Below are positions 1 to 64,000 of a stretch of DNA of 64,000 nt, piece after piece. The notes beneath the pieces were generated by a model, which saw only the letters and a list, made by a program, of their open reading frames with translations, did no database searches and was not told the DNA's origin. Within the stretch, counting starts at the first letter, position 1. Each line of letters begins with the position of its first letter. The stretch is from Candidatus Daviesbacteria bacterium. GTDB lineage: Bacteria > Patescibacteriota > Microgenomatia > Daviesbacterales > UBA10151. The DNA is taken from the NCBI GenBank assembly GCA_016183245.1, contig JACPEY010000011.1, positions 5,568 through 69,567 on the forward strand, given 5' to 3'. The translations under genes were made by a program, and so were the position numbers.

Positions 1-172
1 GTATTGTATTAACAGGCTGGGATGTCGCATCGGGAATAGCAGGGGTCGTATCTACCAGGACTATCTTCTTGTTTGCGGTAAAGCCATTTATTTTACTGCC
101 TGTAAAAACTCCCCAATAAACTACGCACAAGAAGGCTATAAAAAATGTGGTCAAGGAAGACAGATTCTTCAT
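1..172 (-). CDS. Partial CDS (N-terminus only, runs off the window): hypothetical membrane or secreted protein.
   Basis: The minus-strand ATG at 170-172 overlaps the stop of the upstream ferric-reductase-like gene in an ATGA arrangement. The translation MKNLSSLTTFFIAFLCVVYWGVF begins with a hydrophobic segment. Confidence 0.3.
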   Translation of the reverse strand, partial: MKNLSSLTTFFIAFLCVVYWGVFTGSKINGFTANKKIVLVDTTPAIPDATSQPVNTI

Positions 173-1461
173 TTATAACTAAAATCTTCATATATAATGT
201 TTTTTGCAGGAATACTCATTCTTTTAAGTTGTCCGGCAAGATCTTCCATCATCAGTTTTGGGCCGCACAGAAAATAGAGTTTATCCTTAAGTTCTCCAAG
301 AGTATTTCTTATCATTTCTACGTTTAGCCTTCCACCTTTTTCGGTATGAATTACGTTTAAAGATAAGTTTTTTTCAATATATGAAATATTCTCCAGCTCC
401 CGCTGAAACAAAGCAGTCTGCCAGTTTTTGACTGAATAGAACAGGTGCAGATTTTTTACCAGCGGGAGTTTTGCGTCTTTCAGATAATGTAACATGCCTA
501 AAAATGGTGTTATGCCAATTCCTCCAGCTACGCAAACTGCATCTTTTCTGCCGAAAAAACGCTCACAAAACCTGCCGTAGGGTCCCATTAATATTGCCTT
601 CTCCCCTATTTTTAGAGTCTTGAGTTGGGTAGTAAAATCACCGGAGGTTTTTATTGCCAGACGAATACTGTTTTCAGAAGGTGAAGAGGCAATAGAGAAA
701 GGATGGAATTCTTTTCTTACACCTATGCTGTTAAAGCGGACATACGCAAACTGTCCGGGCAGAAACGGCATCTTTTTATTGCAGGGTGCAATAGTTAAAA
801 CTACCACATCTTCAGAATAAACCTTGAGAGTTTCAACCTGATATTCAAAACGCGGACCTATGATCGGGTAAAGAAGGGCCTTATAGATCCAGGAGACATA
901 AGCTATAGCAGTATGTAATATTAAAAAGATGGTTAAAGGAAGATATCTTGAAGAGTCTGAGGAGATAAGCAGCATATGTACTACCCCCAAGCTGAAAGGG
1001 ATAATAAAAAAGCTTTGGATCCGAACAAACCATTGGTAATCAATTGCCAGATATAAAATAGCACTTAAGACAAAACACATTGACCATAGGCTTAATATGC
1101 CTAAATTATATGAAAGTGTTTTACCGGGGAATAGCAGCATAGAAAGTATTGAGGTATTTTGAATATAGTTGAAGACCAGGAAAATAAAATGGGTGATAAT
1201 TAAGATAAAACTTAACCTGCCGCTTATCTGATGGAGTTTGTAAATTTTATCCAACCCGCCGAAGATATTTTCTAAAAATGAGAACCTGCTTGAAAGAAGA
1301 AAAGCATAAGAAAAAAGTATCATCCCAAAAAGTGCAGAAATTTGGGCTACAGCTAAAACAGGCTTTCGGATTAGTACCGAAGGATCATCCTTAGCAAACA
1401 CAAAAAGGATAAAAGTAAACAGTAAAGATAGCGAGATTAAAAAGATCCCTTTTTTTTGCAT
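169..1461 (-). CDS. Ferric-reductase-like transmembrane oxidoreductase with an FAD/NAD(P)-binding domain.
   Basis: The N-terminal half is polytopic membrane. The C-terminal half carries FAD-binding (RFEYQV...HPFSIAS) and NAD-binding (VCVAGGIGITPFLGML) motifs typical of the FRE/NOX family. Confidence 0.65.
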   Translation of the reverse strand: MQKKGIFLISLSLLFTFILFVFAKDDPSVLIRKPVLAVAQISALFGMILFSYAFLLSSRFSFLENIFGGLDKIYKLHQISGRLSFILIITHFIFLVFNYIQNTSILSMLLFPGKTLSYNLGILSLWSMCFVLSAILYLAIDYQWFVRIQSFFIIPFSLGVVHMLLISSDSSRYLPLTIFLILHTAIAYVSWIYKALLYPIIGPRFEYQVETLKVYSEDVVVLTIAPCNKKMPFLPGQFAYVRFNSIGVRKEFHPFSIASSPSENSIRLAIKTSGDFTTQLKTLKIGEKAILMGPYGRFCERFFGRKDAVCVAGGIGITPFLGMLHYLKDAKLPLVKNLHLFYSVKNWQTALFQRELENISYIEKNLSLNVIHTEKGGRLNVEMIRNTLGELKDKLYFLCGPKLMMEDLAGQLKRMSIPAKNIIYEDFSYK

Positions 1462-1793
1462 TATTTTAGAGCTCCGATAACTTTATATTTGTGTTTGATA
1501 ATGGACCCGCCTACCAGATGAAGAGGCCCGCTTGAATCCTTACCAGCCAAATTATGATAGGCTCCTCCTGGCTGATAAAACTCTTTTCCTTCTGTCACAT
1601 CATAAACAAAGCCGTCCAGCGCAAGGTAAATAGGTTTGTCCGGGTTACTGCCGTCAAATTCCTTCAGCTGCTCGGCGGTAAACTGCGGTAAGATGGAGGA
1701 AGTAGTTACAGCAGGAGCAGGAGTTGTCATTCTAAGTCCAAAAATAGTGCCAAACACGGATAAAACAAACACTGCGATAAATATCCTCCTCAT
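1461..1793 (-). CDS. Cytochrome b5-like heme/steroid-binding domain protein.
   Basis: An N-terminal signal/TM is followed by FTAEQLKEFDGSNPDKPIYLALDGFVYDVTEGKEFYQPGGAYHNLAGKDSS, a cyt-b5 fold signature. The start overlaps the ferric-reductase stop. Confidence 0.65.
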   Translation of the reverse strand: MRRIFIAVFVLSVFGTIFGLRMTTPAPAVTTSSILPQFTAEQLKEFDGSNPDKPIYLALDGFVYDVTEGKEFYQPGGAYHNLAGKDSSGPLHLVGGSIIKHKYKVIGALK

Positions 1794-1867
1794 CTTTACT
1801 GATTATTTTACAAAATATAAGATTAAAAACAGATTAAGAAAAAGATCTTTATAAGAGATACATTAAT

Positions 1868-2731
1868 TTGCTCTTACGCTCTGCGAATGATATTATACGC
1901 ACTAATATGTCAAATCCAAAAAGTCCTGAGGGAGGCAAAAGAGAACCGTATAATGCAAGTCTTCCAGCTGGACACGGTAAGTGGAGAAAAGAAGTTTCAG
2001 ATGATGAATTGCCTACAGAGGAAGAATTGCAGAAGTTGATATATGGTGATCCACCACTAGCAGCTTTCACTCAAGATAATTCGGATCAAGAAGGTGGTTT
2101 GGTAACATTCCCAGGAAGTGGTTTCCTGCCTTTTGCTCCTGGAACCCGTCGCCCCACTAGTGCTCTTGGTGGACATCGTTGGTCTTGGACTGAACGTGCT
2201 ACAGAAAATCCTTCTGTAGTTCAACCTTCTAAAGAAGATACGGGATTTAGAGAACCAAGAAGAATCAATGAGATAAGGCCAGAAGAGATAGAAACATATT
2301 TGGCTGTACCAGGTTGGCGTATTTGGGTGAGACGTCATTCCGATACCCAAGAATTCTGTTTAAGTGCCCAAGAAGCTGGAGCAAGAGAATTATCCTTAAC
2401 AACTGATGTGTATGGTAAAGGTTATGATCCAATACATTCCAAACTTGAAGCTATTGATAGACAACTACATCCTAATGGTCCAAGATTGCCATTTGGGTAC
2501 AGAAGTTCTATTTGTACCACATACCTACCATGGTATATTCTAGAGCCTTTAACTGCAGATGAAGTGAAGACTATTGACGAATTAGGGGAAGCTTCAGGTC
2601 CAGCAAGTTCTATTGATAGAGCGGCAGAAATCTTGAGACCAGATGAATTAAAAAAGATCTTAGAAGAACCAGATATTCCTTCGTCTAGGAATCGGTTCCG
2701 TCCTATTCAATTTCCGCCAGCAACGATATAA
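1868..2731 (+). CDS. Hypothetical acidic protein with no recognisable domain, in a region of atypical composition.
   Basis: A long intact ORF whose GC is visibly higher than its neighbours. A REP copy lies immediately downstream. Confidence 0.4.
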   Translation: MLLRSANDIIRTNMSNPKSPEGGKREPYNASLPAGHGKWRKEVSDDELPTEEELQKLIYGDPPLAAFTQDNSDQEGGLVTFPGSGFLPFAPGTRRPTSALGGHRWSWTERATENPSVVQPSKEDTGFREPRRINEIRPEEIETYLAVPGWRIWVRRHSDTQEFCLSAQEAGARELSLTTDVYGKGYDPIHSKLEAIDRQLHPNGPRLPFGYRSSICTTYLPWYILEPLTADEVKTIDELGEASGPASSIDRAAEILRPDELKKILEEPDIPSSRNRFRPIQFPPATI

Positions 2732-2743
2732 TCCTTAAAATAT

Positions 2744-2775
2744 GTCAATACAAATCCACCCCCCCCAGGTGGAAA
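2744..2775. repeat. REP-like palindromic element (CCACCCCCCCCAGGTGGA core), copy 1, intergenic.
   Basis: The sequence tgtcaatacaaatccaccccccccaggtgga shares the CCACC-Cn-AGGTGG core with 5 other copies in the window. Confidence 0.6.
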
Positions 2776-2839
2776 ATATGAATTTGGGGTACAAATATAT
2801 GTTTCGTTTAAGGTAGTAAGAGATTGCAAAGTGAAAATT

Positions 2840-4702
2840 TTAGAATACATTATCGAATCTTTTGTGAGTCATAACTTCTTCTAAAATTACTGCTTTTGTT
2901 TTTGGGTTAATATAGTAAACTGTTCTTAGCTTCTCAGAAAATTGTTTATTTCCAAAAGGTAATCTTCTGGTGTCGCCCCGGAAACTTCGAAGCGACATTT
3001 TTTGACCGTTTTCAAAAATAGCAGATGCACTCTTTATTTTATAAGTCCCGGAACCAAAAGGATCTTCCTGCAGCGATTCAAGTATGAGTTTTATATCGCT
3101 TCTTAACCTCTGATCTCCAGGTATTAAATCGTTTGCAATTTCTTCTGCAAGAAGTCCTATATCTTGAATTTCAACTGTCTGACCGTGATAAATCAGCGCA
3201 TAATTTTCTTTTTCTTCTTGTTCGTGGGGTAAGGATTCAGTTGAAAGATCAGGCATTTCCTGACGGCCAGTAATAAGTGCAATAGACCTGAATGCTCGTC
3301 TCTTAGGAGATTTAGAAACATGCTTTATGGAATCTGATTCCTGGCTGGGAGAAGCAGGCATTGAAGGGGTATATCGTGGAAGCGGTTTGAATTCCACTAG
3401 AGGATTTCCTGTTCTGGCTTCTCTAAGAACAGGAGTTAATAAGTTCTGTATTAATAGATTGGCTGAAGCAGAATTGTCTTTCTGGAGTTGAGGAGGAACC
3501 CCAAGAAGTTGGCCATTTTGAACTAAATCTAAAGTAACAAAAACTTGTTCATCTTCAGTTATACCCACAATAGTGAGAGTTTTACCATATAGCGCTCCTA
3601 CTAAAATTTCATTAAAAAAAATATCTGTCTGGATTGGTATCCTGAGAAATCCATCTTTTGAAGCTTGAGCAGCACCTCTCAGATGTTTGTGATATAAGAC
3701 GGTAGCTTTTATTAGAGTTTCTGTTGTAGTATTTAAAGATGTCTTTTCAGCTTGACTCATTTTTGTCTGATCACGGTATGTTTGGCGTAGTATTTTAGCT
3801 AGTTTGGCTTCAGATCCTGGATTGGTATATTGGTACTTAGCGATTGCTTGGGGTATTTGTGCGGGGGACATGGTTTGCAAAAGAGATGTCATTGTGTGGA
3901 AGAAACCACTATTTCGTATGAAATGTCTAAATATTGAAGGGTTTAGGTTTTCCGTATGGGCATCGATCAGGCGGTAAGTAGATGAGGGTGTAATGTGAAG
4001 CCTAGCCGGGATAAAGCTAAGTAGCGCCCAGGGTAAATGATTTCCAGGTACCATCTTCAGCATAAAAAAGGGGGACTCATCTTTTTGATCATAGTTTAAA
4101 GCCCAGGCAGTGTAATACTCCCAATAATTTTTAAGCCTTTGTATTAATAGTCTTGCCTGATCTGAAATGGGAACTTTAGGGAAGAGCGTTGCTTGAGTAG
4201 CTGCTAAGTTAACCACACTTTGGATATAGAATGTTGGATCCCGGGGTTGACCTTCTTTTGTCTGGACTGGCTTAGTCCATTTATCAATCATTCGATCGAT
4301 TCGGGTAATATCCCTCGTACTCAAAGGAAGAGACATCTGACTTATATCTTTTAGAGAAGTGCCGTTGACCCGAAAGACTAGAGGATTGGCAGCAATATTT
4401 TTTTCTACACAAGCTTTTGTTGCACTCCATGAGCCCCCAGAAGTTACCAGAGGCATGCTATCTAGAAGTCGTTTGGTATCATCTAGGTATCCGGTATAGC
4501 CTGCCCATTGTGAGATTGTATGTAACAAAGTTGGCGGTCTGCTATAAACCCCAAGGTAATAATTGCCATCATCTTCCCTTATAGCTTGGTCCCATTGCCT
4601 AACAGTTTCTTGGATATTTCTCTCGAAAGTATTTAAACAAGTGATATATCTAATGGCTTGATGACTTTTGGCTTGATGACTTTGATTTTTAGTTCTCTCC
4701 AT
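2840..4702 (-). CDS. Hypothetical 620-aa protein. The C-terminal ~60 aa weakly resemble a RelE/ParE-fold toxin.
   Basis: A long ORF of atypical, higher GC. The C-terminus RLPFGNKQFSEKLRTVYYINPKTKAVILEEVMTHKRF resembles the RelE core YRLVYQVIDEKVVVFVISVGKRE. No signal peptide is present. Confidence 0.45.
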   Translation of the reverse strand: MERTKNQSHQAKSHQAIRYITCLNTFERNIQETVRQWDQAIREDDGNYYLGVYSRPPTLLHTISQWAGYTGYLDDTKRLLDSMPLVTSGGSWSATKACVEKNIAANPLVFRVNGTSLKDISQMSLPLSTRDITRIDRMIDKWTKPVQTKEGQPRDPTFYIQSVVNLAATQATLFPKVPISDQARLLIQRLKNYWEYYTAWALNYDQKDESPFFMLKMVPGNHLPWALLSFIPARLHITPSSTYRLIDAHTENLNPSIFRHFIRNSGFFHTMTSLLQTMSPAQIPQAIAKYQYTNPGSEAKLAKILRQTYRDQTKMSQAEKTSLNTTTETLIKATVLYHKHLRGAAQASKDGFLRIPIQTDIFFNEILVGALYGKTLTIVGITEDEQVFVTLDLVQNGQLLGVPPQLQKDNSASANLLIQNLLTPVLREARTGNPLVEFKPLPRYTPSMPASPSQESDSIKHVSKSPKRRAFRSIALITGRQEMPDLSTESLPHEQEEKENYALIYHGQTVEIQDIGLLAEEIANDLIPGDQRLRSDIKLILESLQEDPFGSGTYKIKSASAIFENGQKMSLRSFRGDTRRLPFGNKQFSEKLRTVYYINPKTKAVILEEVMTHKRFDNVF

Positions 4703-4765
4703 AGGCTAAAAATTATATCAGTTTAGACCTATAATATCAAATAATCGCATTCAGAGGCAAAAAAT

Positions 4766-5572
4766 TTAGAAAAAATTGTTCTGGTATAAAAACTTGGCGA
4801 TTTTTTCACTGATAAAATAAACTCCGGTTGGGGAAGGGTGAATAAAATCATTGGAATTTATATAATCAATATTTCCCGTGCCGTTTTTATCAAGTGACTG
4901 CTCGTAGATATTTACTAAGGGGATATTATGTATCTTTGCATATTTTATATGGTTTTTAATGTAAGAGACCCGTTCTTCTGCCCACTCCCGTCTTTTTTCA
5001 TCAGTTAAATTCGTTGTTCCTTCAGCATATCTTTCGTTGTTAGGAGCAATGGTAGCTACAAATACAATACTTGATTTAGGATGTTTTTGGGTAATTGAGG
5101 CAATAATTTTATCTAAAGCCTCTTCTTGTAATTTCAGCCCTTCTTCCAAAGGATATTCTGAAAGGGGATTGTGGCCAAAAGATTCAATTAAAATCAGGTC
5201 AAAGGGAATATTATTAATTGCCTGGAAAATTCTGCCTGCATGATCGCTGTCTCTTTCCAGCCTGTCTAAAACAGACAAGATATTTGTTGAGCCAAAACCA
5301 TAATTTAAGAGCAGGAATTTTTTATCAGGAAAAAATTTCTTTAAGTAACCTCTGAGTTCATCAAAATTTCCTAAATACTCCGTCATAGAATCCCCCACAA
5401 AAACAATAGTAGGATTGGGGTTTTTTGATTGGGTAATGCCAAGTGTTGTCTTTCGCTCAGGTATTTGTTTTTGAAAAAAATAAATAGTTGCAAAAAGGGG
5501 AATCAGGGAAATGAAGATTAAGATAAGGATAAATTTTTTTCTTTTTAGCATGAGTATTAACAATAATACCAA
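4766..5572 (-). CDS. SGNH/GDSL-family hydrolase, membrane-anchored.
   Basis: An N-terminal TM is followed by the GDS motif (IVFVGDSMTEYLGN) and a C-terminal DxxH block (DFIHPSPTG). Confidence 0.6.
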   Translation of the reverse strand: MVLLLILMLKRKKFILILIFISLIPLFATIYFFQKQIPERKTTLGITQSKNPNPTIVFVGDSMTEYLGNFDELRGYLKKFFPDKKFLLLNYGFGSTNILSVLDRLERDSDHAGRIFQAINNIPFDLILIESFGHNPLSEYPLEEGLKLQEEALDKIIASITQKHPKSSIVFVATIAPNNERYAEGTTNLTDEKRREWAEERVSYIKNHIKYAKIHNIPLVNIYEQSLDKNGTGNIDYINSNDFIHPSPTGVYFISEKIAKFLYQNNFF

Positions 5573-5575
5573 AAA

Positions 5576-7651
5576 TCATAATGGGATATTTTTCTGGGAA
5601 GCGCTGGGGGAAGGACGCGGTGAGGGATTGGGTTTTACCGGAATGCAGCCCTTTTCAGGTTCAGTGCTTTTGACATAATATTCCGTGGCAGAAGGTGTGG
5701 CTACTTTGGTAAGATCTACACCGCATGGGCCAATTTTTATTATACCCTCAGGAGGCTTAAATTCTTCTTGAGGTGTTCCTTTTGTAAATTCTTCCATTAA
5801 ATCTTTCCAGATAGGCGCTGCCCCTAAAGATCCGGCTATACCGTCCATAGGTTCGTTATAGTTATTTCCCACCCACACGCCTACAACTAAGCCGGGGGTA
5901 TAGCCAATTGTCCAGGCATCTTTAAAATCTTCAGTTGTGCCGGTTTTGACTGCAGCCGGCCGTGAGATATTTAAAGTATTGCCAAACACTTCTGCCCGGG
6001 TTTTATTATCAGACAGTATTGAAGATATTAAGAAAGCATATTTTTCGTTCACTACTTGTCTGGTATCAGGTTCATACCTGTAGATTAAATCGCCTCTTTT
6101 ATTTATAATTTCCAAAACAGCAGTCGGATTATTCCTGTATCCGTTATTTGCAAATACAGCATAAGCATTGGTAAGTTCCAAAAGTTTGACTTCACCTGCA
6201 CCTAAAACCAGTGATAAACCATAATCTGCAGGGTTTCTTAAGGTAGTGATGCCTAAATTCTTTGCCGAATCCAAAGCTTTCTCTATGCCTAATTTTTTAA
6301 GTACTGCTACAGATGGGATGTTTAAAGAATTTGCTAAAGCCCGTCTTACACTTACTGGTCCTCTGAACTTGCGGTCAAAATCTACAGGTTTATAAAAAGC
6401 ATTCGGGTCTTTTGCAAGCGAAGCTAAAGCAGCAGTCCGGGTCGGGAATGAAGCAAAAAATTTATCTTCATCAAAATTTGCAAAAGTAGTAGGTTCGTCT
6501 TTTAAGACAGTGGCCGGTGTAATAAGGCTGTCTTCAAATGCTTTGATATAGACAATAGGTTTAAAAGCAGATCCCGGCGGCCGCGGAGAGAGGGCAATAT
6601 TGACTTTACCAAAAATGTCATTATTCCAGTCTTTGCTGCCAACCATGGCTTTGATTTCAGCAGTTTTGGGATCTAAAACTACGGCTGCACCGTTTGAAGC
6701 ACGGTTTACCCGAAGTGTTTCTACATGTTTTGCGACCGCGTTTTCAGCATACTTTTGCCAATCTAAATCAATGGTAGTTTTAACTTTAAAACCAGCCCTG
6801 GCTATAACTTCTTCCCCGTATTGCCTGATAAGTTCATCCCTTACCATGATGGCAAAGTGGGGGGCAGTATTGTTTAAGTCGTTTTGATGGAGTTTGATTT
6901 CCAAATTTTCTTCCAAAGCCTCATCTTTTTGTTGAACAGTTATAAATTTTTGCTCTACCATCCTTTCCAGGACAATTCTTTGTCTGTTTTTAACTTCGTT
7001 TAGATTCCCGTTTAATAAAGAAAGGCGGGAAGGGGCAGGCAGGATTGATGCTAAAGCAGCGCTTTGGGCCAGGTTTAAATCACTTGCCTGTTTGTCAAAA
7101 TAAGTATTGGCTGCTTCTTCTATCCCAAAAGACCCTTCACCAAAATAAACTGAATTTAGATACATCTCCAGGATCTGGTTTTTGGAGTATCTTCTTTCAA
7201 GCTCCTGGGCTAAAATTATTTCCTGGTATTTCCGTAAAATTTCCTTTCTGGGATTAAGGAGGGAATTTTTAACAAGCTGCTGGGTAATGGTTGAAGCGCC
7301 GTACGAAAGGTTTTTCCCCTGAAGGTTATCAAAAAAAGCACGGGCAATGGAAAGTGGTGAAAATCCCGGGTGGGAGTAAAAATTTTTGTCTTCGGCAGCA
7401 ATGATGGCAAGCTGGGTAACTTTGGGGATATCAGATAATAAAATTTGCTTTTTAAGCTTGGCATCATAGAATGTAAAAAAGGGGCGGTTTTTAGTATCGA
7501 ATAATTTAAGTCCGGTGTCGTTATGGTTTATCAGGGTTTCTTTGGGAGCCAGTTCTGAAGCAAAATGAAGGTATGTAAAAATTGTTACGGAACACACAAA
7601 TATAGTGATGCCGAAAAAAGCTGCTAAAAGATCATGGCGTAACCACCTCAT
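5576..7651 (-). CDS. mrcA: Class A penicillin-binding protein (PBP1A, transglycosylase plus transpeptidase).
   Basis: GT51 motifs (AAEDKNFYSHPG, TITQQL) and the transpeptidase motifs SxxK (GSAFKP) and KTGTT are present. Confidence 0.85.
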   Translation of the reverse strand: MRWLRHDLLAAFFGITIFVCSVTIFTYLHFASELAPKETLINHNDTGLKLFDTKNRPFFTFYDAKLKKQILLSDIPKVTQLAIIAAEDKNFYSHPGFSPLSIARAFFDNLQGKNLSYGASTITQQLVKNSLLNPRKEILRKYQEIILAQELERRYSKNQILEMYLNSVYFGEGSFGIEEAANTYFDKQASDLNLAQSAALASILPAPSRLSLLNGNLNEVKNRQRIVLERMVEQKFITVQQKDEALEENLEIKLHQNDLNNTAPHFAIMVRDELIRQYGEEVIARAGFKVKTTIDLDWQKYAENAVAKHVETLRVNRASNGAAVVLDPKTAEIKAMVGSKDWNNDIFGKVNIALSPRPPGSAFKPIVYIKAFEDSLITPATVLKDEPTTFANFDEDKFFASFPTRTAALASLAKDPNAFYKPVDFDRKFRGPVSVRRALANSLNIPSVAVLKKLGIEKALDSAKNLGITTLRNPADYGLSLVLGAGEVKLLELTNAYAVFANNGYRNNPTAVLEIINKRGDLIYRYEPDTRQVVNEKYAFLISSILSDNKTRAEVFGNTLNISRPAAVKTGTTEDFKDAWTIGYTPGLVVGVWVGNNYNEPMDGIAGSLGAAPIWKDLMEEFTKGTPQEEFKPPEGIIKIGPCGVDLTKVATPSATEYYVKSTEPEKGCIPVKPNPSPRPSPSASQKNIPL

Positions 7652-7717
7652 GTATCAAGCTTAATCAGTTTTTGTGGAAAAAATATGAGAATATCCAGAG
7701 AAATGTGTAAGAGCTGG

Positions 7718-8746
7718 TTATTTGAAATATTTCCAGGTTTCGTATTTGCTCTGTAGTTGGTCTTCGGTGACACCTACTGGTTTGAGTCCGGCAACTTTAT
7801 TAAATCCCAAGTCCAAAAGCTCGGCTGTCCACAGGTCCCTTTCTAAAACTCCCGGGGCCCCTAACAAAACTGCTAAAATTTTGCTGCCTTCTCTTTCCGA
7901 CACCACAATTGTAGAGTGGCCTGCTTTTCCTGTATTGCCAATTTTTACTCCCGAAACATTAGGGTAAACACCTATCAGTCCGTTCCAGTTATTTAAATAA
8001 AACCTTAAATCAGTGGCATTTTTGGTTAAGTCCTCAAAGGGTTTTGATACGATTTGGGCAATTTCCGGGTATTCCTTTAATGCGTAAGCGGAGAGCGTGG
8101 TTAAGTCTTCCGTGCTGCTGAAATGATTGCTGTCATCATAACCTTCGGCATTGGTAAAATGGGTGTTTTTCAGGCCTAAAATTTGGGCCTTTAAATTCAT
8201 AGCTTTAATAAAAGTTCCTGGTTCATACTTTAAATCTATTCCTTCTTTAATTACTTCAGCGCTGTCATTGGCAGAAGATATCAGCATATGTTTTAAAAGA
8301 TCCAAAATACTAAATACCTCTCCTTCTTTCAGCATTACTTTAGTCGGAATTTGAGATGCAGCTTTTTCTGAAACGCTAAATTTCTCATCTGGTTTTGTCA
8401 GGTCAAGCGCCACAATTGCTGTCATAATTTTTGTAAGTGATGCAACAGGCAGCCTTTTTGATGGATTTTTAGCGGTAATGATTTGCCCGCTGCTCAAATC
8501 TGCCACAGTATAGGCTCGGGCCTCTTCATAATCAGACCCGGCAAAAACAGCAGAAATTAGTTGTTTTTTGATTTGAAAATAATTCTGTCTGGTTTCGAGT
8601 TTAGTTTTAACCTGTTCTAAAATACCAACAGGTTTTGGCATGGGGTTAATAAGTCTTTTACTAATCCCAAGATGAGGCATAACCACCATTAAAAAAGTCA
8701 AAAGCAGACCGGTAGAAAATATTCTGATAGATCTTGTTGTAAGCAT
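7718..8746 (-). CDS. dacA: D-alanyl-D-alanine carboxypeptidase (S11, PBP5-like).
   Basis: SxxK (ASLTKIMTA), SxN (SSAND) and KTG-like (KIGNTGKAG) motifs are present, together with an N-terminal signal. Confidence 0.8.
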   Translation of the reverse strand: MLTTRSIRIFSTGLLLTFLMVVMPHLGISKRLINPMPKPVGILEQVKTKLETRQNYFQIKKQLISAVFAGSDYEEARAYTVADLSSGQIITAKNPSKRLPVASLTKIMTAIVALDLTKPDEKFSVSEKAASQIPTKVMLKEGEVFSILDLLKHMLISSANDSAEVIKEGIDLKYEPGTFIKAMNLKAQILGLKNTHFTNAEGYDDSNHFSSTEDLTTLSAYALKEYPEIAQIVSKPFEDLTKNATDLRFYLNNWNGLIGVYPNVSGVKIGNTGKAGHSTIVVSEREGSKILAVLLGAPGVLERDLWTAELLDLGFNKVAGLKPVGVTEDQLQSKYETWKYFK

Positions 8747-10308
8747 TAGTTATCGTATTTTAACGCCATTCGGGCAATAGAATATCCGTTGTAGTCAGGA
8801 TTTACCGGTGTCCTTGCTGCTATAAAGTTACCGTTGCTTGCCAGATTTGCTACATTGTTGTCTTTGAAAAAAGCTGCCAGGATTTTGGCTGATACTTCCG
8901 GATCCAGAGCAAGATCCGGCTCTTTAACCAGCCTATCTCCCAAACCGATTCTTTCTCCAATCTCCCGGTAATTGCGAAGGTGGGTGATTTGAATAAACCC
9001 CCGGCCAAAATAGTTTGCTCCTCCTTCATAACCGAACCGTCTGGCATTTACTGTTCCCTGTATTTCTTTAATAGGTTGGAAGGTTTCATCGGTTTCGTGT
9101 TCTACAGTTGCCAGAGCATAGGCTAAAACGTTGGAATCCAAAATGCCTTCTTTTGCTAAAGCATCAGCAATTATAGGGATATTAGTTCTGGCTGCCTCTT
9201 TCCCCTTTTGGGGTACGCCGGCAACTAACTGTTCAACGGCATTTTGGTCGAGCTGGACCGGTGCCGGTTTCTTATTGTCTTCCATTTCTGGTTGACGGTT
9301 GGGGATATAAAGAGGATAGTTGTGGCCGTTGCCATACCAGGCTCTTTCCATGACCAGTTTGTTTGCAGGAACCTTAAGTTGCAGATTAGCCAGTAGATTT
9401 GAAATATTTGCAAAATACTCATGCTCGTTATAGCCGAATACCGGATTTGATGGTTTAGTGTTTTTGGCCTCGGGAACGATAAAATTTGAGGCTATCAGGA
9501 AAATCCGGTCGCTTACACGGCCTAAAGCTTCTATATTATAAAGTGATTCACGATTGGTATGGATGCTGGGAACAGCTACAGCTACCTGAGTGTGTGGTAA
9601 CTCCAAATGGAGCTTGTCAGTTAAGAGTTTAATAAAGCCGGTGAATTTTTCCTGATAATTTTTTCCTCCACTGCCGGGCAGTTCGAAATCTATAGTGATA
9701 CCGTCAATATTGGAATTCCTGATTTCTTCTGCAGCCTGGTTCGCTAAGGCCTGTTGTGCATTTGGGTTGTCCAAAAGGTTTTGAATAATATCCTGGCTTA
9801 AGGCGGATAAAGTCAGGAAAATTTTGGTTTTCTGATAACGGGCCCGGTCAAAAAGATCTGCAGACGCACCTGAAATAAAAGACTGGTAGCCCCTGGAATA
9901 ATAATTCATCTCTCCGGTATCTGATAAAGGCACATCAAAAAAAGACAGGTGGGTTAGGCCGTTAAGGTCTATAGCAGGAAATTTATTGGGTGCCAGATCC
10001 GGAATAAAAGCAAAGGTTTCCTTAGTAGTGGTAGCGGGGGCAGTAGAGTACAGAGAGTGCAATGAAGAAGCTAAAGGAGATATGAGTCTTTGGGCGGGCT
10101 GCTTTATGCTAATAAGTACCGCAATTATCAGAATCAAATCTAGGATAGTGGCCAGCTTATACTTTGCTTTTTTTGGTCCTAAAAGTCCCTTTGCCTGTCG
10201 GAAAAGTTGGAAGAAAAGGCGTATGGCTTTCTTGGTTGTTGCCGGCAGTAAATACGTCATTACCTGGAAGAAAAATTCTTCTAAAGCCTGAAGTGCGGAT
10301 ACTAACAA
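8746..10308 (-). CDS. Membrane-anchored glycoside hydrolase with a GH18-like central domain and a C-terminal GH19/COG3179 lysozyme-chitinase-like domain.
   Basis: The protein has an N-terminal TM, a DGITIDFE block resembling the GH18 DxxDxDxE motif, and a C-terminal YFGRGFIQITHLRNY block resembling the GH19 YYGRGPIQL motif. Confidence 0.45.
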   Translation of the reverse strand: MLVSALQALEEFFFQVMTYLLPATTKKAIRLFFQLFRQAKGLLGPKKAKYKLATILDLILIIAVLISIKQPAQRLISPLASSLHSLYSTAPATTTKETFAFIPDLAPNKFPAIDLNGLTHLSFFDVPLSDTGEMNYYSRGYQSFISGASADLFDRARYQKTKIFLTLSALSQDIIQNLLDNPNAQQALANQAAEEIRNSNIDGITIDFELPGSGGKNYQEKFTGFIKLLTDKLHLELPHTQVAVAVPSIHTNRESLYNIEALGRVSDRIFLIASNFIVPEAKNTKPSNPVFGYNEHEYFANISNLLANLQLKVPANKLVMERAWYGNGHNYPLYIPNRQPEMEDNKKPAPVQLDQNAVEQLVAGVPQKGKEAARTNIPIIADALAKEGILDSNVLAYALATVEHETDETFQPIKEIQGTVNARRFGYEGGANYFGRGFIQITHLRNYREIGERIGLGDRLVKEPDLALDPEVSAKILAAFFKDNNVANLASNGNFIAARTPVNPDYNGYSIARMALKYDN

Positions 10309-10323
10309 AAATGAAGAGGCTTG

Positions 10324-10533
10324 TCAAGCTTTGTTTGTGAGATTTCTCACAAATCCCAGAGGATTATCATTCTCAATTGGAAATGAGTTAGATGATTTGA
10401 TTAAATCCATAAAGAGTAAACTTGCGATTACCAGGAAAGTAATAATTATCAAAAATAATAATAATATTTTATTATCAAAATCTTCTTTTAATACATTTGA
10501 TTTTAAAAGTGGAGTATTAATTAAAATATTCAT
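10324..10533 (-). CDS. Small hypothetical membrane protein.
   Basis: The ORF overlaps the upstream glsB-like gene by ATGA and has a single hydrophobic segment. Confidence 0.25.
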   Translation of the reverse strand: MNILINTPLLKSNVLKEDFDNKILLLFLIIITFLVIASLLFMDLIKSSNSFPIENDNPLGFVRNLTNKA

Positions 10534-10781
10534 GTTTTCCCAAAAGCCCTTTCTACAAATATCAAAAGCAGTGCACCCAGAATTGCTATGGCAACAGAAG
10601 GGAAATTAAGTCCGCTTATTCCTATACCAAAAACCAAATTTCCTAAAATTCCACCTAATATTGCTCCTAAAATAGATAAAATAATAGAACCCAAAATTCC
10701 TCCTTTTGTTGAAGATGGGTCAATTATATTGGTAATAATACCAATTGTAAGTCCGAATATTATCCATAAAACAATATTCAT
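10530..10781 (-). CDS. GlsB/YeaQ/YmgE-family stress membrane protein (transglycosylase-associated).
   Basis: Gly-rich TM repeats GILGSIILSILGAILGGILGNLVFG are typical of the family. Confidence 0.7.
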   Translation of the reverse strand: MNIVLWIIFGLTIGIITNIIDPSSTKGGILGSIILSILGAILGGILGNLVFGIGISGLNFPSVAIAILGALLLIFVERAFGKT

Positions 10782-10937
10782 ACAAATTAATATTACTTTT
10801 TAAAGATTAAAACCAATTCATAGGAAGGTAAGAAGTTGGCAAGAATTTTCTTGTAATAAATCTGTAATAAAAAAATTTTCTCTTGAACAATAAAAATAAT
10901 AAATATATAATGCGATCGCCCGGTAAATATAAAAAAT

Positions 10938-11609
10938 ATGGTTAGTAAGATCATAATAGTTGAAGATGACATAGGATTGCAGAAATATTTAAAAGAACTT
11001 CTTTTAAATAACGAATATTCACCCCAGACATTTTCTGATGGTATATCTGCTTTAAATTATATTGCAAAATCTGTTCCTGATTTAGTGATCTTAGATTTGG
11101 GTTTGCCTAATATGAGTGGTGAGTCGGTTTGTCAACAGATCAGAAAAGAATATCCGGAAATTCCGGTAATAATTTTAACTGCACGTGATGGAATTGCTGA
11201 TATTGTGCAGGGATTAAGCTTAGGGGCAGATGATTATATGACTAAGCCGTTTGTGGCTGATGAATTGCTGGCCCGGATTAAAGCCAGGCTCCGCCGTAGT
11301 GGAGAGCCCGATAACAAGTTAAAAATAGCAGATCTCGAGCTTGACAGAAAAACATTTGAGGTCAAACGACAAGGTAAAGTTATCCAGCTTACCCCCCAGG
11401 AGTTTAAGCTGCTTGAGTATTTAATGCACAATAAAGGCAGGATTTTAACCCGCGAGATGATTTTAAACAGGGTCTGGCTTTATTCGCAGGATATAGAAAC
11501 AAGGGTAGTTGATGTATATATGGGGTATTTGAGGAAAAAAATTGATGGGGGACAAAAGAAAAAGCTCCTCCACTCAGTCAGGGGTTTTGGTTATATGATC
11601 AAAGAGTAA
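10938..11609 (+). CDS. OmpR/PhoB-family response regulator (REC plus winged helix).
   Basis: The receiver domain has DD...D...K. The C-terminus has the winged-HTH blocks LTPQEFKLLEYLM, VW and VDVYMGYLRKKI. Confidence 0.85.
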   Translation: MVSKIIIVEDDIGLQKYLKELLLNNEYSPQTFSDGISALNYIAKSVPDLVILDLGLPNMSGESVCQQIRKEYPEIPVIILTARDGIADIVQGLSLGADDYMTKPFVADELLARIKARLRRSGEPDNKLKIADLELDRKTFEVKRQGKVIQLTPQEFKLLEYLMHNKGRILTREMILNRVWLYSQDIETRVVDVYMGYLRKKIDGGQKKKLLHSVRGFGYMIKE

Positions 11610-12819
11610 ATCCCAGAATTTCGTAAAAGCTTTTAAAAAGTTCGGGACTTTTTTTGGTTAATCTAAGTAAAAACTCTAATGCTTTAGGTGTATCCAGATT
11701 ATTGTCAAGGATCTGTATAAATTCATTATATTCTCTGGTTTGAATCTTTGTCATTCGGGGGAGGTCGAGACTTCGACCGACTCCAGAATCTGATTCTATA
11801 ATTTTCATATTCCTTTGGGCTTTTTGTAGATCTTTTTCTTTATATTCCCAGTCTTTGCTCCAGTGGCGGGAAAGTAGCAGCCACCTTATTGCATTAGGGG
11901 AGTATTTTTTTAGTAAATCTGAAACCATTATGAGATTGTCTTTAGATTTAGACATTCTTTGGCCACGATAGAAGGCTTGTCCTGTGTGAATCCAGTATTT
12001 TGCAAAAGGTGCTTTTCCGGTAGCTCCCTCGCTTTGGGCAATCTCTGCTTCATGATGAGGAAAGATTAAATCCCTGCCTCCTCCGTGAATATCGATCTGT
12101 TGTCCTAAGGTGGACATACTCATAGCAGAACATTCAATATGCCATCCCGGCCGGCCAGGTCCAAAAGGACTATCAAACGATGGGATATGGTCTGGAACTA
12201 CATTCCCACTTGCATTCCCACTTGACGAGTGGGAAGCTAAAGATCCCCGCCATAAAGTTATGTCCAGGGGATTTTTCTTATCCGGATTTCTTAAGTCTTC
12301 ATCAAATTCTTCAGCCTTTTTAATCATCTGCTTTTTTGTAAACTTGGATAATTTTCCATATTCAGGAAATCTGGAAATGTCTAAATATACAGAAGGACCT
12401 GTCTTATATGCATACCCATTTTGTAGCAGTGTATTAATTATTCGAATAATTGATACAAGTTGTTCTGAGGCTTTTAAATAATGGTCAGGAGGAGTCCAAT
12501 TTAGTACTTGCATATCCTGCAAAAACCTTTTGGTCCAAAAATCTGCCAGATCCTGCCAAGGTGTATTTTGTTCTTTGGCCCGTTGTAAAATATCTTTGTC
12601 GCGGTCATTGATATCCGTGACATTTTGGGTATAAATAACATTAAATCCTTTAAATTTTAAGTATCTGATGAGGACATCAAAAAAGATATAAGTAAAAGCA
12701 TGGCCTAAGTGGGTAGTATCATAAGGAGTAATCCCACAGACATAGATAGTAACTTTATTTTTGTGCAGCGGTTTAAATTCTTCCAGCCGTCGGCTTAAGG
12801 AGTTATAGATTTTCATCAC
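11599..12819 (-). CDS. cysS: Cysteinyl-tRNA synthetase.
   Basis: The HIGH motif (HLGHAFTY), KMSKS-like motif (RMSKS) and GRPGWHIECSAMS block are present. Confidence 0.85.
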   Translation of the reverse strand: MMKIYNSLSRRLEEFKPLHKNKVTIYVCGITPYDTTHLGHAFTYIFFDVLIRYLKFKGFNVIYTQNVTDINDRDKDILQRAKEQNTPWQDLADFWTKRFLQDMQVLNWTPPDHYLKASEQLVSIIRIINTLLQNGYAYKTGPSVYLDISRFPEYGKLSKFTKKQMIKKAEEFDEDLRNPDKKNPLDITLWRGSLASHSSSGNASGNVVPDHIPSFDSPFGPGRPGWHIECSAMSMSTLGQQIDIHGGGRDLIFPHHEAEIAQSEGATGKAPFAKYWIHTGQAFYRGQRMSKSKDNLIMVSDLLKKYSPNAIRWLLLSRHWSKDWEYKEKDLQKAQRNMKIIESDSGVGRSLDLPRMTKIQTREYNEFIQILDNNLDTPKALEFLLRLTKKSPELFKSFYEILGFTL

Positions 12820-13436
12820 TCAACTACTTCTTCACCTTCGAAGACAATATCGCTTGAAGGAGTATTTGCAGCTGCCTGGGATGCAGCGCTCTCCGGTGCG
12901 GCAAATGAGAAGTCTGATAAAATTTTATTATAAACATTCATCCAGAAATCCTCTTCTACTCGCGGCATCTCTATATTAAAAGATATCCCCTGATCCAAAG
13001 CGCCTAAGAGAAGTCTATCGCTTAATATAATTTCTTTTGCACTAAGTGTTCCTAATTTTACATCTTTTGAGGTTGTCCCGGCGCTTATATTTTTCTTAAG
13101 CCATTCATCAAGAGTCTTAAACTTGCTGTCGGTAATTTTTAAGCTTAAACTGCCGCTTACCTCTTTTGAAAAAAGTTGTATATCTGCATATGTGTTGTTA
13201 TCTGTGATTTCGCGGCTGACAATAGACAGGTTATCGGGATAGCTGAAGCTAAAACCGGAAGGATCAGTATATTCTATTAAAGTTTCAGACGGTAAAACTT
13301 TTTTAACTTGCTTTTGTTCAAATATTGTTGAAGGATTTAACAGGGGAGTTGCCGGTTTTTTGGGAGTTAGCAGCAAGTAGGCTGAAACAACTAATGTAAC
13401 AAGTAGACACACAATCAGAATTAGATATTTTCGCAT
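12816..13436 (-). CDS. Hypothetical membrane-anchored protein.
   Basis: An N-terminal TM is present and the ORF overlaps the cysS start. Confidence 0.4.
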   Translation of the reverse strand: MRKYLILIVCLLVTLVVSAYLLLTPKKPATPLLNPSTIFEQKQVKKVLPSETLIEYTDPSGFSFSYPDNLSIVSREITDNNTYADIQLFSKEVSGSLSLKITDSKFKTLDEWLKKNISAGTTSKDVKLGTLSAKEIILSDRLLLGALDQGISFNIEMPRVEEDFWMNVYNKILSDFSFAAPESAASQAAANTPSSDIVFEGEEVVE

Positions 13437-13504
13437 TACTTTTTAGTATATCACGGGCTATTTTTGACGGCAATTAATACAATGTGCTAAGCTGGTATTA
13501 GATA

Positions 13505-13963
13505 ATGAACAGGATAACTTTTCGTCATGGTGTAAAAGCATTAATCTTCTTGTTTCTTTTTGTAGTTATTTTACCCAAAGATCTAGAAGCAAAAGTATTG
13601 CCGCAAGCTCAAAAAGGGATACAAAAATCCGGTACTGCCACAAAAGCAGTAAAGACGGCAGGTATTGTCGTATCACCTAAGCTGCGTTCAGACAGGAGGG
13701 CTTTGATTATTAATTTCTCAAACCTGCAAAATGCTACTGCTGTTTCATATCTTTTAACCTACAAAACAAGCACTCAGGATGAAGGAGCAATGGGATCTTT
13801 AAATTTGGATGGTTCTGCAACTGCCAGAAATGAACTGCTTTTCGGGACATGTTCTAAAAATGTCTGCAGATACCATACAGGCATTAAGGATGCAAAACTG
13901 GATATATCCTATACGTTAAAAAACGGTAAAAAATACCTCAAAAAATACAAAATAAAAGTTTAA
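13505..13963 (+). CDS. Hypothetical secreted protein.
   Basis: A signal-peptide-like N-terminus is present. Confidence 0.4.
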   Translation: MNRITFRHGVKALIFLFLFVVILPKDLEAKVLPQAQKGIQKSGTATKAVKTAGIVVSPKLRSDRRALIINFSNLQNATAVSYLLTYKTSTQDEGAMGSLNLDGSATARNELLFGTCSKNVCRYHTGIKDAKLDISYTLKNGKKYLKKYKIKV

Positions 13964-14069
13964 TTTCTCCTTTGGTCTAAACTCCGAATTTGCTTACGTT
14001 TTTCGTTAGAAAAAGGCAAGCTCTGCTTATACATTTGGTCTAAGAGATGCACAATAAAGTATAGCAGGA

Positions 14070-14363
14070 TTATTTGAAATTGGTAAATCTAATTTCCAGA
14101 TGAGAGTTTAAGGCTTGGGCTAATTTTTTCAGAAAGGCAATTGATGGATTTGCCCGCCCTGATTCAAGTCTGGAAATTACCGATTGCTTTGTTCCAATTT
14201 TTTGCGCTAATTCCTTTTGGGTTAATCTCTTTTCAATCCTTGCTCTTAGAATAGCAAACTGTGGTTGTATTTTGTCATATTCTGCCCTCAGTTCAGGATC
14301 TTTTAAAGCTTCTTTTTCCCATACTTCGAAATCTAAATGTTGTCTATCTTTAGGTTTAATCAT
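14070..14363 (-). CDS. higA: XRE-family HTH antitoxin (HigA-like).
   Basis: An HTH (LTQKELAQKIGTKQSVISRLESG) lies immediately downstream of a Gp49/HigB-like toxin gene. Confidence 0.65.
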   Translation of the reverse strand: MIKPKDRQHLDFEVWEKEALKDPELRAEYDKIQPQFAILRARIEKRLTQKELAQKIGTKQSVISRLESGRANPSIAFLKKLAQALNSHLEIRFTNFK

Positions 14364-14375
14364 ATAGCATATATG

Positions 14376-14705
14376 CTATACTAGTTTTCTCATTCTGTCA
14401 AGCGCCACTTTTAATTCCTTTGGAGGCGTTTTCTGGCTTTTCTTTATAAAAGCGTGGAGTAAATAATATTTTCCTGCAGCTATTGTATAGAAAATTCTTA
14501 CCGATGATTTCCCCTGAATGCGAAGTTCATATAGTTTATTCTGTAACTTTTTAATGTCTGGTGGTTTTAAAAACGGACCATAATCTATTAACAATCTTAT
14601 CGAAAGATTAATTTTTGCAACTGTGTTTCTATCCTGCTTTTCAATAAACTCTTTAACGGGGTATTCACCTCTTGCTGTTTGGAAAAACAAAACTTTCCAT
14701 GCCAT
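14376..14705 (-). CDS. higB: RelE/ParE-superfamily toxin, Gp49/HigB-like.
   Basis: The KLYELRIQGKSSVRIFYTIAAGKYYLLHAFIKKSQKTP block matches the Gp49-like killer-protein pattern and pairs with the XRE gene. Confidence 0.65.
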   Translation of the reverse strand: MAWKVLFFQTARGEYPVKEFIEKQDRNTVAKINLSIRLLIDYGPFLKPPDIKKLQNKLYELRIQGKSSVRIFYTIAAGKYYLLHAFIKKSQKTPPKELKVALDRMRKLV

Positions 14706-14768
14706 ATGCTCAATATAGCATAAAGAGAATCTTCAGATTGAGGTGAATTGGAGAGGATAAAGTTTCGA

Positions 14769-15407
14769 TCACTGTGGTTCGTCTTTGGCGGCACAAGGAT
14801 CATTCTGTATTGGTATTTTATCAGATCTAATCTTTGTAAACTTGCCTGGATTTGAAGATTGCTTAATTTGTTCTGCAAAAATTCTGACTTTTTCAGGATT
14901 AACATTTAAAAGCTGAATATCCTCTAGATCTTTTGGTCGTTTTAGATTTCCCCACAGAACATTTTGTTTGCTCCAAACTTGTGCAACCGGACTCATAACT
15001 AATACTTCCCTTCCTTCAAAACTCACTGGCTGAAATTGCTCGAATAAAAAATCTACTAGCTTTTGATCGTATGGTAACTGATGATCTTGGAGCCATCTAT
15101 CTATTGAATGCACATCTATCGGTGGGCCTTCTGGATGCGGAGGGAATTCTGCAGCCATCGCACTATTACGTGTGAGGACATCTATATCTTTGGGCTTAAT
15201 CCTTTGTTGGTTTAGAAGATGTATTGCAGCTCCACCATAAATTAGATACTGAATTTGACCTTTTTCAATTTGTGGGAAAGTATTCAGTACAAATCTAAGA
15301 TGATTTTGCCATGGTTTTCCTAAATGCTCATCAAAATACATCCGTATTCGTTCTGAATACGGGTCGGGGGGTACAACGGTGGGTTTGGATTTATCTTCTT
15401 CAGTCAT
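14769..15407 (-). CDS. Hypothetical protein, possibly a minimal nucleotidyltransferase (Pol-beta-like fold).
   Basis: The motif YGGAAIHLL...KPKDIDVLT fits the GS-x(n)-DxD pattern. Confidence 0.35.
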   Translation of the reverse strand: MTEEDKSKPTVVPPDPYSERIRMYFDEHLGKPWQNHLRFVLNTFPQIEKGQIQYLIYGGAAIHLLNQQRIKPKDIDVLTRNSAMAAEFPPHPEGPPIDVHSIDRWLQDHQLPYDQKLVDFLFEQFQPVSFEGREVLVMSPVAQVWSKQNVLWGNLKRPKDLEDIQLLNVNPEKVRIFAEQIKQSSNPGKFTKIRSDKIPIQNDPCAAKDEPQ

Positions 15408-15597
15408 GTAGATTAAGTAAAATTATCAAGTTATTGTTATCTTCTTTCTTCTATTTTTAACAATTGTTAATTTGTGAGCCGGCAGGGGATAAGAGAATCT
15501 TGCCTTCCGCCATAGGCGGAACGTCGAACAGTCTTGTCCTTCGACTCGCTACGCTCGCTCAGGACGACGCAGTTGCAATCCTTGCGGCATTTACAAA

Positions 15598-15631
15598 AAA
15601 GACAGTCACAAGGACTGCTTTTTTTGTAAAG
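15598..15631 (-). terminator. Candidate bidirectional intrinsic terminator just 3' of tRNA-Lys(UUU).
   Basis: The stem-loop gacagtcacaaggactg is flanked by A-runs and T-runs on both strands. Confidence 0.4.
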
Positions 15632-15703
15632 TGAGCCGGCAGGGGATCGAACCCTGGACCAAGAGCTTAAAAGGCTCCTGCTCTACCGCTGAGCTACCGG
15701 CCC
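15632..15703 (-). tRNA. tRNA-Lys(UUU).
   Basis: A manual cloverleaf gives acceptor GGGCCGG/CCGGCUC, D-arm GCUCAGCGGUAGAGC, anticodon loop CUUUUAA and T-arm GGGUUCGAUCCCC. No CCA is encoded. Confidence 0.8.
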
Positions 15704-15784
15704 TCGCCCGCAACGCCAGCAAGCTGGCTTGCGTGGCGGGCGGGCCTCCTTGACGCAAACCAAACTCGTTTAACTAGCATTGCA

Positions 15785-16027
15785 TTAAATTCTATCCTTC
15801 AAAAACCGTCTGCCAAATCCTGTTTTAAAATACTGTTCCCTTCTAAACGCCTTATGCTTATCTGTGCAACCTTCAAAATAAACTAACTCTAATGGCCTTC
15901 TACTTTTAGTTGATTCTACTAACCCATCATTATGATCTTTAAGTCTTTGTTTTATAACAGATGTTGCTCCAACATAGAGCTTTCCATCCTTAATGCTTTT
16001 AAGAACATAAGTATAATAGAAACTCAT
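15785..16027 (-). CDS. GIY-YIG nuclease-superfamily protein (UPF0213-like).
   Basis: The motifs YTYVLKS...KLYVGATSVIKQRLKDHN are present. Confidence 0.65.
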   Translation of the reverse strand: MSFYYTYVLKSIKDGKLYVGATSVIKQRLKDHNDGLVESTKSRRPLELVYFEGCTDKHKAFRREQYFKTGFGRRFLKDRI

Positions 16028-16088
16028 TTGAGTTTAATCCATATTGTACTAAATTTGCCTCAATTTTGCTAATATTAGCTCATGTTTT

Positions 16089-16754
16089 TTGGAGCTAAAA
16101 ATGTGGTCTAATACTAAATTATTAGTCTCAGCCAGTATATTTATCATCATCACAGGATTAGGCTTTTTATGGTTTGGACTAAAGCAGCCAAAAACAGTCC
16201 AACCTGTTCAAGTTCCACCGCCTACACTGATTAATGAAAGTTCTCCGGTTGCCACTGATTCTGCAAGACTACCTTCCCACTCGTCAGGTGTCGAGTCAAA
16301 CTCGACTAACCGAGTTAGACTCGGTGGGAATGTGTTTGGGATAGAAGGTGATAAGATTTTAGTTTCCAAAGTGGTGGATGGCGATACTATAGAGTTGGCA
16401 AACGGACAAACAGTGCGTTTGATAGGAATAGATACTCCGGAAACAGTTGATCCCCGCCGTCCTGTTGGCTGTTTTGGGAAAGAAGCATCAAACGAAGCTA
16501 AAAGTTTACTTTCAGGAAAGGAAATCATATTGCAAAAGGATGTTTCGGAAACTGATAAATACAAAAGGCTTCTCCGTTATGTTTTTCTGCCGCTTGAGAA
16601 TGGCCAGGTGCTTTTTGTGAATGATTATTTAGTAAGGGAAGGTTTTGCTAAAGTATTAACTTATCCTCCGGATGTAAAGTTTAATGAGCAGTTCAGGCAA
16701 GCTGAAAAAGAGGCCAGGGAGAATCGTAGAGGATTATGGGGTAGATGCAATTAA
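16089..16754 (+). CDS. Thermonuclease, staphylococcal-nuclease (SNase)-like, membrane-anchored.
   Basis: An N-terminal TM is followed by the SNase blocks VVDGDTIELANGQTVRLIGIDTPE and NDYLVREGFA. Confidence 0.75.
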   Translation: MELKMWSNTKLLVSASIFIIITGLGFLWFGLKQPKTVQPVQVPPPTLINESSPVATDSARLPSHSSGVESNSTNRVRLGGNVFGIEGDKILVSKVVDGDTIELANGQTVRLIGIDTPETVDPRRPVGCFGKEASNEAKSLLSGKEIILQKDVSETDKYKRLLRYVFLPLENGQVLFVNDYLVREGFAKVLTYPPDVKFNEQFRQAEKEARENRRGLWGRCN

Positions 16755-16791
16755 TTCTTTGATATGGTACGTTAGAATTGTCCAAAGATAC

Positions 16792-17277
16792 ATGAAAAAA
16801 TTTATTTTTCAAGCAATCCTTTTGCTTTTGGTTAGCGGAGTAGCAATTTTTTTATTCAGAGCAGGCCCGGATATTTCCAGCCTGCCATTTATGCCGGAAA
16901 AGCCGGTTATCCGTCAGCTTCAGATTAATACTGTGACTTTGAAAGTAGAGGTGGCAGATACCAAGGATAAAAGAAGTAAAGGGTTGGGGGGTAAGGAAAG
17001 ATTAGCAGTAGATGAGGGCATGTTGTTTATATTTCCTCAACCCGGGGAATATCCGTTTTGGATGAAAGGATTAACGTTTCCTTTAGATTTTGTCTGGATA
17101 AGAGGGGACAAGGTGGTGGATTTGACTCCAAATGTGCAACCGCCTACTTCCGGACAATCTGATCAATCTTTACCAATTTACCAGTCCAAGGAAAGTGTGG
17201 ATAAAGTTTTAGAAGTGAATGCAGGAACAATTCAAAGGTTGGATATTAAAGTGGGGAATACTATCAAGATAATTTAA
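16792..17277 (+). CDS. DUF192 (COG1430) domain protein.
   Basis: The LAVDEGMLFIFPQPGEYPFWMKGLTFPLDFVWI block is present. The start was moved to the internal MKKFIF because the 16684 start overlaps the upstream gene. Confidence 0.6.
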   Translation: MKKFIFQAILLLLVSGVAIFLFRAGPDISSLPFMPEKPVIRQLQINTVTLKVEVADTKDKRSKGLGGKERLAVDEGMLFIFPQPGEYPFWMKGLTFPLDFVWIRGDKVVDLTPNVQPPTSGQSDQSLPIYQSKESVDKVLEVNAGTIQRLDIKVGNTIKII

Positions 17278-17286
17278 AACTGCAAT

Positions 17287-17718
17287 ATGGTTGAGATACT
17301 GCCTGTTAGATTATTGACGGATGAAGATGCGCCGATTTATGGCAGCCTTAATGTGGCTCTTGCTAAGCTTCTAAGGAGTGGATTGCCGGTGGGAAATGGT
17401 ATCGTAATTACTCACCCGCAGATTAAATTAAAAACAGTGCTGGAACATTTTGATTTCAGTACAAAAGAAGTTTTTCAGCAAACACTTACTCTGGTAAAAA
17501 AAGAGATAAATACAGTTCCTGTTCCGCAGATTTTAAATAAAGAAGCAGGCAAACATAAGCAATTTCTTTTGAAGGGAGAGAAAATAAAGTCAGTCAAAAG
17601 TCTTTGGTTTAGTTTACTAAATATTTGGTTTGAGCAAATAAAAGAAAGACTTTGGAATAACGGGTTTTATAAAGACTTTGGAATAACGGGTTTTATTCAG
17701 GTATTACTGAGGGCCTAG
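17287..17718 (+). CDS. Hypothetical protein.
   Basis: An intact ORF with no recognised motif. Confidence 0.35.
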   Translation: MVEILPVRLLTDEDAPIYGSLNVALAKLLRSGLPVGNGIVITHPQIKLKTVLEHFDFSTKEVFQQTLTLVKKEINTVPVPQILNKEAGKHKQFLLKGEKIKSVKSLWFSLLNIWFEQIKERLWNNGFYKDFGITGFIQVLLRA

Positions 17719-17729
17719 AGCCGCAGATT

Positions 17730-18869
17730 GTGATATTTATTAAAAAAGTTGAGAGTTTTGGAAATGCATATTTTGATCCTTTACAGGATGATGTGGAGAT
17801 TTCTGTAAGGACAGGAAAATTACACCCAAATGACCGGGAGAAGATTTCTGAGATGGTCAAATCAGCGAATAAGAAATTGTTTATTCCCCACTACTATGAA
17901 TGGATTTTTGATGGTAGCGTTAAGTTGGTAGGAGTAAAGCTATATACTCCATCTATTATTGCTTCTGCTTCCTTTCCTGTCATTGCGAGGAGCGAAGCGA
18001 CGCGGCAATCCTCAACGAATTGGGAAGATCGCCACGCTATCGCTCGCGATGACAAAAAGGTTTCTGCAGTCAAGGTGTTTTTTGATTTATCAGTAGGGCT
18101 TACAATTGAAAAAGAGATAGACGGGGTATACATAGCTTCTGAGAAAATATTTGACCTTAACAAACCCGGAGAATCATTTGAGAATCTAGTTTTTAGACTG
18201 GTGGAATCTGCCATTACTTTTCCCCGTTCCCTGATACTTTTTAAACTGGCGGATAAATCAGAAGGCCTGCCTGACGGCAAGGCAGGCATGGGTAAAGTGC
18301 GCGGCAGTTTGCGGTTGCTTCATCAGAAAAGTTTATTTGATCCTCTTTTGGAAGTTTTAGATTTTGCCCGTCACAAAAAAGGACTGACAAATATTCATAT
18401 AGTCATACCATATGTGCGGGGTGTAAATGAGCTTCTAAAAATAAAAAGAGAACTGGCTGTCCGGAAGCTCTCCAGAAAAAATTCATTAGGGCATTGGATG
18501 GAAATAGCTTTACCGGAAAATATTATTAATTTGGAAGATTATTTGATTGCAGGGATTGACGGGGTTGTTTTAAACCTTGATGAACTGATTTCCCACTTGA
18601 ACGGATTTGATATCAAAGAAGAAGAGCTGATATTTTATAAAAATGAGGCAGAGGGGTTAATGAAGTTTTTAGAAGACGGCATTAGGCTTTTACATAAATC
18701 AAAAGTTCCTTTTATAGCATCCGGTACTTCAACTTTTAATCAAAAAATGTTGGAGTTTTTAGTGGAGAAAGGGGTAACGGGGGTGGTGGTAGAAAAATAT
18801 GAAGCTCACTCTGCTAAGGATTTATTGCATCAGACAGAAAGAAGGATAGTTTTAAGAAGGGTGGAATAG
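17730..18869 (+). CDS. PEP-utilizing-enzyme-like protein (resembles the C-terminal TIM-barrel of PEP synthase/PPDK) carrying an in-frame palindromic insertion.
   Basis: The blocks NIHIVIPYVRGVNELLKIKREL and IAGIDGVVLNLDELI resemble the PEP-utilizing barrel. The 25-aa segment VIARSEATRQSSTNWEDRHAIARDD is encoded by a 75-bp palindromic element. Confidence 0.35.
   Translation: MIFIKKVESFGNAYFDPLQDDVEISVRTGKLHPNDREKISEMVKSANKKLFIPHYYEWIFDGSVKLVGVKLYTPSIIASASFPVIARSEATRQSSTNWEDRHAIARDDKKVSAVKVFFDLSVGLTIEKEIDGVYIASEKIFDLNKPGESFENLVFRLVESAITFPRSLILFKLADKSEGLPDGKAGMGKVRGSLRLLHQKSLFDPLLEVLDFARHKKGLTNIHIVIPYVRGVNELLKIKRELAVRKLSRKNSLGHWMEIALPENIINLEDYLIAGIDGVVLNLDELISHLNGFDIKEEELIFYKNEAEGLMKFLEDGIRLLHKSKVPFIASGTSTFNQKMLEFLVEKGVTGVVVEKYEAHSAKDLLHQTERRIVLRRVE
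17979..18053. repeat. MITE-like palindromic element (GTCATTGCGAG...CTCGCGATGAC termini), 75 bp, in frame inside a CDS.
   Basis: The termini gtcattgcgag and ctcgcgatgac form a perfect 11-bp terminal inverted repeat. The 75-bp length (a multiple of 3) preserves the reading frame. Confidence 0.6.
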
Positions 18870-19535
18870 TAAAATATATTCGCCTTTGGGATTTTTGAGA
18901 GTTTCCAGCCAACTTGAAACTGGTTTTGTTTCAACGCTTTGGTGGATTTTGGTCAGTTCATGAGCCAAAGTGATATTAATGTTTCCAAAAACTTCTTTAA
19001 TGCTTTCTATAATCCTGATTAATTTATGTGGAGCTGCAAACATTATATATGTCATCTCCCCGGGTGTCCTATCTGATTCACCCCCCAGGTGGATAAACTG
19101 AGAAAGGAATTTTTTTCTATGGCCGGGCTTTTCCGGCGGGTATCCTAAAAACATGAATTTATCAGGTGGCAGGCCGGATAAAGTAAGTGCTGTGATTGCT
19201 GATGACGGCCCTGGTAAGGAATCAACTTTAACTTCCTGTTGCAAGCACTCTCTGATTAGTTTATACCCGGGATCAGAAATTAAAGGGGTGCCGGCATCAG
19301 AAACCAGGGCCAAATTTTGGCCGTTTTTTAGACGATCGACAATAGTTTGTACACTTCGGGCTTCGTTATAGTCATTTAAAATAATTAGAGGTTTATGAAT
19401 GTTATAGTGGTTCAATAGCAGGGACGTTCTTCTGGTGTCTTCACAAATAATTCCATCAACTGACTCAAGAGTCTCTAGCGCTCTTAGGGTAATGTCTTTG
19501 AGATTGCCGATAGGAGTGGCGACAATATATAGCAT
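18852..19535 (-). CDS. rsmI: 16S rRNA (cytidine1402-2'-O)-methyltransferase RsmI (tetrapyrrole-methylase family) carrying an in-frame REP insertion.
   Basis: The family motifs LYIVATPIGNLKDITLRALETL and ICEDTRRT are present. The inserted peptide HLGGESDRTPGE is encoded by REP copy 2. Confidence 0.8.
   Translation of the reverse strand: MLYIVATPIGNLKDITLRALETLESVDGIICEDTRRTSLLLNHYNIHKPLIILNDYNEARSVQTIVDRLKNGQNLALVSDAGTPLISDPGYKLIRECLQQEVKVDSLPGPSSAITALTLSGLPPDKFMFLGYPPEKPGHRKKFLSQFIHLGGESDRTPGEMTYIMFAAPHKLIRIIESIKEVFGNINITLAHELTKIHQSVETKPVSSWLETLKNPKGEYILLFHPS
19057..19094. repeat. REP-like palindromic element, copy 2, inside the rsmI coding sequence.
   Basis: The sequence ccccgggtgtcctatctgattcaccccccaggtgga matches the family consensus. 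Confidence 0.6.
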
Positions 19536-19555
19536 AAATTTGGGGCAAGAAAATA

Positions 19556-20179
19556 TTATCTTTTAAATTTCTTAATAATACTTGCTCTAATTTCAGCATC
19601 AACTAAGATATGATGCAGTACCGGAAGGATTGAGGCAAAAATGATTAGTCCGATAATAGGAAGAAGGTATTTATCAACATCAGGGATCAGGCTTCCCAGG
19701 TAAAACCCCAAAATAGGGATAGCAATGGCCCAAAGAATTCCTCCAATAAGATTAAACATCACAAACTTTTTGTACTGCATCAAGCCAACTCCGGCAACCA
19801 CAGGTGCGAAAGCACGTATAACTGGAACAAATCTTGCTAAAATTATAGTTTTACTGCCGTGCTTCTCATAAAATTTTTGAGCTCTTTCAAGATGATTCTT
19901 ATGAAACCAAATTGATTTTTCCTTATTAAAAAGTTTTCGTCCAAATTTTTGTCCAATGTAATAACCTACACTATCCCCTAAAACAGCAAAAATAAAGCTG
20001 CCGGCAACTAAAAATTTTATATCCAATACACCTTGCGAGGCTAAAAATCCAGCTGTAAACAAAAGAGAATCACCCGGGAAGAAAAAGCCTATCATCATGC
20101 CTGATTCCAGGAAGACTATGGCAAAAACCCCGAAATAACTAAAAGTTTTAATTAAGGTTATCAAATCGATTGGAAGCAT
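19556..20179 (-). CDS. DedA/SNARE-associated-family membrane protein.
   Basis: The motif FLESGMMIGFFFPGDSLLFTAGFLA is typical of DedA. Confidence 0.8.
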   Translation of the reverse strand: MLPIDLITLIKTFSYFGVFAIVFLESGMMIGFFFPGDSLLFTAGFLASQGVLDIKFLVAGSFIFAVLGDSVGYYIGQKFGRKLFNKEKSIWFHKNHLERAQKFYEKHGSKTIILARFVPVIRAFAPVVAGVGLMQYKKFVMFNLIGGILWAIAIPILGFYLGSLIPDVDKYLLPIIGLIIFASILPVLHHILVDAEIRASIIKKFKR

Positions 20180-20256
20180 ATCAAGTTATGATAGCAGAAA
20201 ATTCCAGAAGGGGGAAGAAGTAATTATGTAAGACATTAGTTTCTCCCAAAGATTTT

Positions 20257-20377
20257 GTCATCTTGACCCGCCTCTCAGCCGGAGGCAATGAGGGCGGGGA
20301 AAGATCTCTAGATTAATCTTGAGATTCCTCACTACGCCTGCCTGCCCTGCCCTGCCGGCAGGCAGGTTCGGAATGAC
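20257..20377. repeat. MITE-like palindromic element (GTCATCTTGA...TCGGAATGAC termini) with internal hairpins, intergenic.
   Basis: GTCAT/ATGAC terminal inverted repeats enclose internal palindromes cccgcctc...gagggcggg and cctgccctgccggcaggcagg. Confidence 0.5.
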
Positions 20378-20409
20378 AATTTACTGGGAAACTCTGAATA
20401 GTTACGTAA

Positions 20410-21027
20410 TTATTGGAACCTTCTGATTACCCCCACGCATTTGCCTTGAATTTTGACATCAGAAGCATAAATTGGAGACATGGAGGAATTAGCAGGTTCC
20501 AGTCTGATACGGTCTTTTTCTTTAAAAAAGCGTTTTAAAGTAGCCAGCCCGTTTTCCAAAAGCGCTACCACTATATCGCCGTCTGTAGCAGTATTTTGTT
20601 CTTCAATAATGACATAATCTCCATCTAAAATTCCGTCCTCAATCATAGAGTCGCCTTTAACCTGCAAAACATAAGATCGTTTTTTTCCTGAGACCATATT
20701 AGGGGCAACTTTAACTGTTGCATCAGGGTCTGTAAACGGCATAATAGGGGAGCCGGCTGCAATAAAGCCTAAAACCGGAAGCTCAATTCCTTTTAGAGTG
20801 GAGGAAATTTTCTGATCCAACACTTCAATTCCCCGAACAGCACCTTCGAATCTTTTGATAACCCCTTTTTGCGCCAGCGCCTGGAGGTGTTCGTGAACCG
20901 TAGCCAGGGAAGAAACTCCAATTGCTTCCGCAATTTCTCCCAAAGTAGGTGAGTAGCTGTATTTGTCGATATATTGCCTGATGAAATCCAAAATTTGTTT
21001 TTGGCGACGGTATAAAGTTATAGGCAT
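20410..21027 (-). CDS. lexA: LexA repressor (S24 peptidase).
   Basis: An N-terminal wHTH is present. The C-terminus carries the cleavage-site Ala-Gly in VLGFIAAGSP, the catalytic Ser in GDSM and the catalytic Lys in TLKRF. Confidence 0.85.
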   Translation of the reverse strand: MPITLYRRQKQILDFIRQYIDKYSYSPTLGEIAEAIGVSSLATVHEHLQALAQKGVIKRFEGAVRGIEVLDQKISSTLKGIELPVLGFIAAGSPIMPFTDPDATVKVAPNMVSGKKRSYVLQVKGDSMIEDGILDGDYVIIEEQNTATDGDIVVALLENGLATLKRFFKEKDRIRLEPANSSMSPIYASDVKIQGKCVGVIRRFQ

Positions 21028-21108
21028 GTATTTAACTTACCAAGAAAACCCGAAACTGTCAAGGGCCAAATTGTGCTCAGGTACAAGATATAGTAAAATG
21101 CTGAAGAA

Positions 21109-22710
21109 ATGATAAAAAAAGAATTTAGAGATTCGGGTATTGATATTGTTGGTAAGGTTCCCTGGGGAACGCATTTCTGTCAATTCTACAGGACCCAAAA
21201 AGATTTATCAGATGTTTTAGTCCGTTATTTTAAGGCCGGGTTGGAAAATAACGAATTTTGCGTCTGGGTTACTTCAGAATTTCTAACCAGAGAGGATGCT
21301 TTGAAAAGTTTAAAAAAGGTTATACCGAGGATTGAGCAATATCTAAAAAAGGGACAGATGGAGATTTTTCCTTATACTGATTGGTATTTAAAACAGGGTA
21401 AGTTTGAAATGAAGCGGGTTTTGAAAATGTGGGTAAATAAGCACAACGAAGGCTTAAAAAAAGGATTTGCAGGTTTGAGAGTCAGCGGCAACCCGTTTTG
21501 GATTGATAATAAAAAAGACTGGGATGATTTTGCCTCTTATGAGGCTGAAATTAATCGGGTTATCGGGCCGTATAAGCTTTTAGTGCTTTGTACTTATTCT
21601 TTGGAAAAGTGCAGTGCTGATGAAGTAATTGATGTAGTAACAAACCACCAGTTTGCCCTGATAAGAAGAAGGGGGAAACTGGAGCTTATCAAAAGTGCCG
21701 AGCAAAAAAAGGCTGAGGAAGAAATTGCTCATCTTGCATCTTTTCCCGAACTCAATATTAACCCAATTGTGGAAATAAATATACCGGGAGAGGTTATGTA
21801 CGCCAATCCTGCTTCAAAAAAACTTTTCCCCGGAATAAAGGAAGAGGGAATCAAACATACCGCACTTTTAGGGATTAACCCTGGCAGCACCAAAAAGTCC
21901 GGTCCTTTAATCCGGGAAATTCCCCTTGGTGATAAATGGTACAGGCAGGCTATAATTTATGTTCCGGAGGCAGACAGTGTCAGGATATACAACAATGACA
22001 TTACTGACAGAAAAAAGCTGGAGCAGCTAAAGGATGAATTTTTGGGGGTGGCCAGCCACGAACTTAAGACTCCGGTTACCAGTATTAAAGCCTATACTCA
22101 GATACTTCGCAAGATTTTTTATGATAAAGGAGATATACGTTCTGCTGAGATGCTTGGGAAAATGGAGGCTCAGGTAAACAGGATTATCGGTTTGATTGCC
22201 GACCTTTTGGATATTACTAAAATACAAACAGGAAAGATGCAATTTAATTATAAGTATTTTGATTTTAATGAAATGATTGATGAGGTTTCAGAAGATGTAC
22301 AACGAATCTCCCCCCAGCATGAAATTATTAAAGAACTTGCCAGGACAAAAACAATTTACGGAGACAGGGAACGTTTAGGACAGGTAATTACAAATTTTTT
22401 GACAAATGCTATTAAATATTCCCCTAAAAATGACCGGGTGATTTTAAAAACAGTAGTTGATGATAAAAAAGTTACCCTGTCGGTTAGGGATTTCGGTATG
22501 GGTATCCCTGAAGAAAAACGGCAAAAGGTATTTGAGCGTTTCTACCGCGTGGAAACAACTGGTGAACGGACGCCTACCGGTCTTGGATTGGGGCTTTATA
22601 TTTCATCAGAGATTATTAAAAGACATCAGGGGAAGATCGGCGTAAAAAGCAATACAGGCAAAGGTTCGACATTTTATTTTGTGGTACCTTTAAAACCGGT
22701 TCAGAAATAA
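21109..22710 (+). CDS. Cytoplasmic sensor histidine kinase with an N-terminal MEDS domain.
   Basis: The HxCxFY block (GTHFCQFYRTQKD) is characteristic of MEDS. The H-box ASHELKTP and HATPase G-boxes (GMGIPEE, GLGLGLYIS) are present. No TM is found. Confidence 0.75.
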   Translation: MIKKEFRDSGIDIVGKVPWGTHFCQFYRTQKDLSDVLVRYFKAGLENNEFCVWVTSEFLTREDALKSLKKVIPRIEQYLKKGQMEIFPYTDWYLKQGKFEMKRVLKMWVNKHNEGLKKGFAGLRVSGNPFWIDNKKDWDDFASYEAEINRVIGPYKLLVLCTYSLEKCSADEVIDVVTNHQFALIRRRGKLELIKSAEQKKAEEEIAHLASFPELNINPIVEINIPGEVMYANPASKKLFPGIKEEGIKHTALLGINPGSTKKSGPLIREIPLGDKWYRQAIIYVPEADSVRIYNNDITDRKKLEQLKDEFLGVASHELKTPVTSIKAYTQILRKIFYDKGDIRSAEMLGKMEAQVNRIIGLIADLLDITKIQTGKMQFNYKYFDFNEMIDEVSEDVQRISPQHEIIKELARTKTIYGDRERLGQVITNFLTNAIKYSPKNDRVILKTVVDDKKVTLSVRDFGMGIPEEKRQKVFERFYRVETTGERTPTGLGLGLYISSEIIKRHQGKIGVKSNTGKGSTFYFVVPLKPVQK

Positions 22711-22721
22711 CAGAATAATAA

Positions 22722-23078
22722 ATGACAAAGAAAAAAGTAATGATTATTGAAGATGATGAGGGCATTACAGATGTTTTGAGGACTGTTATTGAAATGTATG
22801 GGTATGAGGTTGTGGTTGCCGGCGATAATTCAATTATTGAAGATGTACAAAATAGTCTGCCTGATTTGCTTCTTATGGATGTCTGGATGAAAGAGTGCGA
22901 CGGCAGAAAAACTTGCCGGCATTTGAAAAATCAGGCTGATACAAAACATATTCCGATTATTATGGTTTCAGCAACCAGGGATTTAATTAAATCAGCCCGG
23001 GATTCTGGCGCAGATGATTTTTTGGAAAAGCCTTTTGAAATAGAAGACCTGGTTGGAAAAATACAGAAATTAATTTAG
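22722..23078 (+). CDS. Single-domain response regulator (CheY-like receiver).
   Basis: Receiver-domain motifs (the acidic pocket in IIEDDEG, the phosphoacceptor Asp in LLLMDVWM, and Lys in FLEKPF) are present with no output domain. Confidence 0.8.
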   Translation: MTKKKVMIIEDDEGITDVLRTVIEMYGYEVVVAGDNSIIEDVQNSLPDLLLMDVWMKECDGRKTCRHLKNQADTKHIPIIMVSATRDLIKSARDSGADDFLEKPFEIEDLVGKIQKLI

Positions 23079-23499
23079 GATTTGTGTCCGATAATCAGGT
23101 TGTCAACAAACCAGCCGTTGTTTTTCCTTGAAACTTTAGATACATCCATTTTTGGTTCATCGATCGGAGCGGTCCAAAGGGTGAATAACGCGCCAAAGAT
23201 TGACTCTTCAAATATTCTTTTAATTTTGGTATTGATTTTTAGCTTGCTCATTTTCATACTCAGTTGAAGGGTAGGATCAAGAATGCTTAGGTAGATATGT
23301 ATTTATTTGTCAGATCTTCCTGTTATTCTTGATAATTCTTAAATAGCTCATCCTATTTAAGTTTTTTCCTACCCCCAAACCTGAGTAATTTGCATGATAA
23401 ACTTTAAAAGTAAGAAGAGAACAAAGATAACGTAATAATTTTGTTAGAGGACTATTTGTTTCTGATATTTTCAGAATCAGTTGATTCTACTTAAAGTCA

Positions 23500-24690
23500 T
23501 CATGAATGAGATTTCCAAACCTTATCTATATTTATTTTGGGCAGACAGATTTCAACTGTAGTACCCTTATCTATTTTAGATTTGATAGAGATTCTGCCTT
23601 TATGTTCTTTGATAATTTGATGAGATAAATATAAACCCAATCCCATTCCTTCTTTTGTATTATTGGTTCCCCTGTAAAATCCTTCAAAAACTTTATTCAT
23701 ATCTTGTTGATTGATTCCCAAGCCATAATCCCTGATTTGAATTACTAATTCTTCCCCTCTTTTCTTTAAGAAAATATTAACCTTCTTAATTTTAGGAGAA
23801 AATTTTGTGGCGTTATCCAAAATATTATTTAAAACCTGGGTAATTTTATCGCGATCGCAAATTACATTTGCATCTTCTTTTGCAACTGTATTTTTGTAAT
23901 TCAGTTGATTATTAGGATAAGTTATTATAAAGTCTTCTATGGCTTTATCTAATACTTCAACTAGATTATTCTCTTGCCAATTATAATGAAAATGCCCCAA
24001 ATGGATGCGATTGACTTCTAAGAGTTCTTCTATAAGACGAGTCAGGCGAAGGGTTTCTCTATATATATCTTCAACCCACCTTTTTTCCAATCTATCCTCT
24101 CCAATTTTATTTCTGAGCAGTTGGGCATATCCACTGATGGTAGTAATGGGGGTACGGAATTCATGTGCAGCCATTGATAAAAAAAGATTACGTGCCTCTA
24201 AATTTGTTTTAGTTTCACTATATAGTTGAGTTTTATGGATCGCTAAGCTGGCCATAGATCCAAATAATTTGAGTATTGATAATTCTTTTTGAGTAAACTT
24301 CCTGAGGCGATGATGGGACATAATATTCATTACACCCATGCTTTTACCTTTATTAACTATTGGTATAAAGATTGTAGATTGGATTCCTGCTTTTACCAAC
24401 TCTGGATGAACCTCCTTAAAATCTTCCGCGTAGGTTACATAAGCCTTTTTTTGCGAAAAAGCGGTATAAGTAAAACCCCTTCTACGCATTTTTGGGGGGC
24501 CTAAAAAAGGCACATAGGCATACTTAATGCTTAGTTCGTTATTTTTAGCAAGAGCAAGGTAGCCTTCATCTGCTTGAACCAGTTTAATAGCCTCGTCGAT
24601 AATCGCCCGATAAGTTGCCTCAGGAGTTAAGGGTTGTAAAAAGCGGAGTGAGGCTTTGTTAATTTGTTCCAATACTTCTACTAAATCCAT
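23500..24690 (-). CDS. Cytoplasmic histidine kinase with an N-terminal GAF-like domain.
   Basis: The H-box AAHEFRTPITTISGYAQLL and HATPase blocks (DNATKFSP, GLGLYLSHQII) are present. Confidence 0.75.
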   Translation of the reverse strand: MDLVEVLEQINKASLRFLQPLTPEATYRAIIDEAIKLVQADEGYLALAKNNELSIKYAYVPFLGPPKMRRRGFTYTAFSQKKAYVTYAEDFKEVHPELVKAGIQSTIFIPIVNKGKSMGVMNIMSHHRLRKFTQKELSILKLFGSMASLAIHKTQLYSETKTNLEARNLFLSMAAHEFRTPITTISGYAQLLRNKIGEDRLEKRWVEDIYRETLRLTRLIEELLEVNRIHLGHFHYNWQENNLVEVLDKAIEDFIITYPNNQLNYKNTVAKEDANVICDRDKITQVLNNILDNATKFSPKIKKVNIFLKKRGEELVIQIRDYGLGINQQDMNKVFEGFYRGTNNTKEGMGLGLYLSHQIIKEHKGRISIKSKIDKGTTVEICLPKINIDKVWKSHS

Positions 24691-24699
24691 TTGAATATA

Positions 24700-26286
24700 T
24701 TACAAGATACGAACAGAGTCTTGGTTAGCTTTATAGAAATCAAGGTTTAGCCTGTTATCAGGACACATCCAATAATAACCATTAAATTCTGGGTTTGGTG
24801 CGATAGGAAATCTGTCACTGGTTAGCATATTTAAATATTTTATTAGTTTTCTTTCATTATCTATAACTGCCCATCTCAGCCAGTATTCACTAGGTGCTGA
24901 ATGTATGGGGTGTCCATCGCCAGATCTAAAGATGTCTTTTTTGTGGGCAGTATCTGAGGTTTGCTTATCGGGATAAGCATATATTGGATAATCTGTAACT
25001 CCTATAAGGGCATCATCTATATATGAGTGACCCACGCCAATAGTAATTCTTTTGTATTTTGTGCCTAGTAAATTGCGTAACCGATCCTCGTAGTTAGTAA
25101 TCGGTCTTCCTGGATTCGGATTATTCTTTGAGTAAAATACATCACCTGTTAGTTTGCCTGTAAACTGAGTGCCGCCCTCTGTTTCCCACTGTGCAGAGGT
25201 CACACTATCTATATTTAAGTGGTTTTTTAATACTTGTATTAACCAAGACGGTTCGATTCCTGCAAGAATGTTATTGAAGCCGTTGTTATTGCAGACTGCA
25301 AAAGCTGTTTCTGTTAAGGATTTAAAGCGTGGTTTTCTAGCAAAGTAATCTTTGGCATGTTGTATTACTGCTTCAATATTTTGGTCTTTTAAACCCGCAG
25401 CCCAAATAGTATTAATTGCTTCAGCTAATTTACCAGCATCATTAGGGTCGATAATACGGCGATCAATTAAAGATTCATATCTTTTGATTGTATCAATCAC
25501 TTCCGGCTCGAGAAGACCTGTTTTAACTTGATTTTTCATTAGATCGCACATAAGGTTTTCTCCTTTATAGAGTGATCCCGGTGTCCAAAATACATCTCCA
25601 AATGGATGCAACCTATCCTTACCATATGAGCCGCCTTTGTATTCTTGTTTAAATACACCCCCAACATGCCAAAACTTAGTACCATTAAAAGCTTCAACAA
25701 GATCAAAAATTTTTATATCCAATCCTTCCTGGTAAGTTATTTGCTCCAGACGCTTTCTGGGATAATAAGTGAAATCACGGGAGAATTCTTCATTTCGTTT
25801 GCTTCTTTCATGACCAAAGCCATCTAGAAAACTTGCAAAAAATGCTCTCGGACCTTGCAGTCTATCTCTACAGTCAGCCAAAAGCCTGGTAAATGCATCA
25901 GGTCTAATATGAATTAATGAAATATGGGCATAAATTGCTTCAATTCCTTCAGGAATTGAATCTTTGCTGGCATCAAAATATCCTGCTTGTAGTCCTTTTC
26001 TCCTTAAATCTTCAATAAAAGGATGTGAGATGTCTCCTGCTCGGTATTCATACTCTTTATGCAGTTCTAAAGCATCAAATCCTGGTCCAGGGCCTATCTC
26101 AAAGACTTTTTTAGTGCCCGGTGGTGCAATTAATTCCTCAAAGATCAGTACTCGTAAAGCAGGTGTGTGCCCGCCTCTAAGTCCTAATGGATTATGTTTT
26201 TTGTATAATTCGGCATGTAGATTGTATTGTGTGGAATTATAATCGGGATCTCTAGATCCAATGAAGGTTTCTTTTCTTCTATTCAT
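24700..26286 (-). CDS. Hypothetical 528-aa protein with an N-terminal class-I SAM-methyltransferase-like Gly-rich motif and a large C-terminal region of unknown function.
   Basis: The VFEIGPGPGFDALEL block resembles MTase motif I. The rest is unrecognised. Confidence 0.35.
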   Translation of the reverse strand: MNRRKETFIGSRDPDYNSTQYNLHAELYKKHNPLGLRGGHTPALRVLIFEELIAPPGTKKVFEIGPGPGFDALELHKEYEYRAGDISHPFIEDLRRKGLQAGYFDASKDSIPEGIEAIYAHISLIHIRPDAFTRLLADCRDRLQGPRAFFASFLDGFGHERSKRNEEFSRDFTYYPRKRLEQITYQEGLDIKIFDLVEAFNGTKFWHVGGVFKQEYKGGSYGKDRLHPFGDVFWTPGSLYKGENLMCDLMKNQVKTGLLEPEVIDTIKRYESLIDRRIIDPNDAGKLAEAINTIWAAGLKDQNIEAVIQHAKDYFARKPRFKSLTETAFAVCNNNGFNNILAGIEPSWLIQVLKNHLNIDSVTSAQWETEGGTQFTGKLTGDVFYSKNNPNPGRPITNYEDRLRNLLGTKYKRITIGVGHSYIDDALIGVTDYPIYAYPDKQTSDTAHKKDIFRSGDGHPIHSAPSEYWLRWAVIDNERKLIKYLNMLTSDRFPIAPNPEFNGYYWMCPDNRLNLDFYKANQDSVRIL

Positions 26287-26295
26287 AGAGTGAGT

Positions 26296-27060
26296 CTATC
26301 GAGTTAATGTATCTATAAAATTAATCACATCCTCAGGCTGTTCAGGGGATATAATTTTATAGGTCTTTCCGCAGCTCTTTAAATAATCATCAAATTCTGC
26401 AGCTGGTTGGCCACATACTATACTTACCTGCGCGGCTTCTACCAGTCCTTGATCATTTAATGAATCAACAAAGGCAAGAGATATTCTATTGTTACATCCA
26501 AATGCCGGATTCAGAAGTATCCTTGCCCATTCACCTTTTAATTTACTAGTCATAGGATTTCTGATTCCTCCAGTAATGATTGAATTCTTATCCCTTTTCC
26601 ATTCAGTGGCACAGAAGCCTGTCAAAGTATACTCCTCTTTTACAGCCTGCGCAACATAGTCCGGTTCTCCCGTACTAAGCCAGGTTTCGAATCCCTTCTT
26701 TTTTAAAAGATTAATGACAGGTTCAGTATATCGATGAAAGTTGTCTTTATTTCTGCTGACGAATTTTTTGGCGTGACTCAGCAGATTGTTATAATTTATG
26801 CCCTTACAACCGTCTGCCCATCTGGAATTAAGCTCGCATACGTTTGAAGTTTGGCCTCGTTGACGGCTTTGATATCCTTGAATTGATTCTAATATTGCAG
26901 GTACTGCTCCAAGAAATACCAGGCCTTCCTGTATTTGGTCCAATACTAATGCCTCCATGATCAGTCCGCGGTACATAGTGTCATCTAAATCAAAAAAAGC
27001 AACAGGTTTTTGTTGGCTAACATTTATTGGCTTATTTTCAACTCCGGTTCTCATAATCAT
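26296..27060 (-). CDS. HAD-superfamily hydrolase-like protein.
   Basis: Motif I DxDxT (FFDLDDTMY) and a late Asp-rich block (FVDSLNDQG) are present. Confidence 0.45.
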   Translation of the reverse strand: MIMRTGVENKPINVSQQKPVAFFDLDDTMYRGLIMEALVLDQIQEGLVFLGAVPAILESIQGYQSRQRGQTSNVCELNSRWADGCKGINYNNLLSHAKKFVSRNKDNFHRYTEPVINLLKKKGFETWLSTGEPDYVAQAVKEEYTLTGFCATEWKRDKNSIITGGIRNPMTSKLKGEWARILLNPAFGCNNRISLAFVDSLNDQGLVEAAQVSIVCGQPAAEFDDYLKSCGKTYKIISPEQPEDVINFIDTLTR

Positions 27061-27251
27061 AATATTTTTAAGTTAAAAACTATAATACTGTTTTATAACA
27101 TATTGAAACTATAATTGGGTAAGAAGATTGTAAGAATGGAGAAGTATCTACAGGCGACATCTTCTTACAAATCTCTTACCCTATAATGTATTTTTTTCTT
27201 ACTTTTTTAGGATATCTTGTAACAAATCTTACAGACGAAAGAAAGTAAGTG

Positions 27252-27279
27252 TTGACATAAGGAAATTCCATAATATAAT
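27252..27279 (+). promoter_or_regulatory. Sigma70-like promoter (TTGACA, 16-bp spacer, TATAAT) overlapping the annotated first ATG of the Pro/Thr-rich ORF.
   Basis: The sequence ttgacataaggaaattccataatataat was read directly. The true start codon is probably the downstream MQKML. Confidence 0.4.
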
Positions 27280-27775
27280 GCATACCCTTTCACATTTTAA
27301 AAAAACTATGCAAAAGATGCTGTCGTTTATAACTTTGTTCTCCCTGTTTTTAAATCTAGTATTGCCTTATGCAGCAGTTTCAGCTGTGTATGCTCAAGAA
27401 GTTAGTCTTGCTCCAGCTGCAGAAACTGTTTCAGAACCGGCTCCGGAAAATACCCCTGCACCGGATACATCTACAGAGACTGCTCCGGTTACTCCTCCTG
27501 CCTCTCCTTCAGAAACTCCTTCTACGGAACCAACTATTGCACCTACACCTACTTCTACTCCGGTACCCAGCATAAGCCCGACTCCAACTCCCGGGCAGAC
27601 TCCTCTACCTGAAGATTTGCCTGCTTCCCCTTCTGCTCTTCCTATAGATAAGCCAGTTGATCCTGTTTCTTCAGCAATCCCCACAGACAGGGTCTGGAAT
27701 GATTTAGGGGACAAGACTTTTGAGACTATAAGTAATGTAGAACTAAATAAAGACCGGAAAAAGTTACCCAGTTAA
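27278..27775 (+). CDS. Secreted Pro/Thr/Ser-rich low-complexity protein.
   Basis: A signal peptide is followed by a PxTxP-rich repeat region, directly upstream of the giant surface protein. The start is uncertain, possibly 27308. Confidence 0.45.
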   Translation: MHTLSHFKKTMQKMLSFITLFSLFLNLVLPYAAVSAVYAQEVSLAPAAETVSEPAPENTPAPDTSTETAPVTPPASPSETPSTEPTIAPTPTSTPVPSISPTPTPGQTPLPEDLPASPSALPIDKPVDPVSSAIPTDRVWNDLGDKTFETISNVELNKDRKKLPS

Positions 27776-27813
27776 ATGCTGTTTCAGATACAGCTTTTGA
27801 AATTACTTCTACC

Positions 27814-30800
27814 ATGGCTGACAACACCTTTGAATATGACTTAACTTTGCCGCTGCCTCCAGAGGTAAAGGATAAGGATGTTGAGGTAAAAGCTGCTGAA
27901 ACAGAAGCAGAATTGCCTTCTGCACCTAAATTAGATGAGCCAAAAGAAAAGTTAGCAGAAACGATTACTATTAAAGGGTTAAATCACTTTACAGTTTTTG
28001 TGATAACTTTGCCCAGTCCGGATACTGCACAAAGGGTATTAATTAATGAAATATTACCAAACCCGACAGCCGGGGCAGAATGGGTAGAGCTGTTTAATAA
28101 TGGAACACAACCTGTTAATTTAGCAGCCGGGACTGGCTGGACTATAAGAAATTCAGCCTCTGATGCTCAATCTTTGAGTGCTTTGGGGACTATTCCGGCA
28201 GCAGGCAGGGTTGTATTTGAAGCCCCTGCAAACTGGTTAAGCAATGTTGCCCCAGAGACTGTTACTTTATCAAACGAGTTGGGTACAGCAGTTGATACAG
28301 TAACCATATCTTTAGTTGCGCCCGGATTTGCAATTGATCACTATCCTCTGGCAGGCGAGTCAGTCGGCAGAAAGACAGATGGCGTGGCAGAATGGGTAAT
28401 CTTTACAGCTCCGACAAAAGGGACAGCTAATTTACTACCGGCAACCGGCGGTGCGGGAAAATTGGCTGAAGTTGGACCAATTGCCCCAGCAGGTGGATTA
28501 AGAGCAGGATTCCCGGTTTGGTATAAAGATTCCAATGGTTTGGCTCTTGATTTGATGGAAGCGGCAGATCCGAGGGGGATTTCTGATCCTGTTGACCCTG
28601 GTAATCCATTTTCTGCTCAAATAGGATTTAATGCTGAAGGATTTTGGTGGTCTGCCGAAGCAGATATGTCAACCTCAGGACCAAATGGTGCTCTCCTAGT
28701 TCAGGCTATAGAAGCTGCATTTGCCGGAGAAGCTGCAGTAGATGGTGAGCAATCAGCCTTTGCCAGAGCCAGAATCAGGATTGATGTTGCCGAACCTGGA
28801 ACTTATACTGTAACTTATCCTTATGGCACAAAAACTTACACTGTAGCTTTGGCTGATATCGGCCCGGGATACGAGATTAATGATACTGCCGATATTGGTT
28901 GTTTTGCCATTCCGGGAGTACTAAATTGTGCCAGTGCGACCCAGCCTAATTTCTCAACGGTGCTAAATGGAGGAATCGGACCATTCTTAACCTGGGATAC
29001 CTTCAATACAAATCCGGCTCTTTCGGATCCGCTTTTGACTGATCCAATTACCGGAAGAAGATATGTAGGTAGTGTTTTAGGCGGGCCTCATGTAGTCAAA
29101 GGTTCTCCAACAGGTAATAATTTCTTTAGAATTGCCGGGCCAAATATCGGAGGACCAGGAGTAAATGTAGTAGAAACAAACCTATTTACTGTTACCGGAA
29201 GATTGGCAGATGCTACAGGTCCTGTTATAACCCTGCATGGGGCAAACCCAGTCAACGTCAATCAGAATGCTGTTTATACAGATGCAGGAGCCACAGCCTT
29301 GGACGACCAGGACGGAAATATAACTGCTAACATTCAAGTAACCGGTCTTCCTGTAGACACTTCAACTTTGGGATCTAAAACTGTGACCTACACCGTTACT
29401 GATAGTGCAGGCCATACTACAACAGCAACTAGAACTGTTAATGTAGTAGCTGTTGGAGGTATAGATATTACGGCTCCTGTTATTACGGTGACTGGTGCTA
29501 ATCCAGCAACAGTTACTGCCGGAACTCCGTATAACGATGCCGGGGCAACAGCATTAGATAATGTAGACGGAGATATTACAGCCAATATTGTGACCACCGG
29601 TCTACCAATAAATACTTCTGCACCCGGTTCATTTGCTGTAACTTATACTGTCTCTGATGCAGCCGGAAATCCTGCTACAGCCGCAAGGACTGTAAATGTG
29701 GTAGCAGATATTATTCCGCCGGTAATTACTGTGCTTGGATCAAATCCGGTAAACGTGCTTGTTGGTGCGGCATATACTGATGCCGGCGCTACAGCAGTAG
29801 ATAATGTTGATGGAAATGTAACAGTAAATATCACAACTACCGGCTTACCTATTAATACTGCTGCAGCCGGTTCATTTGCTGTAACTTATAATGTTACTGA
29901 TGCTGCAGGCAATACTGCTACAGCTACCAGAACTGTAAATGTAGCTGCAACTCTTCCTGCAGGACTTGTTGAAGTCGGACCCGTAGCCCCAGCAGGTGGA
30001 TTAAGAGCAGGATTCCCGGTTTGGTATAAAGATTCTAATGGTTTGGCTTTGGAATTAATGGAGGCAGCAGATCCAAATGGTATTTCTGCTGCTGTTGACC
30101 CTGGTAATCCATTTTCAGCTCAAATTGGTTTTGGTGCTGAAGGCTTTTGGTGGTCAGCCGATGCCAGTATATCTACTTCGGGGCCAAATGGTGCAATTTT
30201 AGTACAAGCTGTTGAAGCTGCATTTGCCGGAGAAGCTGCAGTAGATGGTGAGCAATCAGCCTTTGCCAGAGTCAGAATCAGGATTGATGTTGCCGAACCA
30301 GGATCTTATACTGTAACTTTCCCCTATGGTACAAAAACATATGTGGTAGATGCTGTAGGTGCAGGGTTTGAAATTAATGACACCTCAGATATTGGCTGTT
30401 TTGCCCAAATAGGAGTTGCCAGTTGTAATCAGGCCACACCTCCTAATTTCTCTACTGTACTTGCAGGTCAAATCGGACCATTCTTGACCTGGGATACCTT
30501 CAATACAAATCCGGCTCTTTCGGATCCTATCCTGACCAATATTGCAACCGGGAGAAGATATGTAGGTATTCCGGTGCCTCATGCAGTCAAAGGTTCTCCA
30601 ACAGGTAATAATTTCTTTAGAATTGCCGGGCCAAATATCGGAGGACCAGGAGTAAATGTAGTAGAGACTAATCTGTTTGATGTTACCGGACGCATAGCTG
30701 ATGTAACTCCTCCGGTTATCACTCTAAATGGTGCCAACCCGGATACTGTTGTACAAAATGCAGTATATGTGGACCCGGGATCCATAGCTTTGGATGACTT

Positions 30801-33606
30801 TGATGGAAATGTAACAGGTAGTATTGTAACTACAGGTGTGCCTGTTGATACATCTATAGTAGGCGCAAAAACTGTTACTTATACAGTTACTGATATAGCT
30901 GGTAATACAGCCGTTGCAACTAGAACAGTCAATGTAACCGGAGTAGATAACACTGCACCTGTCATTACCTTACTAGGTACTAGCCCTGTGGATGTCACAG
31001 TTGGCACGGCTTATGTTGATGCCGGTGCTACTGCTTTAGATAATGTAGATGGTGATCTAACAGCCAGTATAGTAACTGTTAATCCTGTAAACAGCAATGT
31101 TATTGGTACCTATACAGTTACTTACAACGTCTCAGATGCTGCCGGAAACCCTGCAATAGAAGTTACCAGGACGGTTAACGTAGTGGCTACGACTGATGTT
31201 ACTCCCCCAGTTTTCAGTGCTATTTCTGCAAGTTCTAATAATGCCAATCCGGCTTTGGGCAAAAGCGGTGATGTTGTGACTGTTTCTTTTGTCACCAGCG
31301 AGCCATTATCTGCCAATCCGACAGTGACTATTGGTGGTGGAGCAATGACTTTTGTCTCTCTGGCTGGTTCAACATACACATTTAACCGCACTCTGGATGG
31401 TACAGAGATTGAAAGCGGACAAATTTCCATCACCGGTTCTGATGCAGCCGGTAATCCAGGTGCCAATAATACTGCTACTTTTGCCTTGGACTTTGCACTT
31501 CCAACAGGATCGATTGCTATAAACGGTGGCGCCCTTTATACGACCACGACTGCAGTTATTTTAAATTTTTCCGGAGTTTCAGCTGATGTGACTCAAATTC
31601 AACTTCGAAACGGCACAGTTGGAGCTTTTCAGACAGCAATTCCTTTTGAAAATCCCCACGCTTATGTTTTACCTAATACCCAAGGGGTAAGAGTTGTATC
31701 TGTCCGTTTTATTGACGCAGCCGGAAATCAAAGTACCGGAGTAATTTCAGATGATATTACTTTTGATAATGTTGCCCCGACTGATCCATTGGACGTAGTT
31801 TCTACCAGCCACACTGCTAATGTATCTACGGACAATACTATTGATATGGCCTGGTCTGCGGCTGGTGCTCCTCTAGGAGCAAATGACTTGGTTAGCGGAG
31901 TAGCCGGCTATTCTTATTCTTTCACTCAAGGGGCAACTGATTTGCCTGATACTACAGTGGATTTGCCTTCAACTGCCTTGGGTGTAACCAGTGAAGCTCT
32001 AACAAATGGTACTTGGTTTTTCCACCTTAGAACTCTGGATAATGCCGGAAGTTGGACTTCAACTGTTCATGTTGGGCCATTTAATATTGATGTTGTGGTT
32101 CCGACTACAGGTACAATTTCCGGTTTGGTATTTCAGGATACAAACGCTAACCGCACCAAAGATGCGGGTGAACCGGTTCTGCCCGGATGGACGCTGTATC
32201 TGGATGCAAATAACAACAGGGTGCTGGATGCAGGGGAGGTATTAATTGTAAGCGATGCCGCAGGTAATTATCAGTTTGCAGGACTGCTTCCAGGAACTTA
32301 TAATATTAATGAAGTTAAACAGCCAAACTGGGGTATCAGGTTACCGGGAGACAATGGTTATACACAAATATTGGCTGCAGGGGATAATATCACAGGTAAG
32401 GATTTTGGGAATATAGTTACCCGGTCGGTTAGCGGCCAGGGCCAGGGAGGATTTGCAACAACTACCGGAACAACTCTGACGCCATCGGTTGTGTCAGTTG
32501 GCGACTCTGTCATTGATGTCCCTTCAAACGGGGGTACAAGCAAAGTGACAGTCCCTGCTGATACTATAATTACCGAAAGCACCGGCGCAGTTTTTGATTC
32601 GGCAGCTTTGGCAGCCTCTGACCCGGCTGGTGCGGTGATATCAGGGTTGGGAACAGGTGTTGTAGTTCGGGGAAAACTGCAATGGGGAGTTCCCAACTTA
32701 GGGTTAGTATTCTCAAACCCGATTAATTTGGAAATCTTTGTCGGTACAGATCTTAATGGGCAGGTACTTGATATACTGCGCTCAGTTGAAGGTACAACCA
32801 ACTGGACAAGTGACGGAATTGTGCCTCCGGGCAAATGCACGGTTGCAAACGGCATATGTGCGTTTCAGGCTACAAAAGCTTCATATTATATTGCAGCTCA
32901 AACTGTCAGTCCAACCCCGACACCTACTCCGACTCCTGCATCTGCTACTACCAGCGGTGGTGGAGATAGCGGAAGCGGTGGGGGAAGCGCCAGTGCTCCG
33001 TCTTGCAATGATCCTGTTGCAGGAGGCGCACCGACTTTACTCTCGGCAACTGTATCAGGAGACAATCAAGTTACCTTAACCTGGAGCAAAGCTGCTGATC
33101 CTGTAACACACTATGTAGTAGCTTACGGGTTATCAGCAGGCAACCCGCAATTTGGAAATCCAAATGTTGGCGGGAAAGAGACAACTTCTTATACAGTAAA
33201 AGATCTTTCAGGCGGTACAACTTATTTCTTCAGAGTCAGGGCAGGAAACGGTTGTAATGCCGGTCCTTACTCAAACGAAATATCAGCAACTCCCGGCGGA
33301 AGACAGACAACAGGTCCTGCAGCTGGTTTCCAGGCTGGAGTGTTAGGTGCTTCGACCTCGCTGGGAGAAGGCACGGGTGGTGCTGATCCTAATAACCCAG
33401 ACGCTCCTGATGCAGGCAAGGGTGAAGATGCAGTTACGGAAGGGATTTCTGATATCCTGGGTGCAGATCAGAAAGTAAGCGATAAACCTAACCAGTCATT
33501 TGGAGGTTTCTTGAATACTCAAAGGGCTATTATCGGGGTGTTGCTGCTATTCGTCGCACTCTTTGCTGCTAATGCTTATCGTCTAAGGGCCCGTCGCCGC
33601 AGTTAA
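27814..33606 (+). CDS. Giant 1930-aa surface protein with a lamin-tail domain, two copies of a ~250-aa module, about 6 DUF5011 Ig-like repeats, a Cna-B/SdrD-like fold, a PT linker, FN3, and a C-terminal TM plus basic tail.
   Basis: The lamin-tail motif INEILPNPTAGAEWVELFNNG is present. The DUF5011 repeats have the form PVITLxGxNPxxVxxGxxYxDxGATAxDxxDGxxT. The FN3 domain reads LTWSKAADPVTHYVVAYGL...YFFRVRAGN. The C-terminus is IIGVLLLFVALFAANAYRLRARRRS. Confidence 0.8.
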   Translation: MADNTFEYDLTLPLPPEVKDKDVEVKAAETEAELPSAPKLDEPKEKLAETITIKGLNHFTVFVITLPSPDTAQRVLINEILPNPTAGAEWVELFNNGTQPVNLAAGTGWTIRNSASDAQSLSALGTIPAAGRVVFEAPANWLSNVAPETVTLSNELGTAVDTVTISLVAPGFAIDHYPLAGESVGRKTDGVAEWVIFTAPTKGTANLLPATGGAGKLAEVGPIAPAGGLRAGFPVWYKDSNGLALDLMEAADPRGISDPVDPGNPFSAQIGFNAEGFWWSAEADMSTSGPNGALLVQAIEAAFAGEAAVDGEQSAFARARIRIDVAEPGTYTVTYPYGTKTYTVALADIGPGYEINDTADIGCFAIPGVLNCASATQPNFSTVLNGGIGPFLTWDTFNTNPALSDPLLTDPITGRRYVGSVLGGPHVVKGSPTGNNFFRIAGPNIGGPGVNVVETNLFTVTGRLADATGPVITLHGANPVNVNQNAVYTDAGATALDDQDGNITANIQVTGLPVDTSTLGSKTVTYTVTDSAGHTTTATRTVNVVAVGGIDITAPVITVTGANPATVTAGTPYNDAGATALDNVDGDITANIVTTGLPINTSAPGSFAVTYTVSDAAGNPATAARTVNVVADIIPPVITVLGSNPVNVLVGAAYTDAGATAVDNVDGNVTVNITTTGLPINTAAAGSFAVTYNVTDAAGNTATATRTVNVAATLPAGLVEVGPVAPAGGLRAGFPVWYKDSNGLALELMEAADPNGISAAVDPGNPFSAQIGFGAEGFWWSADASISTSGPNGAILVQAVEAAFAGEAAVDGEQSAFARVRIRIDVAEPGSYTVTFPYGTKTYVVDAVGAGFEINDTSDIGCFAQIGVASCNQATPPNFSTVLAGQIGPFLTWDTFNTNPALSDPILTNIATGRRYVGIPVPHAVKGSPTGNNFFRIAGPNIGGPGVNVVETNLFDVTGRIADVTPPVITLNGANPDTVVQNAVYVDPGSIALDDFDGNVTGSIVTTGVPVDTSIVGAKTVTYTVTDIAGNTAVATRTVNVTGVDNTAPVITLLGTSPVDVTVGTAYVDAGATALDNVDGDLTASIVTVNPVNSNVIGTYTVTYNVSDAAGNPAIEVTRTVNVVATTDVTPPVFSAISASSNNANPALGKSGDVVTVSFVTSEPLSANPTVTIGGGAMTFVSLAGSTYTFNRTLDGTEIESGQISITGSDAAGNPGANNTATFALDFALPTGSIAINGGALYTTTTAVILNFSGVSADVTQIQLRNGTVGAFQTAIPFENPHAYVLPNTQGVRVVSVRFIDAAGNQSTGVISDDITFDNVAPTDPLDVVSTSHTANVSTDNTIDMAWSAAGAPLGANDLVSGVAGYSYSFTQGATDLPDTTVDLPSTALGVTSEALTNGTWFFHLRTLDNAGSWTSTVHVGPFNIDVVVPTTGTISGLVFQDTNANRTKDAGEPVLPGWTLYLDANNNRVLDAGEVLIVSDAAGNYQFAGLLPGTYNINEVKQPNWGIRLPGDNGYTQILAAGDNITGKDFGNIVTRSVSGQGQGGFATTTGTTLTPSVVSVGDSVIDVPSNGGTSKVTVPADTIITESTGAVFDSAALAASDPAGAVISGLGTGVVVRGKLQWGVPNLGLVFSNPINLEIFVGTDLNGQVLDILRSVEGTTNWTSDGIVPPGKCTVANGICAFQATKASYYIAAQTVSPTPTPTPTPASATTSGGGDSGSGGGSASAPSCNDPVAGGAPTLLSATVSGDNQVTLTWSKAADPVTHYVVAYGLSAGNPQFGNPNVGGKETTSYTVKDLSGGTTYFFRVRAGNGCNAGPYSNEISATPGGRQTTGPAAGFQAGVLGASTSLGEGTGGADPNNPDAPDAGKGEDAVTEGISDILGADQKVSDKPNQSFGGFLNTQRAIIGVLLLFVALFAANAYRLRARRRS

Positions 33607-33656
33607 TCTGCAAAAGGGGTTGACAATAGGAGGGTAAGTTGTAATAATGCATAAGA

Positions 33657-34427
33657 ATGAGTAAAACCAGATTAAAGATTCTTACGGCTGGATTTTTATT
33701 TATTGCATCAATTGTTTTTAGCATTTTTCTTTCTTCTACTGCCTTAGCTAATCATTCCTGGGGAGGTTACCATTGGGCCAGGACTGCAAATCCCTTTACT
33801 GTAAAACTAGGCAATAATGTTTCTTCTGTTTGGAATCCAATTCTTAGTACAACCTTCAATGATTGGAGTCAATCTACAGTTTTGGATACAACCATTGTCA
33901 ACGGTGGAACCAAAGCCCGCAATTGTCGGCCAACTCTAGGCCGTGTGGAAGTTTGCAATGCTAAGTATGGAAACAACGGCTGGTTGGGTATAGCCCAAAT
34001 TTGGGCCAGCGGGCTGCATATTGTGCAGGGAATCACCAAAGTCAATGATACTTATTTTAACACCGCGACTTATAACACGACTGCCTGGCGTAACCTGGTC
34101 ATGTGTCAGGAGGTAGGCCATACTTTGGGACTGGATCATCAGGATGAGAATTTTAATAATTCAAATATGGGCACCTGTATGGACTATACCAATAATCCTG
34201 ATTCAAACCAACATCCTAATCAACATGATTACGATGAGTTGGAGCTAATTTATTCTCATCTTGACTTAACTAACACCATCAGTCAAACACTTTTCCCGGT
34301 TCAAGGCAACCTTGATAACCCGACGGAGTGGGGGAAATTAGTTAAAAAACAGGGTCGTGTAGCAGTATTTGAAAGGAATTTTGGTTTGGGGAATAAATTG
34401 TTCACCTTCGTAATCTACGCCGACTAA
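33657..34427 (+). CDS. Secreted protein with a metzincin-like zinc-binding motif (putative metalloprotease).
   Basis: A signal peptide is present. QEVGHTLGLDH aligns to HExxHxxGxxH with Q at the first His position, so catalytic competence is uncertain. Confidence 0.35.
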   Translation: MSKTRLKILTAGFLFIASIVFSIFLSSTALANHSWGGYHWARTANPFTVKLGNNVSSVWNPILSTTFNDWSQSTVLDTTIVNGGTKARNCRPTLGRVEVCNAKYGNNGWLGIAQIWASGLHIVQGITKVNDTYFNTATYNTTAWRNLVMCQEVGHTLGLDHQDENFNNSNMGTCMDYTNNPDSNQHPNQHDYDELELIYSHLDLTNTISQTLFPVQGNLDNPTEWGKLVKKQGRVAVFERNFGLGNKLFTFVIYAD

Positions 34428-34514
34428 TCTTCGTCGACTTTCGGTTTACTCAGTTAATTTAGATATAAACTTTAACTTTCGTCTTTTGTTTGGAAAAGTG
34501 ATAAAATATGATTC

Positions 34515-36548
34515 ATGGCAAAATTTCAAATTGTTTCAGATTTCAAACCTACTGGGGACCAACCACAAGCCATTGAGAAGCTGGTTAACGGGATAAATAA
34601 AGGCAGACAGCACCAGGTTTTGCTTGGAGTAACAGGTAGTGGTAAGACTTTTACTATGGCTAATGTTATCCAGAAAGTGCAAAGGCCGACCCTGGTTATT
34701 TCCCATAATAAAACTTTAGCAGGACAACTGGCTCAGGAGTTTAGGTCTCTGTTTCCAAATAACGCTGTTGAGTATTTTGTTTCTTATTATGATTATTACC
34801 AGCCAGAAGCGTATATTCCCCAATCAGATACTTATATTGAAAAGGAAACCCAGATTAATGAGGAAATAGAAAAGTTAAGGCTGTCTGCAACTGCATCACT
34901 GCTTAGCAGAAAAGATGTGATAGTAGTAGCCTCAGTTTCTGCAATCTATAACTTAGGTTCTCCAATAGAGTATGGCCAGGCAATACTGGAAATCGGCCCG
35001 GGCATGAAAGCCGGTATGCAGCAGGTGATGAAGATTTTGCAGAAGATGTTTTATAAGCGCAATGATATTGATTTTAAAAGGGGGACATACCGGGTCAGGG
35101 GTGATACGGTTGATATTTTTCCTTCATATAAAGATCAAGGTTACAGGTTACAATTTTTAGGGGACAGACTGGAGAGTGTAAGCGAGTTGGAGGTTGTGAC
35201 AGGTAATGTTTTAAAAATGCAGGGAACGCAGACTATTTATCCTGCCAAGCATTACATTACTTCGGAACAAAGGATTGTGCCGGGAATTAAACAAATAGAA
35301 ATCGATTTAGAATCTAGAGTCAAGAGTCTAGAGTCAAGTGGAAAATTGATAGAAGTGCAGAGATTAGACCAAAGGACAAATTATGATTTGGAGATGATCC
35401 GGCAATTCGGGTACTGCAACGGAATTGAAAATTACTCCCGCTATTTTGACGGCCGGAACCCCGGGGACCCTCCATATACTTTGCTTCATTACTTTCCTCA
35501 AGACTTTTTGCTCGTTATTGATGAATCCCATATGACTATCCCTCAAATTCGGGGGATGTATAACGGGGACCGGTCAAGGAAGGAAACTTTAATAGATTTT
35601 GGGTTCAGGCTGCCTTCGGCTTTGGATAACAGGCCCTTAAAGTTTGATGAGTTTATGAGGATGATTAACCAGGCAGTTTATGTTTCAGCCACTCCGGATG
35701 AGTATGAATTATCCCTAGCGAATTCATCCCACCTGGGGGGTGGTCTAGATAGGACACCTAGGGGTACTGATGGGTTGTATAGCCATGATGGGATAGCGGA
35801 ACAATTGGTCAGGCCAACTGGGATTTTGGATCCGGAGGTTTCTGTAAGACCGATTAAAGGTCAAATTGAAGATTTATTAAGAGAAATAGAGACTAGAGTC
35901 AAGAGTCAGGAAAGGGTATTGATAACAACTTTAACCAAAAGAACAGCTGAAGATTTGGCAGATTATTTAAAGGAAAAAGGCATTAAGGTGCACTATCTGC
36001 ACTCTGATGTTAAAACTTTAGAAAGAGGGGATATTTTACAGGCTTTGAGGTTGGGGGAATATGATGTGATTGTGGGAATTAATTTACTTCGGGAAGGTCT
36101 GGATTTGCCGGAAGTTTCACTGGTGGCAATTTTAGATGCTGATAAGGAAGGGTTTTTAAGGTCCAGGACTTCTTTGATACAGACCATGGGCAGGGCTGCC
36201 AGGCATGTTAGAGGGCAGGTAATTATGTATGCCGACATTGTCACCAAATCCATGAAAGCAGCCATAGATGAGGTAAAAAGAAGGAGGAAATATCAGGCAG
36301 ATTACAATAAAAAACATAATATTACGCCGAGAAGCATAGAAAAAGCTTTACGGGAAAGGTTGATAGAGAAAGTAGAGGAGCTGGAAGAATCTTTGGGTAA
36401 AACAGATTTAACTGTTGATGATATTCCGGTAGAGGATCGGAAAAAAATGATTAAAAACCTGGAAGCCCAGATGAAACAGGCAGCAGAACTTTTAGACTTT
36501 GAAGAAGCTGCCAAAATTCGGGATCAGATTAAGGAGTTAAGTATTTAG
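34515..36548 (+). CDS. uvrB: Excinuclease ABC subunit B (UvrB) carrying an in-frame REP insertion.
   Basis: Walker A (GVTGSGKT), helicase motifs, the VRPTGILDP block and the C-terminal UVR motif (EEAAKIRDQI) are present. The region between YEL and QLVRPTG is about 20 aa longer than the E. coli UvrB sequence recalled from memory, and it contains HLGGGLDRTPRGT. Confidence 0.9.
   Translation: MAKFQIVSDFKPTGDQPQAIEKLVNGINKGRQHQVLLGVTGSGKTFTMANVIQKVQRPTLVISHNKTLAGQLAQEFRSLFPNNAVEYFVSYYDYYQPEAYIPQSDTYIEKETQINEEIEKLRLSATASLLSRKDVIVVASVSAIYNLGSPIEYGQAILEIGPGMKAGMQQVMKILQKMFYKRNDIDFKRGTYRVRGDTVDIFPSYKDQGYRLQFLGDRLESVSELEVVTGNVLKMQGTQTIYPAKHYITSEQRIVPGIKQIEIDLESRVKSLESSGKLIEVQRLDQRTNYDLEMIRQFGYCNGIENYSRYFDGRNPGDPPYTLLHYFPQDFLLVIDESHMTIPQIRGMYNGDRSRKETLIDFGFRLPSALDNRPLKFDEFMRMINQAVYVSATPDEYELSLANSSHLGGGLDRTPRGTDGLYSHDGIAEQLVRPTGILDPEVSVRPIKGQIEDLLREIETRVKSQERVLITTLTKRTAEDLADYLKEKGIKVHYLHSDVKTLERGDILQALRLGEYDVIVGINLLREGLDLPEVSLVAILDADKEGFLRSRTSLIQTMGRAARHVRGQVIMYADIVTKSMKAAIDEVKRRRKYQADYNKKHNITPRSIEKALRERLIEKVEELEESLGKTDLTVDDIPVEDRKKMIKNLEAQMKQAAELLDFEEAAKIRDQIKELSI
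35727..35764. repeat. REP-like palindromic element, copy 3 (reverse orientation), inside the uvrB coding sequence.
   Basis: The sequence tcccacctggggggtggtctagataggacacctagggg matches the family consensus in reverse. Confidence 0.65.
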
Positions 36549-36562
36549 ACTGTAAACTAAGA

Positions 36563-37507
36563 TTATTTCTTAACTGTAAAACTATTATCTGAGTCGTCTT
36601 CAAAAGTTCGGCCTTGACTATCAGTACAGGTAATAGAAATTTTCATTTTATCCTCAGAGAGGGCAGCGTCAATTCTGGTTGTCCAGAAGATAGATTTCCA
36701 GCTTGCGTATGCTACCTCGTTACTGATTTTATTTATACTATTACTGGAATCCTTAGCATAAACAGAACAATTACCAGGAGAATTTGTATCCCACTTGATG
36801 TTTATGCCTGAGCCAGCTATAAAAGTTTCTCCTCCATTTGGATAAATGATTTTAATAAAGGGCGTGCCGCTGATTGATGTAACTATTTTAGTATCACCTG
36901 TTCCTTTTATAGGATTATAAACGGCGATTTTTATGGGAAATTTTTTCTGGACTCCTCTGGAATTTTGGATAATTCCGGTTCCGCTGTATTCTTTTGAGTA
37001 AACTTCTGAATTTACTTTAACGCTAATCTCTTGACTGCCGCCTTTGGCAAGGTTGCCTCCAGTTGTGGACCACTCAATTCCAGCAGCTGACTCAATAGGA
37101 TTACCTACTAAAATGTAGCTTTCATCTCGAGTAGCTTGGATAGTAAATACCTTCATTGATCTATCTGCTTCAACTAAAATGTCTACCCCATCAGTGCCAT
37201 TTGGATTGCTGATAAAATCCAGCTTAAAACCTAAATCATCTGAGGCAGACGGTCTGGATGTTGGACTTAATTGAGGAGTGGGGTTTGTTTTTAAACTAAT
37301 AGATTGTTTGGGTCGCGGACTGATACTTGGTGAGGGTTGGGACGTTTGTTGGGCGCTTTCTTGTGTTTTAGTAGTAGGTTGCGAAGCTGGTTGATACTGC
37401 TTAGATTGTTGCTGGTAAATTAAATATCCGGTTAAGCTGGCTGCAATTAAGAGTATAATAAATATTGGAGCTATGCCTTTGTTATTCATTAAATTGAGTA
37501 TACTCAA
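36563..37507 (-). CDS. Hypothetical membrane-anchored extracellular protein with a Pro/Ser/Thr-rich linker.
   Basis: An N-terminal TM is followed by a PST-rich region and a beta-rich C-terminus. Confidence 0.4.
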   Translation of the reverse strand: MSILNLMNNKGIAPIFIILLIAASLTGYLIYQQQSKQYQPASQPTTKTQESAQQTSQPSPSISPRPKQSISLKTNPTPQLSPTSRPSASDDLGFKLDFISNPNGTDGVDILVEADRSMKVFTIQATRDESYILVGNPIESAAGIEWSTTGGNLAKGGSQEISVKVNSEVYSKEYSGTGIIQNSRGVQKKFPIKIAVYNPIKGTGDTKIVTSISGTPFIKIIYPNGGETFIAGSGINIKWDTNSPGNCSVYAKDSSNSINKISNEVAYASWKSIFWTTRIDAALSEDKMKISITCTDSQGRTFEDDSDNSFTVKK

Positions 37508-37536
37508 TTATTGTATAGAGATACAAGGAGTTAAGT

Positions 37537-37767
37537 ATGAATATAAATGTTACTGATCAGGATCTATTGAATTGGGGGTTGGTATTAATTTCAGTGTCAC
37601 TGGCGATGGGTTTAGGGGCATCGGCATTTGTGAGCATCTCAGATAAGAAATTAACACTAAATTCTTGGTTGGCTAAACTGATTCTGCTGTTATTAACAGC
37701 GATAGTAGTTTCGGTAGCTGGGATCCTAATCTTTTGGATTTATTCATTAATTAAGTTTGGATTTTGA
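37537..37767 (+). CDS. Small two-TM membrane protein.
   Basis: Two hydrophobic segments are present. Confidence 0.3.
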   Translation: MNINVTDQDLLNWGLVLISVSLAMGLGASAFVSISDKKLTLNSWLAKLILLLLTAIVVSVAGILIFWIYSLIKFGF

Positions 37768-37803
37768 AGAAGTAGCAAGACTAATATCATAAAAGAACTA
37801 ATC

Positions 37804-37840
37804 TTCCACCTGGGGGGTGGGCTAGGTAGGACACCTAGGG
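37804..37840. repeat. REP-like palindromic element, copy 4, at the 3' flank of the RAYT.
   Basis: The sequence tccacctggggggtgggctaggtaggacacctaggg matches the family consensus. Confidence 0.65.
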
Positions 37841-37862
37841 AAATTAGATAATTTCAAGTTTA

Positions 37863-38612
37863 CTATTCCTGTACGAGATGTTGAATTTTATGAAGTTGTC
37901 TTTGATAATCGGCATGGTCTTCGATAAATTTTTGATAAACCTTAGGATTTATGAAAAGGCTCATTATTATATCTAAATTACAAATCTCAGCCTTATTACT
38001 TAGATATTCAGAGAGGGATGACCAGGGATATGCAAATAAGGTATTTAGATCCTTTACGACGTAGGAGGTATAGGGATTGAGATGAATGTATCTTGAAATG
38101 TGTATTAACTGTTCATCAGTTATGATTAGTTTAGCTTTAAATTGATCTAAGAAGAGTGATCCATCGCGTTCTCTTTTAGTATTAGAATATCTAGTGTAGC
38201 TATTTTGAAAATTCCCCAAAAATTTAGAAATTCCCTTATCTTTAATTTGTTTTATTAAAAAATGGAAATGATTTGGCATTAAACAAAAAGCCAGAATTTC
38301 TACAAGCTTATCATCTTCTTTCCTCAAATTATCCATAATTTTTGTCCGGTCATCATTTGAAAGTGTTAGAAATTTTGATAATTTAGCGGGAAGATTGCTG
38401 AATCTATAGAAGTCGATTACAAGCCTTGCTCTTTTGTATTCCAGTTTATCTAAGAAAGTTGGTTGATGATTTATCCCACGGTTAAAAACATGATAAATTT
38501 GGTCATTAACTAAAGGTGTTAATCTACCCGGCATATTTCTTAGAATAACCCTGATATCCCTAGGTGTCAATAGAAATCCACCCCCCAGGTGGACTATACT
38601 ATTCAGATTCAA
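37863..38612 (-). CDS. REP-associated tyrosine transposase (RAYT; IS200/IS605-like Y1 HUH transposase).
   Basis: The N-terminal block YHVFNRGINHQPTF, the HUH motif NHFHFLI and the catalytic-Tyr block RYIHLNPY are present. The first ~17 codons (HLGGGFLLTPRD) are REP-encoded, so the real start may be the internal Met at ~38534. Confidence 0.75.
   Translation of the reverse strand: MNLNSIVHLGGGFLLTPRDIRVILRNMPGRLTPLVNDQIYHVFNRGINHQPTFLDKLEYKRARLVIDFYRFSNLPAKLSKFLTLSNDDRTKIMDNLRKEDDKLVEILAFCLMPNHFHFLIKQIKDKGISKFLGNFQNSYTRYSNTKRERDGSLFLDQFKAKLIITDEQLIHISRYIHLNPYTSYVVKDLNTLFAYPWSSLSEYLSNKAEICNLDIIMSLFINPKVYQKFIEDHADYQRQLHKIQHLVQE
38558..38594. repeat. REP-like palindromic element, copy 5, at the 5' end of the RAYT.
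   Basis: The sequence ccctaggtgtcaatagaaatccaccccccaggtgga matches the family consensus. Confidence 0.65.
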
Positions 38613-39294
38613 TACTGCCGGAGCCTTCCTGTTCTTTGTTGACTTGTGGGGGTTCTTCTCTTAGAAAATATTGAATTGTTGGATCATCTTCTTCCCATTT
38701 TTTTATTTTTTCGCGGGCTTCAGTGTTTAAATCGCGTCCTGCAACGGGGATTATTTCCTTTCCCAATCTGTTTAGGATTCCTAATACTTTAGGATCAGCA
38801 ATAGTTTCTCCTGTAACCGGATCCAAGTCTTCATAACTAACCGCAATTTCATCAAATGGGAGTTCTAATGCTCCTTGTAAAGGTATACTGGAAAAATGGC
38901 CTGTCTCCTTCCTTAATTTTTGTGCTTCCTCAATTGACAAAGTTCCTCTTGCTACCCCTAAAGGAATATAAGGATTTGAGGGTTTTTCTTCCTCATTAAG
39001 AGTCCCTCCCTGTAAAGTAATTTCCTGATAGGTTTTAAAGTCAAGTGCCATATACTTAGTATAATTTATTTGATCACGCTCTGCTACTTCACTCTTTAAT
39101 AATCTTGCAAAATGGGGTAAAATAATAGTTTGATTTTTCGAAGAAAAATAGTCCCACGGTTTATTTTTCGGGGAAAATATGGCTATAGACAAAATTACTA
39201 TTAAAGGTGCTAGAGAACATAATTTAAAAAATATTGACCTGGAAATTCCTAAGAACAAGTTAGTGGTTTTAACCGGGATCTCCGGTTCAGGCAA
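38599..39294 (-). CDS. Hypothetical protein with an uncertain start (the annotated 5' end overlaps the uvrA start).
   Basis: The ORF overlaps the first ~115 nt of uvrA on the opposite strand. An internal Met near 39054 is the more plausible start. Confidence 0.3.
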   Translation of the reverse strand: MPEPEIPVKTTNLFLGISRSIFFKLCSLAPLIVILSIAIFSPKNKPWDYFSSKNQTIILPHFARLLKSEVAERDQINYTKYMALDFKTYQEITLQGGTLNEEEKPSNPYIPLGVARGTLSIEEAQKLRKETGHFSSIPLQGALELPFDEIAVSYEDLDPVTGETIADPKVLGILNRLGKEIIPVAGRDLNTEAREKIKKWEEDDPTIQYFLREEPPQVNKEQEGSGSIESE

Positions 39295-42265
39295 GTCTTC
39301 CCTGGCTTTTGATACCCTTTATGCCGAAGGTCAAAGAAGGTATGTAGAATCTTTATCTTCCTATGCCCGGCAGTTTTTGGGAGTCATGGATAAGCCTGAT
39401 GTAGATTTGATTGAAGGTCTTTCTCCTGCGATTTCTATTGACCAAAAAGGTGTCTCACACAATCCTCGCTCTACAGTTGGAACCACCACGGAAATTTACG
39501 ATTATTTAAGGCTTTTATTTGCCCGGGTTGGCCATCCTCATTGTCCTGTATGCGGTAGGGAAGTTGCCAAGATGAGCGTAGAGCAAATTACTCAACTTGT
39601 CATTCTGGGGAGAAGCGGAGCGACGACTCCAGAATCTATTACTAAGGATTCTGGACAAGCCAGAATGACAAAAAGGGGCAGGAGAATAATGATTTTGGCG
39701 CCGGTGGTTAAAGACAGGAAAGGCGAGTACAGCCAGTTATTTGAAGATTTCAGGAAAAAAGGGTTTTCTAAAGTCAGGGTTGGCGGATATATAATAGACC
39801 TGGCTGATGATTTGGTATTAATTAAAACAAATAAGCATACGATTGATCTGGTTGTAGATAGGCTTGTTTTAGATAAGAGTGTCATTCTGGGAGTCCCGAC
39901 GAAGTCGCGGACGACACCAGAATCAACGAATCAGTTAGATTCTGGACGCGCCCCTTCAGGGCCTGCCAGAATGACAAAAGAAAGTAAAGATAGTACTCAA
40001 GCAGACAATATTTACTCAAGATTGTCACAAAGCATTGAGACAGCGCTTAAATTTGGTGAGGGATCAGTGATAGTTTCTGATGTGCTGGATGCTTCTTTGG
40101 AATTCCCTCAAAATCCTAAAAAAATGGAGGACCATCTTTACTCGGAAAGATTTGCCTGTCCTGTAGACAATATCTCGCTGAGCGAGATTGAACCCAGACT
40201 TTTGTCTTTTAACTCTCCTCACGGAGCCTGTCCAAAATGTTCAGGATTAGGGAATCTTTTAGAAATTGATGCAGCTACAATTTTAAATCCAATTCTCTCT
40301 ATAGCAGAGGGCGGAATTCTGCCTATGTCAAAGCTTGCCACAAGTGATACCTGGTATACAAGGCTTATTGAAGCAGTGGGTAAAAAATATGGCTTTGATA
40401 CAAATACAAGGCTGGGGAATCTGACAGCTGAAGCCAAAAAGATATTGCTTTATGGTGGCGCAGATGAAGAATTTAAAGTAGAAGGCAGGAACAGACAGGG
40501 GAAGTGGACTCATTTTTATTCTGAATTTGCCGGGCTGGTGCCTTATCTTAAGGAAAGATATACAACAACTGAGTCGGATTTTGTTAAGGCCGAAATTGAA
40601 AAATATATGGTCAAAGAAACCTGTCCGAAGTGTAAAGGAGCAAGACTTAAAGATGAAGCACTTTCAATAACTATAGATGGATTAAACATTGCAGAAGTTA
40701 CCAGCCAGTCAATTGTTCAGGCTTTGGACTGGATCAAAAGAATTTCCGCTCGTAATGATGGGAAGGTATTAAGTGAGCGTGAGGCACAGATAGCAAGTCC
40801 TATTTTAAAAGAAATTAATGCCAGGTTGCAGTTTTTGATTGATGTGGGATTGGATTATCTGACTTTAGACAGGGCTGCCATGACTCTGGCGGGAGGAGAA
40901 TCACAAAGGATCAGGCTTGCTTCCCAGATCGGTTCAGGGCTTTCCGGAGTATTGTATGTTTTAGACGAGCCTTCAATAGGGTTGCATCAAAGGGATAATA
41001 CCAGGTTGATTGAAACTTTAAAAAAACTCAGGAATCTGGGTAATACTGTGATTGTTAATGAACATGATGCTGAAACAATGGAGGCATCGGATCTTCTGAT
41101 CGAAATTGGTCCGGGAGCCGGTGAACACGGCGGGCAGATTGTAGCTATAGGAACGCCTGATGAAATTAAGAAAAATCCCGCATCGACAACCGGCCAGTAT
41201 TTATCCGGAAATAAAAAAGTCGGAGCAAATATTCTTCAAGCACAGCGAGAATCTTCCTTAAAAACTATTAATAAATATGTGCTTAAAATTTTGGGTGCTT
41301 CTGAACATAACTTAAAAAATATTGACGTTTCTTTCCCCCTGGGAAAATTTATAGTAATTACAGGTGTTTCCGGTTCAGGTAAATCAACTTTAATTCATGA
41401 TATTTTATTTAAAGCTCTAGCCCAAAAAGTTTACCGCTCCAGGGAAAAACCCGGGCTGCATAGGGGCCTGGAAGGAACAGAGAATATAGATAAGGTAGTA
41501 TTGGTAGACCAGTCGCCTATTGGCCGCACTCCCCGTTCAAATCCGGCTACATATACCGGGGCATTTACCCACATCCGGGAGCTGTTTGCCCAAAGCCCGG
41601 AAGCAAAAATCAGAGGCTATAACCCGGGCAGATTTTCCTTTAATGTCAAAGGAGGAAGGTGTGAAGTTTGTGAGGGAGAGGGTACTTTAAAGATTGAGAT
41701 GCAGTTTTTACCGGATGTGTATGTAAGTTGTGAGTCATGTAACGGAGCAAGGTATAACAGGGAAGCTTTGGAAATCTATTTTAAGGAGAAAAATATTGCC
41801 CAGGTTCTGGATATGACGGTTGAAACTGCTTTAAAGTTTTTTGAAAATATTCCTCAGGTTAAAAACAAGCTGCAGGTTTTATTTGATGTGGGGTTGGGGT
41901 ACATTAAGCTGGGACAGCCTGCACCTACTCTTTCAGGAGGAGAAGCCCAAAGGATTAAACTTTCTTCAGAATTATCAAAACGTTCTACAGGACAAACAGT
42001 ATATATTCTTGATGAACCTACAACAGGCTTGCATTTTGCCGATATCGAAAGACTTCTAATGATCCTGAGGAAGTTAGTTAATGTGGGGAATACAGTAATA
42101 ATAATAGAACATAACCTGGATGTGATAAAAAATACTGACTGGGTAATAGATTTAGGCCCTGAAGGCGGAGACAAGGGGGGGAAAATTGTCGCCCAAGGTA
42201 CTCCTGTCCAAATTGCCAAAATTAAAGATTCTTACACCGGCATGTATCTTGCAAAAATACTTTAA
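39179..42265 (+). CDS. uvrA: Excinuclease ABC subunit A (UvrA) carrying two in-frame palindromic-element insertions.
   Basis: Two ABC modules are present, each with Walker A GxSGSGKS (GISGSGKSSL, GVSGSGKSTL), signature LSGGE and Zn-finger CxxC pairs. At 1028 aa it is longer than the ~940 aa typical of UvrA. The extra segments are ...TTPESITKDSGQARMTKRG... and ...TTPESTNQLDSGRAPSGPARMTKES... Confidence 0.9.
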   Translation: MAIDKITIKGAREHNLKNIDLEIPKNKLVVLTGISGSGKSSLAFDTLYAEGQRRYVESLSSYARQFLGVMDKPDVDLIEGLSPAISIDQKGVSHNPRSTVGTTTEIYDYLRLLFARVGHPHCPVCGREVAKMSVEQITQLVILGRSGATTPESITKDSGQARMTKRGRRIMILAPVVKDRKGEYSQLFEDFRKKGFSKVRVGGYIIDLADDLVLIKTNKHTIDLVVDRLVLDKSVILGVPTKSRTTPESTNQLDSGRAPSGPARMTKESKDSTQADNIYSRLSQSIETALKFGEGSVIVSDVLDASLEFPQNPKKMEDHLYSERFACPVDNISLSEIEPRLLSFNSPHGACPKCSGLGNLLEIDAATILNPILSIAEGGILPMSKLATSDTWYTRLIEAVGKKYGFDTNTRLGNLTAEAKKILLYGGADEEFKVEGRNRQGKWTHFYSEFAGLVPYLKERYTTTESDFVKAEIEKYMVKETCPKCKGARLKDEALSITIDGLNIAEVTSQSIVQALDWIKRISARNDGKVLSEREAQIASPILKEINARLQFLIDVGLDYLTLDRAAMTLAGGESQRIRLASQIGSGLSGVLYVLDEPSIGLHQRDNTRLIETLKKLRNLGNTVIVNEHDAETMEASDLLIEIGPGAGEHGGQIVAIGTPDEIKKNPASTTGQYLSGNKKVGANILQAQRESSLKTINKYVLKILGASEHNLKNIDVSFPLGKFIVITGVSGSGKSTLIHDILFKALAQKVYRSREKPGLHRGLEGTENIDKVVLVDQSPIGRTPRSNPATYTGAFTHIRELFAQSPEAKIRGYNPGRFSFNVKGGRCEVCEGEGTLKIEMQFLPDVYVSCESCNGARYNREALEIYFKEKNIAQVLDMTVETALKFFENIPQVKNKLQVLFDVGLGYIKLGQPAPTLSGGEAQRIKLSSELSKRSTGQTVYILDEPTTGLHFADIERLLMILRKLVNVGNTVIIIEHNLDVIKNTDWVIDLGPEGGDKGGKIVAQGTPVQIAKIKDSYTGMYLAKIL
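39599..39669. repeat. MITE-like palindromic element (GTCATTCTGG...CCAGAATGAC termini), copy A, inside uvrA.
   Basis: A 10-bp perfect terminal inverted repeat and an internal palindrome ccagaatc...gattctgg are present. Confidence 0.6.
39881..39975. repeat. MITE-like palindromic element (GTCATTCTGG...CCAGAATGAC termini), copy B, inside uvrA.
   Basis: It has the same 10-bp terminal inverted repeat as copy A and is about 95 bp long. Confidence 0.6.
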
Positions 42266-42288
42266 GAAGATTTTTTGTTACAATTAGT

Positions 42289-44205
42289 TTGATGATTAAC
42301 AGAATATTTACAGCATCTATTTTTTTATTCCTCTTGATCCTGCCTCAAAGAGTATACGCTATTTCTGATCAACCTTCTGCCAAAGCCGGGTTTGCAACTT
42401 CTTATGATGTTTTGTATGACGTTAATGAAAGCGGAATAACTACGGTTACTGAAAAAGTTACTTTAAAGAATTTAACTTCAGAATACTATGCTAATCAATT
42501 TAAGTTAACTACGGGCGCTACGCAAATTTCCGACATTAAAGCCACTGATCCGGGAGGAGCGCTGGAAGTAACTCAAGAACAAAAGGACACAACAACCACC
42601 ATCGGAGTTAAATTTAATCAGCAGGTAGCAGGTTTAGGAAAAACCCTACCCTGGGTAATCTCTTTTAAATCAAAAGACTTTGCCGAAAAATCCGGTAAAG
42701 TTTGGGAAGTAAGGGTTCCAAAAGTTTCCTCGACTTCAAATCTGGAAAGCTATAATTTGACACTAGCTGTTCCGCAAAGCTTTGGCGAGCCTTCATTAAT
42801 CAGCCCGATCCCCAAAAGCCAGACTATTTCTGCGGGTAAAATATTTTTGACTTTTGAAAAAGACCAGCTGCTCAATTCCGGGATTTCAGCAAATTTCGGC
42901 AACATCCAGCTTTTTGATTTTGATCTTTCATACCACCTTGAGAATAATAACTGGATGCCGATTTTAACAAGCATTGCTTTGCCGCCTGATACATCATTTC
43001 AGGATGTAATTTATCAGCGAATAGAGCCAAGCCCTTTGAATGTGACAGTGGATAACGACGGTAATTACCTGGCCTGGTTTAAGCTTAACCGGGGACAGAA
43101 ATTAGATGTAAAAGCAATTGGTTCTGCCAAACTTTATACAAATTCCAAGGTTAAAAATCCTTTTTTGGATGAAAGCTTGAAGAAAAAATATACCGAATCC
43201 AATAAATATTGGGAGAAAGATAACCCTCAGATTATAAATAAATTAAATGAAATATTAGGTGACAGCGTTACGGCTGATGCGGAGACTAAAGCCAGGCTAA
43301 TCTTCCGCTTTGTGGTAAATTACTTAAAATATGACCCTTCAAGGTTAAAAGACAGCAATATTGAGAGATTAGGAGCTGTGACAGCGCTTGCAAACCCGGA
43401 TTCAGCTGTTTGTATGGAATTTACTGATCTATTCATAGCGCTTGCACGGACTGCTGGAATTCCGGCCCGGGAACTGGACGGTTATGCCTATACTTCAAAT
43501 ACTGCTTTGCGGCCCCTTTCGTTAACAAAAGATATTTTGCATGCCTGGCCGGAATATTGGGACGAGCGGCGGGGATGGGTGATGGTAGACCCGACCTGGG
43601 AAAATACCACCGGAGGAGTTGATTATTTCAGCAAGCTTGATCTAAACCACTTTGTTTTTGTTATAAAGGGTTTTTCTTCCTCTGAGCCTATCGCGGCAGG
43701 TTCTTATAAATACACAGGTCAGGATAGCCGTGATGTGCAGGTGGCTTTGTCAGAAATTGATTTCTTGGGCCATCCGCAAATTGATGTGCAAATTGATGTG
43801 CCAAACCCTTTTATGTCCGGCCTTCCCGGGATAGTTAAGTTAAAAATCAAAAATACCGGTAATGCTGTTTATCCGTCCGTTCCGCTTACAATTGCAGCTG
43901 AAAAATTACTTATTCTTAACTCAGAAGGCCAAAATTCCGGTTTAATTCCGCCTTTCGGAGTTTCAGAGTTTAGTTTCAATACCCGGACTAAATCTTTGCT
44001 TAATTCATATAGTGATCAGATTTACGTTTTATTAGGGTCACAAAAATTTACTAAGGATATTGTAATTGGGCCTTTCTTATTATTTCAAACAATGCCGATT
44101 ATGATCGGTGTGGTTGGAGCGCTGATGTTTTTAATTTATCTGACAGTTTTAGGAATCCATATCTACCGCAGGAAGAAAAAAAGCCATAAGCGGGCTGGAA
44201 AATAG
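42289..44205 (+). CDS. Transglutaminase-like-superfamily protein (Cys-His-Asp core) with a signal peptide and a C-terminal TM.
   Basis: The core blocks are CMEFTDLFIALARTAGIPAR (Cys), HAWPEYW (His) and VMVDPT (Asp). A C-terminal TM plus basic tail is present. Confidence 0.65.
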   Translation: MMINRIFTASIFLFLLILPQRVYAISDQPSAKAGFATSYDVLYDVNESGITTVTEKVTLKNLTSEYYANQFKLTTGATQISDIKATDPGGALEVTQEQKDTTTTIGVKFNQQVAGLGKTLPWVISFKSKDFAEKSGKVWEVRVPKVSSTSNLESYNLTLAVPQSFGEPSLISPIPKSQTISAGKIFLTFEKDQLLNSGISANFGNIQLFDFDLSYHLENNNWMPILTSIALPPDTSFQDVIYQRIEPSPLNVTVDNDGNYLAWFKLNRGQKLDVKAIGSAKLYTNSKVKNPFLDESLKKKYTESNKYWEKDNPQIINKLNEILGDSVTADAETKARLIFRFVVNYLKYDPSRLKDSNIERLGAVTALANPDSAVCMEFTDLFIALARTAGIPARELDGYAYTSNTALRPLSLTKDILHAWPEYWDERRGWVMVDPTWENTTGGVDYFSKLDLNHFVFVIKGFSSSEPIAAGSYKYTGQDSRDVQVALSEIDFLGHPQIDVQIDVPNPFMSGLPGIVKLKIKNTGNAVYPSVPLTIAAEKLLILNSEGQNSGLIPPFGVSEFSFNTRTKSLLNSYSDQIYVLLGSQKFTKDIVIGPFLLFQTMPIMIGVVGALMFLIYLTVLGIHIYRRKKKSHKRAGK

Positions 44206-44206
44206 T

Positions 44207-45478
44207 ATGCTCCCTGCTTTTATAGACCAGTCTAAAATTCCTCATAAGCCCGGAGTTTATGTTTACAAAAACAATAAGGGAGAGGTTTTATATGTTGGTA
44301 AAGCCATAGATTTATACCATCGTGTTTCTTCATATTTTCATTCATCGCGCCTGGATTTAAAAACCAGGAACCTGGTGGAAAGAATAAAAGAAGTAGAAAC
44401 AGTTATAGTGGAATCCGAAATTGAAGCATTGATTCTTGAGGCAAATCTTATCAAGAAATATCTGCCTTTATTTAATATAAAACTTATTGATGATAAGGAT
44501 TATTTGTATATTGCAGTAACTAAAGACAATTTTCCAAAAATTATTACAGCAAGAAAAAAGGACCTTGGTTTAGTAAGGAAATATTGGGGGCCGTTTCCAT
44601 CTGGTAAAACCGTGCGCGAAACCTTAAAATCCTTAAGAAGAATCTTTCCCTGGTGTGCAAATATAACGTCACCCCAGGGGCGGCAAAAGAAGCGACCGTG
44701 TTTTTACTACCATATTGGTCTATGCCCGGGGGTTTGTGCAGGAGTAATATCGCAGAAAGACTTTAATAAAATTATCAGCAACTTCTCCAAATTTATGGAT
44801 GGCAAAAAAGAACAACTGTTAGCTCAACTGAGCGAAGAGATGACAGAGGCAGCCCATAGACAGCAATTTGAAGAAGCTGCAAAGGTCAAAAAAATCATTG
44901 CAGGAATTAATTATCTGACCCAATCCAACAGGACAAAGCTTTACCTGGAAAACCCTAACTTTTTGGAGGAAGAAACAAAGCTGGCTTTAGAGGAATTGAA
45001 GGAAGATTTAGGTTTGGTAAAACTTCCGGAAAGGATTGAAGGCTATGATATTTCAAATATTTCCGGAAAAGAGGCTACAGGTTCGATGGTTGTTTTAACT
45101 TCCGGAGAGGTAGATAAATCGCAATACAGAAAGTTTAAGATAAGAATTTCGGGAAGGCCAAATGATGTAGGTATGATGTGTGAGATGGTCAGAAGAAGAT
45201 TTACCCATAAAGACTGGGCGATGCCTGATTTAATTCTTGTTGATGGTGGAAAGCCACAGGTTAATGGGACGAAATTAGAAATTAGAAATTTGAAATTAGA
45301 AATTCCTCTTTTTGGTTTAGCCAAAAAAAGGGAATGGTTGTATTCGCCTGAAGGAAAAGAGCTGAAGCTGCCTAAAAAAAGCTTGGCCTTAAAATTGCTG
45401 CAAAAGCTCAGGGATGAAGCCCACAGGTTTGCTTTAAGTTATCACAGGAAATTACGTGGTAATATATTATTTAAATGA
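44207..45478 (+). CDS. uvrC: Excinuclease ABC subunit C (UvrC), a short form lacking the C-terminal HhH domain.
   Basis: GIY-YIG (PGVYVYKNNKGEVLYVGKAIDL), the UVR motif (FEEAAKVKKII), the RNaseH-like endonuclease (EGYDISNISG) and IRDEAHRF are present. The protein ends right after RKLRG. Confidence 0.8.
   Translation: MLPAFIDQSKIPHKPGVYVYKNNKGEVLYVGKAIDLYHRVSSYFHSSRLDLKTRNLVERIKEVETVIVESEIEALILEANLIKKYLPLFNIKLIDDKDYLYIAVTKDNFPKIITARKKDLGLVRKYWGPFPSGKTVRETLKSLRRIFPWCANITSPQGRQKKRPCFYYHIGLCPGVCAGVISQKDFNKIISNFSKFMDGKKEQLLAQLSEEMTEAAHRQQFEEAAKVKKIIAGINYLTQSNRTKLYLENPNFLEEETKLALEELKEDLGLVKLPERIEGYDISNISGKEATGSMVVLTSGEVDKSQYRKFKIRISGRPNDVGMMCEMVRRRFTHKDWAMPDLILVDGGKPQVNGTKLEIRNLKLEIPLFGLAKKREWLYSPEGKELKLPKKSLALKLLQKLRDEAHRFALSYHRKLRGNILFK
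45271..45305 (+). repeat. Five tandem copies of the heptamer GAAATTA (one degenerate copy) inside the uvrC coding sequence.
   Basis: The run gaaattagaaattagaaatttgaaattagaaatt encodes ...TKLEIRNLKLEIP... Confidence 0.6.
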
Positions 45479-45876
45479 AAACCCTGCTCAGGTATTTTTT
45501 AATAAATCTTGTTTCTTTATGGATAGTAACTAAAATAATTCCAGGCCTGACTTATACAGGCGGAATAAGAAGCTTGCTTTTGGGGGGATTAGCATTCATG
45601 GCAATTAATTTCCTACTAGTTCCTATGTTAAAGATCCTGTTTTTACCGCTTAATCTTTTGACCTTGGGGCTTTTTGCCTGGATTACCAATGTTTTGGCCC
45701 TTTATGCTTTGACTACGTTAGTTTCTGATTTCCGGCTGGTACCTTATGTCTTTCCGGGCTTAAATTATAACGGCCTGATATTACCGGCACTGGATTTGTC
45801 CCCTTTTTTAGTGGCAGTGGCTGCATCATTTTTAATCGGAATGATTACCCATTTCCTCCAGTGGCTGAGCCATTAA
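45475..45876 (+). CDS. DUF360 / phage-holin-family-4-like membrane protein (YvlD-like).
   Basis: Four TM segments with the pattern LINLVSLWIVTKIIPGL are present, and the start overlaps the uvrC stop. Confidence 0.55.
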   Translation: MKTLLRYFLINLVSLWIVTKIIPGLTYTGGIRSLLLGGLAFMAINFLLVPMLKILFLPLNLLTLGLFAWITNVLALYALTTLVSDFRLVPYVFPGLNYNGLILPALDLSPFLVAVAASFLIGMITHFLQWLSH

Positions 45877-45879
45877 TAA

Positions 45880-46116
45880 TTGTGTATAATGCTTGAATAT
45901 ATGAAATCAATAGTCTCTGTGATTCAAATTGTTCTGGGGATTCTACTAATTCTGGTAATTATCATCCAGCAAAAAGGTTCAGGTTTGGGAACAAGTTTTG
46001 GCGGAGATATGTCTTTTTACCGTACTAAAAGAGGTGCCGAGAAGATGCTGTTTTACGCGACCATTGGAATTGCTGTTGCTTTTATAATCTTCTCGCTGAT
46101 TGGATTAATTTTTTAA
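45880..46116 (+). CDS. secG: Preprotein translocase subunit SecG.
   Basis: Two TMs flank the Gly-rich loop QQKGSGLGTSFGG. Confidence 0.7.
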   Translation: MCIMLEYMKSIVSVIQIVLGILLILVIIIQQKGSGLGTSFGGDMSFYRTKRGAEKMLFYATIGIAVAFIIFSLIGLIF

Positions 46117-46124
46117 TATTTTCT

Positions 46125-47507
46125 ATGAACTTAAAGTCTCTAAGACTATACCTCTTAATTATTTTAGAGTATTTAAAAAGGAAAAAGTGGCTGATTATTG
46201 GAGGAATACTGGGAATAATTGTAATAGTTGCCATTCAATTGAAATTTAACCTTTTAAATTCAGAGGAAGTTTTACGGGTCGGTTTAATAGGTACTTATCA
46301 GGAACACGATCTACCGGAAGAATTAACAAAACTTATTTCAGCTCCTTTAGTTGAGGCAAGCAGTGATGGTAGGATAAAACCTAAGTTGGTAAAAGGATGG
46401 GAGGTCAATAATGATGCTACCCAGTTTAAATTTAAATTAAAGGATGATATTAAATGGTCTGATAATAGTCCTGTTAAATCTACTGATTTAGAATTTGGTA
46501 TTCCTAATGTCAGCGTTTCCTACCCTGATGATAAAACAATCCAATTTAACCTCAAAGAATCTTATTCTCCTTTGCCATCACTTTTGACAAAACCTACTTT
46601 TAAAAAAGGTACCCTATTTGGGGTTGGGCCGTACAGGGTTGCAAAGGTTGAAAAAAGCAGGATTTTTATTACAAAAATTATCCTGCAGCCGGATAACCCC
46701 GAGTTGCCGCAAGTGCATATTCGTTTCTACCCGAGTGAAAAAGTAGCTTTGACAGGTTTTAATTTAGGAGAGGTGCAACTTCTTTTAGGATTTAGTAATC
46801 CTAAACTTATTAATGCAAACCCTTTAATTGATATTAAGCAAACAATTGATTATTCAAAAATTGTCACAATTTTTTTTCAAACTGAAGATCCTTTGCTCAA
46901 GAACCGGTCACTCCGTCAGGCTTTGTCTTATCAAACTTCTGAGGTTGGAGGAGAGCAAGTTGCCAATAATCCTTATCCGCCAAATTATTGGGTTTATGAT
47001 GCGTTTGCAAAGAAATATCTATCTAATCCTGAAGAAGCCCAGGCAGCTCTTGAGCGGGCAAAATCCCAGCTTTCGGATGACCAATTGCATTCAGAAATAG
47101 TTCTGACAGCTATCCCAAATCTGGAAGAGGTAGGAAAAGCGGTTGTGGAATCCTGGAAAAAATTGGGGTTTGATGCAAAGCTGCGCGTAGAATCCGGCAT
47201 ACCGCAAAACTTTCAGGCACTCCTGATTACACAAAGCATTCCTATTGACCCTGACCAGTATTTTTTATGGCATGCAACCCAGGCAAAAACTAATTTAACC
47301 AAATACAACTCAAAAAGAGTAGATAAAGATTTGGAGGATGGCAGAAAAATTATTACGGAGGATGAGAGAAAAGCTAAGTATTTCGATTTTCAAAAAATAC
47401 TGCTGGAAGATGCCCCTGCAGCCTTCCTTTATTTCCCAAAATACAACATAGTCTCTTTAAAAAAAGTTGAACCTGTATTGAATAAAGTCTTAAACTTGCT
47501 GAGGTAA
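46125..47507 (+). CDS. Solute-binding-protein family-5-like (peptide/nickel SBP-like) protein, membrane-anchored, not adjacent to ABC transporter components.
   Basis: The GVGPYRVAKVEKSRIFITKI and LTGFNLGEVQLL blocks resemble the SBP_bac_5 core. Confidence 0.4.
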   Translation: MNLKSLRLYLLIILEYLKRKKWLIIGGILGIIVIVAIQLKFNLLNSEEVLRVGLIGTYQEHDLPEELTKLISAPLVEASSDGRIKPKLVKGWEVNNDATQFKFKLKDDIKWSDNSPVKSTDLEFGIPNVSVSYPDDKTIQFNLKESYSPLPSLLTKPTFKKGTLFGVGPYRVAKVEKSRIFITKIILQPDNPELPQVHIRFYPSEKVALTGFNLGEVQLLLGFSNPKLINANPLIDIKQTIDYSKIVTIFFQTEDPLLKNRSLRQALSYQTSEVGGEQVANNPYPPNYWVYDAFAKKYLSNPEEAQAALERAKSQLSDDQLHSEIVLTAIPNLEEVGKAVVESWKKLGFDAKLRVESGIPQNFQALLITQSIPIDPDQYFLWHATQAKTNLTKYNSKRVDKDLEDGRKIITEDERKAKYFDFQKILLEDAPAAFLYFPKYNIVSLKKVEPVLNKVLNLLR

Positions 47508-47509
47508 GC

Positions 47510-47896
47510 TTATGCGCGGGCTTTGGGGTGATGGCCGTTGCCGTTTGACTTTAAGATGCCGCTTTTTCTTAAGGTATCAAGTTCGTGTTGGGTAGCCCTC
47601 ATCTGGTGGCCCATATAGATTAAGATTGTATGGGCTTTTTCTTCACTCTCTTTAATTTTCTCAATATGTTTTTCCATATCCGTAAAACTTTGAGCTTGCT
47701 TGTTAATTGAAGCCTGGATAGAAATTGTGATGTAAATTACTTCCAAAGAAACTGCTGCGGCCAGGATAACAAGGATTGAGCCTGTTGTAAGTCCAAACAT
47801 GCTTAGAGCAAAAATCCCGCCAAAAAACACGGCATTAATAACTAAGGATAAGAAGATCTTTGGAGGCGGAGCTAGTTTTTTCAAAATCATAGACAA
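47510..47896 (-). CDS. Small two-TM membrane protein, DUF1003-like.
   Basis: Two TM segments are followed by a charged C-terminal tail. Confidence 0.35.
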   Translation of the reverse strand: MSMILKKLAPPPKIFLSLVINAVFFGGIFALSMFGLTTGSILVILAAAVSLEVIYITISIQASINKQAQSFTDMEKHIEKIKESEEKAHTILIYMGHQMRATQHELDTLRKSGILKSNGNGHHPKARA

Positions 47897-48000
47897 ATCC
47901 TTCCTTCAAGCCAACAAAAAAATCCCTACACCTGCTCTTTCTTCGGTTTTCTAGAGATTTCAAGTTCATTGTCTCGCTATTTCTGATGGTTGTCAACCCC

Positions 48001-49095
48001 CTAAAACCAGCCTTTTTTCCTGAAATAAAGTAGCATCACTATCGCAGGAGTTGCAGAAACTGCAAGAATGATTATAAGGGTTGTATAATTACCCCAAAAT
48101 GTTAGCGGACCTGTTTCCAGGCCGCCCGGAAGCAGGATATTCATCCCGTAAAATGTTCCTATCAGCGTGGCAGGGATTGAAAGTGTGAAGATAATAGTTA
48201 AAACTGCCAATATTCTGTTTGTTTTCTCGGTACTGGAAATAAAGTCAGCATCTTTGTAAATATCCACCGTTTCCCTTGCTTCTTCCAAAGTTTCCCAGGC
48301 TCTGTCAATCCGATGGGTAATATCTACAAAATAAACTGTTAAATTCCGGCGGGTGAACTTATTTATTTTGTCCTGGATGTCTTTGAGCAATACCCTAAGA
48401 GGTCCGATTATCCTCTTTAAGCTGATGATCTTTCGCCGAAGCTGTCCTATCTGATAAACACCGGAAACTTTATCATCAAACACGATATCTTCAGCACTCT
48501 CAACCTCTATTAAGATCTTTTTCAAAAGAGGAGTAAGGTCGTCTGTTAATTGCTCAATAATTGTATATAAAAGATGTGAAGGGGAGTTGTTGATATATGC
48601 CTGGCGCTGCTGAGGGTTTTCCTTACATGAGTCGAATATATTTGAGATAATGTTGTCAGAATTTTCATGGATCGTAACCAAATAGTTTTTTCCCAAAAAG
48701 AAACAAAATTGACGTGTGCTAATATTGCCATCGCGCTCATGCAGTTGGGGGAAACGGAAAAGCAAAAATAAATATTTATCCTCATCACTTTGTTCAATTT
48801 TTGGAAACTGGCTTTTGGATATACAATCCTCAAGATGCAAAGGGTGAAATGGGTATTTCTGAGCCAGTTCTGAGATCTGTTTTCTGGTAGGGTCTCTTAC
48901 ATCTACCCAGGTAATTTTTCCTTGTTGCAGAGTCTGTATTTTTTCTGTTTTATAAGTTGTGACTACCTCTTTTTCCCCGTTTTCTGCAGGGTTTAGAAAA
49001 TATAAGTAATATTTGAAAGCCTCGGCAATTTTCTTATGCGGCTTGCCAAGTAAAATTTGAATCTCTTTTAATGTGTCTTTTAGTGTTTTGGTCAT
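48001..49095 (-). CDS. corA: Magnesium/cobalt transporter CorA.
   Basis: The GMN signature (FYGMNILLPGG) lies before the last TMs. Confidence 0.8.
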   Translation of the reverse strand: MTKTLKDTLKEIQILLGKPHKKIAEAFKYYLYFLNPAENGEKEVVTTYKTEKIQTLQQGKITWVDVRDPTRKQISELAQKYPFHPLHLEDCISKSQFPKIEQSDEDKYLFLLFRFPQLHERDGNISTRQFCFFLGKNYLVTIHENSDNIISNIFDSCKENPQQRQAYINNSPSHLLYTIIEQLTDDLTPLLKKILIEVESAEDIVFDDKVSGVYQIGQLRRKIISLKRIIGPLRVLLKDIQDKINKFTRRNLTVYFVDITHRIDRAWETLEEARETVDIYKDADFISSTEKTNRILAVLTIIFTLSIPATLIGTFYGMNILLPGGLETGPLTFWGNYTTLIIILAVSATPAIVMLLYFRKKGWF

Positions 49096-49179
49096 AATTT
49101 TCGCCTATAGTTTTCATCTGTTCTACGCTCAGAAAGTTAAGTTTAGTCCTGCTTCTAAGGTGTTGTCAATAGCGGAAAA

Positions 49180-50085
49180 ATGTGTATAAAATATTATATG
49201 AAAGCTGAAGCTTTAAACGCACCGTTTCAAGGATCTTTTGACGATTTATTTCTTCCGTCGAAATTAAGAGAAAAAGGTGGCAGGCATGATTTTATGAGGG
49301 GGAGGCTGGGTATTGTAAGGACATGTGTAGAACAGGCAGGACTAGCCGTACCTTTACGATATCGAGAGGATGAGCATTTCTGGTTTACGGTAATGAGGAA
49401 TTATCGAGTTACGTCCAGTACCCTAAGGCGTAGAATGCCTGGTAGTAATTTTAAAACAACATCACTGGAGCTTGCAGTGGAGAATGCAGGAAGGATTTTA
49501 GCAGTAGAGCAAGACGCAGCTTTAGATCCTTTAACAGGTGCCTGGTCTCGGGGTTCCTTGGACAGATTCTTAAGTAATGTATTAAATACGGCTACCAGAA
49601 GGATGTCTACTGCAGGAGTGCTGATGATAGATGTAGACTATTTTAAGAAATATAATGATCAAGAAGGACATAAAGCAGGGGATCAAATTCTTATAGATAT
49701 GGTACGTATATTACAAGGATCTGTGCGTGGAAACGACATGGTGGCAAGATATGGCGGAGAAGAATTTACAATTGTATTACCAGTTTTAACAGCTCCGCGA
49801 CTGGCTTCTGTAAGGGCTGAAGAATTCAGGAGAAGGATTGCTGAAATGACGCGGGTTACTGTTAGTATAGGAGTTACTACTGTATCTAAACAAGATGAAG
49901 ATGTTGAGTCTGTTCTTGTAAGAGCAGACGGTAATCTTTATAGGGCAAAAGAAGGAGGAAGAAATGTGGTCTTTGATGATAGAGGGAGAGTAACCGCAAG
50001 AGATAAAAAAATAATTCCAAAGCAAGCATGGCTTCGCTTGGCGAGCGAGGCAGCTGCGGGAATTCCTGGCATTATTCCTGTCTGA
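49180..50085 (+). CDS. GGDEF-domain diguanylate cyclase.
   Basis: The active-site motif RYGGEEFTIVLP and the substrate-binding blocks YNDQEGHKAGD and RADGNLYRAKEGGRN are present. The start may be the internal MKAEAL. Confidence 0.7.
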   Translation: MCIKYYMKAEALNAPFQGSFDDLFLPSKLREKGGRHDFMRGRLGIVRTCVEQAGLAVPLRYREDEHFWFTVMRNYRVTSSTLRRRMPGSNFKTTSLELAVENAGRILAVEQDAALDPLTGAWSRGSLDRFLSNVLNTATRRMSTAGVLMIDVDYFKKYNDQEGHKAGDQILIDMVRILQGSVRGNDMVARYGGEEFTIVLPVLTAPRLASVRAEEFRRRIAEMTRVTVSIGVTTVSKQDEDVESVLVRADGNLYRAKEGGRNVVFDDRGRVTARDKKIIPKQAWLRLASEAAAGIPGIIPV

Positions 50086-50147
50086 CGGCCTAAACTCAGA
50101 GTTTGCTTATTGGTTTGGCCTAAAAAATGCATAATAAAGTACAATAG

Positions 50148-51182
50148 CTATTTATTCCTCAAAATATAGTAAGTTGCTTTCCCCTTATCTTTTCTATCAA
50201 CTAGGCCTAAATCTATTAATTTTTTAAAATCTAATGCCCTGGTTGCTTTTGCACGATCAACTAATTTAGCGTAATCTCGATCAGCAATGAATCCTTTCTC
50301 CCTAATAAACTCAAGTATTTTTAGATGATAAGGTTTAAGTTGTGTTTCTGGACTAATCCCAACTCCTGGTAAGATTTTTTGGATTCTTAAAAGTTCATCA
50401 ATAATTCCCTCGGTAAAATATTCCAGCCATGGGGTGAAATCTATTTTACCTTCCAGTTCATAATAATTACCAAATTCTCCTACTGTCTGAAAATATTTAG
50501 TAACGTTTTTGCTATAGTAGTTTTCAAAGCTAAACAAGTTAAAAGTGTTCAGTCCCACTTCAGCAAGCAACACTTTTGTAGCAAGACGGGTTGATCTGCC
50601 GTTACCATCCATAAAAGGATGGATAATTACCATCTGCTTATGGAAAATACCAGCTAAAATGAGTGGGTCAATTTTATCTCTGTTATTTTTTGTGAACTCA
50701 ATAATATCCTTTAGAAGTTCCTTTACATCTTTTGCGTCAGGAGGTAAATATATAACTTTTCTCGTTCTCGGATCATTTACAACTACCGGTTTTTCTCTTA
50801 ATTTTCCAGATTCAAATTTAGGTAATAATCCTTCGGTAATTTGTTTTTGGATTTTTAGAATAAGATTAAGAGATAATCTCACTTGTGCTTTTTCAAGATT
50901 TACATTTAAATTTTGTAACGCTTGATTGTAATTTAAAACTTCCCTTTCGCTATCTCTGATATGGGCAGGCTTAGATTTAAGGATTTTTTTAACTTCTGTT
51001 AGAGGAAGGGGGTTCCCTTCAATACTAGTTGAGGCATACGCTGAAACAGCCCTTGCAGTTCTTTCAAGTTCTACTAACACAACATGAGGGAATCTCCTAT
51101 TATTTAGTTCATTTACTAAAGTATTAATTCTTTTAATATTTGCAAGAAGACGATCCGTAATAGTATATTGAGGTATAAACAT
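50148..51182 (-). CDS. Fic-family protein (AMPylator/Doc-like) with a C-terminal winged HTH.
   Basis: The Fic motif HPFMDGNGRSTR is present. Confidence 0.85.
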   Translation of the reverse strand: MFIPQYTITDRLLANIKRINTLVNELNNRRFPHVVLVELERTARAVSAYASTSIEGNPLPLTEVKKILKSKPAHIRDSEREVLNYNQALQNLNVNLEKAQVRLSLNLILKIQKQITEGLLPKFESGKLREKPVVVNDPRTRKVIYLPPDAKDVKELLKDIIEFTKNNRDKIDPLILAGIFHKQMVIIHPFMDGNGRSTRLATKVLLAEVGLNTFNLFSFENYYSKNVTKYFQTVGEFGNYYELEGKIDFTPWLEYFTEGIIDELLRIQKILPGVGISPETQLKPYHLKILEFIREKGFIADRDYAKLVDRAKATRALDFKKLIDLGLVDRKDKGKATYYILRNK

Positions 51183-51405
51183 ATAGTCTAATTATAAGCA
51201 GAGCTTGAAATACTCCATAGTCGTATTATAGACGATAATTAGACGATTGGCAAGAAGAAAAATTTCGATCCTTGTATTCTCTCGGAATAAGGTTCTGGAG
51301 GTATGACAACAGCTTTCGGTAGTTCTGCCATATTTTGTTGAATTATTAGAACGTTTTTAAATTCCTATTAACTTCTTTCATCTATAACCGCAGGTTACAC
51401 TCTTT

Positions 51406-51419
51406 TTAACAATTGTTAA
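51406..51419. promoter_or_regulatory. Perfect 14-bp palindrome TTAACAATTGTTAA (operator-like), distal copy.
   Basis: The palindrome was seen directly and lies in the intergenic region between the Fic gene and the HTH gene. Confidence 0.35.
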
Positions 51420-51626
51420 CTTGTGATCCCAACGATACTCTCCACAGACTGCAAGAATTCGTTGAAACCTTTCTTTCTATGAAGATTTTACCAGATTTAA
51501 TATGGTGGTTGCAACCAGAATTAGCCTCAAAAATGCCTGAAAGAAGAGTATAACCCCTTTTCTTATACTTTTTACTTCTTTCAAATCTTGTTTAAAAACC
51601 TATTTTTTATGCAAAATCATGTACAA

Positions 51627-51638
51627 TAACAATTGTTA
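51627..51638. promoter_or_regulatory. Palindrome TAACAATTGTTA (operator-like) about 20 bp upstream of the small HTH gene, overlapping a TACAAT -10-like hexamer.
   Basis: The sequence gtacaataacaattgttaac lies immediately upstream of the ATG at 51660. Confidence 0.4.
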
Positions 51639-51659
51639 ACTACTTTTAATTAGGATAAG

Positions 51660-51839
51660 ATGGAGCGGTCAAAACTTCTTACAATTAACCAAGTTGCGAA
51701 AATACTAGGGGTCTTACCTTCAACCCTTAGAAGATGGGATAAGTCTGGAAAACTAAAGGCAATTAGGATTGGAAATAAACGAGGAGTCGGAGAAAGACGA
51801 TATCGGAGAGAAGATATTATCAGATTAATAACACAGTAA
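51660..51839 (+). CDS. Small 59-aa HTH DNA-binding protein (excisionase/MerR-like), absent from the ORF track because it is under 60 aa.
   Basis: The translation MERSKLLTINQVAKILGVLPSTLRRWDKSGKLKAIRIGNKRGVGERRYRREDIIRLITQ carries the classic LTxxEVAxxLGVSxxTLRRW HTH. Confidence 0.55.
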   Translation: MERSKLLTINQVAKILGVLPSTLRRWDKSGKLKAIRIGNKRGVGERRYRREDIIRLITQ

Positions 51840-51896
51840 AAACTGATTACTTTCTACTTTAATAAAATTAGTGACTATAACCGTTCAAAGATATTT

Positions 51897-52652
51897 TTAA
51901 TCAGAGGTAGGTATTCCTCTTAATTGATAAGAAGCTCGTCTGTATCCATCATGTCTTTTATTAAGTAATCGAACAGCAGTTTCTAAACCTGCCACATTTG
52001 TGATATTGAGTGATTCAAAAGCTCGAGAAATAAAACTAGAAGTAGCTTCTCCAGCTCTCTGAAGTTGTGGATGCTCGTCCATTCTTGCAATAGCTTGATT
52101 TTGATGCAATAGATCAAAAAGTTCTCTGTGTCTTTGCTCGGCCGCTGAAATTGCCTTAATACCAAACTGTTCTATAAGATCATTTTCCCATTTACCTGCA
52201 TATTGCGGCCATCTACGAGCTAAATCTCTATACGTTGTAAAAAGTTCTTCTGGTTTACCTGCAGCTACTCTTACTAAATGGTAGCCAGCATGACAAGCCA
52301 AGAATTGTCCATCTAACGCTCCCTCTTCAAACATAATCCTTTTCAAATCATTTATCGCTGATCTTAAATCAGCATTATAAGCGGGTGTCTGACCGTCAGA
52401 AGTTCTGAAGGTCGTTAATAGCCGACTGCAAACATCATCCAGGTTATCTGAAGGGAATACCGTAGTCCAGGGAATATCAGTGGTTCCGCTATCTTCTTGT
52501 GTCAAAATAGCATTAGCAACTTCAATAGCCACTTGCCTAGGAAGCGGTTCAAAAACCTTTTTGGCTTTCTCCCCAATAGGAACAAGCCATTCATTTGAGG
52601 TATAACGATTCGCTCGATCTTCTGTACTCATTATTGTTGCTAATTTTACCAT
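51897..52652 (-). CDS. Hypothetical protein.
   Basis: An intact 251-aa ORF with no recognised motif. It lies between the HTH gene and tRNA-Lys(CUU). Confidence 0.4.
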   Translation of the reverse strand: MVKLATIMSTEDRANRYTSNEWLVPIGEKAKKVFEPLPRQVAIEVANAILTQEDSGTTDIPWTTVFPSDNLDDVCSRLLTTFRTSDGQTPAYNADLRSAINDLKRIMFEEGALDGQFLACHAGYHLVRVAAGKPEELFTTYRDLARRWPQYAGKWENDLIEQFGIKAISAAEQRHRELFDLLHQNQAIARMDEHPQLQRAGEATSSFISRAFESLNITNVAGLETAVRLLNKRHDGYRRASYQLRGIPTSD

Positions 52653-52996
52653 CTTCTACTACGCTTTTCAGGCTATAGGATTAGTTATAGGAGGTGATTA
52701 TCGTAAATGTTACCTTTGGATGTGATTAGAAAATATTATCCTGACTTATCAGATGAAGAATTGAAAAAAATACAGGTGTTTGTTTACCAGTTATGTTGTG
52801 GATTAATGCAATACTTTTATGGAGACAACTGGGAAGGGGATACTGGTGATCCGGACTTGAAAAATGAAGAAGGTTGATATAACAACCTAATCATGAGTTC
52901 GAATCCTAAGCGGTCTCTCGTTTATAGGATTAAATCTAAGCAATTTTTCTCGAATTGCCGAAGCTAAAATTTTGCAAAAGCACTTATATCATCCTG

Positions 52997-53068
52997 TGAG
53001 CCGGGTGGGATTCGAACCCACGGCCAATGGATTAAGAGTCCATTGCTCTACCGCTGAGCTACCGGCCC
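52997..53068 (-). tRNA. tRNA-Lys(CUU).
   Basis: A manual cloverleaf gives acceptor GGGCCGG/CCGGCUC, anticodon stem AUGGA/UCCAU, loop CUCUUAA and T-arm GUGGGUUCGAAUCCCAC. Confidence 0.8.
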
Positions 53069-53263
53069 GTTATAATCTATCTTTCAAAAACTTTCTTCCA
53101 AATCCTGTCTTAAAATATCTTTCTCTTTTCAATTCAATGAGTCCCGCCCGCAACGCCTGAGCAAGCTTCAACATCAAACTACATTGTATATTCTAACAAT
53201 TTATGCTCAAAATGTCATTTCTGGGAACAGAGGGAACAGAAAAGAGGGGTGCTGTAATAATCA

Positions 53264-53833
53264 CTAGTAAGGCGTCAGATCTTTTTTAGCCTGAGGATTA
53301 TTTCTGTCTCTATACCATATTAATGGGTTATTCAGAATATATTTGGATATTTTATTAAGGTCTTTTTCATTCCTGATGATATGTTCGTAATAATTACGTT
53401 GCCAAACCCGTTTATCAAATGGAACCCAATTTAAATTTTTAACATTATTAATATAATTATTTGTGGTCATGGTTTTAAACCATTGAATAATTGTTCCCAA
53501 TGTTGGATTTATTGTAGGGGTTGACCTGCGTGTCAACCCTGATTCATTGGGCGGACACATAGGTCCGCCCCTACAAATAAAAATAATTCCATGGATATGG
53601 TTGGGCATAATTTGAGATTGACCCAATTCAATACTAGGGAATTTGACTGGAATCTGAAACCAATAATAATTAACCATTTTTCCGATATCATTTAACACCA
53701 TTTTCCCATTGTTAATATCCCCAAATAACATTTCTCTATCTTGAGTGCAAATTGTTACAAAATATGCCCCATCAGAAGAATAATTAAATCCCTTTAATCT
53801 AATGGAACGGCGATGGTATTGCTTTGTGTTCAC
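53264..53833 (-). CDS. IS200-like Y1 (HUH) transposase, COG1943 type.
   Basis: The blocks YFVTICTQDRE, the HUH motif MPNHIHGII and RNYYEHIIRNEKDLNKISKYILNNP are present. Confidence 0.75.
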   Translation of the reverse strand: MNTKQYHRRSIRLKGFNYSSDGAYFVTICTQDREMLFGDINNGKMVLNDIGKMVNYYWFQIPVKFPSIELGQSQIMPNHIHGIIFICRGGPMCPPNESGLTRRSTPTINPTLGTIIQWFKTMTTNNYINNVKNLNWVPFDKRVWQRNYYEHIIRNEKDLNKISKYILNNPLIWYRDRNNPQAKKDLTPY

Positions 53834-53884
53834 ATTTTCTTCTATATCTACTTTACTACAATTTTTTTAGGATTAATAAAAAGT

Positions 53885-54586
53885 ATGCTAGACTTAAATT
53901 TCATGGGGTATTTTCTGCTTTTTCTTGTTGAGCTTGTTTTTCTGTTCTTCCTATCCAGAAAACTGGTTGATAGCCTGGCGCGGATTATCTATAAATTTAC
54001 CGGAAGCCACCGGGCCGTAGTGCATACTCTGGCAGTAATATTTCTACCCGGGACTATAATTCATGAGTTGGCTCATCTTTTATTTGCAGGTATTATGCTG
54101 GTGCCTGTAGGGGAGTTAAGTATAATTCCGGAGATTGAAGAGGGTGGGGTAAAGCTGGGAAGTGTGCAGATTGGAAAAACAGATCCTTTCAGAAGGATGA
54201 TTATCGGGGTTGCCCCCGTGCTTTTGGGGATGATTTTAATATTTTCTTTATTTCTTTTTGTAAAATTTGGTGTAAGCCCCTGGTGGCAGATAGTTTTAGT
54301 TTTGTATTTAATTTTTGAAATCGGCAACACCATGTTTTCTTCCAAAAAAGATATTGAAGGAAGTATTTTATTTTTAGTATTGATTATTACTCTCTTACTG
54401 GCAGCTGGAACATTTTTGTATTTTATCAACCCGGCTACTTTGCAAAATTTATGGCTATATATTTTTAAGTTAAATTTTGAATTTGCTGCAAATTTTTTCA
54501 AACAAGGTTCTATCTACCTAGCAATACCTGTTGTTTTAAATATCTTAATCATATTATTGACAAGGCCTTTCAGGAAAGGATTTTAG
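53885..54586 (+). CDS. Polytopic membrane protein with an HExxH motif (M50/site-2-protease-like metalloprotease).
   Basis: The motif TIIHELAHLLFAG sits in a TM context. The start was moved to the internal MLDLNF because 53813 overlaps the transposase. Confidence 0.4.
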   Translation: MLDLNFMGYFLLFLVELVFLFFLSRKLVDSLARIIYKFTGSHRAVVHTLAVIFLPGTIIHELAHLLFAGIMLVPVGELSIIPEIEEGGVKLGSVQIGKTDPFRRMIIGVAPVLLGMILIFSLFLFVKFGVSPWWQIVLVLYLIFEIGNTMFSSKKDIEGSILFLVLIITLLLAAGTFLYFINPATLQNLWLYIFKLNFEFAANFFKQGSIYLAIPVVLNILIILLTRPFRKGF

Positions 54587-54670
54587 CTTGTTATTTTGAG
54601 CTTGAAGTGGTAAACTACGCATACTGCTTATGTACCCCGTCATAGCGGGGTTTTTTAATGGCAGATATTT

Positions 54671-56449
54671 ATGGATATTCGTAATGTTGCAATTATTGCT
54701 CACGTTGACCACGGCAAAACTACTTTGGTAGATGCTTTGCTCCGCCAATCGAAAACAAACTTAGGAAAACAGTTTACTGAAACTTCCGAGTTAATCATGG
54801 ATTCAAATGATTTGGAGAAGGAGCGGGGGATTACAATTTTTTCCAAGAACGCCTCAGTTAATTGGAAAGATACTAAGATTAATATTATAGATACCCCGGG
54901 CCATGCTGATTTTGGCGGGGAAGTGGAAAGGGTTTTAAAAATGGCTGACGGCTGTTTGCTTTTGGTTGATGCCAAAGAAGGCCCGATGCCTCAAACCAGG
55001 TTTGTGTTGAAAAAAGCATTGGAGATGGGACATAAAATTATTGTGGTTATTAATAAGATTGACAAACAGGATGCAAGGATAACTTATGTCATCAATAAAA
55101 CCTTTGATCTTTTTTTAGAACTTGGTGCAGATGAAGAGACAGCCTATTTCCCGACTATTTATTCCTCCGGCAAACACGGCAAAGCAGGTTTGGAACCGGA
55201 TTTGTCCAAAATGGATGATATTGCCCCTGTTTTTGATGCAGTTTTAGAGCACATCCCTGCGCCCTCGACAGATACAGAAAAACCCTTGCAGCTTTTAATT
55301 ACGAATACTATCTATGACAATTTCAAAGGCAGGATTGCCACCGGCCGGGTTTACAATGGCACTATAAAAGCCGGGCAGGAAGTAGCGCATATCAGCAGGG
55401 AAGGCCAGGTTAAAAAATTCAGGCTGACATCACTTATGGGTTTTGAGGGGTTGGACAGGGTGGATATAAAGGAAGCGCGCGCAGGGGATATTGTAGCCCT
55501 TTCCGGGATTCCTGATATTACTATTGGGGAGACTATTGCAGATGCAGTTAATCCGGTTGCTTTGCCTGTTTTGGATATAGAAGAGTCAACAGTCCGGATG
55601 AATTTCGGGGTAAATTCTTCACCCTTTGCAGGGCTTGAAGGTGAGTTTAAAACTGCCAGGCAAATTAGGGAAAGATTATATAAAGCAGCTGAAGCAGATG
55701 TGGCTTTGAAAGTTGAAGACGGCCCTTCAGGAGATCTGATAGTGAGCGGTAGGGGCGAGCTTCATCTGGCAATCCTGATTGAAAGGTTACGCAGGGAAGG
55801 ATATGAATTCCAGGTTGGTAAACCGCAGGTTATAGAAAAAGTGGTCAATGGCAAGCTCGCGACACCTTATGAAAAAGTGGCAATAGAAGTTCCGGAAAGT
55901 TTTTCCGGTACAGTGATGCAGAAGATGGGGCTGCGCCACGGCGAGCTTTTGGATATGAATACTGAGAACGGAATAGTCTACCTTTTATTCATTGTGGCAA
56001 CTAAGGAATTTTTTGGATATAGAAGTCAATTTATGACTGATACTAAAGGTTTGGGGATCTTAAGCAGTTCTTTTTTGGAATACAGGCCAGACTCTGGTCA
56101 GAAATTTGAAAGATCTCAAGGTTCTCTGGTAGTGCATGAATCAGGTTCAACTAAATTATATGCTTTGGTGGGGGCACAGGATCGTGGGGCTTTGTTTATA
56201 GGACCAGGGGTGAGCGTTTATAAAGGTCAGGTTATCGGCAGCAATTCCCGGGAAGGGGATATTGTCATAAATGTCTGTAAAGAGAAAAAGCAGACTAACC
56301 ACCGTTCTTCCGGTGAAGGCACATCTGAGCATTTTAATACTCCAAAAATTATGAGTTTAGAAAACGCCATTGAATATATTGATGATACCGAGCTTGTAGA
56401 AGTCACCCCAAAAAACATCAGAATCAGGAAGACTGATTTAAGTCACTAA
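54671..56449 (+). CDS. typA: Translational GTPase TypA/BipA.
   Basis: G1 AHVDHGKTT, G3 DTPGHADF and G4 NKID are present. The EF-G-like domain architecture is about 590 aa. Confidence 0.9.
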   Translation: MDIRNVAIIAHVDHGKTTLVDALLRQSKTNLGKQFTETSELIMDSNDLEKERGITIFSKNASVNWKDTKINIIDTPGHADFGGEVERVLKMADGCLLLVDAKEGPMPQTRFVLKKALEMGHKIIVVINKIDKQDARITYVINKTFDLFLELGADEETAYFPTIYSSGKHGKAGLEPDLSKMDDIAPVFDAVLEHIPAPSTDTEKPLQLLITNTIYDNFKGRIATGRVYNGTIKAGQEVAHISREGQVKKFRLTSLMGFEGLDRVDIKEARAGDIVALSGIPDITIGETIADAVNPVALPVLDIEESTVRMNFGVNSSPFAGLEGEFKTARQIRERLYKAAEADVALKVEDGPSGDLIVSGRGELHLAILIERLRREGYEFQVGKPQVIEKVVNGKLATPYEKVAIEVPESFSGTVMQKMGLRHGELLDMNTENGIVYLLFIVATKEFFGYRSQFMTDTKGLGILSSSFLEYRPDSGQKFERSQGSLVVHESGSTKLYALVGAQDRGALFIGPGVSVYKGQVIGSNSREGDIVINVCKEKKQTNHRSSGEGTSEHFNTPKIMSLENAIEYIDDTELVEVTPKNIRIRKTDLSH

Positions 56450-56539
56450 CTCACTGATTTCTGATTAATTTCACACATTATTCTTATATTTTATTGTTAG
56501 GATTCCTTTGGAGCAAATATAGAAGGGGGGTGAGTTTAA

Positions 56540-56758
56540 GTGCAAGATACTAAAGGAGCTATTGATCATTTAAGACAACACCAGACATACCCGGCTACGA
56601 AAGATGAATTAGTCAAAGAGTGTAATGAATTGTCGGATTTTTCAAAAGAGGATAAGGAATGGTTTGAAAAAAACCTTCCGGAAGGGAATTACAAGTCTGC
56701 TGATGATGTCATAGCAGCATTGGGGCTGGAACCTTCATATGGTGGGGTGTCAATGTAA
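56540..56758 (+). CDS. DUF2795-family small protein.
   Basis: The blocks IDHLRQHQTYPATKDELV and DVIAALG match the DUF2795 pattern. Confidence 0.5.
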   Translation: MQDTKGAIDHLRQHQTYPATKDELVKECNELSDFSKEDKEWFEKNLPEGNYKSADDVIAALGLEPSYGGVSM

Positions 56759-56953
56759 GTAATTTACTACGTTGGAGTAAAGTATGCACACTCCAGCGTA
56801 GTAAAATTTAATCTTTCTTCGTGCGCGCAGACAGTAATTTGCTATAATGATCCACCATTATGCAAGTAATTGAAATTCAAGAAAATTGTGTTCGAAATTG
56901 GTAAGAAATATCTGTTTAAAATATTTGCTTCTCTAATCTATGTGGAATAAAAT

Positions 56954-57562
56954 ATGGCTATGAAATCAGGCAAAGAAGGATTACAGGCACCGCGCGGTTC
57001 ATTAAAAGTTATTCGTAAATTTTCAGATCCAGACAATATACCACCGCCATTGATAGATGGAGGAATTTTTCGCGATTTAATCCCTCCAAGACTTTCTGAT
57101 TTAATATCTCATCCATTAGCTATTTGTGTTATTACTGTCAATGCCAAAGCGCTTGGCGTACGCTTGTCAGTAATTGATACCAGTAATAATGAAGAATCTC
57201 TAAAACTTCACTTATCTACGTTTCCTGATACTCCCCAAAGTCTGCATATATGGAATATTCAAGTTGCGGAAGCATTACGGCAGCAAGGAGTTGCAAGAAG
57301 TTTTTATCAAAACCTTGCTCCTCTTGCGCGGGCAGAAAACTTCCGATATATCACAGGAGAACAACGCCCACAAAATCGAAGCATTTTCCAAAAATTGGGC
57401 AGAATACCTTATGGTGAATTGTCAGAAGAATCCAAACGGAAAGTTTTTAGCAAATGGTTAACAAGTATTGATGACCCTGATTCCTATATGGAAACCGTCT
57501 CTGGCTTATCTGTGGAATTTTTATATGAAGAGGATAAAGATATAATGTTGAAGAACACTTGA
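56954..57562 (+). CDS. Hypothetical protein (possible GNAT-like fold, weak).
   Basis: An intact ORF with a weak QGVARSFYQNL block. Confidence 0.3.
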   Translation: MAMKSGKEGLQAPRGSLKVIRKFSDPDNIPPPLIDGGIFRDLIPPRLSDLISHPLAICVITVNAKALGVRLSVIDTSNNEESLKLHLSTFPDTPQSLHIWNIQVAEALRQQGVARSFYQNLAPLARAENFRYITGEQRPQNRSIFQKLGRIPYGELSEESKRKVFSKWLTSIDDPDSYMETVSGLSVEFLYEEDKDIMLKNT

Positions 57563-57578
57563 GATGAATCGGAATTTG

Positions 57579-57755
57579 CGCGCCTGGAGGGAGTCGAACC
57601 CCCAACCGCCTCGTCCGACCCGCTCGCCAAAGTATTGCGCCTTCGGGGAGAATCGAACTCCCATCACTGGTTCCGAAGACCAGTACTCTATCCGTTAAGC
57701 TACGAAGGCTTTAGCGGGCGAGAGCGAGGTGCTCTATCCATTAAGCTACAGGCGC
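57579..57755 (-). other. Split or disrupted tRNA-like gene (outer tRNA) whose anticodon region is interrupted by ~111 nt that contain a complete tRNA-Arg(UCG).
   Basis: The 5' acceptor GCGCCUG plus D-arm UAGCUUAAUGGAUAGAGC lie at the high-coordinate end. The T-arm GGGGGUUCGACUCCCUC plus 3' acceptor CAGGCGC lie at the low end. The anticodon stem CCUCG/CGAGG brackets the inserted block. Confidence 0.4.
57638..57709 (-). tRNA. tRNA-Arg(UCG).
   Basis: A manual cloverleaf gives acceptor GCCUUCG/CGAAGGC, D-arm GCUUAACGGAUAGAGU, anticodon stem CUGGU/ACCAG, loop CUUCGGA and T-arm GGGAGUUCGAUUCUCCC. Confidence 0.7.
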
Positions 57756-57769
57756 ACCTTTATATTTTA

Positions 57770-58588
57770 TCACTTCAGGAGTTCCAGTGCCCCATATAGG
57801 CCGGCATCATCGTGTAAAGTACCTAAAACAACCTGTGGAGCAGCAGGGTAGATTGTTAAAAATTCCTTAAGATATGTATTAACTTTTTCCAAAGGAATGC
57901 TTTTTGAAACACTGCCGCCTAAAACTATAATATCCGGTGACCAATGAACTGTTGTATTAACTAAACCGATTGCCAGAAACCTTGAGATTTCACTCCAGAT
58001 TTCCGGATCGTTTATTTTTTCTCCTTTTTGCCCGTAAATTTTTTCAAAATATGATCCTCCAATATAAGCTTCCAAGTGTCCTTTGCCGCCGCAATTACAT
58101 AAATTTCCATCCGGTACGATAATTTGATGTCCCGGTTCAAAATTGAAACTGTCTTCAGGGATTGTTCCATCAATTACTCTTTTTCCGCCCACCCCTGTCC
58201 CCAAAGCAATATAAGCAACCACCTGCATACCTTTCCCTGCCCCTTTTACAGCTTCACCGATGCCTCCTGTGGCAGTATCGTTTTCCAAAAATACTTTGCA
58301 GCCAAAGATTCTCTCCAGTTCTGTTTTCAAAGGTTTATTAATCCATCCGGAAATGTGAGGACTTTTGGCTAAACAGGTTTTTTCTTTATCAATAGGTCCG
58401 GCAATTCCGCCTGCTGTTCCTGTTATCTTTTCTCCATTTGATAACTCATTAGCTGTTTGTTTGATTGTCTGGATTCCCTGTTCAAAATTTTTTGGTGTGG
58501 GTACTGTTTTAGTTTCTTTAAGGGTTTGGCCGTCTGCAGAAACAGCAATCCGCATATTTGTCCCGCCAATGTCAAAAAGAAGAAACAT
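57770..58588 (-). CDS. glk: ROK-family glucokinase.
   Basis: The N-terminal DIGGTNMR block and the ROK zinc motif CNCGGKGHLEAY are present. Confidence 0.8.
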   Translation of the reverse strand: MFLLFDIGGTNMRIAVSADGQTLKETKTVPTPKNFEQGIQTIKQTANELSNGEKITGTAGGIAGPIDKEKTCLAKSPHISGWINKPLKTELERIFGCKVFLENDTATGGIGEAVKGAGKGMQVVAYIALGTGVGGKRVIDGTIPEDSFNFEPGHQIIVPDGNLCNCGGKGHLEAYIGGSYFEKIYGQKGEKINDPEIWSEISRFLAIGLVNTTVHWSPDIIVLGGSVSKSIPLEKVNTYLKEFLTIYPAAPQVVLGTLHDDAGLYGALELLK

Positions 58589-58745
58589 GATAATTAGATT
58601 CTAGTCGCTAGAGTCCAGGACTGCAAGTATTATACCAGCATTTAATTATCACCTTTCTCTTACACAAAACTGACCTATTCCTAAAACAGCCTGCATATAA
58701 TCTATCAATATCTTAACAATAAGATAGTCAGGAGGTGATTAAAGA

Positions 58746-58922
58746 ATGCTAAAAAAAGTTATAGTTGGAGCAAGTAGTTTAGTGGCTGCATTTGTATTAA
58801 CCGTTGGTTTAGTAATGGCTCAAACGCCTACAGCATCACCAACATCCAGTCCGACATCATCTCCGGCAGCATCACCAAGAGTACCTGCAGCAGCACCTGC
58901 AACAGGTATGGGTGTGTATTGA
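58746..58922 (+). CDS. Small 58-aa secreted Pro/Ser/Thr-rich peptide upstream of the sortase, absent from the ORF track.
   Basis: A signal-peptide-like N-terminus is followed by TPTASPTSSPTSSPAASP. Confidence 0.25.
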   Translation: MLKKVIVGASSLVAAFVLTVGLVMAQTPTASPTSSPTSSPAASPRVPAAAPATGMGVY

Positions 58923-58940
58923 GCCTGGAGGGTTTAAGAG

Positions 58941-59627
58941 TTGAGAAATAAAGGGCCTGCCACGTTCAGTTTGATGAACGTGGCGTGGTCGCATATGATG
59001 AAAAAGTTATCTGTTGTGCTTATTGTATTAATATTTGGAGGTTTAGGAGTTTTACTTGCATTAGGGCTTCTTTCTCAGAAGGAAATCTTATCTGAAAATA
59101 GTATCTCCGGAAGTCCGGATATTGTAAATGAAGATCAGCTCGAGCAGGAGCAAAGCAACAGTGTCGCCGAACAAGTGCAGGTTCTTGAGCCGCAAAGTAT
59201 CAGTATTCCCAAAATTAATGTTAGTGCTGCAGTTGAGTCCGTAGGTGAGGATAACAGCGGCAAAATGGATGTGCCGAAAGGCGTTTTTAACGCGGGCTGG
59301 TATAACTTAGGATATAAACCAGGGGAAAAAGGCAGTGCTGTTATGGCAGGGCATTTAGATACAATAACAGGCGCGCCTGCCGTATTTTACAATATTGGTA
59401 AGCTGCAAGCAGGTGACCAGGTGATTGTTACGGATAAAGACGGGAAAAATCTGATATTTGAAGTAACGGATGTTGAGACATATTCATTTGATAAAGTTCC
59501 TTTGCAGGAAGTGTTTGGAAGTGATGGTAAGCCGCGTTTGAACTTAATCACTTGTACCGGAACCTGGAATACAGGCAGCAGAAATTATTCAAACAGATTA
59601 GTAGTTTATACGGAACTCAAAAGCTAA
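58941..59627 (+). CDS. Sortase-family transpeptidase.
   Basis: An N-terminal TM, the catalytic-His region AGHLD, the Cys motif LITCTG and an Arg near the C-terminus are present. The start is possibly the internal MMKK. Confidence 0.7.
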   Translation: MRNKGPATFSLMNVAWSHMMKKLSVVLIVLIFGGLGVLLALGLLSQKEILSENSISGSPDIVNEDQLEQEQSNSVAEQVQVLEPQSISIPKINVSAAVESVGEDNSGKMDVPKGVFNAGWYNLGYKPGEKGSAVMAGHLDTITGAPAVFYNIGKLQAGDQVIVTDKDGKNLIFEVTDVETYSFDKVPLQEVFGSDGKPRLNLITCTGTWNTGSRNYSNRLVVYTELKS

Positions 59628-60499
59628 CCTAATTTAATCAGTAAAACCCCTAAAACCATAACTGTTGTTGCAATCCAGGATTGTTTTGTTGGTTTGTCTT
59701 TTAAGAAAATATAACCCAATATCAGAATAAAGAAAATCTGTAACCTTTTCACCCCTAAAACTAAAGCCACAGGCCCTCCGTTTATATATGCATAAAAAAT
59801 TAGTAAAGAAACCAGCAGAAAGATCAGGCTCATTAGAAACAGAAGATTAAAGTTTTGCCTTAGTGCAGGTAGCCATGTTTTTCTTTCGCTTCTGAATAAA
59901 TACATCGTCATCAAAGCCGACTGGAGGAGCTGTTCTGAAAATACCGTAAAAGTCGGGTTTTGAGGAAAAGTATTTTGAACGCCGATTTTATCAAGTATGG
60001 CAGTGATGCTTCCGAAAAAGATGGCGAGAAGAAATAACAAAGATCCTTTTGTTTTAAACAATAACTTAAAAGGCTTGAAAATATCTTCTTTAGCCTGGTC
60101 AACATTTAAGATATATGATCCTATTATGACGGTGAAAAGCCCAACAACAGGAATAAGCCTTAAGGTCTCGGAAAGCATAGCTATCCCGAAAATATAGGTA
60201 AAAATTCCGGAAAAAGCGGTCAAAGGCAGAATTTGGGATATCAGATTATTTTTTATGGCATCGTTAAATATTGTTCTTGCTACGACAAAAAACAGGGAAG
60301 AACCCGCTACCCCCAGAACAAATGTTAAATTGAATGAAGGTATTCCCTGTAAAAGGGTAAGTGATATAAGGATTGGAAGAGTTAATGCGAAAAAAGACCA
60401 GGAAAGAAGGGCAGGGCTAACTTTCTCTAAAGCCTTTTTGCTTAAAATCACTTCTATTGCACCCAATATTGCTGATCCCAAAGCCAACCAAAACCACAT
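59624..60499 (-). CDS. EamA/DMT-superfamily transporter.
   Basis: About 10 TM segments with the 2x EamA repeat architecture are present. Confidence 0.7.
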   Translation of the reverse strand: MWFWLALGSAILGAIEVILSKKALEKVSPALLSWSFFALTLPILISLTLLQGIPSFNLTFVLGVAGSSLFFVVARTIFNDAIKNNLISQILPLTAFSGIFTYIFGIAMLSETLRLIPVVGLFTVIIGSYILNVDQAKEDIFKPFKLLFKTKGSLLFLLAIFFGSITAILDKIGVQNTFPQNPTFTVFSEQLLQSALMTMYLFRSERKTWLPALRQNFNLLFLMSLIFLLVSLLIFYAYINGGPVALVLGVKRLQIFFILILGYIFLKDKPTKQSWIATTVMVLGVLLIKLG

Positions 60500-60570
60500 T
60501 CCTTCATTATAGTCTAAATAGAACTAAAATTTTTAGCTTCGTAAGGCGTCCCCTTTTGAAGCTATTATGA

Positions 60571-61449
60571 TTAAAGAAAGTAATTAAAAATATTTATGAT
60601 GCCGTTTTGGTCTACTGATGGAGCTATTAGATATTTTCCTTCTCCTTTTGTTTTGACTAAGCTTTTTAGATCTTCTGATGCATCCTCCATGGTGGCAACA
60701 TAGCCGCACAGATTCATAAATTCCCAATCCCCCAAAGTATCTCCAACTCCTAAAGCATCATCTAAAGATATACCCAAATTCTTGGCTGTTTTTATTAAAG
60801 AAGTTGCTTTGGAGGCATTTAAGGCAGTCATTAAAAAATATTCCCATGGATTGGTATACGGATGCAGGGTCCAGACGGATTTTATTAAACCATTATAATT
60901 TTTAAGTCCTTTTTCAATTTTTTGTCTGTCCGCTTTATTGAAGGCTATTGCTGTTAAACGGAAGATTTTATGTTTTTTTGCTTCATCAACTAAAGAATCA
61001 ACAATTATTGGCTCGCTTTGATTGATTCTGGAGCGTTTTAATATATACTCGTTTGAAGATCCTTTTTGAATTATTATGCCTTTTTCCGAAAATGCTTCTA
61101 TATGAATATTGTTTTTAATGCAGGTATCTATTATGTTTGAAACAAGGTTGTTATCAAGATAAAAAGTCTCAACAATTCCCTCTTCCAAAGGATTAATAAT
61201 TAAGGATCCTGAATTGGTAATATGAGGGTTATTTAGCCCGGCTTTTTTGATTAAAGGTTCTATGGCATGATGGAATTTGCCTGAGCAAAGTACTACAGGA
61301 ATACCCTTCTGCCTTACCTGTTTTAAAGCATCAATTACTTTTTTGGGAGGATAAGGAAAATTTACTCCAATTTTGTGCCCCACAATCACACCGTCTACAT
61401 CCAAAACAATAAGCTTAACCATAAATAAATTATAACTGCTATAATCCAA
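60571..61449 (-). CDS. Cof-type HAD-IIB phosphatase.
   Basis: Motif I LDVDGV and motif IV GVGDTLGDWEFM are present. Confidence 0.75.
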   Translation of the reverse strand: MDYSSYNLFMVKLIVLDVDGVIVGHKIGVNFPYPPKKVIDALKQVRQKGIPVVLCSGKFHHAIEPLIKKAGLNNPHITNSGSLIINPLEEGIVETFYLDNNLVSNIIDTCIKNNIHIEAFSEKGIIIQKGSSNEYILKRSRINQSEPIIVDSLVDEAKKHKIFRLTAIAFNKADRQKIEKGLKNYNGLIKSVWTLHPYTNPWEYFLMTALNASKATSLIKTAKNLGISLDDALGVGDTLGDWEFMNLCGYVATMEDASEDLKSLVKTKGEGKYLIAPSVDQNGIINIFNYFL

Positions 61450-61451
61450 AT

Positions 61452-62480
61452 ATGACAGAATCTGTTTTTGGAGAACTTAGAAGAGTTGCAAAACAAAGGA
61501 AGGATTTGCAAAGAGAAGCGCTACCCTTCTCTCCACTGGAAATAGAAAAGCCTATTAACCCCGGTTTATATAAATATTTCTTTGATACTCAGGTGGCAGC
61601 AGAGAAGCAGGGGGCAATGGATTATCGTAAGTATGCAGCCAGGGTCTGGCAGGATCTGGTAGTTGCGGTAGAGGAGCAACCACAAACTTTTGAGAATGAC
61701 CCAGCTTTTAGAAGATTTGAAGCCAACCTAATCCTAGGGCTGCAGGATATAGATATGAGGCAACACAGATATAGTGAATTAGTAGATATTTTAGGCGAAT
61801 TGGTTGCAAAATATGGTGAGTCTGTAAGAAAGGTAGCGATCTGGTCTACAGGTGATGATTCGGCAACAGGTTATCAGCCGGCGAAAATAGCACGATCAGC
61901 TATAATTGGAAGTTTTTCAAAAGCGATTAAAACTTATGATGGCGAGGAATCTAAGCGATTTATCGCAGAAAAAACAGCTTACATAATAGCGGATGACAAA
62001 TTTAAACAGCTTGAGGAACACCTAAAATCTTCCGGGGTGGCCAAAATAGTGGTAATTGAAGATAACAGAGGCAATTTAAGAAAAGTTGCTAAAATAATAG
62101 ATAGTCTTAATGTTAACAGGCCCGAAGCTGATAAATTGGAATTTATGCCTGTTTGGGCCACTTATAGCAGAGAAGGAATAGAAGCCAGGGAAAAGGCAGA
62201 AGCGGAAGAAACTATGGCGCAGTATGAAGATGAAAGAAATAATCTGAATGCAATTGATTCTCCTGTTGACTTACTGGATGATAAATTTGTTAAAGTATTT
62301 AATGGAGCTGATGTTTTCATAGATTTTGACGGGGTAATTGCAGATAATCTTACAATGCGTCCAGAACAGGCCAGAATAAAATACAGCAATCTAATTGGTG
62401 CTATTATGGAACGGGAAAAGGTAAATGCAAGCGAGGCTGAGAAAATAATTCTGGATAATTTAGCAAGAATTCGGATCTGA
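61452..62480 (+). CDS. Hypothetical protein with a C-terminal HAD-like DxDGV motif.
   Basis: The FIDFDGVIADNL block lies near the C-terminus. The rest is unrecognised. Confidence 0.35.
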   Translation: MTESVFGELRRVAKQRKDLQREALPFSPLEIEKPINPGLYKYFFDTQVAAEKQGAMDYRKYAARVWQDLVVAVEEQPQTFENDPAFRRFEANLILGLQDIDMRQHRYSELVDILGELVAKYGESVRKVAIWSTGDDSATGYQPAKIARSAIIGSFSKAIKTYDGEESKRFIAEKTAYIIADDKFKQLEEHLKSSGVAKIVVIEDNRGNLRKVAKIIDSLNVNRPEADKLEFMPVWATYSREGIEAREKAEAEETMAQYEDERNNLNAIDSPVDLLDDKFVKVFNGADVFIDFDGVIADNLTMRPEQARIKYSNLIGAIMEREKVNASEAEKIILDNLARIRI

Positions 62481-62520
62481 TTATTGAAAATAGCAGGCTT
62501 AACAATATATACTTTAAAAA

Positions 62521-62787
62521 ATGAATGATACTAATAAAATGCTTCAGGCTATACTCAACGGCCAAAATGCCCTTAAACAGGAGTTAATAAGCAGAATAGA
62601 TAAAGTTGATCTTAAAGTGGATAAGGTGGGGAAGAAACTGGATAGAGTTGAAAAAAACTTAACCAAAAGGATAGACAGACTTGGTAAACAACTTGCCTAT
62701 TTAGATGATGATACACCAACCAGAGAAGAATTTGATGATCTAGAAAAGAGAGTAGATGAAATAGAAAGGGGTCACTCAGCTTTGTAA
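62521..62787 (+). CDS. Small coiled-coil protein.
   Basis: Heptad-like KxDxVxKKLDRVEKNL repeats are present. Confidence 0.35.
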   Translation: MNDTNKMLQAILNGQNALKQELISRIDKVDLKVDKVGKKLDRVEKNLTKRIDRLGKQLAYLDDDTPTREEFDDLEKRVDEIERGHSAL

Positions 62788-62792
62788 ATTAT

Positions 62793-63803
62793 ATGAAAAT
62801 TGGTTATATCGGTCTTGGCAGGATGGGGAAGAATATGGTCCTCAACCTTTTGGAAAAAGGGATTGAGGTGGTGGCATATAACCGGTCCCCTGAGCCCAGG
62901 GAAGAGCTGCAAAAAGAAGCCAGCCAGTTAAAAAGCGGATCAGAGAATTTAAAGGTAGCAGATAATCTGGGAGAGTTGGTGACAGAGTTAAGGAATAATA
63001 AAGAAGATCCTGGACAAGCCAGGATGACAGAAGGGGAGGACGGAATTGTGATCTGGTTAATGATCTCTGCCGGTGCAGCCATTGACGCTGTTTTGGAGGA
63101 ATTAAGCGATAAATTAACTTCCGGAGATCTGGTAATTGATGGCGGAAATTCCCTTTATACAGATACTTTAAGGCGGGGTAAGATGCTTTCCCAAAAAGGA
63201 ATCCATTACATGGATGCCGGCACTTCCGGCGGAATTGAGGGAGCAAGGAATGGGGCTTGTATCATGGCAGGCGGTTCTGAGGAGGATTTTAAGAAAGTGG
63301 AGCCTGTATTAAAAGCTGCTGCACAACCGGGCGCTTATGCTTATCTGGGTCCTCTGGGTGCAGGTCACTTTGCCAAAACAATTCATAACGGAATTGAGTA
63401 TGGCATGATGCAGGCAATCGGGGAAGGTGCGGCAATTTTGAAAAATTCCGGGTTTCCTTATGATTTGCGGGAAGTTTTCCGTATTTACAATACCGGCTCA
63501 ATTATTGAATCAAGGCTGGTGGGATGGACTTTGGCAGAACTTAAAAATGACCCTGAACTTGCCAATATTACCTCTGTTATCGGTTCAGGAGGTGGTGCAG
63601 GTAAAACAAAAGGAGAAGCTCACTGGACAGTGGAACTGGCTAAAAAATTAGGGGTAGGTGTGCCGGTTATAGAAGCATCGGTAGCAGTCCGGGACAACTC
63701 TGATCAGGATAAGGAAGATTCTCCCAATGGTTTCCGTAATAAAATAGTTGCTGCCATGCGCTGGCAATTCGGCAGACATCCGGTTAAGAAACAAATTCCC
63801 TAG
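62793..63803 (+). CDS. gnd: 6-phosphogluconate dehydrogenase (decarboxylating), short YqeC/Gnd-like form. It carries a probable partial palindromic-element insertion, and its stop codon is supplied by a REP.
   Basis: NAD-binding IGYIGLGRMGKNM and the catalytic blocks GTSGGIEGARNG and KTIHNGIEYGMMQAIGEG are present. The extra segment NNKEDPGQARMTEGEDG at 63001-63030 resembles the right end of the uvrA elements. The TAG stop lies inside REP copy 6. Confidence 0.8.
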   Translation: MKIGYIGLGRMGKNMVLNLLEKGIEVVAYNRSPEPREELQKEASQLKSGSENLKVADNLGELVTELRNNKEDPGQARMTEGEDGIVIWLMISAGAAIDAVLEELSDKLTSGDLVIDGGNSLYTDTLRRGKMLSQKGIHYMDAGTSGGIEGARNGACIMAGGSEEDFKKVEPVLKAAAQPGAYAYLGPLGAGHFAKTIHNGIEYGMMQAIGEGAAILKNSGFPYDLREVFRIYNTGSIIESRLVGWTLAELKNDPELANITSVIGSGGGAGKTKGEAHWTVELAKKLGVGVPVIEASVAVRDNSDQDKEDSPNGFRNKIVAAMRWQFGRHPVKKQIP

Positions 63804-63833
63804 GTGTTCTATCTAGACCACCCCCCAGGTGGA
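63798..63833. repeat. REP-like palindromic element, copy 6, overlapping the gnd stop codon.
   Basis: The sequence ccctaggtgttctatctagaccaccccccaggtgga matches the family consensus. Confidence 0.65.
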
Positions 63834-63846
63834 TAAAAATAAAGTT

Positions 63847-64000
63847 ATGAAAAGCAAAAAATCTGCCTCTGAAATCCTGGTTAATATTCCTGCAGTTGTG
63901 CCGCTTTGGCAGCTTGAGATAAAAGAGATTACTGGGCATAATATTGAATCTGCCGGTAGAGAAGTGGTAAATGGACTGCTTAAAAAAGGATGGGTGCTTT
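63847..64000 (+). CDS. Partial CDS (N-terminus only) of a hypothetical protein.
   Basis: The ORF MKSKKSASEILVNIPAVVPLWQLEIK... runs off the window. Confidence 0.3.
   Translation, partial: MKSKKSASEILVNIPAVVPLWQLEIKEITGHNIESAGREVVNGLLKKGWVL

Follow-up and report, generated by a model that had tools for sequence, protein, structure and literature searches.

The 620-aa protein orf620, encoded on a Candidatus Daviesbacteria contig, carries in its C-terminal ~120 residues a RelE/ParE-superfamily fold, as judged from its predicted structure. We tentatively propose, giving this reading not quite an even chance, that orf620 is a solo RelE-type RNase that would be controlled in cis by its own N-terminal domain and would act as a translation-arrest effector. 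The gene lies in a window of 64,000 nt (JACPEY010000011.1, positions 5,568 to 69,567), which is the whole stretch of DNA analysed here and to which all coordinates refer. Two convergent genes, orf274 on the plus strand and orf620 on the minus strand, are separated by a gap of 108 nt, and the region contains the following features:

1907 to 2731, plus strand: orf274 (HYU95_00850), a Pro/Gly/Glu-rich acidic orphan convergent to orf620
2755 to 2773, no strand assigned: partial REP copy, a TCCACC-CCCCCCC-GGTGGA hairpin between orf274 and orf620
2840 to 4702, minus strand: orf620 (HYU95_00855), 620 aa, composed of N-domain, linker and RelE-fold C-domain
2843 to 3211, minus strand: C-terminal RelE/ParE-fold domain, residues 498-620, predicted by AF2 and Foldseek
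3212 to 3337, minus strand: linker, residues 456-497, predicted to be disordered, with a conserved P-K-R-R at 466-469
3338 to 4702, minus strand: N-terminal domain, residues 1-455, mostly alpha-helical in the AF2 model, with a small beta-sheet at 352-393
4712 to 4740, minus strand: promoter-like site, TTGATA-17-TATAAT with a TG extension, 11 of 12 consensus matches

Both open reading frames reported in the first-pass annotation look like genuine genes. The 620-aa frame is present as described and its product is identical to NCBI protein P0001, while the 287-aa frame (1868-2731, plus strand) opens with TTG and more likely starts at the ATG at 1907, which yields the 274 aa of the NCBI annotation. 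The statement that neither protein has a recognisable domain also holds: Pfam and NCBIfam gave none for orf274 or orf620, and PADLOC, NCBIfam and PHROGs recognised nothing in the latter. A GDSL hydrolase gene lies upstream of orf620, and its downstream neighbour is the convergent orf274. The promoter-like site, a consensus match only, is located directly 5’ of orf620; such sites are not in excess in the region as a whole. An integrase, a tRNA and flanking direct repeats are all absent at 1.8-4.8 kb. orf620 appears to be a chromosomal gene that is transcribed alone.

A REP element had been placed at the boundary of the gene pair. The repeated palindromic element exists, its core CCACCCCCCAGGTGG occurring in six copies versus 0.02 expected, but the copy at 2755-2773 is partial and sits between the genes rather than at the outer boundary of the pair. 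This hairpin has an unremarkable fold z-score of 0.02, is terminator-like on the minus strand, where it is followed by TTTGTATT, and is probably the terminator of orf620. A RAYT-like Y1 transposase is encoded at 37863-38612 (Pfam Y1_Tnp, 35 bits versus a cut-off of 23; NF047646, E 2e-13) and is accompanied by inverted REP copies at 37806-37840 and 38557-38597. A ~37-nt palindrome in six copies together with a transposase flanked by inverted copies resembles known REP/RAYT systems. The differences are that the copy beside orf620 consists of the terminal hairpin only, that the RAYT score is 50 versus the NCBIfam cut-off of 80 bits, and that two REP copies lie in frame within genes.

The AF2 model of residues 492-620 of orf620 reached a pLDDT of 94.7, and the 19 best Foldseek matches of the C-domain model in the PDB were all RelE, HigB, YoeB or ParE (PfiT) toxins, with probabilities of 0.72-1.00 and target-normalised TM scores of 0.47-0.68. 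The archaeal RelE 1wmi_A ranked first (E 1.6e-3, probability 1.00, TM 0.68), and the same toxin matches were returned with the full-length model (pLDDT 88.2, pTM 0.76). Foldseek E-values for the C-domain are modest, 1.6e-3 being the best. Like RelE/ParE toxins, residues 498-620 are predicted to fold into a beta-hairpin, a pair of helices, an antiparallel sheet and a helix at the C-terminus, an arrangement that fits the microbial RNase-like alpha/beta fold of the superfamily, beta-alpha-alpha-beta-beta-beta, sometimes with a final helix. However, whereas these toxins are stand-alone proteins of ~90 aa, the orf620 domain forms the tail of a 620-aa chain, has no adjacent antitoxin gene, reaches no Pfam threshold, and is enlarged by an insertion of ~15 residues (TRRLPFGNKQFSE) and by an additional hairpin at its N-terminus.

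The RelE-like tail of the first-pass annotation (C-terminal sequence ...KLRTVYYINPKTKAVILEEVMTHKRFDNVF) is thus borne out by fold, over ~120 residues, but not by sequence profile for orf620 itself. Neither orf620 nor its isolated tail matched RelE/ParE-type sequence profiles at E <=10, and a match to a PF05016-, PF06769- or PF09907-type profile was reached only by sisters sharing the N-domain. For the 44-member family of the orf620 C-domain, profile matches to YoeB, ParE and HigB were all sub-threshold (E 0.02-0.17); the best, to YoeB_toxin (E 0.024), ParE_toxin and HigB_toxin (both 0.076), came from one or two of the 44 members. Within these 44 sequences R593 and H613 are invariant, P548, G552, D536, F616 and D617 are each conserved in at least 93%, and R572, R575 and R579 in 70-86%. 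The conserved Arg in an RxVY strand and the conserved His close to the C-terminus recall YoeB. Motif register and a weak HMM alignment, rather than residue-level superposition, place R593 and H613 like RelE R61/R81 and YoeB H83, and we infer that Arg593 sits where RelE has its catalytic Arg, and His613 where YoeB has its catalytic His. Tyr87 at the C-terminus of E. coli RelE is important for catalysis. orf620 ends in V619-F620 instead of the K-Y present in 68% of its family, so by analogy with RelE this copy may be weakened.

The orf620 family comprises 153 cluster representatives at 50% identity, and every member of named source is from CPR (Microgenomates-type). Only three to five proteins are close homologues of orf620, and the ~600-aa three-part architecture is kept in ~100 diverged cluster representatives with 15-25% identity. 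A word-indexed protein search with the 150-sequence family alignment returned the same three proteins and nothing further, the close-subfamily alignment of orf620 had no match in GTDB genomes or JGI metagenomes, and a literature search found no description of the family. About 95 relatives that share the N-domain of orf620 carry a tail of the type LRVGDYRIIL...GHRREIY. PF05016 ParE_toxin was matched by nine of 60 such tails (best E 9e-6), the sister P0016 matches phrog_1213 ‘RelE-like toxin’ (E 1e-8), and the best PDB profile matches are RelE proteins. In the sister tails, conservation of the corresponding Arg residues is 100% and 98%, and hhalign aligned the two tail types in one register (P 0.03).

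One N-domain occurs with two variant C-terminal tails. Moreover, the orf620-type C-domain is fused to no fewer than two different N-domains; an 800-aa member hints at a third. Between the type-1 and type-2 N-domains, hhalign detected no relation (probability 0.2%). Seemingly “stand-alone” C-domain proteins, 121-252 aa long, were discarded as fragments: those that could be checked come from contigs <1.2 kb, and two cluster with proteins of 470-494 aa.

No Pfam match to the N-domain was obtained in any of 80 family members, a PDB profile search gave no match outside the tail, and Foldseek found no credible match among PDB structures and BFVD viral-protein models. Because Pfam, PDB and BFVD yielded no match, the N-domain is a candidate new fold; it is also a candidate new sensing domain. 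An AGS_C match to orf620 (E 0.06-0.11) was far under the cut-off, did not recur in the family scan and was set aside. Motifs conserved in the N-domain are NGTSLxDI, PARLxI(S/T)PSS and NYWEYYT, the last of which reads YFDYY across the wider family, and AF2 models the N-terminus of orf620 as a long helix. Linker residues 457-497 have an AF2 pLDDT <50, and the PxKRR within the linker is kept in the family consensus.

RelE/ParE toxins are normally tiny and paired with an antitoxin. We examined 13 family loci, ten with different members and three repeating one of those. No conserved antitoxin or immunity gene adjoins the family gene at these 13 loci, and the neighbours are mutually unrelated; the type II TA layout, a small co-oriented and co-occurring antitoxin gene, is absent around orf620 as well as at the 13 loci. 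Nor was an immunity gene found directly downstream that co-varies with the tail, the downstream genes being different at every locus. Homologue search and context check thus failed to bring up the partner or immunity gene that had been suggested. Since a separate antitoxin is absent, we propose that the C-domain would be restrained or targeted by the other two parts of its own chain, the N-domain and the linker; cis-inhibition by the N-domain is a conjecture. By analogy with RelE and YoeB, we infer that the C-domain is a module that binds or cuts RNA, and it would cleave ribosome-bound mRNA. orf620 would then confer single-chain, cis-regulated translation arrest for stress or anti-phage defence, like other sensor-RelE fusions.

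The surroundings of the family genes vary. Some loci have neighbours of mobile or defence type (an Eco47II restriction enzyme together with a DNA methylase; a PIN protein whose gene follows a small ORF; Bro-N; a serine recombinase), which count in favour of the proposed effector. ECF sigma genes are located upstream of the family member at three loci and nowhere in the orf620 window. Many members are found among housekeeping genes, namely ribosomal protein genes, rpoA, recA-recX-rny and def-fmt. These surroundings fit a housekeeping role equally well. At two independent loci, a gene of the ~470-aa architecture comes immediately 3’ of def-fmt, and one 666-aa member is located 1-4 kb from fmt and def. 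As this linkage is seen at only two of four independent loci and near a single 666-aa member, a general def-fmt association of the ~470-aa architecture was rejected.

The absence of an antitoxin at all 13 loci, the location of members among core genes, the position 3’ of def-fmt and the orf620 copy without terminal K-Y would likewise be expected if the RelE-fold domain were no longer a toxin, serving instead as a ribosome- or RNA-binding module of a CPR-specific housekeeping or translation-associated factor; such a role would make an antitoxin unnecessary. We consider this explanation unlikely, though far from negligible. In both tail types, the basic and His positions that would correspond to catalytic residues show no variation or almost none, and def-fmt adjacency is missing at the two other loci of the ~470-aa architecture. 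Furthermore, gene context is very variable, and no orf620 copy lies near the anchor gene in the only close relative found with it or at the other anchor loci fetched, which is unusual for a core factor.

The first-pass annotation had described the two genes as a horizontally acquired island of elevated GC. orf274 has a GC content of 0.418 and orf620 one of 0.391, compared with 0.391 for the whole window, and the two-gene region (0.398) falls at the 69th percentile of 2835-nt windows (0.391±0.025). Compared to the flanking genes, GC is above that of the ferric reductase (0.367) and GDSL (0.333) genes, the only two that are lower; the directly adjacent cyt-b5 gene is higher (0.438), and PBP1a has 0.407. 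At third codon positions, orf274 (GC3 0.225) and orf620 (0.291) both lie below the mean of the window genes (0.329±0.048). The coding signature of orf274 is 0.382 versus 0.395±0.068 for window genes, the codon signature of orf620 is native, and the tetranucleotide distance of the region is at the 89th percentile (+0.5 SD). The surplus G+C is located at codon positions 1 and 2 and therefore reflects amino-acid composition. By all four measures (GC, GC3, codon use, tetranucleotides) the region is native, which gives no support to a horizontally acquired GC-rich island. In the closest relative found (L015, PBP1a 68% identical) the gene order is rearranged and the ferric reductase and cyt-b5 genes are not nearby, so an empty site is not definable.

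The acidic nature of the orf274 product was confirmed (pI 5.2). It matched only itself in the protein database, had no homologue in 5.8 billion clusters and no relative in JGI metagenomes, and was without a match in Pfam, NCBIfam, PHROGs and the PDB; its one PADLOC match was sub-threshold (E 0.056). A tblastn search of three loci of the closest relatives of orf620, comprising <=468 nt of downstream sequence, detected no orf274. The suggested two-gene unit is therefore not supported: orf274 is an unrelated lineage-specific orphan and not the partner of orf620.

That orf620 is a horizontally acquired, exported toxin-like effector with orf274 as its partner or immunity protein is accordingly very improbable, although orf620 ends in a domain of toxin fold, the combination of one N-domain with two variant tails is reminiscent of polymorphic toxins, and the two genes adjoin. 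Besides native composition and codon use, orf620 has no signal peptide, transmembrane segment (highest 19-residue hydropathy 1.38) or trafficking domain (no Pfam domain in 80 members), which speaks against export. The toxin and immunity pair is largely refuted by the convergent orientation of orf274, by its uniqueness to the source genome and absence from relatives’ loci, and by downstream genes that vary from locus to locus. A decaying remnant or gene-call artefact, in which a fossil toxin gene and an ORF upstream of it became joined by chance, might account for the few close homologues but has next to no probability and is refuted by family conservation, that is by the architecture shared among the ~100 diverged representatives, by confident AF2 models for both domains and by invariant key residues.

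CapRel(SJ46) and EzeT are fused single-chain toxin-antitoxin proteins. Like orf620 under the cis-controlled RNase reading, they join a toxin domain and a presumed cis-acting control region in one polypeptide without an antitoxin gene; they differ in having other toxin folds (toxSAS, zeta kinase), and in orf620 cis-inhibition is putative. CPR bacteria have very small genomes, and few defence systems have been recognised in them. It is possible, if somewhat unlikely, that orf620 represents a new and so far CPR-only class of single-protein translation-arrest system, in which a trigger-sensing N-domain would free or activate the tethered RelE-fold nuclease via the PKRR linker. Triggers could be, for example, phage infection, stress or ribosome state, and an antitoxin would not be involved. 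The ~455-aa domain would have a previously undescribed fold. Two or more unrelated N-domains have acquired the same RelE-variant module, and at two loci one of these N-domains is encoded in the def-fmt operon.

Cami1 (PDB 8phb), the CARF-RelE effector found in type III CRISPR systems, unites a regulatory or sensor domain and a RelE-family nuclease in one chain (PMC11229360) and offers the nearest precedent for a possible mode of action of orf620. In contrast to Cami1, orf620 and its family have no CARF or SAVED match in Pfam, the structural match of orf620 to 8phb is weak (probability 0.16-0.51), no CRISPR link was seen, and the N-domain is unrelated. If the proposed system is real, the family would be the second natural “sensor plus RelE” effector after Cami1.

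Two neighbouring ORFs, both annotated as hypothetical proteins in this metagenome-assembled genome of Candidatus Daviesbacteria (CPR/Patescibacteria), are convergent and 108 nt apart:

1868-2731, + strand, orf274 (HYU95_00850), 287 aa when read from a TTG start
2840-4702, - strand, orf620 (HYU95_00855), 620 aa

The annotated start of orf274 is the ATG at 1907, which gives 274 aa and is likelier the true start than the TTG. The pair is flanked on one side by a cyt-b5-like and a ferric-reductase-like gene, and on the other by genes for a GDSL hydrolase, PBP1a, a D-Ala-D-Ala carboxypeptidase and a GH18/GH19 protein. Pattern matching placed a near-consensus promoter-like site (TTGATA-17-TATAAT plus TG, 4740-4712) ahead of orf620 and, 67 nt beyond its stop codon, a hairpin that leads into a T-run; both would fit a monocistronic unit.

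Direct searches with orf620 against Pfam, NCBIfam, PADLOC and PDB sequences came back empty, and orf274 had no match in Pfam, NCBIfam, PHROG or PDB, in agreement with the first-pass annotation, which had recognised no domains in either ORF apart from a RelE/ParE-like end of the 620-aa protein. A word-indexed protein search with orf620 found two relatives only; an exhaustive profile search returned 153 cluster representatives (E <=0.001), which fell into two modules, with no named source outside CPR. The first module is an N-terminal region (profile positions ~100-470) common to ~100 proteins of ~560-680 aa, and the second, common to 44 sequences, corresponds to the last ~125 residues of orf620. 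The window-type architecture accounts for 11 of these 44, one is an 800-aa protein, and 26 are ~460-520-aa proteins in which the first ~340 residues show no detectable relation to the orf620 N-domain (hhalign probability 0.2%). At least two different N-domains are found joined to the C-domain module. Apparent stand-alone C-domain proteins were rejected as fragments because those that could be checked lie on contigs <1.2 kb; two fall into clusters that also contain 470-494-aa proteins. The long N-domain of orf620 had no match in any library searched.

About 95 relatives share this N-domain but end in another tail, FExG...LRVGDYRIIL...GHRREIY, which is a classical RelE/ParE signature. PF05016 ParE_toxin was matched by 9 of 60 such sister tails (best E 9e-6) and phrog_1213 "RelE-like toxin" by the sister protein P0016 (E 1e-8), and the best PDB matches of the sister-tail profile were RelE3, RelE and Rv2866. 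Arginine is conserved at the RelE R61-like position in 100% and at the R81-like position in 98% of these tails.

The tail of orf620 itself had also been described as RelE-like. Profile comparison with RelE-type families gave only sub-threshold matches (E 0.024-0.17): the PDB search with the C-domain family reached YoeB at E 0.17, and among the 44 members one or two matched the YoeB, ParE and HigB families of Pfam (E 0.024-0.076). Hhalign aligned orf620-type and canonical tails in the expected register, but with P of only 0.03. Where sequence profiles fall short, structure prediction settles the predicted fold as RelE/ParE. Residues 492-620, modelled with the 44-sequence alignment (pLDDT 94.7), had RelE, HigB, YoeB or ParE (PfiT) toxins as all of their best 19 Foldseek matches in the PDB, led by archaeal RelE 1wmi_A (E 1.6e-3, prob 1.00, target-normalised TM 0.68). 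An independent full-length model (pLDDT 88.2, pTM 0.76) contained the same tail domain with the same Foldseek matches.

Within the C-domain family R593 (in KLRTVYY) and H613 are invariant, P548, G552, D536, F616 and D617 are at least 93% conserved, and R572, R575 and R579 are conserved at 70-86%; the window copy terminates in V-F, most members in K-Y. This family-wide conservation points to function. By motif register, R593 may be the counterpart of the arginine in RelE "GYRLVY", and a weak HMM alignment suggests H613 as that of the C-terminal catalytic His of YoeB. We tentatively favour a reading, which falls somewhat short of probable, in which the tail would act as a RelE/YoeB-type RNase, by analogy on ribosome-bound mRNA, and would be gated or targeted by the rest of its own chain, the N-domain and linker.

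The main rival, itself rather unlikely, holds that the RelE-fold module is no longer a toxin and forms part of a CPR-specific translation or housekeeping factor. It draws on the core-gene contexts of family members and on adjacency to def-fmt, but the catalytic-type residues are invariant and the genomic context varies, both of which speak against it. Flanking genes vary among the 13 family loci and include a cupin with HAD, ECF sigma genes, Bro-N with recA-recX-rny, def-fmt, an Eco47II restriction enzyme with methylase, a serine recombinase, glycosyltransferases, and a PIN protein with a small ORF ahead of its gene. The def-fmt genes (peptide deformylase, Met-tRNA formyltransferase) lie directly upstream of ~465-aa proteins at two independent loci. 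These proteins (at loci L009, L010 and L013, also L011) join the window-type RelE-variant C-domain to a different N-domain, and the adjacency is absent from two other loci of this architecture (L095, L096). In many bacteria the position directly after def-fmt is held by rsmB. ECF-type sigma genes, accompanied by small unannotated ORFs, were found just upstream of three orf620-subfamily members (loci L003, L006, L011); no sigma homologue lies near orf620 in the window.

Orf620 has no partner gene. The proposal that orf274 serves as partner or immunity gene fails on its convergent orientation and its isolation: it matched only itself among 5.8 billion clusters, had no homologue in JGI metagenomes and gave a single sub-threshold PADLOC match (E 0.056), tblastn detected nothing resembling it at the loci of the closest orf620 relatives, and no neighbour was conserved across the 13 loci. 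Nor did the elevated-GC island hold. GC of the pair region is 0.398 compared to 0.391±0.025 for equal-size windows over the 64 kb (69th percentile), and its tetranucleotide distance from the window average is +0.5 SD. The region is richer in GC than two particular neighbours, the ferric reductase (0.367) and GDSL (0.333) genes, but not than the adjoining cyt-b5 gene (0.438) or PBP1a (0.407). GC3, from which mutational background is best read, is 0.225 in orf274 and 0.291 in orf620, whereas the genes average 0.329±0.048; the surplus G+C of orf274 falls at codon positions 1 and 2 and stems from a high content of Pro, Gly, Ala, Arg and Glu in its product. Codon-usage frame scores, trained on the other genes of the window, were 0.382 (orf274) and 0.375 (orf620), within the range of those genes (0.395±0.068), and both ORFs are therefore real, native-looking genes. 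In the closest relative fetched (L015; PBP1a 68% identical) gene order at this site is rearranged, so that an empty insertion site is not definable. Neither the compositional island nor the two-gene unit is real, and an acquired effector with its immunity protein is very improbable.

The REP said to bound the island belongs to a real repeat family (consensus TCCCTAGGTGTCCTATCTAGACCACCCCCCAGGTGGA; six core copies observed, 0.02 expected), but this partial copy sits between the genes rather than at the edge of a unit. REP copies and a second palindromic element, GATTCTGGACAAGCCAGAATGACAAAAAGGG, occur at several sites in the window:

2755-2773, partial REP copy (hairpin) between orf274 and orf620
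19057-19097, REP, in frame in a TP_methylase-family gene (18852-19535), presumably RsmI-like
35712-35789, REP, in frame in uvrB (34515-36548)
37806-37840, - strand, and 38557-38597, + strand, 37-nt REP copies beside the Y1 transposase, mutually inverted
37863-38612, - strand, Y1 (IS200-like) transposase ORF, Pfam Y1_Tnp 35 bits (cut-off 23)
39647-39677 and 39953-39983, GATTCTGGACAAGCCAGAATGACAAAAAGGG, frame 0 in uvrA (39179-42265)
63006-63036, GATTCTGGACAAGCCAGAATGACAAAAAGGG, frame 0 in a 6PGD-like gene (62793-63803)

The transposase ORF matched the NCBIfam REP-associated tyrosine transposase at E 2e-13, but under that family's cut-off; flanked by inverted REP copies (37806-38612), it is a classic RAYT-plus-REP arrangement in a CPR genome. 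The L015 locus holds one REP core (8323-8337). The two in-frame REP copies, both in housekeeping genes, encode the same peptide, HLGG-x-x-DRTP-x-G, recalling Rickettsia palindromic elements, which also insert into coding sequences; the uvrB copy sits exactly at a 26-aa insertion (residues 400-425) that solved UvrB structures lack. All three GATTCTGGACAAGCCAGAATGACAAAAAGGG copies, encoding D(S/P)GQARMT(K/E), lie within genes, those in uvrA matching insertions (query residues ~143-165 and 233-275) that are absent from solved UvrA. The window's strongest tetranucleotide outlier is a 1930-aa ORF (27814-33606), which probably encodes a large surface protein of repetitive make-up: its long internal direct repeats comprise ~243-nt units as well as ~1.5-kb duplications (28.4-29.4 kb matching 29.9-30.9 kb).

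For a RelE-type RNase gated or targeted within one chain, the nearest architectural precedent is Cami1, a CARF-RelE fusion that, once activated, cuts A-site mRNA (PMC11229360); orf620 lacks the CARF domain, and its structural match to Cami1 is weak. The RelE fold is known, but as far as the libraries and the literature search show, the orf620 architecture, with its unmatched long N-domain, its lack of an antitoxin and no named source outside CPR, is undescribed. Orf620 is a conserved, native, solo gene in which a predicted RelE-fold domain is tethered to a large N-domain by a flexible linker that carries a conserved motif.

Follow-up and report, generated by a model that had tools for sequence, protein, structure and literature searches.

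The window analysed here is a stretch of 64,000 nucleotides from a Candidatus Daviesbacteria contig. It carries two tRNA-Lys genes, each with inserted units behind its 3' end. The features at tRNA-Lys(UUU) are listed below in the direction of the tRNA gene.

15785..16027, minus strand: GIY-YIG gene directly upstream of tRNA-Lys(UUU) (Pfam)
15631..15703, minus strand: tRNA-Lys(UUU) (ARAGORN; Rfam tRNA model, 69 bits)
15631-15647, minus strand: repeat copy 1, the last 17 nt of tRNA-Lys(UUU) (exact 17-mer)
15491..15630, minus strand: non-coding mini-unit of 140 bp between the two 17-mers
15590-15630: bidirectional terminator hairpin in the mini-unit (terminator scan)
15536-15565: GC-rich hairpin in the mini-unit
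15505-15521: CCGCCnnnGGCGG hairpin in the mini-unit
15474..15490, minus strand: repeat copy 2, a probable leftover tRNA-Lys(UUU) 3' end abutting End1 (same junction in L010 and L015)
15433..15473, minus strand: End1, the start of cassette A (nhmmer profile E = 2e-8; aligned with 20 other copies)
15457-15470, minus strand: palindrome TTAACAATTGTTAA in End1, which also holds a third half-site, GATAACAAT
14769..15407, minus strand: first cargo of cassette A, a 212-aa protein with a weak match to AbiEii-like nucleotidyltransferases (Pfam PF08843, 17.5 bits, cut-off 22.5)
14070..14705, minus strand: second cargo of cassette A, HigB-like (Gp49) toxin and HTH_3 antitoxin
14376-14705, minus strand: the HigB-like (Gp49) toxin (Pfam PF05973, 72 bits, E = 4e-20)
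14070-14363, minus strand: the HTH_3 antitoxin (Pfam PF01381, 61 bits, E = 1e-16)
13973..14067, minus strand: truncated End2 of cassette A (blastn and nhmmer matches, alignment)

The 17-mer GTGAGCCGGCAGGGGAT occurs in exactly two exact copies in the window, where shuffles gave a chance expectation of 0, and no third copy marking a larger island was present in the window with 3 mismatches allowed. The duplication of the tRNA-Lys(UUU) 3' end described in the original prediction is exact at both sites. Together with its 140-bp spacer it recurs without a single base difference in L002, an independent Logan assembly (SRR4343430), and the 17-mer was found beside the same palindrome in two more metagenome contigs, L010 and L015. 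L015 carries three copies of the 17-mer that bound two mini-units, the first of which is homologous to that of the window. Related loci were compared as assembled contigs (samples SRR4343430, SRR4343428 and SRR121134xx). Metagenome assemblies can duplicate short repeats and Logan contigs break at the tRNA, but an assembly artefact, or the chance repetition of an AT-rich word, is already refuted by the identical structure in the independent L002, by the homologous structures in L010, L015 and L004, and by the absence of expected copies in shuffles.

An exact 17-bp direct repeat of a tRNA 3' end flanks 15491-15630, and the units in L009 and L016 are flanked by repeats of 9-12 nt. The repeat behaves as an att-type sequence at a tRNA 3' end, as had been suggested by its likeness to attL/attR signatures; the DNA that it encloses, however, is no island but 140 bp of non-coding hairpins. 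This mini-unit has a GC content of ~50% (~35% in its surroundings) and a folding z-score of -4.3. It has no other copy in the window and is therefore not a dispersed repeat within it, and it is absent from the syntenic Daviesbacteria contig L033. Rfam matched only the tRNA, so that no known RNA family was assigned to the mini-unit. Its alignment as a tRNA pseudogene was not significant for the window or L015 and was clearly so for L004.

The L004 locus bears on a different account of the 17-mer, in which repeat copy 2 would be the remnant of an older tRNA-Lys(UUU) copy beside End1, destroyed by insertions of GC-rich hairpins, the upstream tRNA would be its replacement, and no 140-bp unit would have integrated. 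In L004, a relative's tRNA-Lys(CUU) locus with cargo different from that of the window, a 116-nt spacer and an 18-mer are demonstrably not an att scar but a decayed tRNA-Lys(CUU) of the window type, with two GC-hairpin insertions (anticodon loop and T-loop) and a score of 49.8 (shuffle mean 21.4, maximum 35). Partial tRNA copies at this position can therefore arise otherwise. Moreover, all three UUU mini-units share GTTCGA, the CCGCCnnnGGCGG hairpin and a terminal ...CTT followed by the 17-mer, which could represent a T-loop split by a hairpin. Outside the 17-mer, however, the window and L015 units scored ~22-23 against tRNA-Lys(UUU), with a shuffle mean of 23, and no second tRNA was detected by Rfam. 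Each unit begins with a terminator of its own, and the 17-mer is 100% conserved in 5 of 5 copies from two diverged genomes, whereas the spacers have diverged. The repeat boundary is also sharp, with CTT in all units where the tRNA has TCG, which points to a common element-derived end. Decay of an older tRNA is accordingly regarded as unlikely for the window, and insertion of the mini-unit at the tRNA end is preferred.

The second tRNA-Lys gene anchors a longer array. A relic 79% identical to the 3' end of the GIY-YIG gene lies upstream of this tRNA (53070-53132, repeat family D11). From the tRNA onwards, the array consists of the following features.

52996..53068, minus strand: tRNA-Lys(CUU), anchor of the second array (ARAGORN)
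51421..52995, minus strand: unit C, a 'type-1' unit adjoining tRNA-Lys(CUU)
52895-52919: tRNA-like relic in unit C
52707-52877, plus strand: 56-aa gene in unit C
51897-52652, minus strand: 251-aa gene in unit C
51660-51839, plus strand: HTH_17 gene in unit C
51626-51639: one-mismatch palindrome in unit C
51421-~51600: type-1 End2 of unit C, ending ...GGGATCAC (reverse-strand small ORF 51413-51553)
51368..51420, minus strand: End1 of cassette B (palindrome 51406-51419; 18-nt insertion)
51239..51331, minus strand: 30-codon 5' fragment of a nucleotidyltransferase paralogue (translation; alignment with 15280-15520)
50148..51253, minus strand: cargo of cassette B, Fic and its promoter-like site
51225-51253, minus strand: promoter-like site TTGCCA-17-TATAAT of Fic (promoter scan 11/12)
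50148-51182, minus strand: Fic, SoFic-like (Pfam Fic E = 9e-17; PADLOC SoFic E = 2.6e-43)
50054..50149, minus strand: truncated End2 of cassette B (nhmmer E = 1e-24; alignment)

The palindrome TTAACAATTGTTAA links the two loci. It is exact at 15457-15470 and 51406-51419, with 0 copies expected by shuffles, and recurs with one mismatch (51626-51639) 20 nt upstream of the 59-aa HTH gene, whose ATG is at 51660, as originally described. It is not a frequent AT-rich word, since the 22-mer CACAARTTAACAATTGTTAAAA matched only 15 stretches among 241 million metagenome records. Three matches to the palindrome string were obtained in viral contigs, of which the one inspected was an apparent chance match in AT-rich coding DNA, whereas End2 gave no viral match at all, and a literature search found the string in no paper. 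The likeness of 15445-15473 to 51400-51425 is real; it is not an island of 24 nt, however, but part of a homology of ~150 nt between the 15-kb and 51-kb sites that extends ~20 codons into the nucleotidyltransferase gene.

Comparison with related contigs placed the palindrome within a conserved cassette start of ~40 nt, AARTTAACAATTGTTAAAAATAGATGAAAGAAGTTAA, named End1, in which it begins 3 nt from the boundary. Counting the window together with related metagenome and genome contigs, 22 copies of End1 were found, and TCAC stands directly before every one of them; its T was left out of the search pattern. This TCAC closes an intact tRNA-Lys or tRNA-Glu gene, is part of a leftover copy of such a 3' end, or belongs to the End2 tail of a preceding cassette. 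No clear sigma-70 consensus was detected in End1 at 15 kb by a simple promoter scan. As judged from these alignments, the palindrome is part of End1, which precedes many unrelated genes, and is not a free-standing operator. A scan of genome contigs retrieved a single relative, L003; its record is labelled Gammaproteobacteria, probably a binning error, and its genes match cassettes of the Daviesbacteria/Levybacteria type.

The opposite end of the cassettes, End2, is a conserved tail of ~123 nt that finishes in a tRNA-acceptor-like ...GCGGGATCAC, and one to three cargo genes lie between End1 and End2 (Fic, HigBA, other toxin-antitoxin pairs, nucleotidyltransferase, NYN and others). A CCCGC...GCGGG hairpin is located 1 nt before the TCAC of End2 and is missing in some copies. 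End2 was also considered as an attC-like hairpin, but single-stranded DNA folding gave z values of +1.9 to -2.0 and no long hairpin. Its putative reverse-strand ORF of 38-46 aa was considered as the beginning of a longer protein, for example a recombinase; database matches were only hypothetical proteins of 39-106 aa with unrelated N-terminal read-through, and the third-codon-position diversity of the ORF is higher (0.27 versus 0.15-0.18).

Two decayed End1/End2 cassettes lie in the window. Cassette A (13973-15473) has the order End1-NTase-HigBA-End2' and cassette B (50054-51420) the order End1-NTase fragment-Fic-End2', with an End2 relic directly after the last gene in both. The 212-aa nucleotidyltransferase of cassette A has a 76%-identical homologue after an End1 copy in L003. 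Type IV toxin-antitoxin AbiE was rejected as its identity, with PF08843 below the cut-off, no PADLOC or NCBIfam match and no adjacent AbiEi gene. Next to it, a Gp49/HigB-family toxin is followed by an HTH_3 antitoxin in the manner of HigBA-type pairs, and a homologous pair lies inside the cassette array of L013. The End2 of cassette A contains an internal insertion and has lost the terminal ~60 nt including TCAC.

In cassette B, End1 is joined to the End2 of unit C at TCAC (51422-51425), and the 30-codon nucleotidyltransferase fragment is fused to the region upstream of Fic, the same sequence being found upstream of Fic in L014. Its End2 begins at the Fic stop codon and carries a GC-rich insertion after ...CCCGCAG, at the same point as a GC hairpin in L014, and the terminal TCAC part is lost. 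Since both End2 copies and one cargo gene are truncated, the two window cassettes are probably no longer mobile. Unit C begins AGGATGAT... right after the TCAC of tRNA-Lys(CUU), and its ends and order (tRNA-Lys, 56-aa gene, HTH_17, End2) recur with other cargo in L033 and L035. Its End2 terminus, TTGGGATCAC, has only about TCAC in common with tRNA-Lys(CUU). Related, decayed inserted units are thus present at both tRNA-Lys loci, as had been proposed, and Pfam confirmed Gp49/HigB, HTH_3, GIY-YIG, SNase, Fic and HTH_17 among the flanking genes, the nucleotidyltransferase match alone being weak.

The syntenic contig L033 has the order RR-CysS ... tRNA-Lys(UUU) ... SNase-DUF192, with identities of 84% (RR), 65% (CysS) and 59% (SNase). 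SNase, which had been counted as an accessory gene, is together with DUF192 a neighbour conserved in L033 on the far side of the tRNA. Behind an identical tRNA-Lys(UUU) end, L033 carries a 6-kb array of different units, entirely unlike the DNA of the window, and L004 likewise differs in content behind its tRNA-Lys(CUU).

If there were no cassettes, End2 and End1 might instead form one intergenic repeat of ~165 nt, MITE-like or promoter-bearing, with tRNA proximity incidental or arising through homologous recombination alone. End2 and End1 are indeed contiguous in ~9 places, where the TCAC before End1 is the terminus of End2; no recombinase was found; and the conserved stretches of 40 and 123 nt would be enough for RecA-mediated swapping of the DNA between them. 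However, the two ends also occur apart. End1 without End2 directly adjoins the last base of an intact tRNA in four cases, which represent three kinds of tRNA (L008 Lys-UUU, L011 Lys-CUU, L009 Lys-UUU and L014 Glu-CUC), and it follows a tRNA 3' fragment in four further places (the window, L015/L010, L004 and L016), with the working tRNA 116-720 bp away. End2 without End1 stops exactly at TCAC beside unrelated DNA in L003 (4738), L016, L007 and L014. One complete cassette stands in L014, where tRNA-Glu is followed by End1, a 309-aa protein, Fic and End2 and then by RibD-like, YhhQ-like and Lon-like host genes; the distal repeat there is imperfect, GGGATCTC. Cassette arrays were found in L003 (three junctions), L009, L013, L016 and L033. 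Finally, the termini of End2 vary in step with the tRNA end at the same locus: both read GCGGGTCAC in L009, and L016 shows two copies of CTCTGGGGTCAC and, in End2, GGGGTCAC. A mere intergenic repeat is on this evidence improbable, and two-ended cassettes account better for the separate boundaries.

The 59-aa protein of unit C matches HTH_17 (PF12728, 47.3 bits, cut-off 27, E = 2.5e-12), the TIGR01764 excisionase domain (31.3 bits, above the cut-off of 28.8), BldC and the PADLOC model mad1, and a protein of Candidatus Daviesbacteria matches it with 100% identity. Palindrome-like sites lay upstream of HTH_17 in seven of the eight loci examined. They were found with at most 2 mismatches within ~35 nt of the start of the homologue in L027, L033, L034 and L035/L036, and ~110 and ~70 nt upstream in L030 and L003, respectively; L029 had none upstream of its homologue. 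In diverged loci, the sites before HTH_17 homologues are located just downstream of a TATAAT box. The suggestion that the palindrome serves as operator of the small HTH protein is strengthened by this comparative link, but the palindrome by the 17-mer belongs to End1 and is not HTH-specific, and End1 and HTH_17 occur together in only three of the loci examined (the window, L003 and L033). As in BldC/excisionase-family MerR-like proteins, the 59-aa protein is encoded near a unit boundary with a palindrome at its own promoter, whereas unlike the excisionase family it has no partner integrase. HTH_17 homologues head defence operons (type I restriction-modification in L029, Qat-like genes in L034), so that a transcription regulator fits better than a dedicated excisionase.

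The search for an integrase that the original prediction had proposed was negative. No recombinase was detected by Pfam among 40 window ORFs scanned, six of which (231-342 aa) have no Pfam match, as do several ORFs of the related loci. None was present in the flanks of the window, for ~2.5-3.4 kb on either side, and no integrase or recombinase appears in the gene tables of ~20 related loci. Neither an element-encoded tyrosine or serine recombinase nor a related autonomous element supplying an integrase was found in the loci examined.

Cassettes without any recombinase could also be expected from single-strand transposition of the IS200/IS605 or HUH type, with insertion 3' of TCAC and mobilisation in trans by the RAYT-like Y1 proteins of the window. 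TCAC is invariant at both boundaries, hairpin-capable sequence is present at both ends (the palindrome in End1, CCCGC...GCGGG in End2), and the window has two Y1/RAYT-like genes (37863-38612 and 53264-53833), the second adjoining tRNA-Lys(CUU). The End2 hairpin is not in every copy, however, and both Y1 genes score below the RAYT cut-off, that at 37863-38612 being flanked by its own, different REP sequences. The targets are only tRNA or End2 ends, far stricter than a tetranucleotide, and direct repeats of 9-17 nt flank the units in the window, L009, L015 and L016, whereas such a mechanism makes none. On balance, single-strand transposition is considered improbable.

The explanation that we favour, and hold to be reasonably probable from the arrangement of the sequences, is repeated site-specific insertion of two-ended cassettes at tRNA 3' ends by an enzyme encoded elsewhere. 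The assembled contigs showed no empty site, circular junction or population polymorphism, and we infer the mobility of the units from their anatomy only. The 3' ends of tRNA-Lys and tRNA-Glu in this Candidatus Daviesbacteria genome and its relatives would be insertion hot spots, which units would enter one after another, exactly behind the acceptor-end ...TCAC. The 17-mer at 15474-15490 would be the old tRNA-Lys(UUU) end to which the End1-NTase-HigBA cassette was joined. A 140-bp non-coding unit inserted later at this end would have regenerated an intact tRNA and displaced the old junction, leaving the 17-bp direct repeat behind; the empty site would read ...GGTTCGATCCCCTGCCGGCTCAC followed by AAATTAACAATTG. 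The second palindrome would belong to the End1 of cassette B, a damaged paralogue (NTase fragment-Fic) that stands second in the tRNA-Lys(CUU) array after the HTH_17 unit. Movement may proceed by conservative site-specific recombination between a tRNA end and a matching End2 terminus, catalysed by the enzyme encoded elsewhere. The palindrome is a candidate binding site of the BldC/excisionase-like HTH_17 protein, which might repress cassette promoters and perhaps also serve as directionality factor. Within the window, the 17-bp repeat and the palindromes would mark scars and boundaries of decayed units and no active element.

CPR genomes are tiny, and the acquisition and shuffling of their defence genes are poorly understood. 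Cassette cargo includes Fic/SoFic, HigBA, Phd-RelE and BrnTA; together with the type I restriction-modification and Qat-like operons that are headed by HTH_17 genes, this suggests that the cassettes feed the defence repertoire. Tentatively, Microgenomates (CPR) may have a mobile-cassette system that we have not found described. Its cassettes would have no recombinase and two conserved ends, and would stack defence and toxin-antitoxin genes after the TCAC of tRNA-Lys/Glu and swap between tRNA loci and genomes by means of an enzyme encoded elsewhere. As the shared control/recombination module of this integron-like gene-capture platform on tRNA genes, HTH_17 would act with the End1 palindrome. 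Provided that they do move, the End1/End2 cassettes would constitute a compact gene-capture system that uses tRNA ends as docking site and has no enzyme of its own. The conserved ends provide a sequence handle for mapping cassettes in metagenomes and for seeking the recombinase by co-occurrence.

Among known systems, the CIMEs of Streptococcus ICEs are reportedly att-flanked, without integrase or transfer genes, and arranged in tandem at the same site. They are thought to need an enzyme in trans and are deletion derivatives of a recognisable ICE that they adjoin. The units described here are likewise bounded by att-like sequences, lack recombination, integrase and transfer genes and stand in tandem with other units. 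In contrast to CIMEs (the term is used in PMC5704250 and PMC7563491), they have no known autonomous partner and share common conserved ends instead of descent from one ICE.

A comparison can also be drawn with other small modules, and the cassettes share with integron cassettes and pdif modules that each unit ends in a conserved recombination-site-like sequence. Integron cassettes and the pdif modules of Acinetobacter plasmids resemble them further in being small, with one or two genes that often form toxin-antitoxin pairs, in carrying no recombinase and in forming arrays in the same direction. Unlike integrons, the loci described here showed no IntI, attI or Pc, and the arrays start at tRNA genes rather than at attI or dif. 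End2 does not fold as an attC hairpin, no GTTRRRY cores were seen at the boundaries by inspection, and the cassettes begin with a conserved sequence that is not known to be a promoter.

Islands stacked in tandem at tRNA or tmRNA genes are known from Prochlorococcus (tycheposons; bioRxiv 10.1101/2020.12.28.424599) and from Dehalococcoides (ssrA-specific islands; PMC3146451). In tycheposons, newer units push older ones away from the tRNA, and degenerate remnants and scattered partial tRNAs are also described (bioRxiv 10.1101/2020.12.28.424599). The resemblance lies in insertion at a tRNA/tmRNA 3' end, in partial end copies that mark the boundaries, in the probable displacement of older units by newer ones, and in adaptive or defence cargo. 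Those islands carry their own tyrosine recombinase and often replication genes, whereas the units found here are without a recombinase and, at 0.14-4.4 kb, much smaller. In one family the ends (End1 and End2) are non-coding and conserved, and the identity with the tRNA can be as short as 8-12 nt. The units are best read as a variant form of tRNA-linked islands.

Two exact copies of the 17-mer GTGAGCCGGCAGGGGAT were found in the window, at 15474-15490 and 15631-15647, just as the original prediction placed them; a search allowing as many as 3 mismatches gave no third copy there, against a chance expectation of zero. The copy at 15631-15647 forms the 3′ terminus of tRNA-Lys(UUU) (15631-15703, minus strand). 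An independent Logan assembly (L002) is identical, base for base, across the tRNA end, 140-bp spacer, other 17-mer and adjoining palindrome. The spacer (mini-unit) is non-coding, has a GC content of ~50% vs ~35% in its surroundings, and is strongly structured (folding z = -4.3), with a terminator hairpin directly behind the tRNA followed by GC-rich hairpins. In L015, the tRNA end occurs three times and encloses two mini-units, the first homologous to that of the window. CTT precedes the 17-mer at the end of every mini-unit, where the tRNA itself has TCG.

A decayed tRNA duplicate behind the UUU mini-unit is unlikely: the "spacer plus partial tRNA" of L004 is indeed a decayed tRNA-Lys(CUU) gene full of GC hairpins, but beyond the 17-mer the tRNA similarity of the mini-unit is at shuffle level. 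The L004 pseudogene (3650-3760) is of the window's type. Its first ~20 nt are missing, GC hairpins have inserted into both the anticodon loop and the T-loop, and it is joined without a gap to the 3′ end of a working tRNA-Lys(CUU) that is quite unlike it.

The syntenic contig L033 (identities to the window: RR, 84%; CysS, 65%; SNase, 59%; DUF192, 57%) has an identical tRNA-Lys(UUU) 3′ end without the mini-unit, and a different 6-kb array begins directly after TCAC. The repeat at the tRNA-Lys 3′ end behaves like the proposed attachment-site signature, and the content behind it varies between relatives, but only 140 bp of non-coding DNA lie between the copies. Separately, Logan contigs from six samples (start of L001; ends of L022-L026) terminate at or within tRNA-Lys(UUU) or the 17-mer, which may reflect alternative neighbours of that tRNA in the community.

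The palindrome TTAACAATTGTTAA occurs exactly at 15457 and 51406 (0 expected), and with one mismatch at 51626, 20 nt ahead of the small HTH gene (HTH_17, 59 aa, at 51660), in agreement with the predicted recurrence. Alignment of the 15-kb and 51-kb sites showed that the shared string is genuinely homologous but not limited to the palindrome: ~150 nt correspond, starting at TCAC, taking in the palindrome and reaching ~20 codons into a nucleotidyltransferase-like (NTase) gene. Judged from this alignment, the palindrome belongs to a larger repeat. The NTase gene lies at 14769-15407 (212 aa), whereas at 51 kb a 30-codon fragment (51239-51331) is left, fused to the Fic upstream region. Scanning genomes for the 212-aa protein led to L003, an 8.4-kb MAG contig, where three exact palindromes, each within the same ~40-nt sequence, precede three unrelated genes. 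Other palindrome sites were rare, with only 15 metagenome stretches matching CACAARTTAACAATTGTTAAAA.

The conserved start (End1) has the consensus AARTTAACAATTGTTAAAAATAGATGAAAGAAGTTAA and was found by profile searches in 22 places among the loci compared. The conserved tail (End2, ~123 nt; ~25 places) extends from the last cargo gene's stop codon to a terminal GTTTAAGGTACTAGCGGGATCAC; its type-1 variant comes after an HTH_17 or Bro-N promoter region. The window holds three units:

Cassette A, 15473 down to ~13973: End1, NTase-like gene, HigB, HigA, truncated End2 (14067-13973).
Cassette B, 51420 down to ~50054: End1 with an 18-nt insertion, NTase fragment, Fic, End2 truncated by a GC-rich insertion.
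Unit C, 52995-51421, between cassette B and tRNA-Lys(CUU): 56-aa gene, 251-aa gene, HTH_17, type-1 End2.

Both cassettes are damaged and probably fixed. In line with the suggested remnants, related and decayed inserted units lie near both tRNA-Lys genes, but no integrase was found in them. The Fic gene of cassette B has its own promoter-like site (TTGCCA-17-TATAAT); its promoter region is conserved (window 51225-51253; L014 5300-5345) and holds a direct repeat, AATCGTCTAAT-AATCGTCTATAAT, that may be a separate regulatory site. Units of type C with the same two ends (tRNA-Lys, 56-aa gene, cargo, HTH_17, End2) were found in L033 and L035, and both ends are joined together in L027. A tRNA-like 3′ relic, GAGTTCGAATCCTAAGCGGTCTCTC, lies beside the stop codon of the 56-aa gene (52895-52919, plus strand), opposite in orientation to tRNA-Lys(CUU), and is kept at the same place in L003, L027, L033 and L035.

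A complete unit was found in L014 (66 kb), ordered tRNA-Glu(CUC), End1, 309-aa gene, Fic, End2 and host genes (RibD-, YhhQ- and Lon-like by sequence). Cargo identified by sequence or Pfam comprises Fic (window and seven other loci), HigBA (two occurrences), Phd-RelE and BrnT/BrnA-like toxin-antitoxin pairs, NYN, M23 peptidase, HAD hydrolase, cupin and peptide deformylase. The reverse strand of End2 (window 51413-51553; L003, L005, L009, L013, L016, L018) contains an open frame of 38-46 codons (MLTCDPxxTLxRLxEF...), with higher diversity at the third codon position than at the other two. The one start codon available to it falls inside the following unit's palindrome; without an End2-End1 junction the frame is therefore incomplete.

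TCAC forms the four bases before End1 in every copy, its T lying outside the search pattern. The sequences preceding End1 were as follows:

Intact tRNA end, 4 loci: L008 (Lys-UUU), L011 (Lys-CUU), L009 (Lys-UUU), L014 (Glu-CUC).
Short piece of a tRNA 3′ end (working tRNA 116-720 bp off), 4 loci: window, L015/L010, L004, L016.
End2 terminus, ~9: window 51 kb, L003 (three times), L005, L018, L009, L013, L033.
Degenerate left flank, 3 copies: L006, L007, L017.

A single ~165-nt intergenic repeat without cassettes is improbable, failing to explain such precise half-sites at tRNAs and host DNA. The simplest history for the 17-bp repeat has three steps: End1 of cassette A would have joined the tRNA end, a state still seen in L008, L011, L009 and L014; the mini-unit would then have inserted at the tRNA end; and the old junction would have been pushed away, leaving the repeat. 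L016 (tRNA-Glu, Phd-RelE, 12-nt repeat, End1-cupin-End2 ending GGGGTCAC, UvrA) shows the same logic with genes.

The End2 termini vary with the local tRNA end (GCGGGTCAC in both for L009; GGGGTCAC in L016), and one L003 copy ends GCCGGCTCAC. Because this agrees with strand exchange inside the final 8-17 nt of a tRNA gene, we favour conservative site-specific recombination by an enzyme that would be encoded elsewhere. The integrase search proposed earlier found no recombinase among the scanned window ORFs, the flanks, the gene tables of related loci or the cargo of End1/End2 units, and neither an excised form nor an empty site was seen in the loci compared. An IS200/IS605-like mechanism would fit the invariant TCAC, the terminal hairpins and two RAYT-like genes, but not the 9-17-nt repeats or the restricted targets, and is considered unlikely.

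The first RAYT-like gene, of the Y1 type (37863-38612; region 37805-38612), lies between inverted copies of a REP-like repeat of ~40 nt, CCACCTGGGGGGTGG...CCTAGGG; the repeat recurs at 19048-19101, 35729-35763 and 63793-63841, and directly after End2 in L014. The second (53264-53833), which scores 63.7 bits against NCBIfam REP_Tyr_transpos and so misses the cut-off of 80, is immediately upstream of tRNA-Lys(CUU). Each tRNA-Lys gene follows the 3′ end of a small GIY-YIG gene (15785-15847 vs 53070-53132, 79% identical), and since the tRNA genes (15631-15703 vs 52996-53068) are likewise 79% identical, sequence comparison suggests an old duplication of the GIY-YIG/tRNA-Lys block followed by an anticodon change. 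GIY-YIG also adjoins tRNA-Glu in L016 and lies near tRNAs in L035. A GC-rich hairpin insertion, CGCCCGCAACGCC...GGCGGGCG, separates GIY-YIG from tRNA-Lys(UUU) (15704-15784; related string, 53133-53170). Similar hairpins interrupt End2 at the same position in the window (~50035-50060) and L014, and are apparently read through in ORFs such as the C-terminus of a GGDEF protein (49180-50085). A 1930-aa ORF (27814-33606) contains internal repeats of ~243 nt and ~1.5 kb (families D1-D6).

The HTH_17 protein has a match of 100% identity in an NCBI protein of Candidatus Daviesbacteria (CPR/Microgenomates), the group from which the window comes; it exceeds the cut-off for the excisionase domain and gives matches to BldC and mad1. 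In L027, L033, L034 and L035/L036, a palindrome site (≤2 mismatches) follows TATAAT directly, no more than ~35 nt from the start codon; palindrome-like sites are farther upstream in L030 (~110 nt) and L003 (~70 nt), and none (≤2 mismatches) was found upstream of the L029 homologue. Homologues head a type I restriction-modification operon (L029 8001-13819) and a Qat-like operon (KAP NTPase, QatB, QueC, TatD; L034 7001-12020). Given these sites and the homologues leading defence operons, it is plausible that the HTH_17 protein regulates its own gene through the palindrome, with End1 as a possible second target.

Integron cassettes were rejected as the identity of the units, since End2 folding revealed no attC-like hairpin. 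That the units are a genuinely undescribed cassette system is a tentative reading, well short of an even chance. The closest systems are tandem-stacking tRNA- or tmRNA-linked islands, namely tycheposons and Dehalococcoides ssrA islands, together with the integrase-less CIMEs. By comparison, the window-type units have no recombinase at all, are small, and are distinguished by conserved non-coding ends and a short identity with the tRNA end.

Follow-up and report, generated by a model that had tools for sequence, protein, structure and literature searches.

The 64,000-nt stretch of DNA analysed here (hereafter the window) comes from a Daviesbacteria genome and contains a short palindrome inside a protein-coding frame, which raises the question of what this segment is and how it came to be carried there. 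As an earlier note on this DNA had claimed, the palindrome GTCATTGCGAG...CTCGCGATGAC is present at 17979-18053, and its 75 nt correspond to 25 codons that start on a codon boundary of the open reading frame (ORF) 17730-18869 and encode VIARSEATRQSSTNWEDRHAIARDD. The terminal inverted repeat, described there as perfect over 11 bp, is complementary at 10 of the 11 positions (GTCATTGCGAG against GTCATCGCGAG on the other strand, with one T:G). The pairing reaches one base further out (T...A), giving TGTCAT...ATGACA as the unit, and the ends are of the TGTCATTGCGAG type.

A palindrome could arise by chance in a fast-evolving linker, and the 11-mer match, taken alone, would be compatible with such an origin, since two matches were found where 0.45 were expected, a count that 8 of 100 shuffles also reached. 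As the 11-mer by itself lies within chance, the significance of the element derives from its fold, its G+C contrast and its recurrence elsewhere. The segment folds as a long imperfect hairpin that no shuffle equalled (200 of 200 beaten; z-scores of -3.6 as DNA, -3.8 as RNA of the + strand and -5.2 as RNA of the - strand, from 200 shuffles), and its G+C content jumps to 59%, compared to about 38% across the window. The inner motifs also recur, in several hundred copies, in unrelated genomes (see below), which refutes a chance origin; that reading retains practically no credibility.

Rather than a lone palindrome, the element consists of two TGTC-tagged REP hairpins set head to head, with their tags outside. 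Both units follow one grammar: a YGTC tag, a stem starting with A-T, a loop, the closing stem, a C, and the remaining 2 nt of the tail. The loops are 13 or 18 nt long, with a GCGNAGC mini-hairpin motif, and the pair can form either one long hairpin or two short ones. Its parts are as follows:

17978 to 18054, no strand assigned: head-to-head TGTC-tagged REP pair (the 75 bp plus the flanking T and A), amino acids 84-108 of ORF 17730-18869
17978 to 18012, + strand: left REP unit, with TGTC, stem ATTGC (17982-17986), 18-nt loop GAGGAGCGAAGCGACGCG, stem GCAAT (18005-18009) and tail CCT
18013 to 18024, no strand assigned: variable 12-nt spacer CAACGAATTGGG separating the two REP units
18025 to 18054, - strand: right REP unit, with TGTC, stem ATCGC, 13-nt loop GAGCGATAGCGTG, stem GCGAT and tail CTT

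The motif in the left-unit loop has the form GCGAAGC, and a close relative of this loop, the 18-nt GAGGAGCGAAGCGACGAA, ranks fourth in frequency among the loops of 716 half-units listed from other genomes. The right-unit loop also recurs at other loci, for example L131.

Two copies in uvrA (39599-39669 and 39881-39975) and a 121-bp intergenic element (20257-20377), which had been noted in the same window, all exist:

39179 to 42265, + strand: uvrA, host of two further REP pairs
39598 to 39670, no strand assigned: first uvrA pair, stems ATTCTGG/CCAGAAT, in frame, peptide VILGRSGATTPESITKDSGQARMT
39880 to 39976, no strand assigned: second uvrA pair, stems ATTCTGG/CCAGAAT, in frame, peptide VILGVPTKSRTTPESTNQLDSGRAPSGPARMT, with longer, hairpin-bearing loops
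20256 to 20378, no strand assigned: intergenic head-to-head pair of unlike units, stems ATCTT/AAGAT and ATTCC/GGAAT, tails both CTC

In all four GTCAT...ATGAC elements of the window the tags point outwards, and all eight half-units have TGTC, AT..., ...AT and C. The 75-bp element, the uvrA copies and the 121-bp element thus form one group, as had been proposed, with a single unit grammar throughout. The 121-bp element had been thought to have only the GTCAT...ATGAC core in common with the others; the core is there, but since all eight half-units share the unit grammar, it shares more than GTCAT/ATGAC. The stems in the window are ATTGC/GCAAT, ATCGC/GCGAT, ATCTT/AAGAT, ATTCC/GGAAT and ATTCTGG/CCAGAAT, and the tails of the eight half-units are CCT, CTT, CTC, CTC, CTA, CCT, CAA and CTA. 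All four elements fold far better than shuffled sequences, and their density, for this window alone, is four pairs per 64 kb.

When uvrA was aligned to the Bacillus stearothermophilus UvrA (2r6f), the stretch of the first pair fell opposite gaps on the 2r6f side, and query residues 233-275, at the second pair, had no counterpart in 2r6f. The 121-bp element, which has a nested G+C-rich hairpin in each loop, is flanked by lexA-like and DedA/VTT-like genes. The orthologous gap in L334 is ≈52 bp long and has no element, the intergenic DNA of L333 and L334 being too diverged for the exact boundaries of the empty site to be placed.

The prediction that further copies would be found was borne out by hundreds in other genomes. 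The exact termini with 35-65 nt between them matched at least 120 loci each in viral, genome and metagenome contigs, and the termini combined with the inner GCAATC/GATTGC core matched several hundred loci, spread over at least 12 lineages of bacteria. By genome title, the matches listed came from Bradyrhizobium, sphingomonads, Pedobacter/Mucilaginibacter/Flavobacterium, Chloroflexi, Planctomycetota, Microcoleus, Patescibacteria/Berkelbacteria, Omnitrophota, Desulfobacterales, Opitutaceae and Tisiphia. One Novosphingobium replicon had at least 40 matching places, and seven records of the plasmid collection contained matches. The ATTCTGG-type pair pattern had no matches in viral contigs, so this subtype is much rarer than the GCGAG type. 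A search of Rfam gave nothing but three tRNAs at gathering score, and at a permissive threshold only chance miRNA-like matches (best 24 bits, against a cut-off of 100), while a literature string search with the element and its peptides returned primers only.

Membership in this family was directly visible in the structure of the copies. Among the matches listed, 716 of 756 half-units had an inner GCAAT at most 32 nt away; the loops of these 716 were 12 nt long in 259 (GAGCGNAGCGAA) and 18 nt long in 142, and the commonest tails were CCA (292) and CTC (215). Spacers, including the tails, ranged from 8 to 43 nt in the matches listed. The two tails of a pair were identical in 222 of the 341 pairs listed (93 ± 7 expected), as were the two loops in 34 (4.8 expected). 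Because the base preceding GTC was C in 68% and T in 26% of the copies listed, the tag of the wider family is CGTC/TGTC. REPs with these tags have been defined, mostly as tags-outside (HH) pairs, with CCTC as another tag variant (Di Nocera, De Gregorio and Rocco 2013, BMC Genomics 14:522, PMC3733652).

Terminal inverted repeats, small size, many copies and presence or absence among orthologues would also suit a MITE whose parent insertion sequence had 11-12-bp terminal inverted repeats and which relied on a DDE transposase for its movement. However, target-site duplication is missing: among the 259 copies listed, identical flanks occurred at chance level (10 copies at 1 nt, three at 3 nt). The terminal motif moreover recurs internally (ATTGC...GCAAT twice), which is the anatomy of a REP pair and not of insertion sequence ends. 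Within 1.5 kb of ≈270 copies, the only recurring gene families were phage and gene-transfer-agent genes, and no transposase recurred; the phage and gene-transfer-agent neighbours are there because viral contigs were sampled. We therefore consider a MITE very unlikely.

The gene that hosts the 75-bp pair is longer than the ORF in which the palindrome was found:

17287 to 18869, + strand: host gene, PEP-binding-like, ≈500 amino acids, conserved in Daviesbacteria, ORFs 17287-17718 and 17730-18869

ORF 17730-18869 is the 3′ part of this gene, which in the window is frameshifted upstream of the element by a perfect 26-bp tandem duplication (17645-17696). The description of the host as similar to PEP-utilizing enzymes is weak for this protein by itself (PF02896, E = 4.8e-4, below the curated cut-off); some orthologues are named "putative PEP-binding protein". 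The gene order SNase, DUF192, host gene, rsmI-like is preserved in L326-L334. An AlphaFold model of the host protein had a mean pLDDT of 48, with residues 75-116, which include the insert, at low confidence; the model is poor overall and carries no weight here.

Comparison of the orthologues showed that the element sits between domains, in a hypervariable linker of a gene conserved in Daviesbacteria. Presence and absence could be observed directly: L326 and L327 carry the 75-bp pair at the identical linker site, with 73 and 65 of 75 nt identical, respectively; L329 has a single CGTC-tagged unit, L330 a uvrA-type ATTCTGG pair, L334 another pair type, and L333 an A+T-rich stretch without an element. 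At this linker four states thus occur, with the same element, one unit only, a uvrA-type pair or no element, and together they make up a natural series of pair, single unit, other pair and empty at one orthologous site. As the host gene is frameshifted in the window, it is the intact orthologue L326 that bears out tolerance of the element in frame.

Compared with L326, the window shows 97% identity over the element and 74.5% over the remaining gene, making these the best-conserved 75 nt of the gene; for L327, the corresponding values are 87% and 74.7%. Such conservation could reflect a function of the element's own, for example as a hairpin in the mRNA by which translation between domains is slowed or regulated, or as a selected linker peptide. 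The strong RNA fold points in the same direction, and many REPs have been argued to act as RNA elements (PMC3733652). Recent copying or gene conversion among copies can equally explain the conservation, however, and elsewhere the same DNA family is mostly intergenic. Orthologues lack the element or have unrelated pairs at the same place, and other genes read the family in other frames or exit in a different frame. A segment kept for its own function is, in our view, quite improbable.

The frames give no rule. A bias of coding copies towards lengths that are multiples of three had been suggested, but the uvrA copies measure 71 and 95 nt from one terminal repeat to the other, and for the ATTCTGG pairs (71, 95 and 116 nt) the remainder is two in every case. 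Among the matches listed from low-G+C loci, a through-reading ORF held only 9 of 109 copies, most being intergenic, and the remainders 0, 1 and 2 occurred in five, three and one of the in-ORF copies, respectively; two of the five with remainder 0 are orthologues of the 75-bp insertion itself. The peptide frames also differ, with VI...DD in the host gene and VI...MT in uvrA. The in-frame state is what selection leaves in an intact gene, and not a property of the element.

As for how the pair reached this site, its doublet-hairpin build resembles a REPIN, an inverted REP doublet moved by a RAYT, and the absent target duplication would fit single-strand transposition of that kind. A gene for a RAYT-like Y1 transposase indeed lies at 37863-38612, just upstream of uvrA (PF01797, E = 1.8e-8; NF047646, REP-associated tyrosine transposase, E = 2.3e-13, below the curated cut-off). 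However, this gene is flanked by a different repeat, CCACCTGGGGGGTGG...CTAGRTAGGACACCTAGGG, in inverted orientation and with six copies in the window, and not by TGTCAT...; no homologue of the ORF was present in the first 204 element-bearing loci; and no tyrosine transposase gene flanked by CGTC repeats was found in any species examined (PMC3733652). Mobilization by a RAYT is thus unlikely.

Another class of enzyme fits the repeats better in its target. For the Ssn GIY-YIG nucleases, binding to CGTCATT...AATC hairpins in the form of ssDNA has been shown (Chenal et al. 2025, Nat Commun 16:2388, PMC11893778), and the bases most important for cleavage and binding are the GTC right before the palindrome and the C right after it (PMC11893778), both of which are found in all eight half-units of the window. 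The published degenerate search sequence (SRM), HGTCWYN(0-2)YYVSBRHN(0-5)WNVSBRGN(0-2)RNCYNB, had no matches in the window; the consensus of the wider family fails it too, and the Neisseria NTS control passes. Linkage of the repeat types to Ssn-like genes was seen directly in other genomes: two to four tags lie no more than 300 bp from the Ssn-like genes of L189, L363, L280 and L388, on one flank or on both, compared to a background of 0.29, and three of the four genes have tags on both flanks. The flanking repeats are of the GCGAG type, or of the ATTCT type with the GAGCGNAGCGAA loop. In the 64-kb window itself, no repeat-flanked Ssn gene (single-domain GIY-YIG, cd10448) was found. The sole GIY-YIG ORF there, at 15785-16027, was considered as the partner nuclease but set aside as unproven, as its flanks are untagged, also in the L332 and L333 orthologues; it and its orthologues adjoin tRNA-Lys and score much lower against Ssn-like queries, and homologues were seen in 2 of 324 loci in a first pass.

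We consider it highly probable that the 75-bp segment is a non-autonomous REP pair of the CGTC superfamily (TGTC variant), carried as an in-frame linker passenger, with an Ssn-type enzyme likely acting in trans. The pair would have landed in, or been copied into, the hypervariable inter-domain linker of the Daviesbacteria gene and would be carried as a putative 25-residue passenger peptide; we infer that the insert is translated. It would have persisted because it interrupts the host reading neither with a stop codon nor with a frameshift. Further members, with other stems, are the two uvrA pairs and the 121-bp pair. By analogy, single-domain GIY-YIG nucleases of the Ssn type would bind such repeats as ssDNA and cut just upstream. 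Since the repeat type is an Ssn target, a hairpin-specific single-strand enzyme acting in trans, and not a DDE transposase, is the likeliest candidate to recognize, homogenize and spread the repeats; we infer both the identity of this partner in the source genome and the mechanism of copying. For CGTC-type REPs the copying step is a conjecture: PMC3733652 and PMC11893778 report transposition for neither these REPs nor Ssn.

In-frame behaviour of palindromic REPs had been known before, from Rickettsia among other bacteria; here it is extended to a bacterium of the candidate phyla radiation (CPR), and the known behaviour of such repeats is unchanged by this result. CGTC/Ssn-type repeats, known mainly from Proteobacteria, also populate CPR genomes, where they are largely intragenic because there is little intergenic room. 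The units in the window are an uncatalogued long-loop variant of CGTC-type REPs, which has conserved 11-nt ends in at least 12 lineages, and further cases of Ssn-like genes bracketed by their own repeats are added. For annotators, the family accounts for odd G+C-rich peptides (VIARSEAT..., VILG...ARMT, ...IARDD) and for many spurious small ORFs. More speculatively, and with only a small chance of being correct, the pairs in Patescibacteria might be working ssDNA sites inside genes for an Ssn-like or other nuclease, for example in steering recombination or transformation. Such a reading would fit the repeated landing at one linker with differing stems, the copies in uvrA, and an element more conserved than the surrounding enzyme; if it were true, the pairs would, as a by-product, be a main source of new linker peptide sequence in these reduced genomes. 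In a related and similarly speculative idea, the long-loop GCGNAGC units might represent a new specificity class served by its own enzyme.

Among known systems, the Neisseria NTS/dRS3 repeat CGTCATTCCCGCGMAVGCGGGAATCYRG resembles the window units in its CGTCATT start and AATC end, and the same repeat types flank Ssn-like genes in other genomes. The window differs from the Ssn system in that its units fail the degenerate search sequence, it has no repeat-flanked Ssn gene, and three of its four pairs lie in genes, compared to 2% of NTS (PMC11893778). With REPIN-RAYT systems (Bertels and Rainey 2011; Nunvar et al. 2010), the elements have three points in common: the repeated unit is an inverted REP-hairpin doublet, the target is not duplicated, and the substrate is likely to be a single-strand hairpin. 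In contrast, REPIN tags are of the GTAG type and flank their own RAYT gene, and the RAYT-like gene of the window has another repeat.

The Rickettsia palindromic elements (RPE), reportedly described by Ogata et al. in 2000, are small palindromes in frame in conserved protein genes of a reduced genome, where they add extra surface peptide segments; RPE-1, at about 100-150 bp, is longer and has no sequence relationship. The window element is likewise a stop-free in-frame insertion in a conserved gene, missing from homologues, but differs in stems, loops and host lineage. RPE-4, RPE-6 and Neisseria dRS3 have been equated with CGTC REPs (RPE-4 = CGTC-4, RPE-6 = CGTC-1; PMC3733652).

The four catalogued CGTC families have stems of 8-9 bp and loops of 4-5 nt, with exceptions in Bradyrhizobium CGTC-1 (PMC3733652), whereas the window has stems of 5-7 bp and loops of 5-41 nt, and loops in the wider family are typically 12 or 18 nt with GCGNAGC; the right unit of 39598-39670 alone, with a 7-bp stem and a 5-nt loop, comes near the catalogued dimensions. 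Spacers in the window are 6-12 nt, compared to the usual 20-100 nt, Patescibacteria lie outside the five phyla named in 2013, and the ATTGC...GCAAT type is missing from the table of intragenic copies (PMC3733652). In their architecture the two agree. Both have an unpaired terminal tag (TGTC in 8/8 window half-units), an A-T-started stem, a short 3-nt tail (CCA consensus in the wider family), and mostly tags-outside pairs that can form one long hairpin. CGTC REPs have no linked transposase (PMC3733652), and no recurrent transposase lies near the ≈270 copies surveyed here, the RAYT-like gene of the window bearing another repeat. In-frame CGTC REP copies encode 20-30 amino acids; uvrA/B/C, polA and dnaE2 are frequent hosts, and the peptides take the VI...MT and ...ND/HD forms (PMC3733652); the elements described here share these in-frame intragenic copies, notably in uvrA and other repair genes, and similar peptide forms.

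The reported element (17979–18053, GTCATTGCGAGGAGCGAAGCGACGCGGCAATCCTCAACGAATTGGGAAGATCGCCACGCTATCGCTCGCGATGAC) starts at a codon boundary of ORF 17730–18869 and adds the peptide VIARSEATRQSSTNWEDRHAIARDD, so that the in-frame placement described in the earlier note was borne out. Its G+C content is 59%, compared to ≈38% across the window. The terminal repeat, previously described as a perfect 11-mer, proved to be only 10/11 complementary, with one T:G, and the 11-mer alone is within chance, with a match count of 2 against 0.45 expected (2 was reached in 8 of 100 shuffles). The whole element forms a long imperfect hairpin that was equalled by no shuffle, with fold z-scores of −3.6 as DNA and of −3.8 and −5.2 as RNA of the two strands.

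A pattern scan of the window gave exactly four G+C-rich GTCAT...ATGAC segments:

17979–18053, the reported element, in the PEP-binding-like gene
20257–20377, a second element
39599–39669, in uvrA
39881–39975, in uvrA

Every one of the four is preceded by a T and followed by an A, and consists of two inverted units with their tags on the outside. The order within a unit is TGTC, a stem starting with A-T, a loop, the closing stem, a C and two further bases; GTC and the C after the palindrome were found in 8/8 units (coordinates including the flanking T and A):

17978–18054, left unit: stem ATTGC/GCAAT, loop GAGGAGCGAAGCGACGCG, tail CCT
17978–18054, right unit, other strand: stem ATCGC/GCGAT, loop GAGCGATAGCGTG, tail CTT
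uvrA pairs, all four units: stem ATTCTGG/CCAGAAT, loops of 5–26 nt, tails CTA, CCT, CAA and CTA
20256–20378, left and right units: stems ATCTT/AAGAT and ATTCC/GGAAT, tails CTC and CTC

The shared GTCAT terminus pointed out earlier is thus present in all four elements and is the visible tip of a common unit grammar. Both loops of 20256–20378 hold a nested G+C-rich hairpin. In the reported element, the units are separated by a spacer of 12 nt, and the outer ATTGC can pair both within its unit, with the inner motif, and with the far end of the pair, so that either one long hairpin or two short ones are possible. When aligned to Bacillus stearothermophilus UvrA (2r6f), the first uvrA insert corresponded to gaps on the 2r6f side, and the second was a 43-residue segment (query 233–275) without a counterpart in 2r6f. 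Both are located in what we take to be the UvrB-binding domain of the UvrA structure.

The host ORF and 'hypothetical protein HYU95_00945 [Candidatus Daviesbacteria bacterium]' match at 100% identity, which places the window in a candidate-phyla-radiation (CPR) bacterium. Its relatives are ≈500 aa long, some of them named 'putative PEP-binding protein'; ORF 17730–18869 matched PF02896 weakly (E=4.8e-4), and in NCBIfam the match was confined to the C-terminal part of PEP synthase. At 17645–17696, a perfect 26-bp tandem duplication (AAAGACTTTGGAATAACGGGTTTTAT ×2) shifts the frame and thereby splits the gene into ORFs 17287–17718 and 17730–18869, representing either a real disruption (pseudogene) or an assembly artefact. 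In alignment A1 (22 relatives), the insert falls where the sequence is hypervariable, with one conserved block on each side, ...VKLVGIKPYTPS and SAVKVFFDLS.... The AlphaFold model of the protein was poor overall (mean pLDDT 48), and we give little weight to the apparent end of its confident N-terminal part just before residues 75–116 (pLDDT <50). A 21-bp G+C-rich hairpin at 18264–18284 (GGCCTGCCTGACGGCAAGGCA) contributes GLPDGKA to the same gene. A comparable insert occurs in only some orthologues (EGLPAGQAG, EGMSDGRQG, and a longer one in P0015), and the motif GCCTGCC...GGCAGGC is common to this hairpin and the 121-bp element (nested, ≈20336–20365).

The neighbourhood SNase, DUF192, PEP-binding-like gene, rsmI-like gene is kept in eight orthologous loci from the database searches, in which the linker was compared between the same two protein anchors:

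L326: the reported pair, 73/75 identical
L327: the reported pair, 65/75 identical
L329: left unit only, with a CGTC tag
L330: a uvrA-type (ATTCTGG) pair of 116 nt
L334: a pair of yet another type
L331: perhaps decayed remnants
L332: an unrelated G+C-rich stretch
L333: no element, the linker being 84 nt of A+T-rich sequence

What is seen here is a repeated, structured CGTC/TGTC-tagged REP element, non-coding by origin, whose presence varies at an orthologous site and which is carried in frame. In L329, L330 and L334, the native codons for P-S-V-I of the left anchor (CCxTCTGTCATT) already include the TGTCATT of tag plus stem start, and the L330 and L334 pairs start exactly there, a hint that TGTCATT sequences already in place are targeted or serve as recombination sites. 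The linker seems to have served repeatedly as a landing place and to be partly made of repeat debris. Identity to the window is 97% for the element and 74.5% for the rest of the gene in L326, and 87% and 74.7%, respectively, in L327; judged from these alignments, the difference speaks for DNA constraint, recent copying or conversion among copies, and not for neutral drift.

Further copies, as the earlier note anticipated, are abundant. The exact pattern (GTCATTGCGAG, 35–65 nt, CTCGCRATGAC) matched at least 120 loci in viral contigs and at least 120 in species-representative genomes, and its T...A-flanked form at least 120 in metagenome contigs; the left-arm 23-mer alone matched 93 viral-contig loci. 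Genome titles among the matches listed included many Bradyrhizobium, sphingomonads, Pedobacter, Mucilaginibacter, Flavobacterium, Chloroflexi, Planctomycetota, Microcoleus, Patescibacteria, Berkelbacteria, Omnitrophota, Desulfobacterales, Opitutaceae, Aminicenantes and Tisiphia. A blast search against plasmids placed the element at no fewer than 40 sites on one Novosphingobium replicon, none of them annotated, and an Rfam search returned nothing for it.

Among the matches listed, 378 distinct elements (756 half-units) were analyzed. An inner GCAAT was found within 32 nt in 716/756 half-units, the commonest loops were of 12 nt (GAGCGNAGCGAA, 259 units) and 18 nt (GAGGAGCGNAGCGACGAA type, 142 units), and the tails included CCA (292 half-units) and CTC (215). 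GCGNAGC corresponds to a GNA-triloop DNA mini-hairpin; its N varies freely across the family. The most frequent pairing, still among the matches listed, was a 12-nt-loop with an 18-nt-loop unit (83/341 pairs). Since tails were identical within 222 of these 341 pairs (93 ± 7 expected) and loops within 34 (4.8 expected), the copied entity looks like the pair rather than the single unit. C preceded GTC in 68% of the listed copies and T in 26%, mirrored as G/A after GAC. Comparison of their flanks revealed no target-site duplication, which makes a DDE-type MITE unlikely. No recurring gene family was found in the neighbourhoods of ≈270 copies.

The window does encode a RAYT-like Y1 transposase (37863–38612, minus strand; PF01797, E=1.8e-8; NF047646, E=2.3e-13, below cut-off). 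However, this ORF carries a different repeat of its own, which makes a RAYT-driven route for the element unlikely. The repeat, ≈36 bp (TCCACCTGGGGGGTGG-N-CTAGRTAGGACACCTAGGG), flanks the ORF in inverted orientation at 37806–37840 and 38560–38592, with further copies near 2758, 19078, 35729 and 63818, one of them within the rsmI-like gene 18852–19535 (peptide HLGGESDRTPGE); its 15-mer core has 6 copies in the window, where 0.63 would be expected. ORF and repeat together resemble a REP/RAYT system, here within a CPR genome. Two other features were observed: an intergenic palindromic element of a different family at 53512–53576 (TTGTAGGGGTTGACC...GGTCCGCCCCTACAA; two internal hairpins, fold z = −5.6), and a G+C-rich stretch with tRNA-like segments (…GGAGTCGAACCCCCAACC…) at 57561–57636. 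The latter abuts tRNA-Arg (57637–57709), was not called in a tRNA search of the window and could represent a tRNA that is degenerate or split.

The suggestion that coding copies have multiple-of-3 lengths did not hold as a general rule for TIR-to-TIR length. Remainders of 0/1/2 were found in 57/44/43 of all copies among the matches listed. In loci with low-G+C flanks, chosen because a long through-reading frame there reasonably indicates a gene, only 9/109 copies lay inside an ORF, with 5/3/1 of them leaving remainders of 0/1/2; of the five copies with remainder 0, two represent the reported insertion itself in orthologues. In ≈200 kb of Patescibacteria DNA, 7/9 pairs lay within ORFs; the GCGAG pairs (the reported element's type) measured 75 and 87 nt, and three ATTCTGG pairs 71, 95 and 116 nt, each with remainder 2. 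At most, these lengths hint at a constant offset of about one base, within a given subtype, between the inserted piece and the TIR-to-TIR span. In an intact gene, a copy must be in frame to survive, and the recurring ...MT and ...DD/ND endings arise because one of the three right-end frames gives TGA.

REPs were sorted into GTAG- and CGTC-tagged superfamilies by Di Nocera, De Gregorio and Rocco in 2013 (PMC3733652). In their CGTC REPs, with which Rickettsia RPE-4 and RPE-6 and Neisseria dRS3 were equated, the tag is often TGTC, stems open with A-T pairs, the 3-nt tail is near CCA, pairs with tags outside predominate, and transposase linkage is absent. Intragenic pairs code for 20–30 aa, with uvrA, uvrB, uvrC, polA and dnaE2 as strikingly frequent hosts, and the tabulated peptides (e.g., VIPAKAGI...IPAFAGMT, VIAGLDPAIH...DARVKPAHD) have the same frame pattern as the window elements. 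SsnA, a 94-aa single-domain GIY-YIG nuclease, binds the Neisseria repeat CGTCATTCCCGCGMAVGCGGGAATCYRG as single-stranded DNA only and cuts a few bases upstream of it; the most crucial base for binding is the C immediately after the palindrome, and such motifs flank ssn genes across phyla (Chenal et al. 2025, PMC11893778).

The same repeat types surround four Ssn-like genes in the collected loci: GCGAG in L189 and L363, and ATTCT, with the same GAGCGNAGCGAA loop, in L280 and L388. At least one flank of each gene had 2–4 tags per 300 bp, against a background of 0.29, and in three of the four genes both flanks did. The single-domain GIY-YIG gene of the window, 15785–16027, is a more distant relative that adjoins tRNA-Lys. 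Neither its flanks nor those of its orthologues carry repeat tags, and as a partner nuclease it was dropped as unproven. It lies directly upstream of tRNA-Lys(ttt) (region 15631–16027), with a CGTC-started G+C-rich hairpin (≈15704–15750) in between, and a GIY-YIG fragment (53073–53192) adjoins tRNA-Lys(ctt) (region 52996–53192). The linkage recurs in two other Daviesbacteria (L332, ≈7280–7980; L333, ≈4700–5170), in L332 with a partial tRNA copy on the opposite side of the gene, and suggests a homing-type element targeting tRNA-Lys.

The insert would be translated and carried by a tolerant linker as a passenger peptide, and an Ssn-type nuclease, with its gene in another part of the genome, may recognise the element as a hairpin of single-stranded DNA; such an interaction, or recombination among copies, could keep the element uniform and spread it. 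Transposition of such repeats is shown in neither PMC3733652 nor PMC11893778. The window units share the GTC and the C of the Ssn system in 8/8 cases, but fail the degenerate search string of PMC11893778 because their loops are longer. Compared to these known systems, the points of note are a new host lineage, an allelic series at one site, and a long-loop unit type that lies outside the coverage of the 2013 catalogue (PMC3733652).
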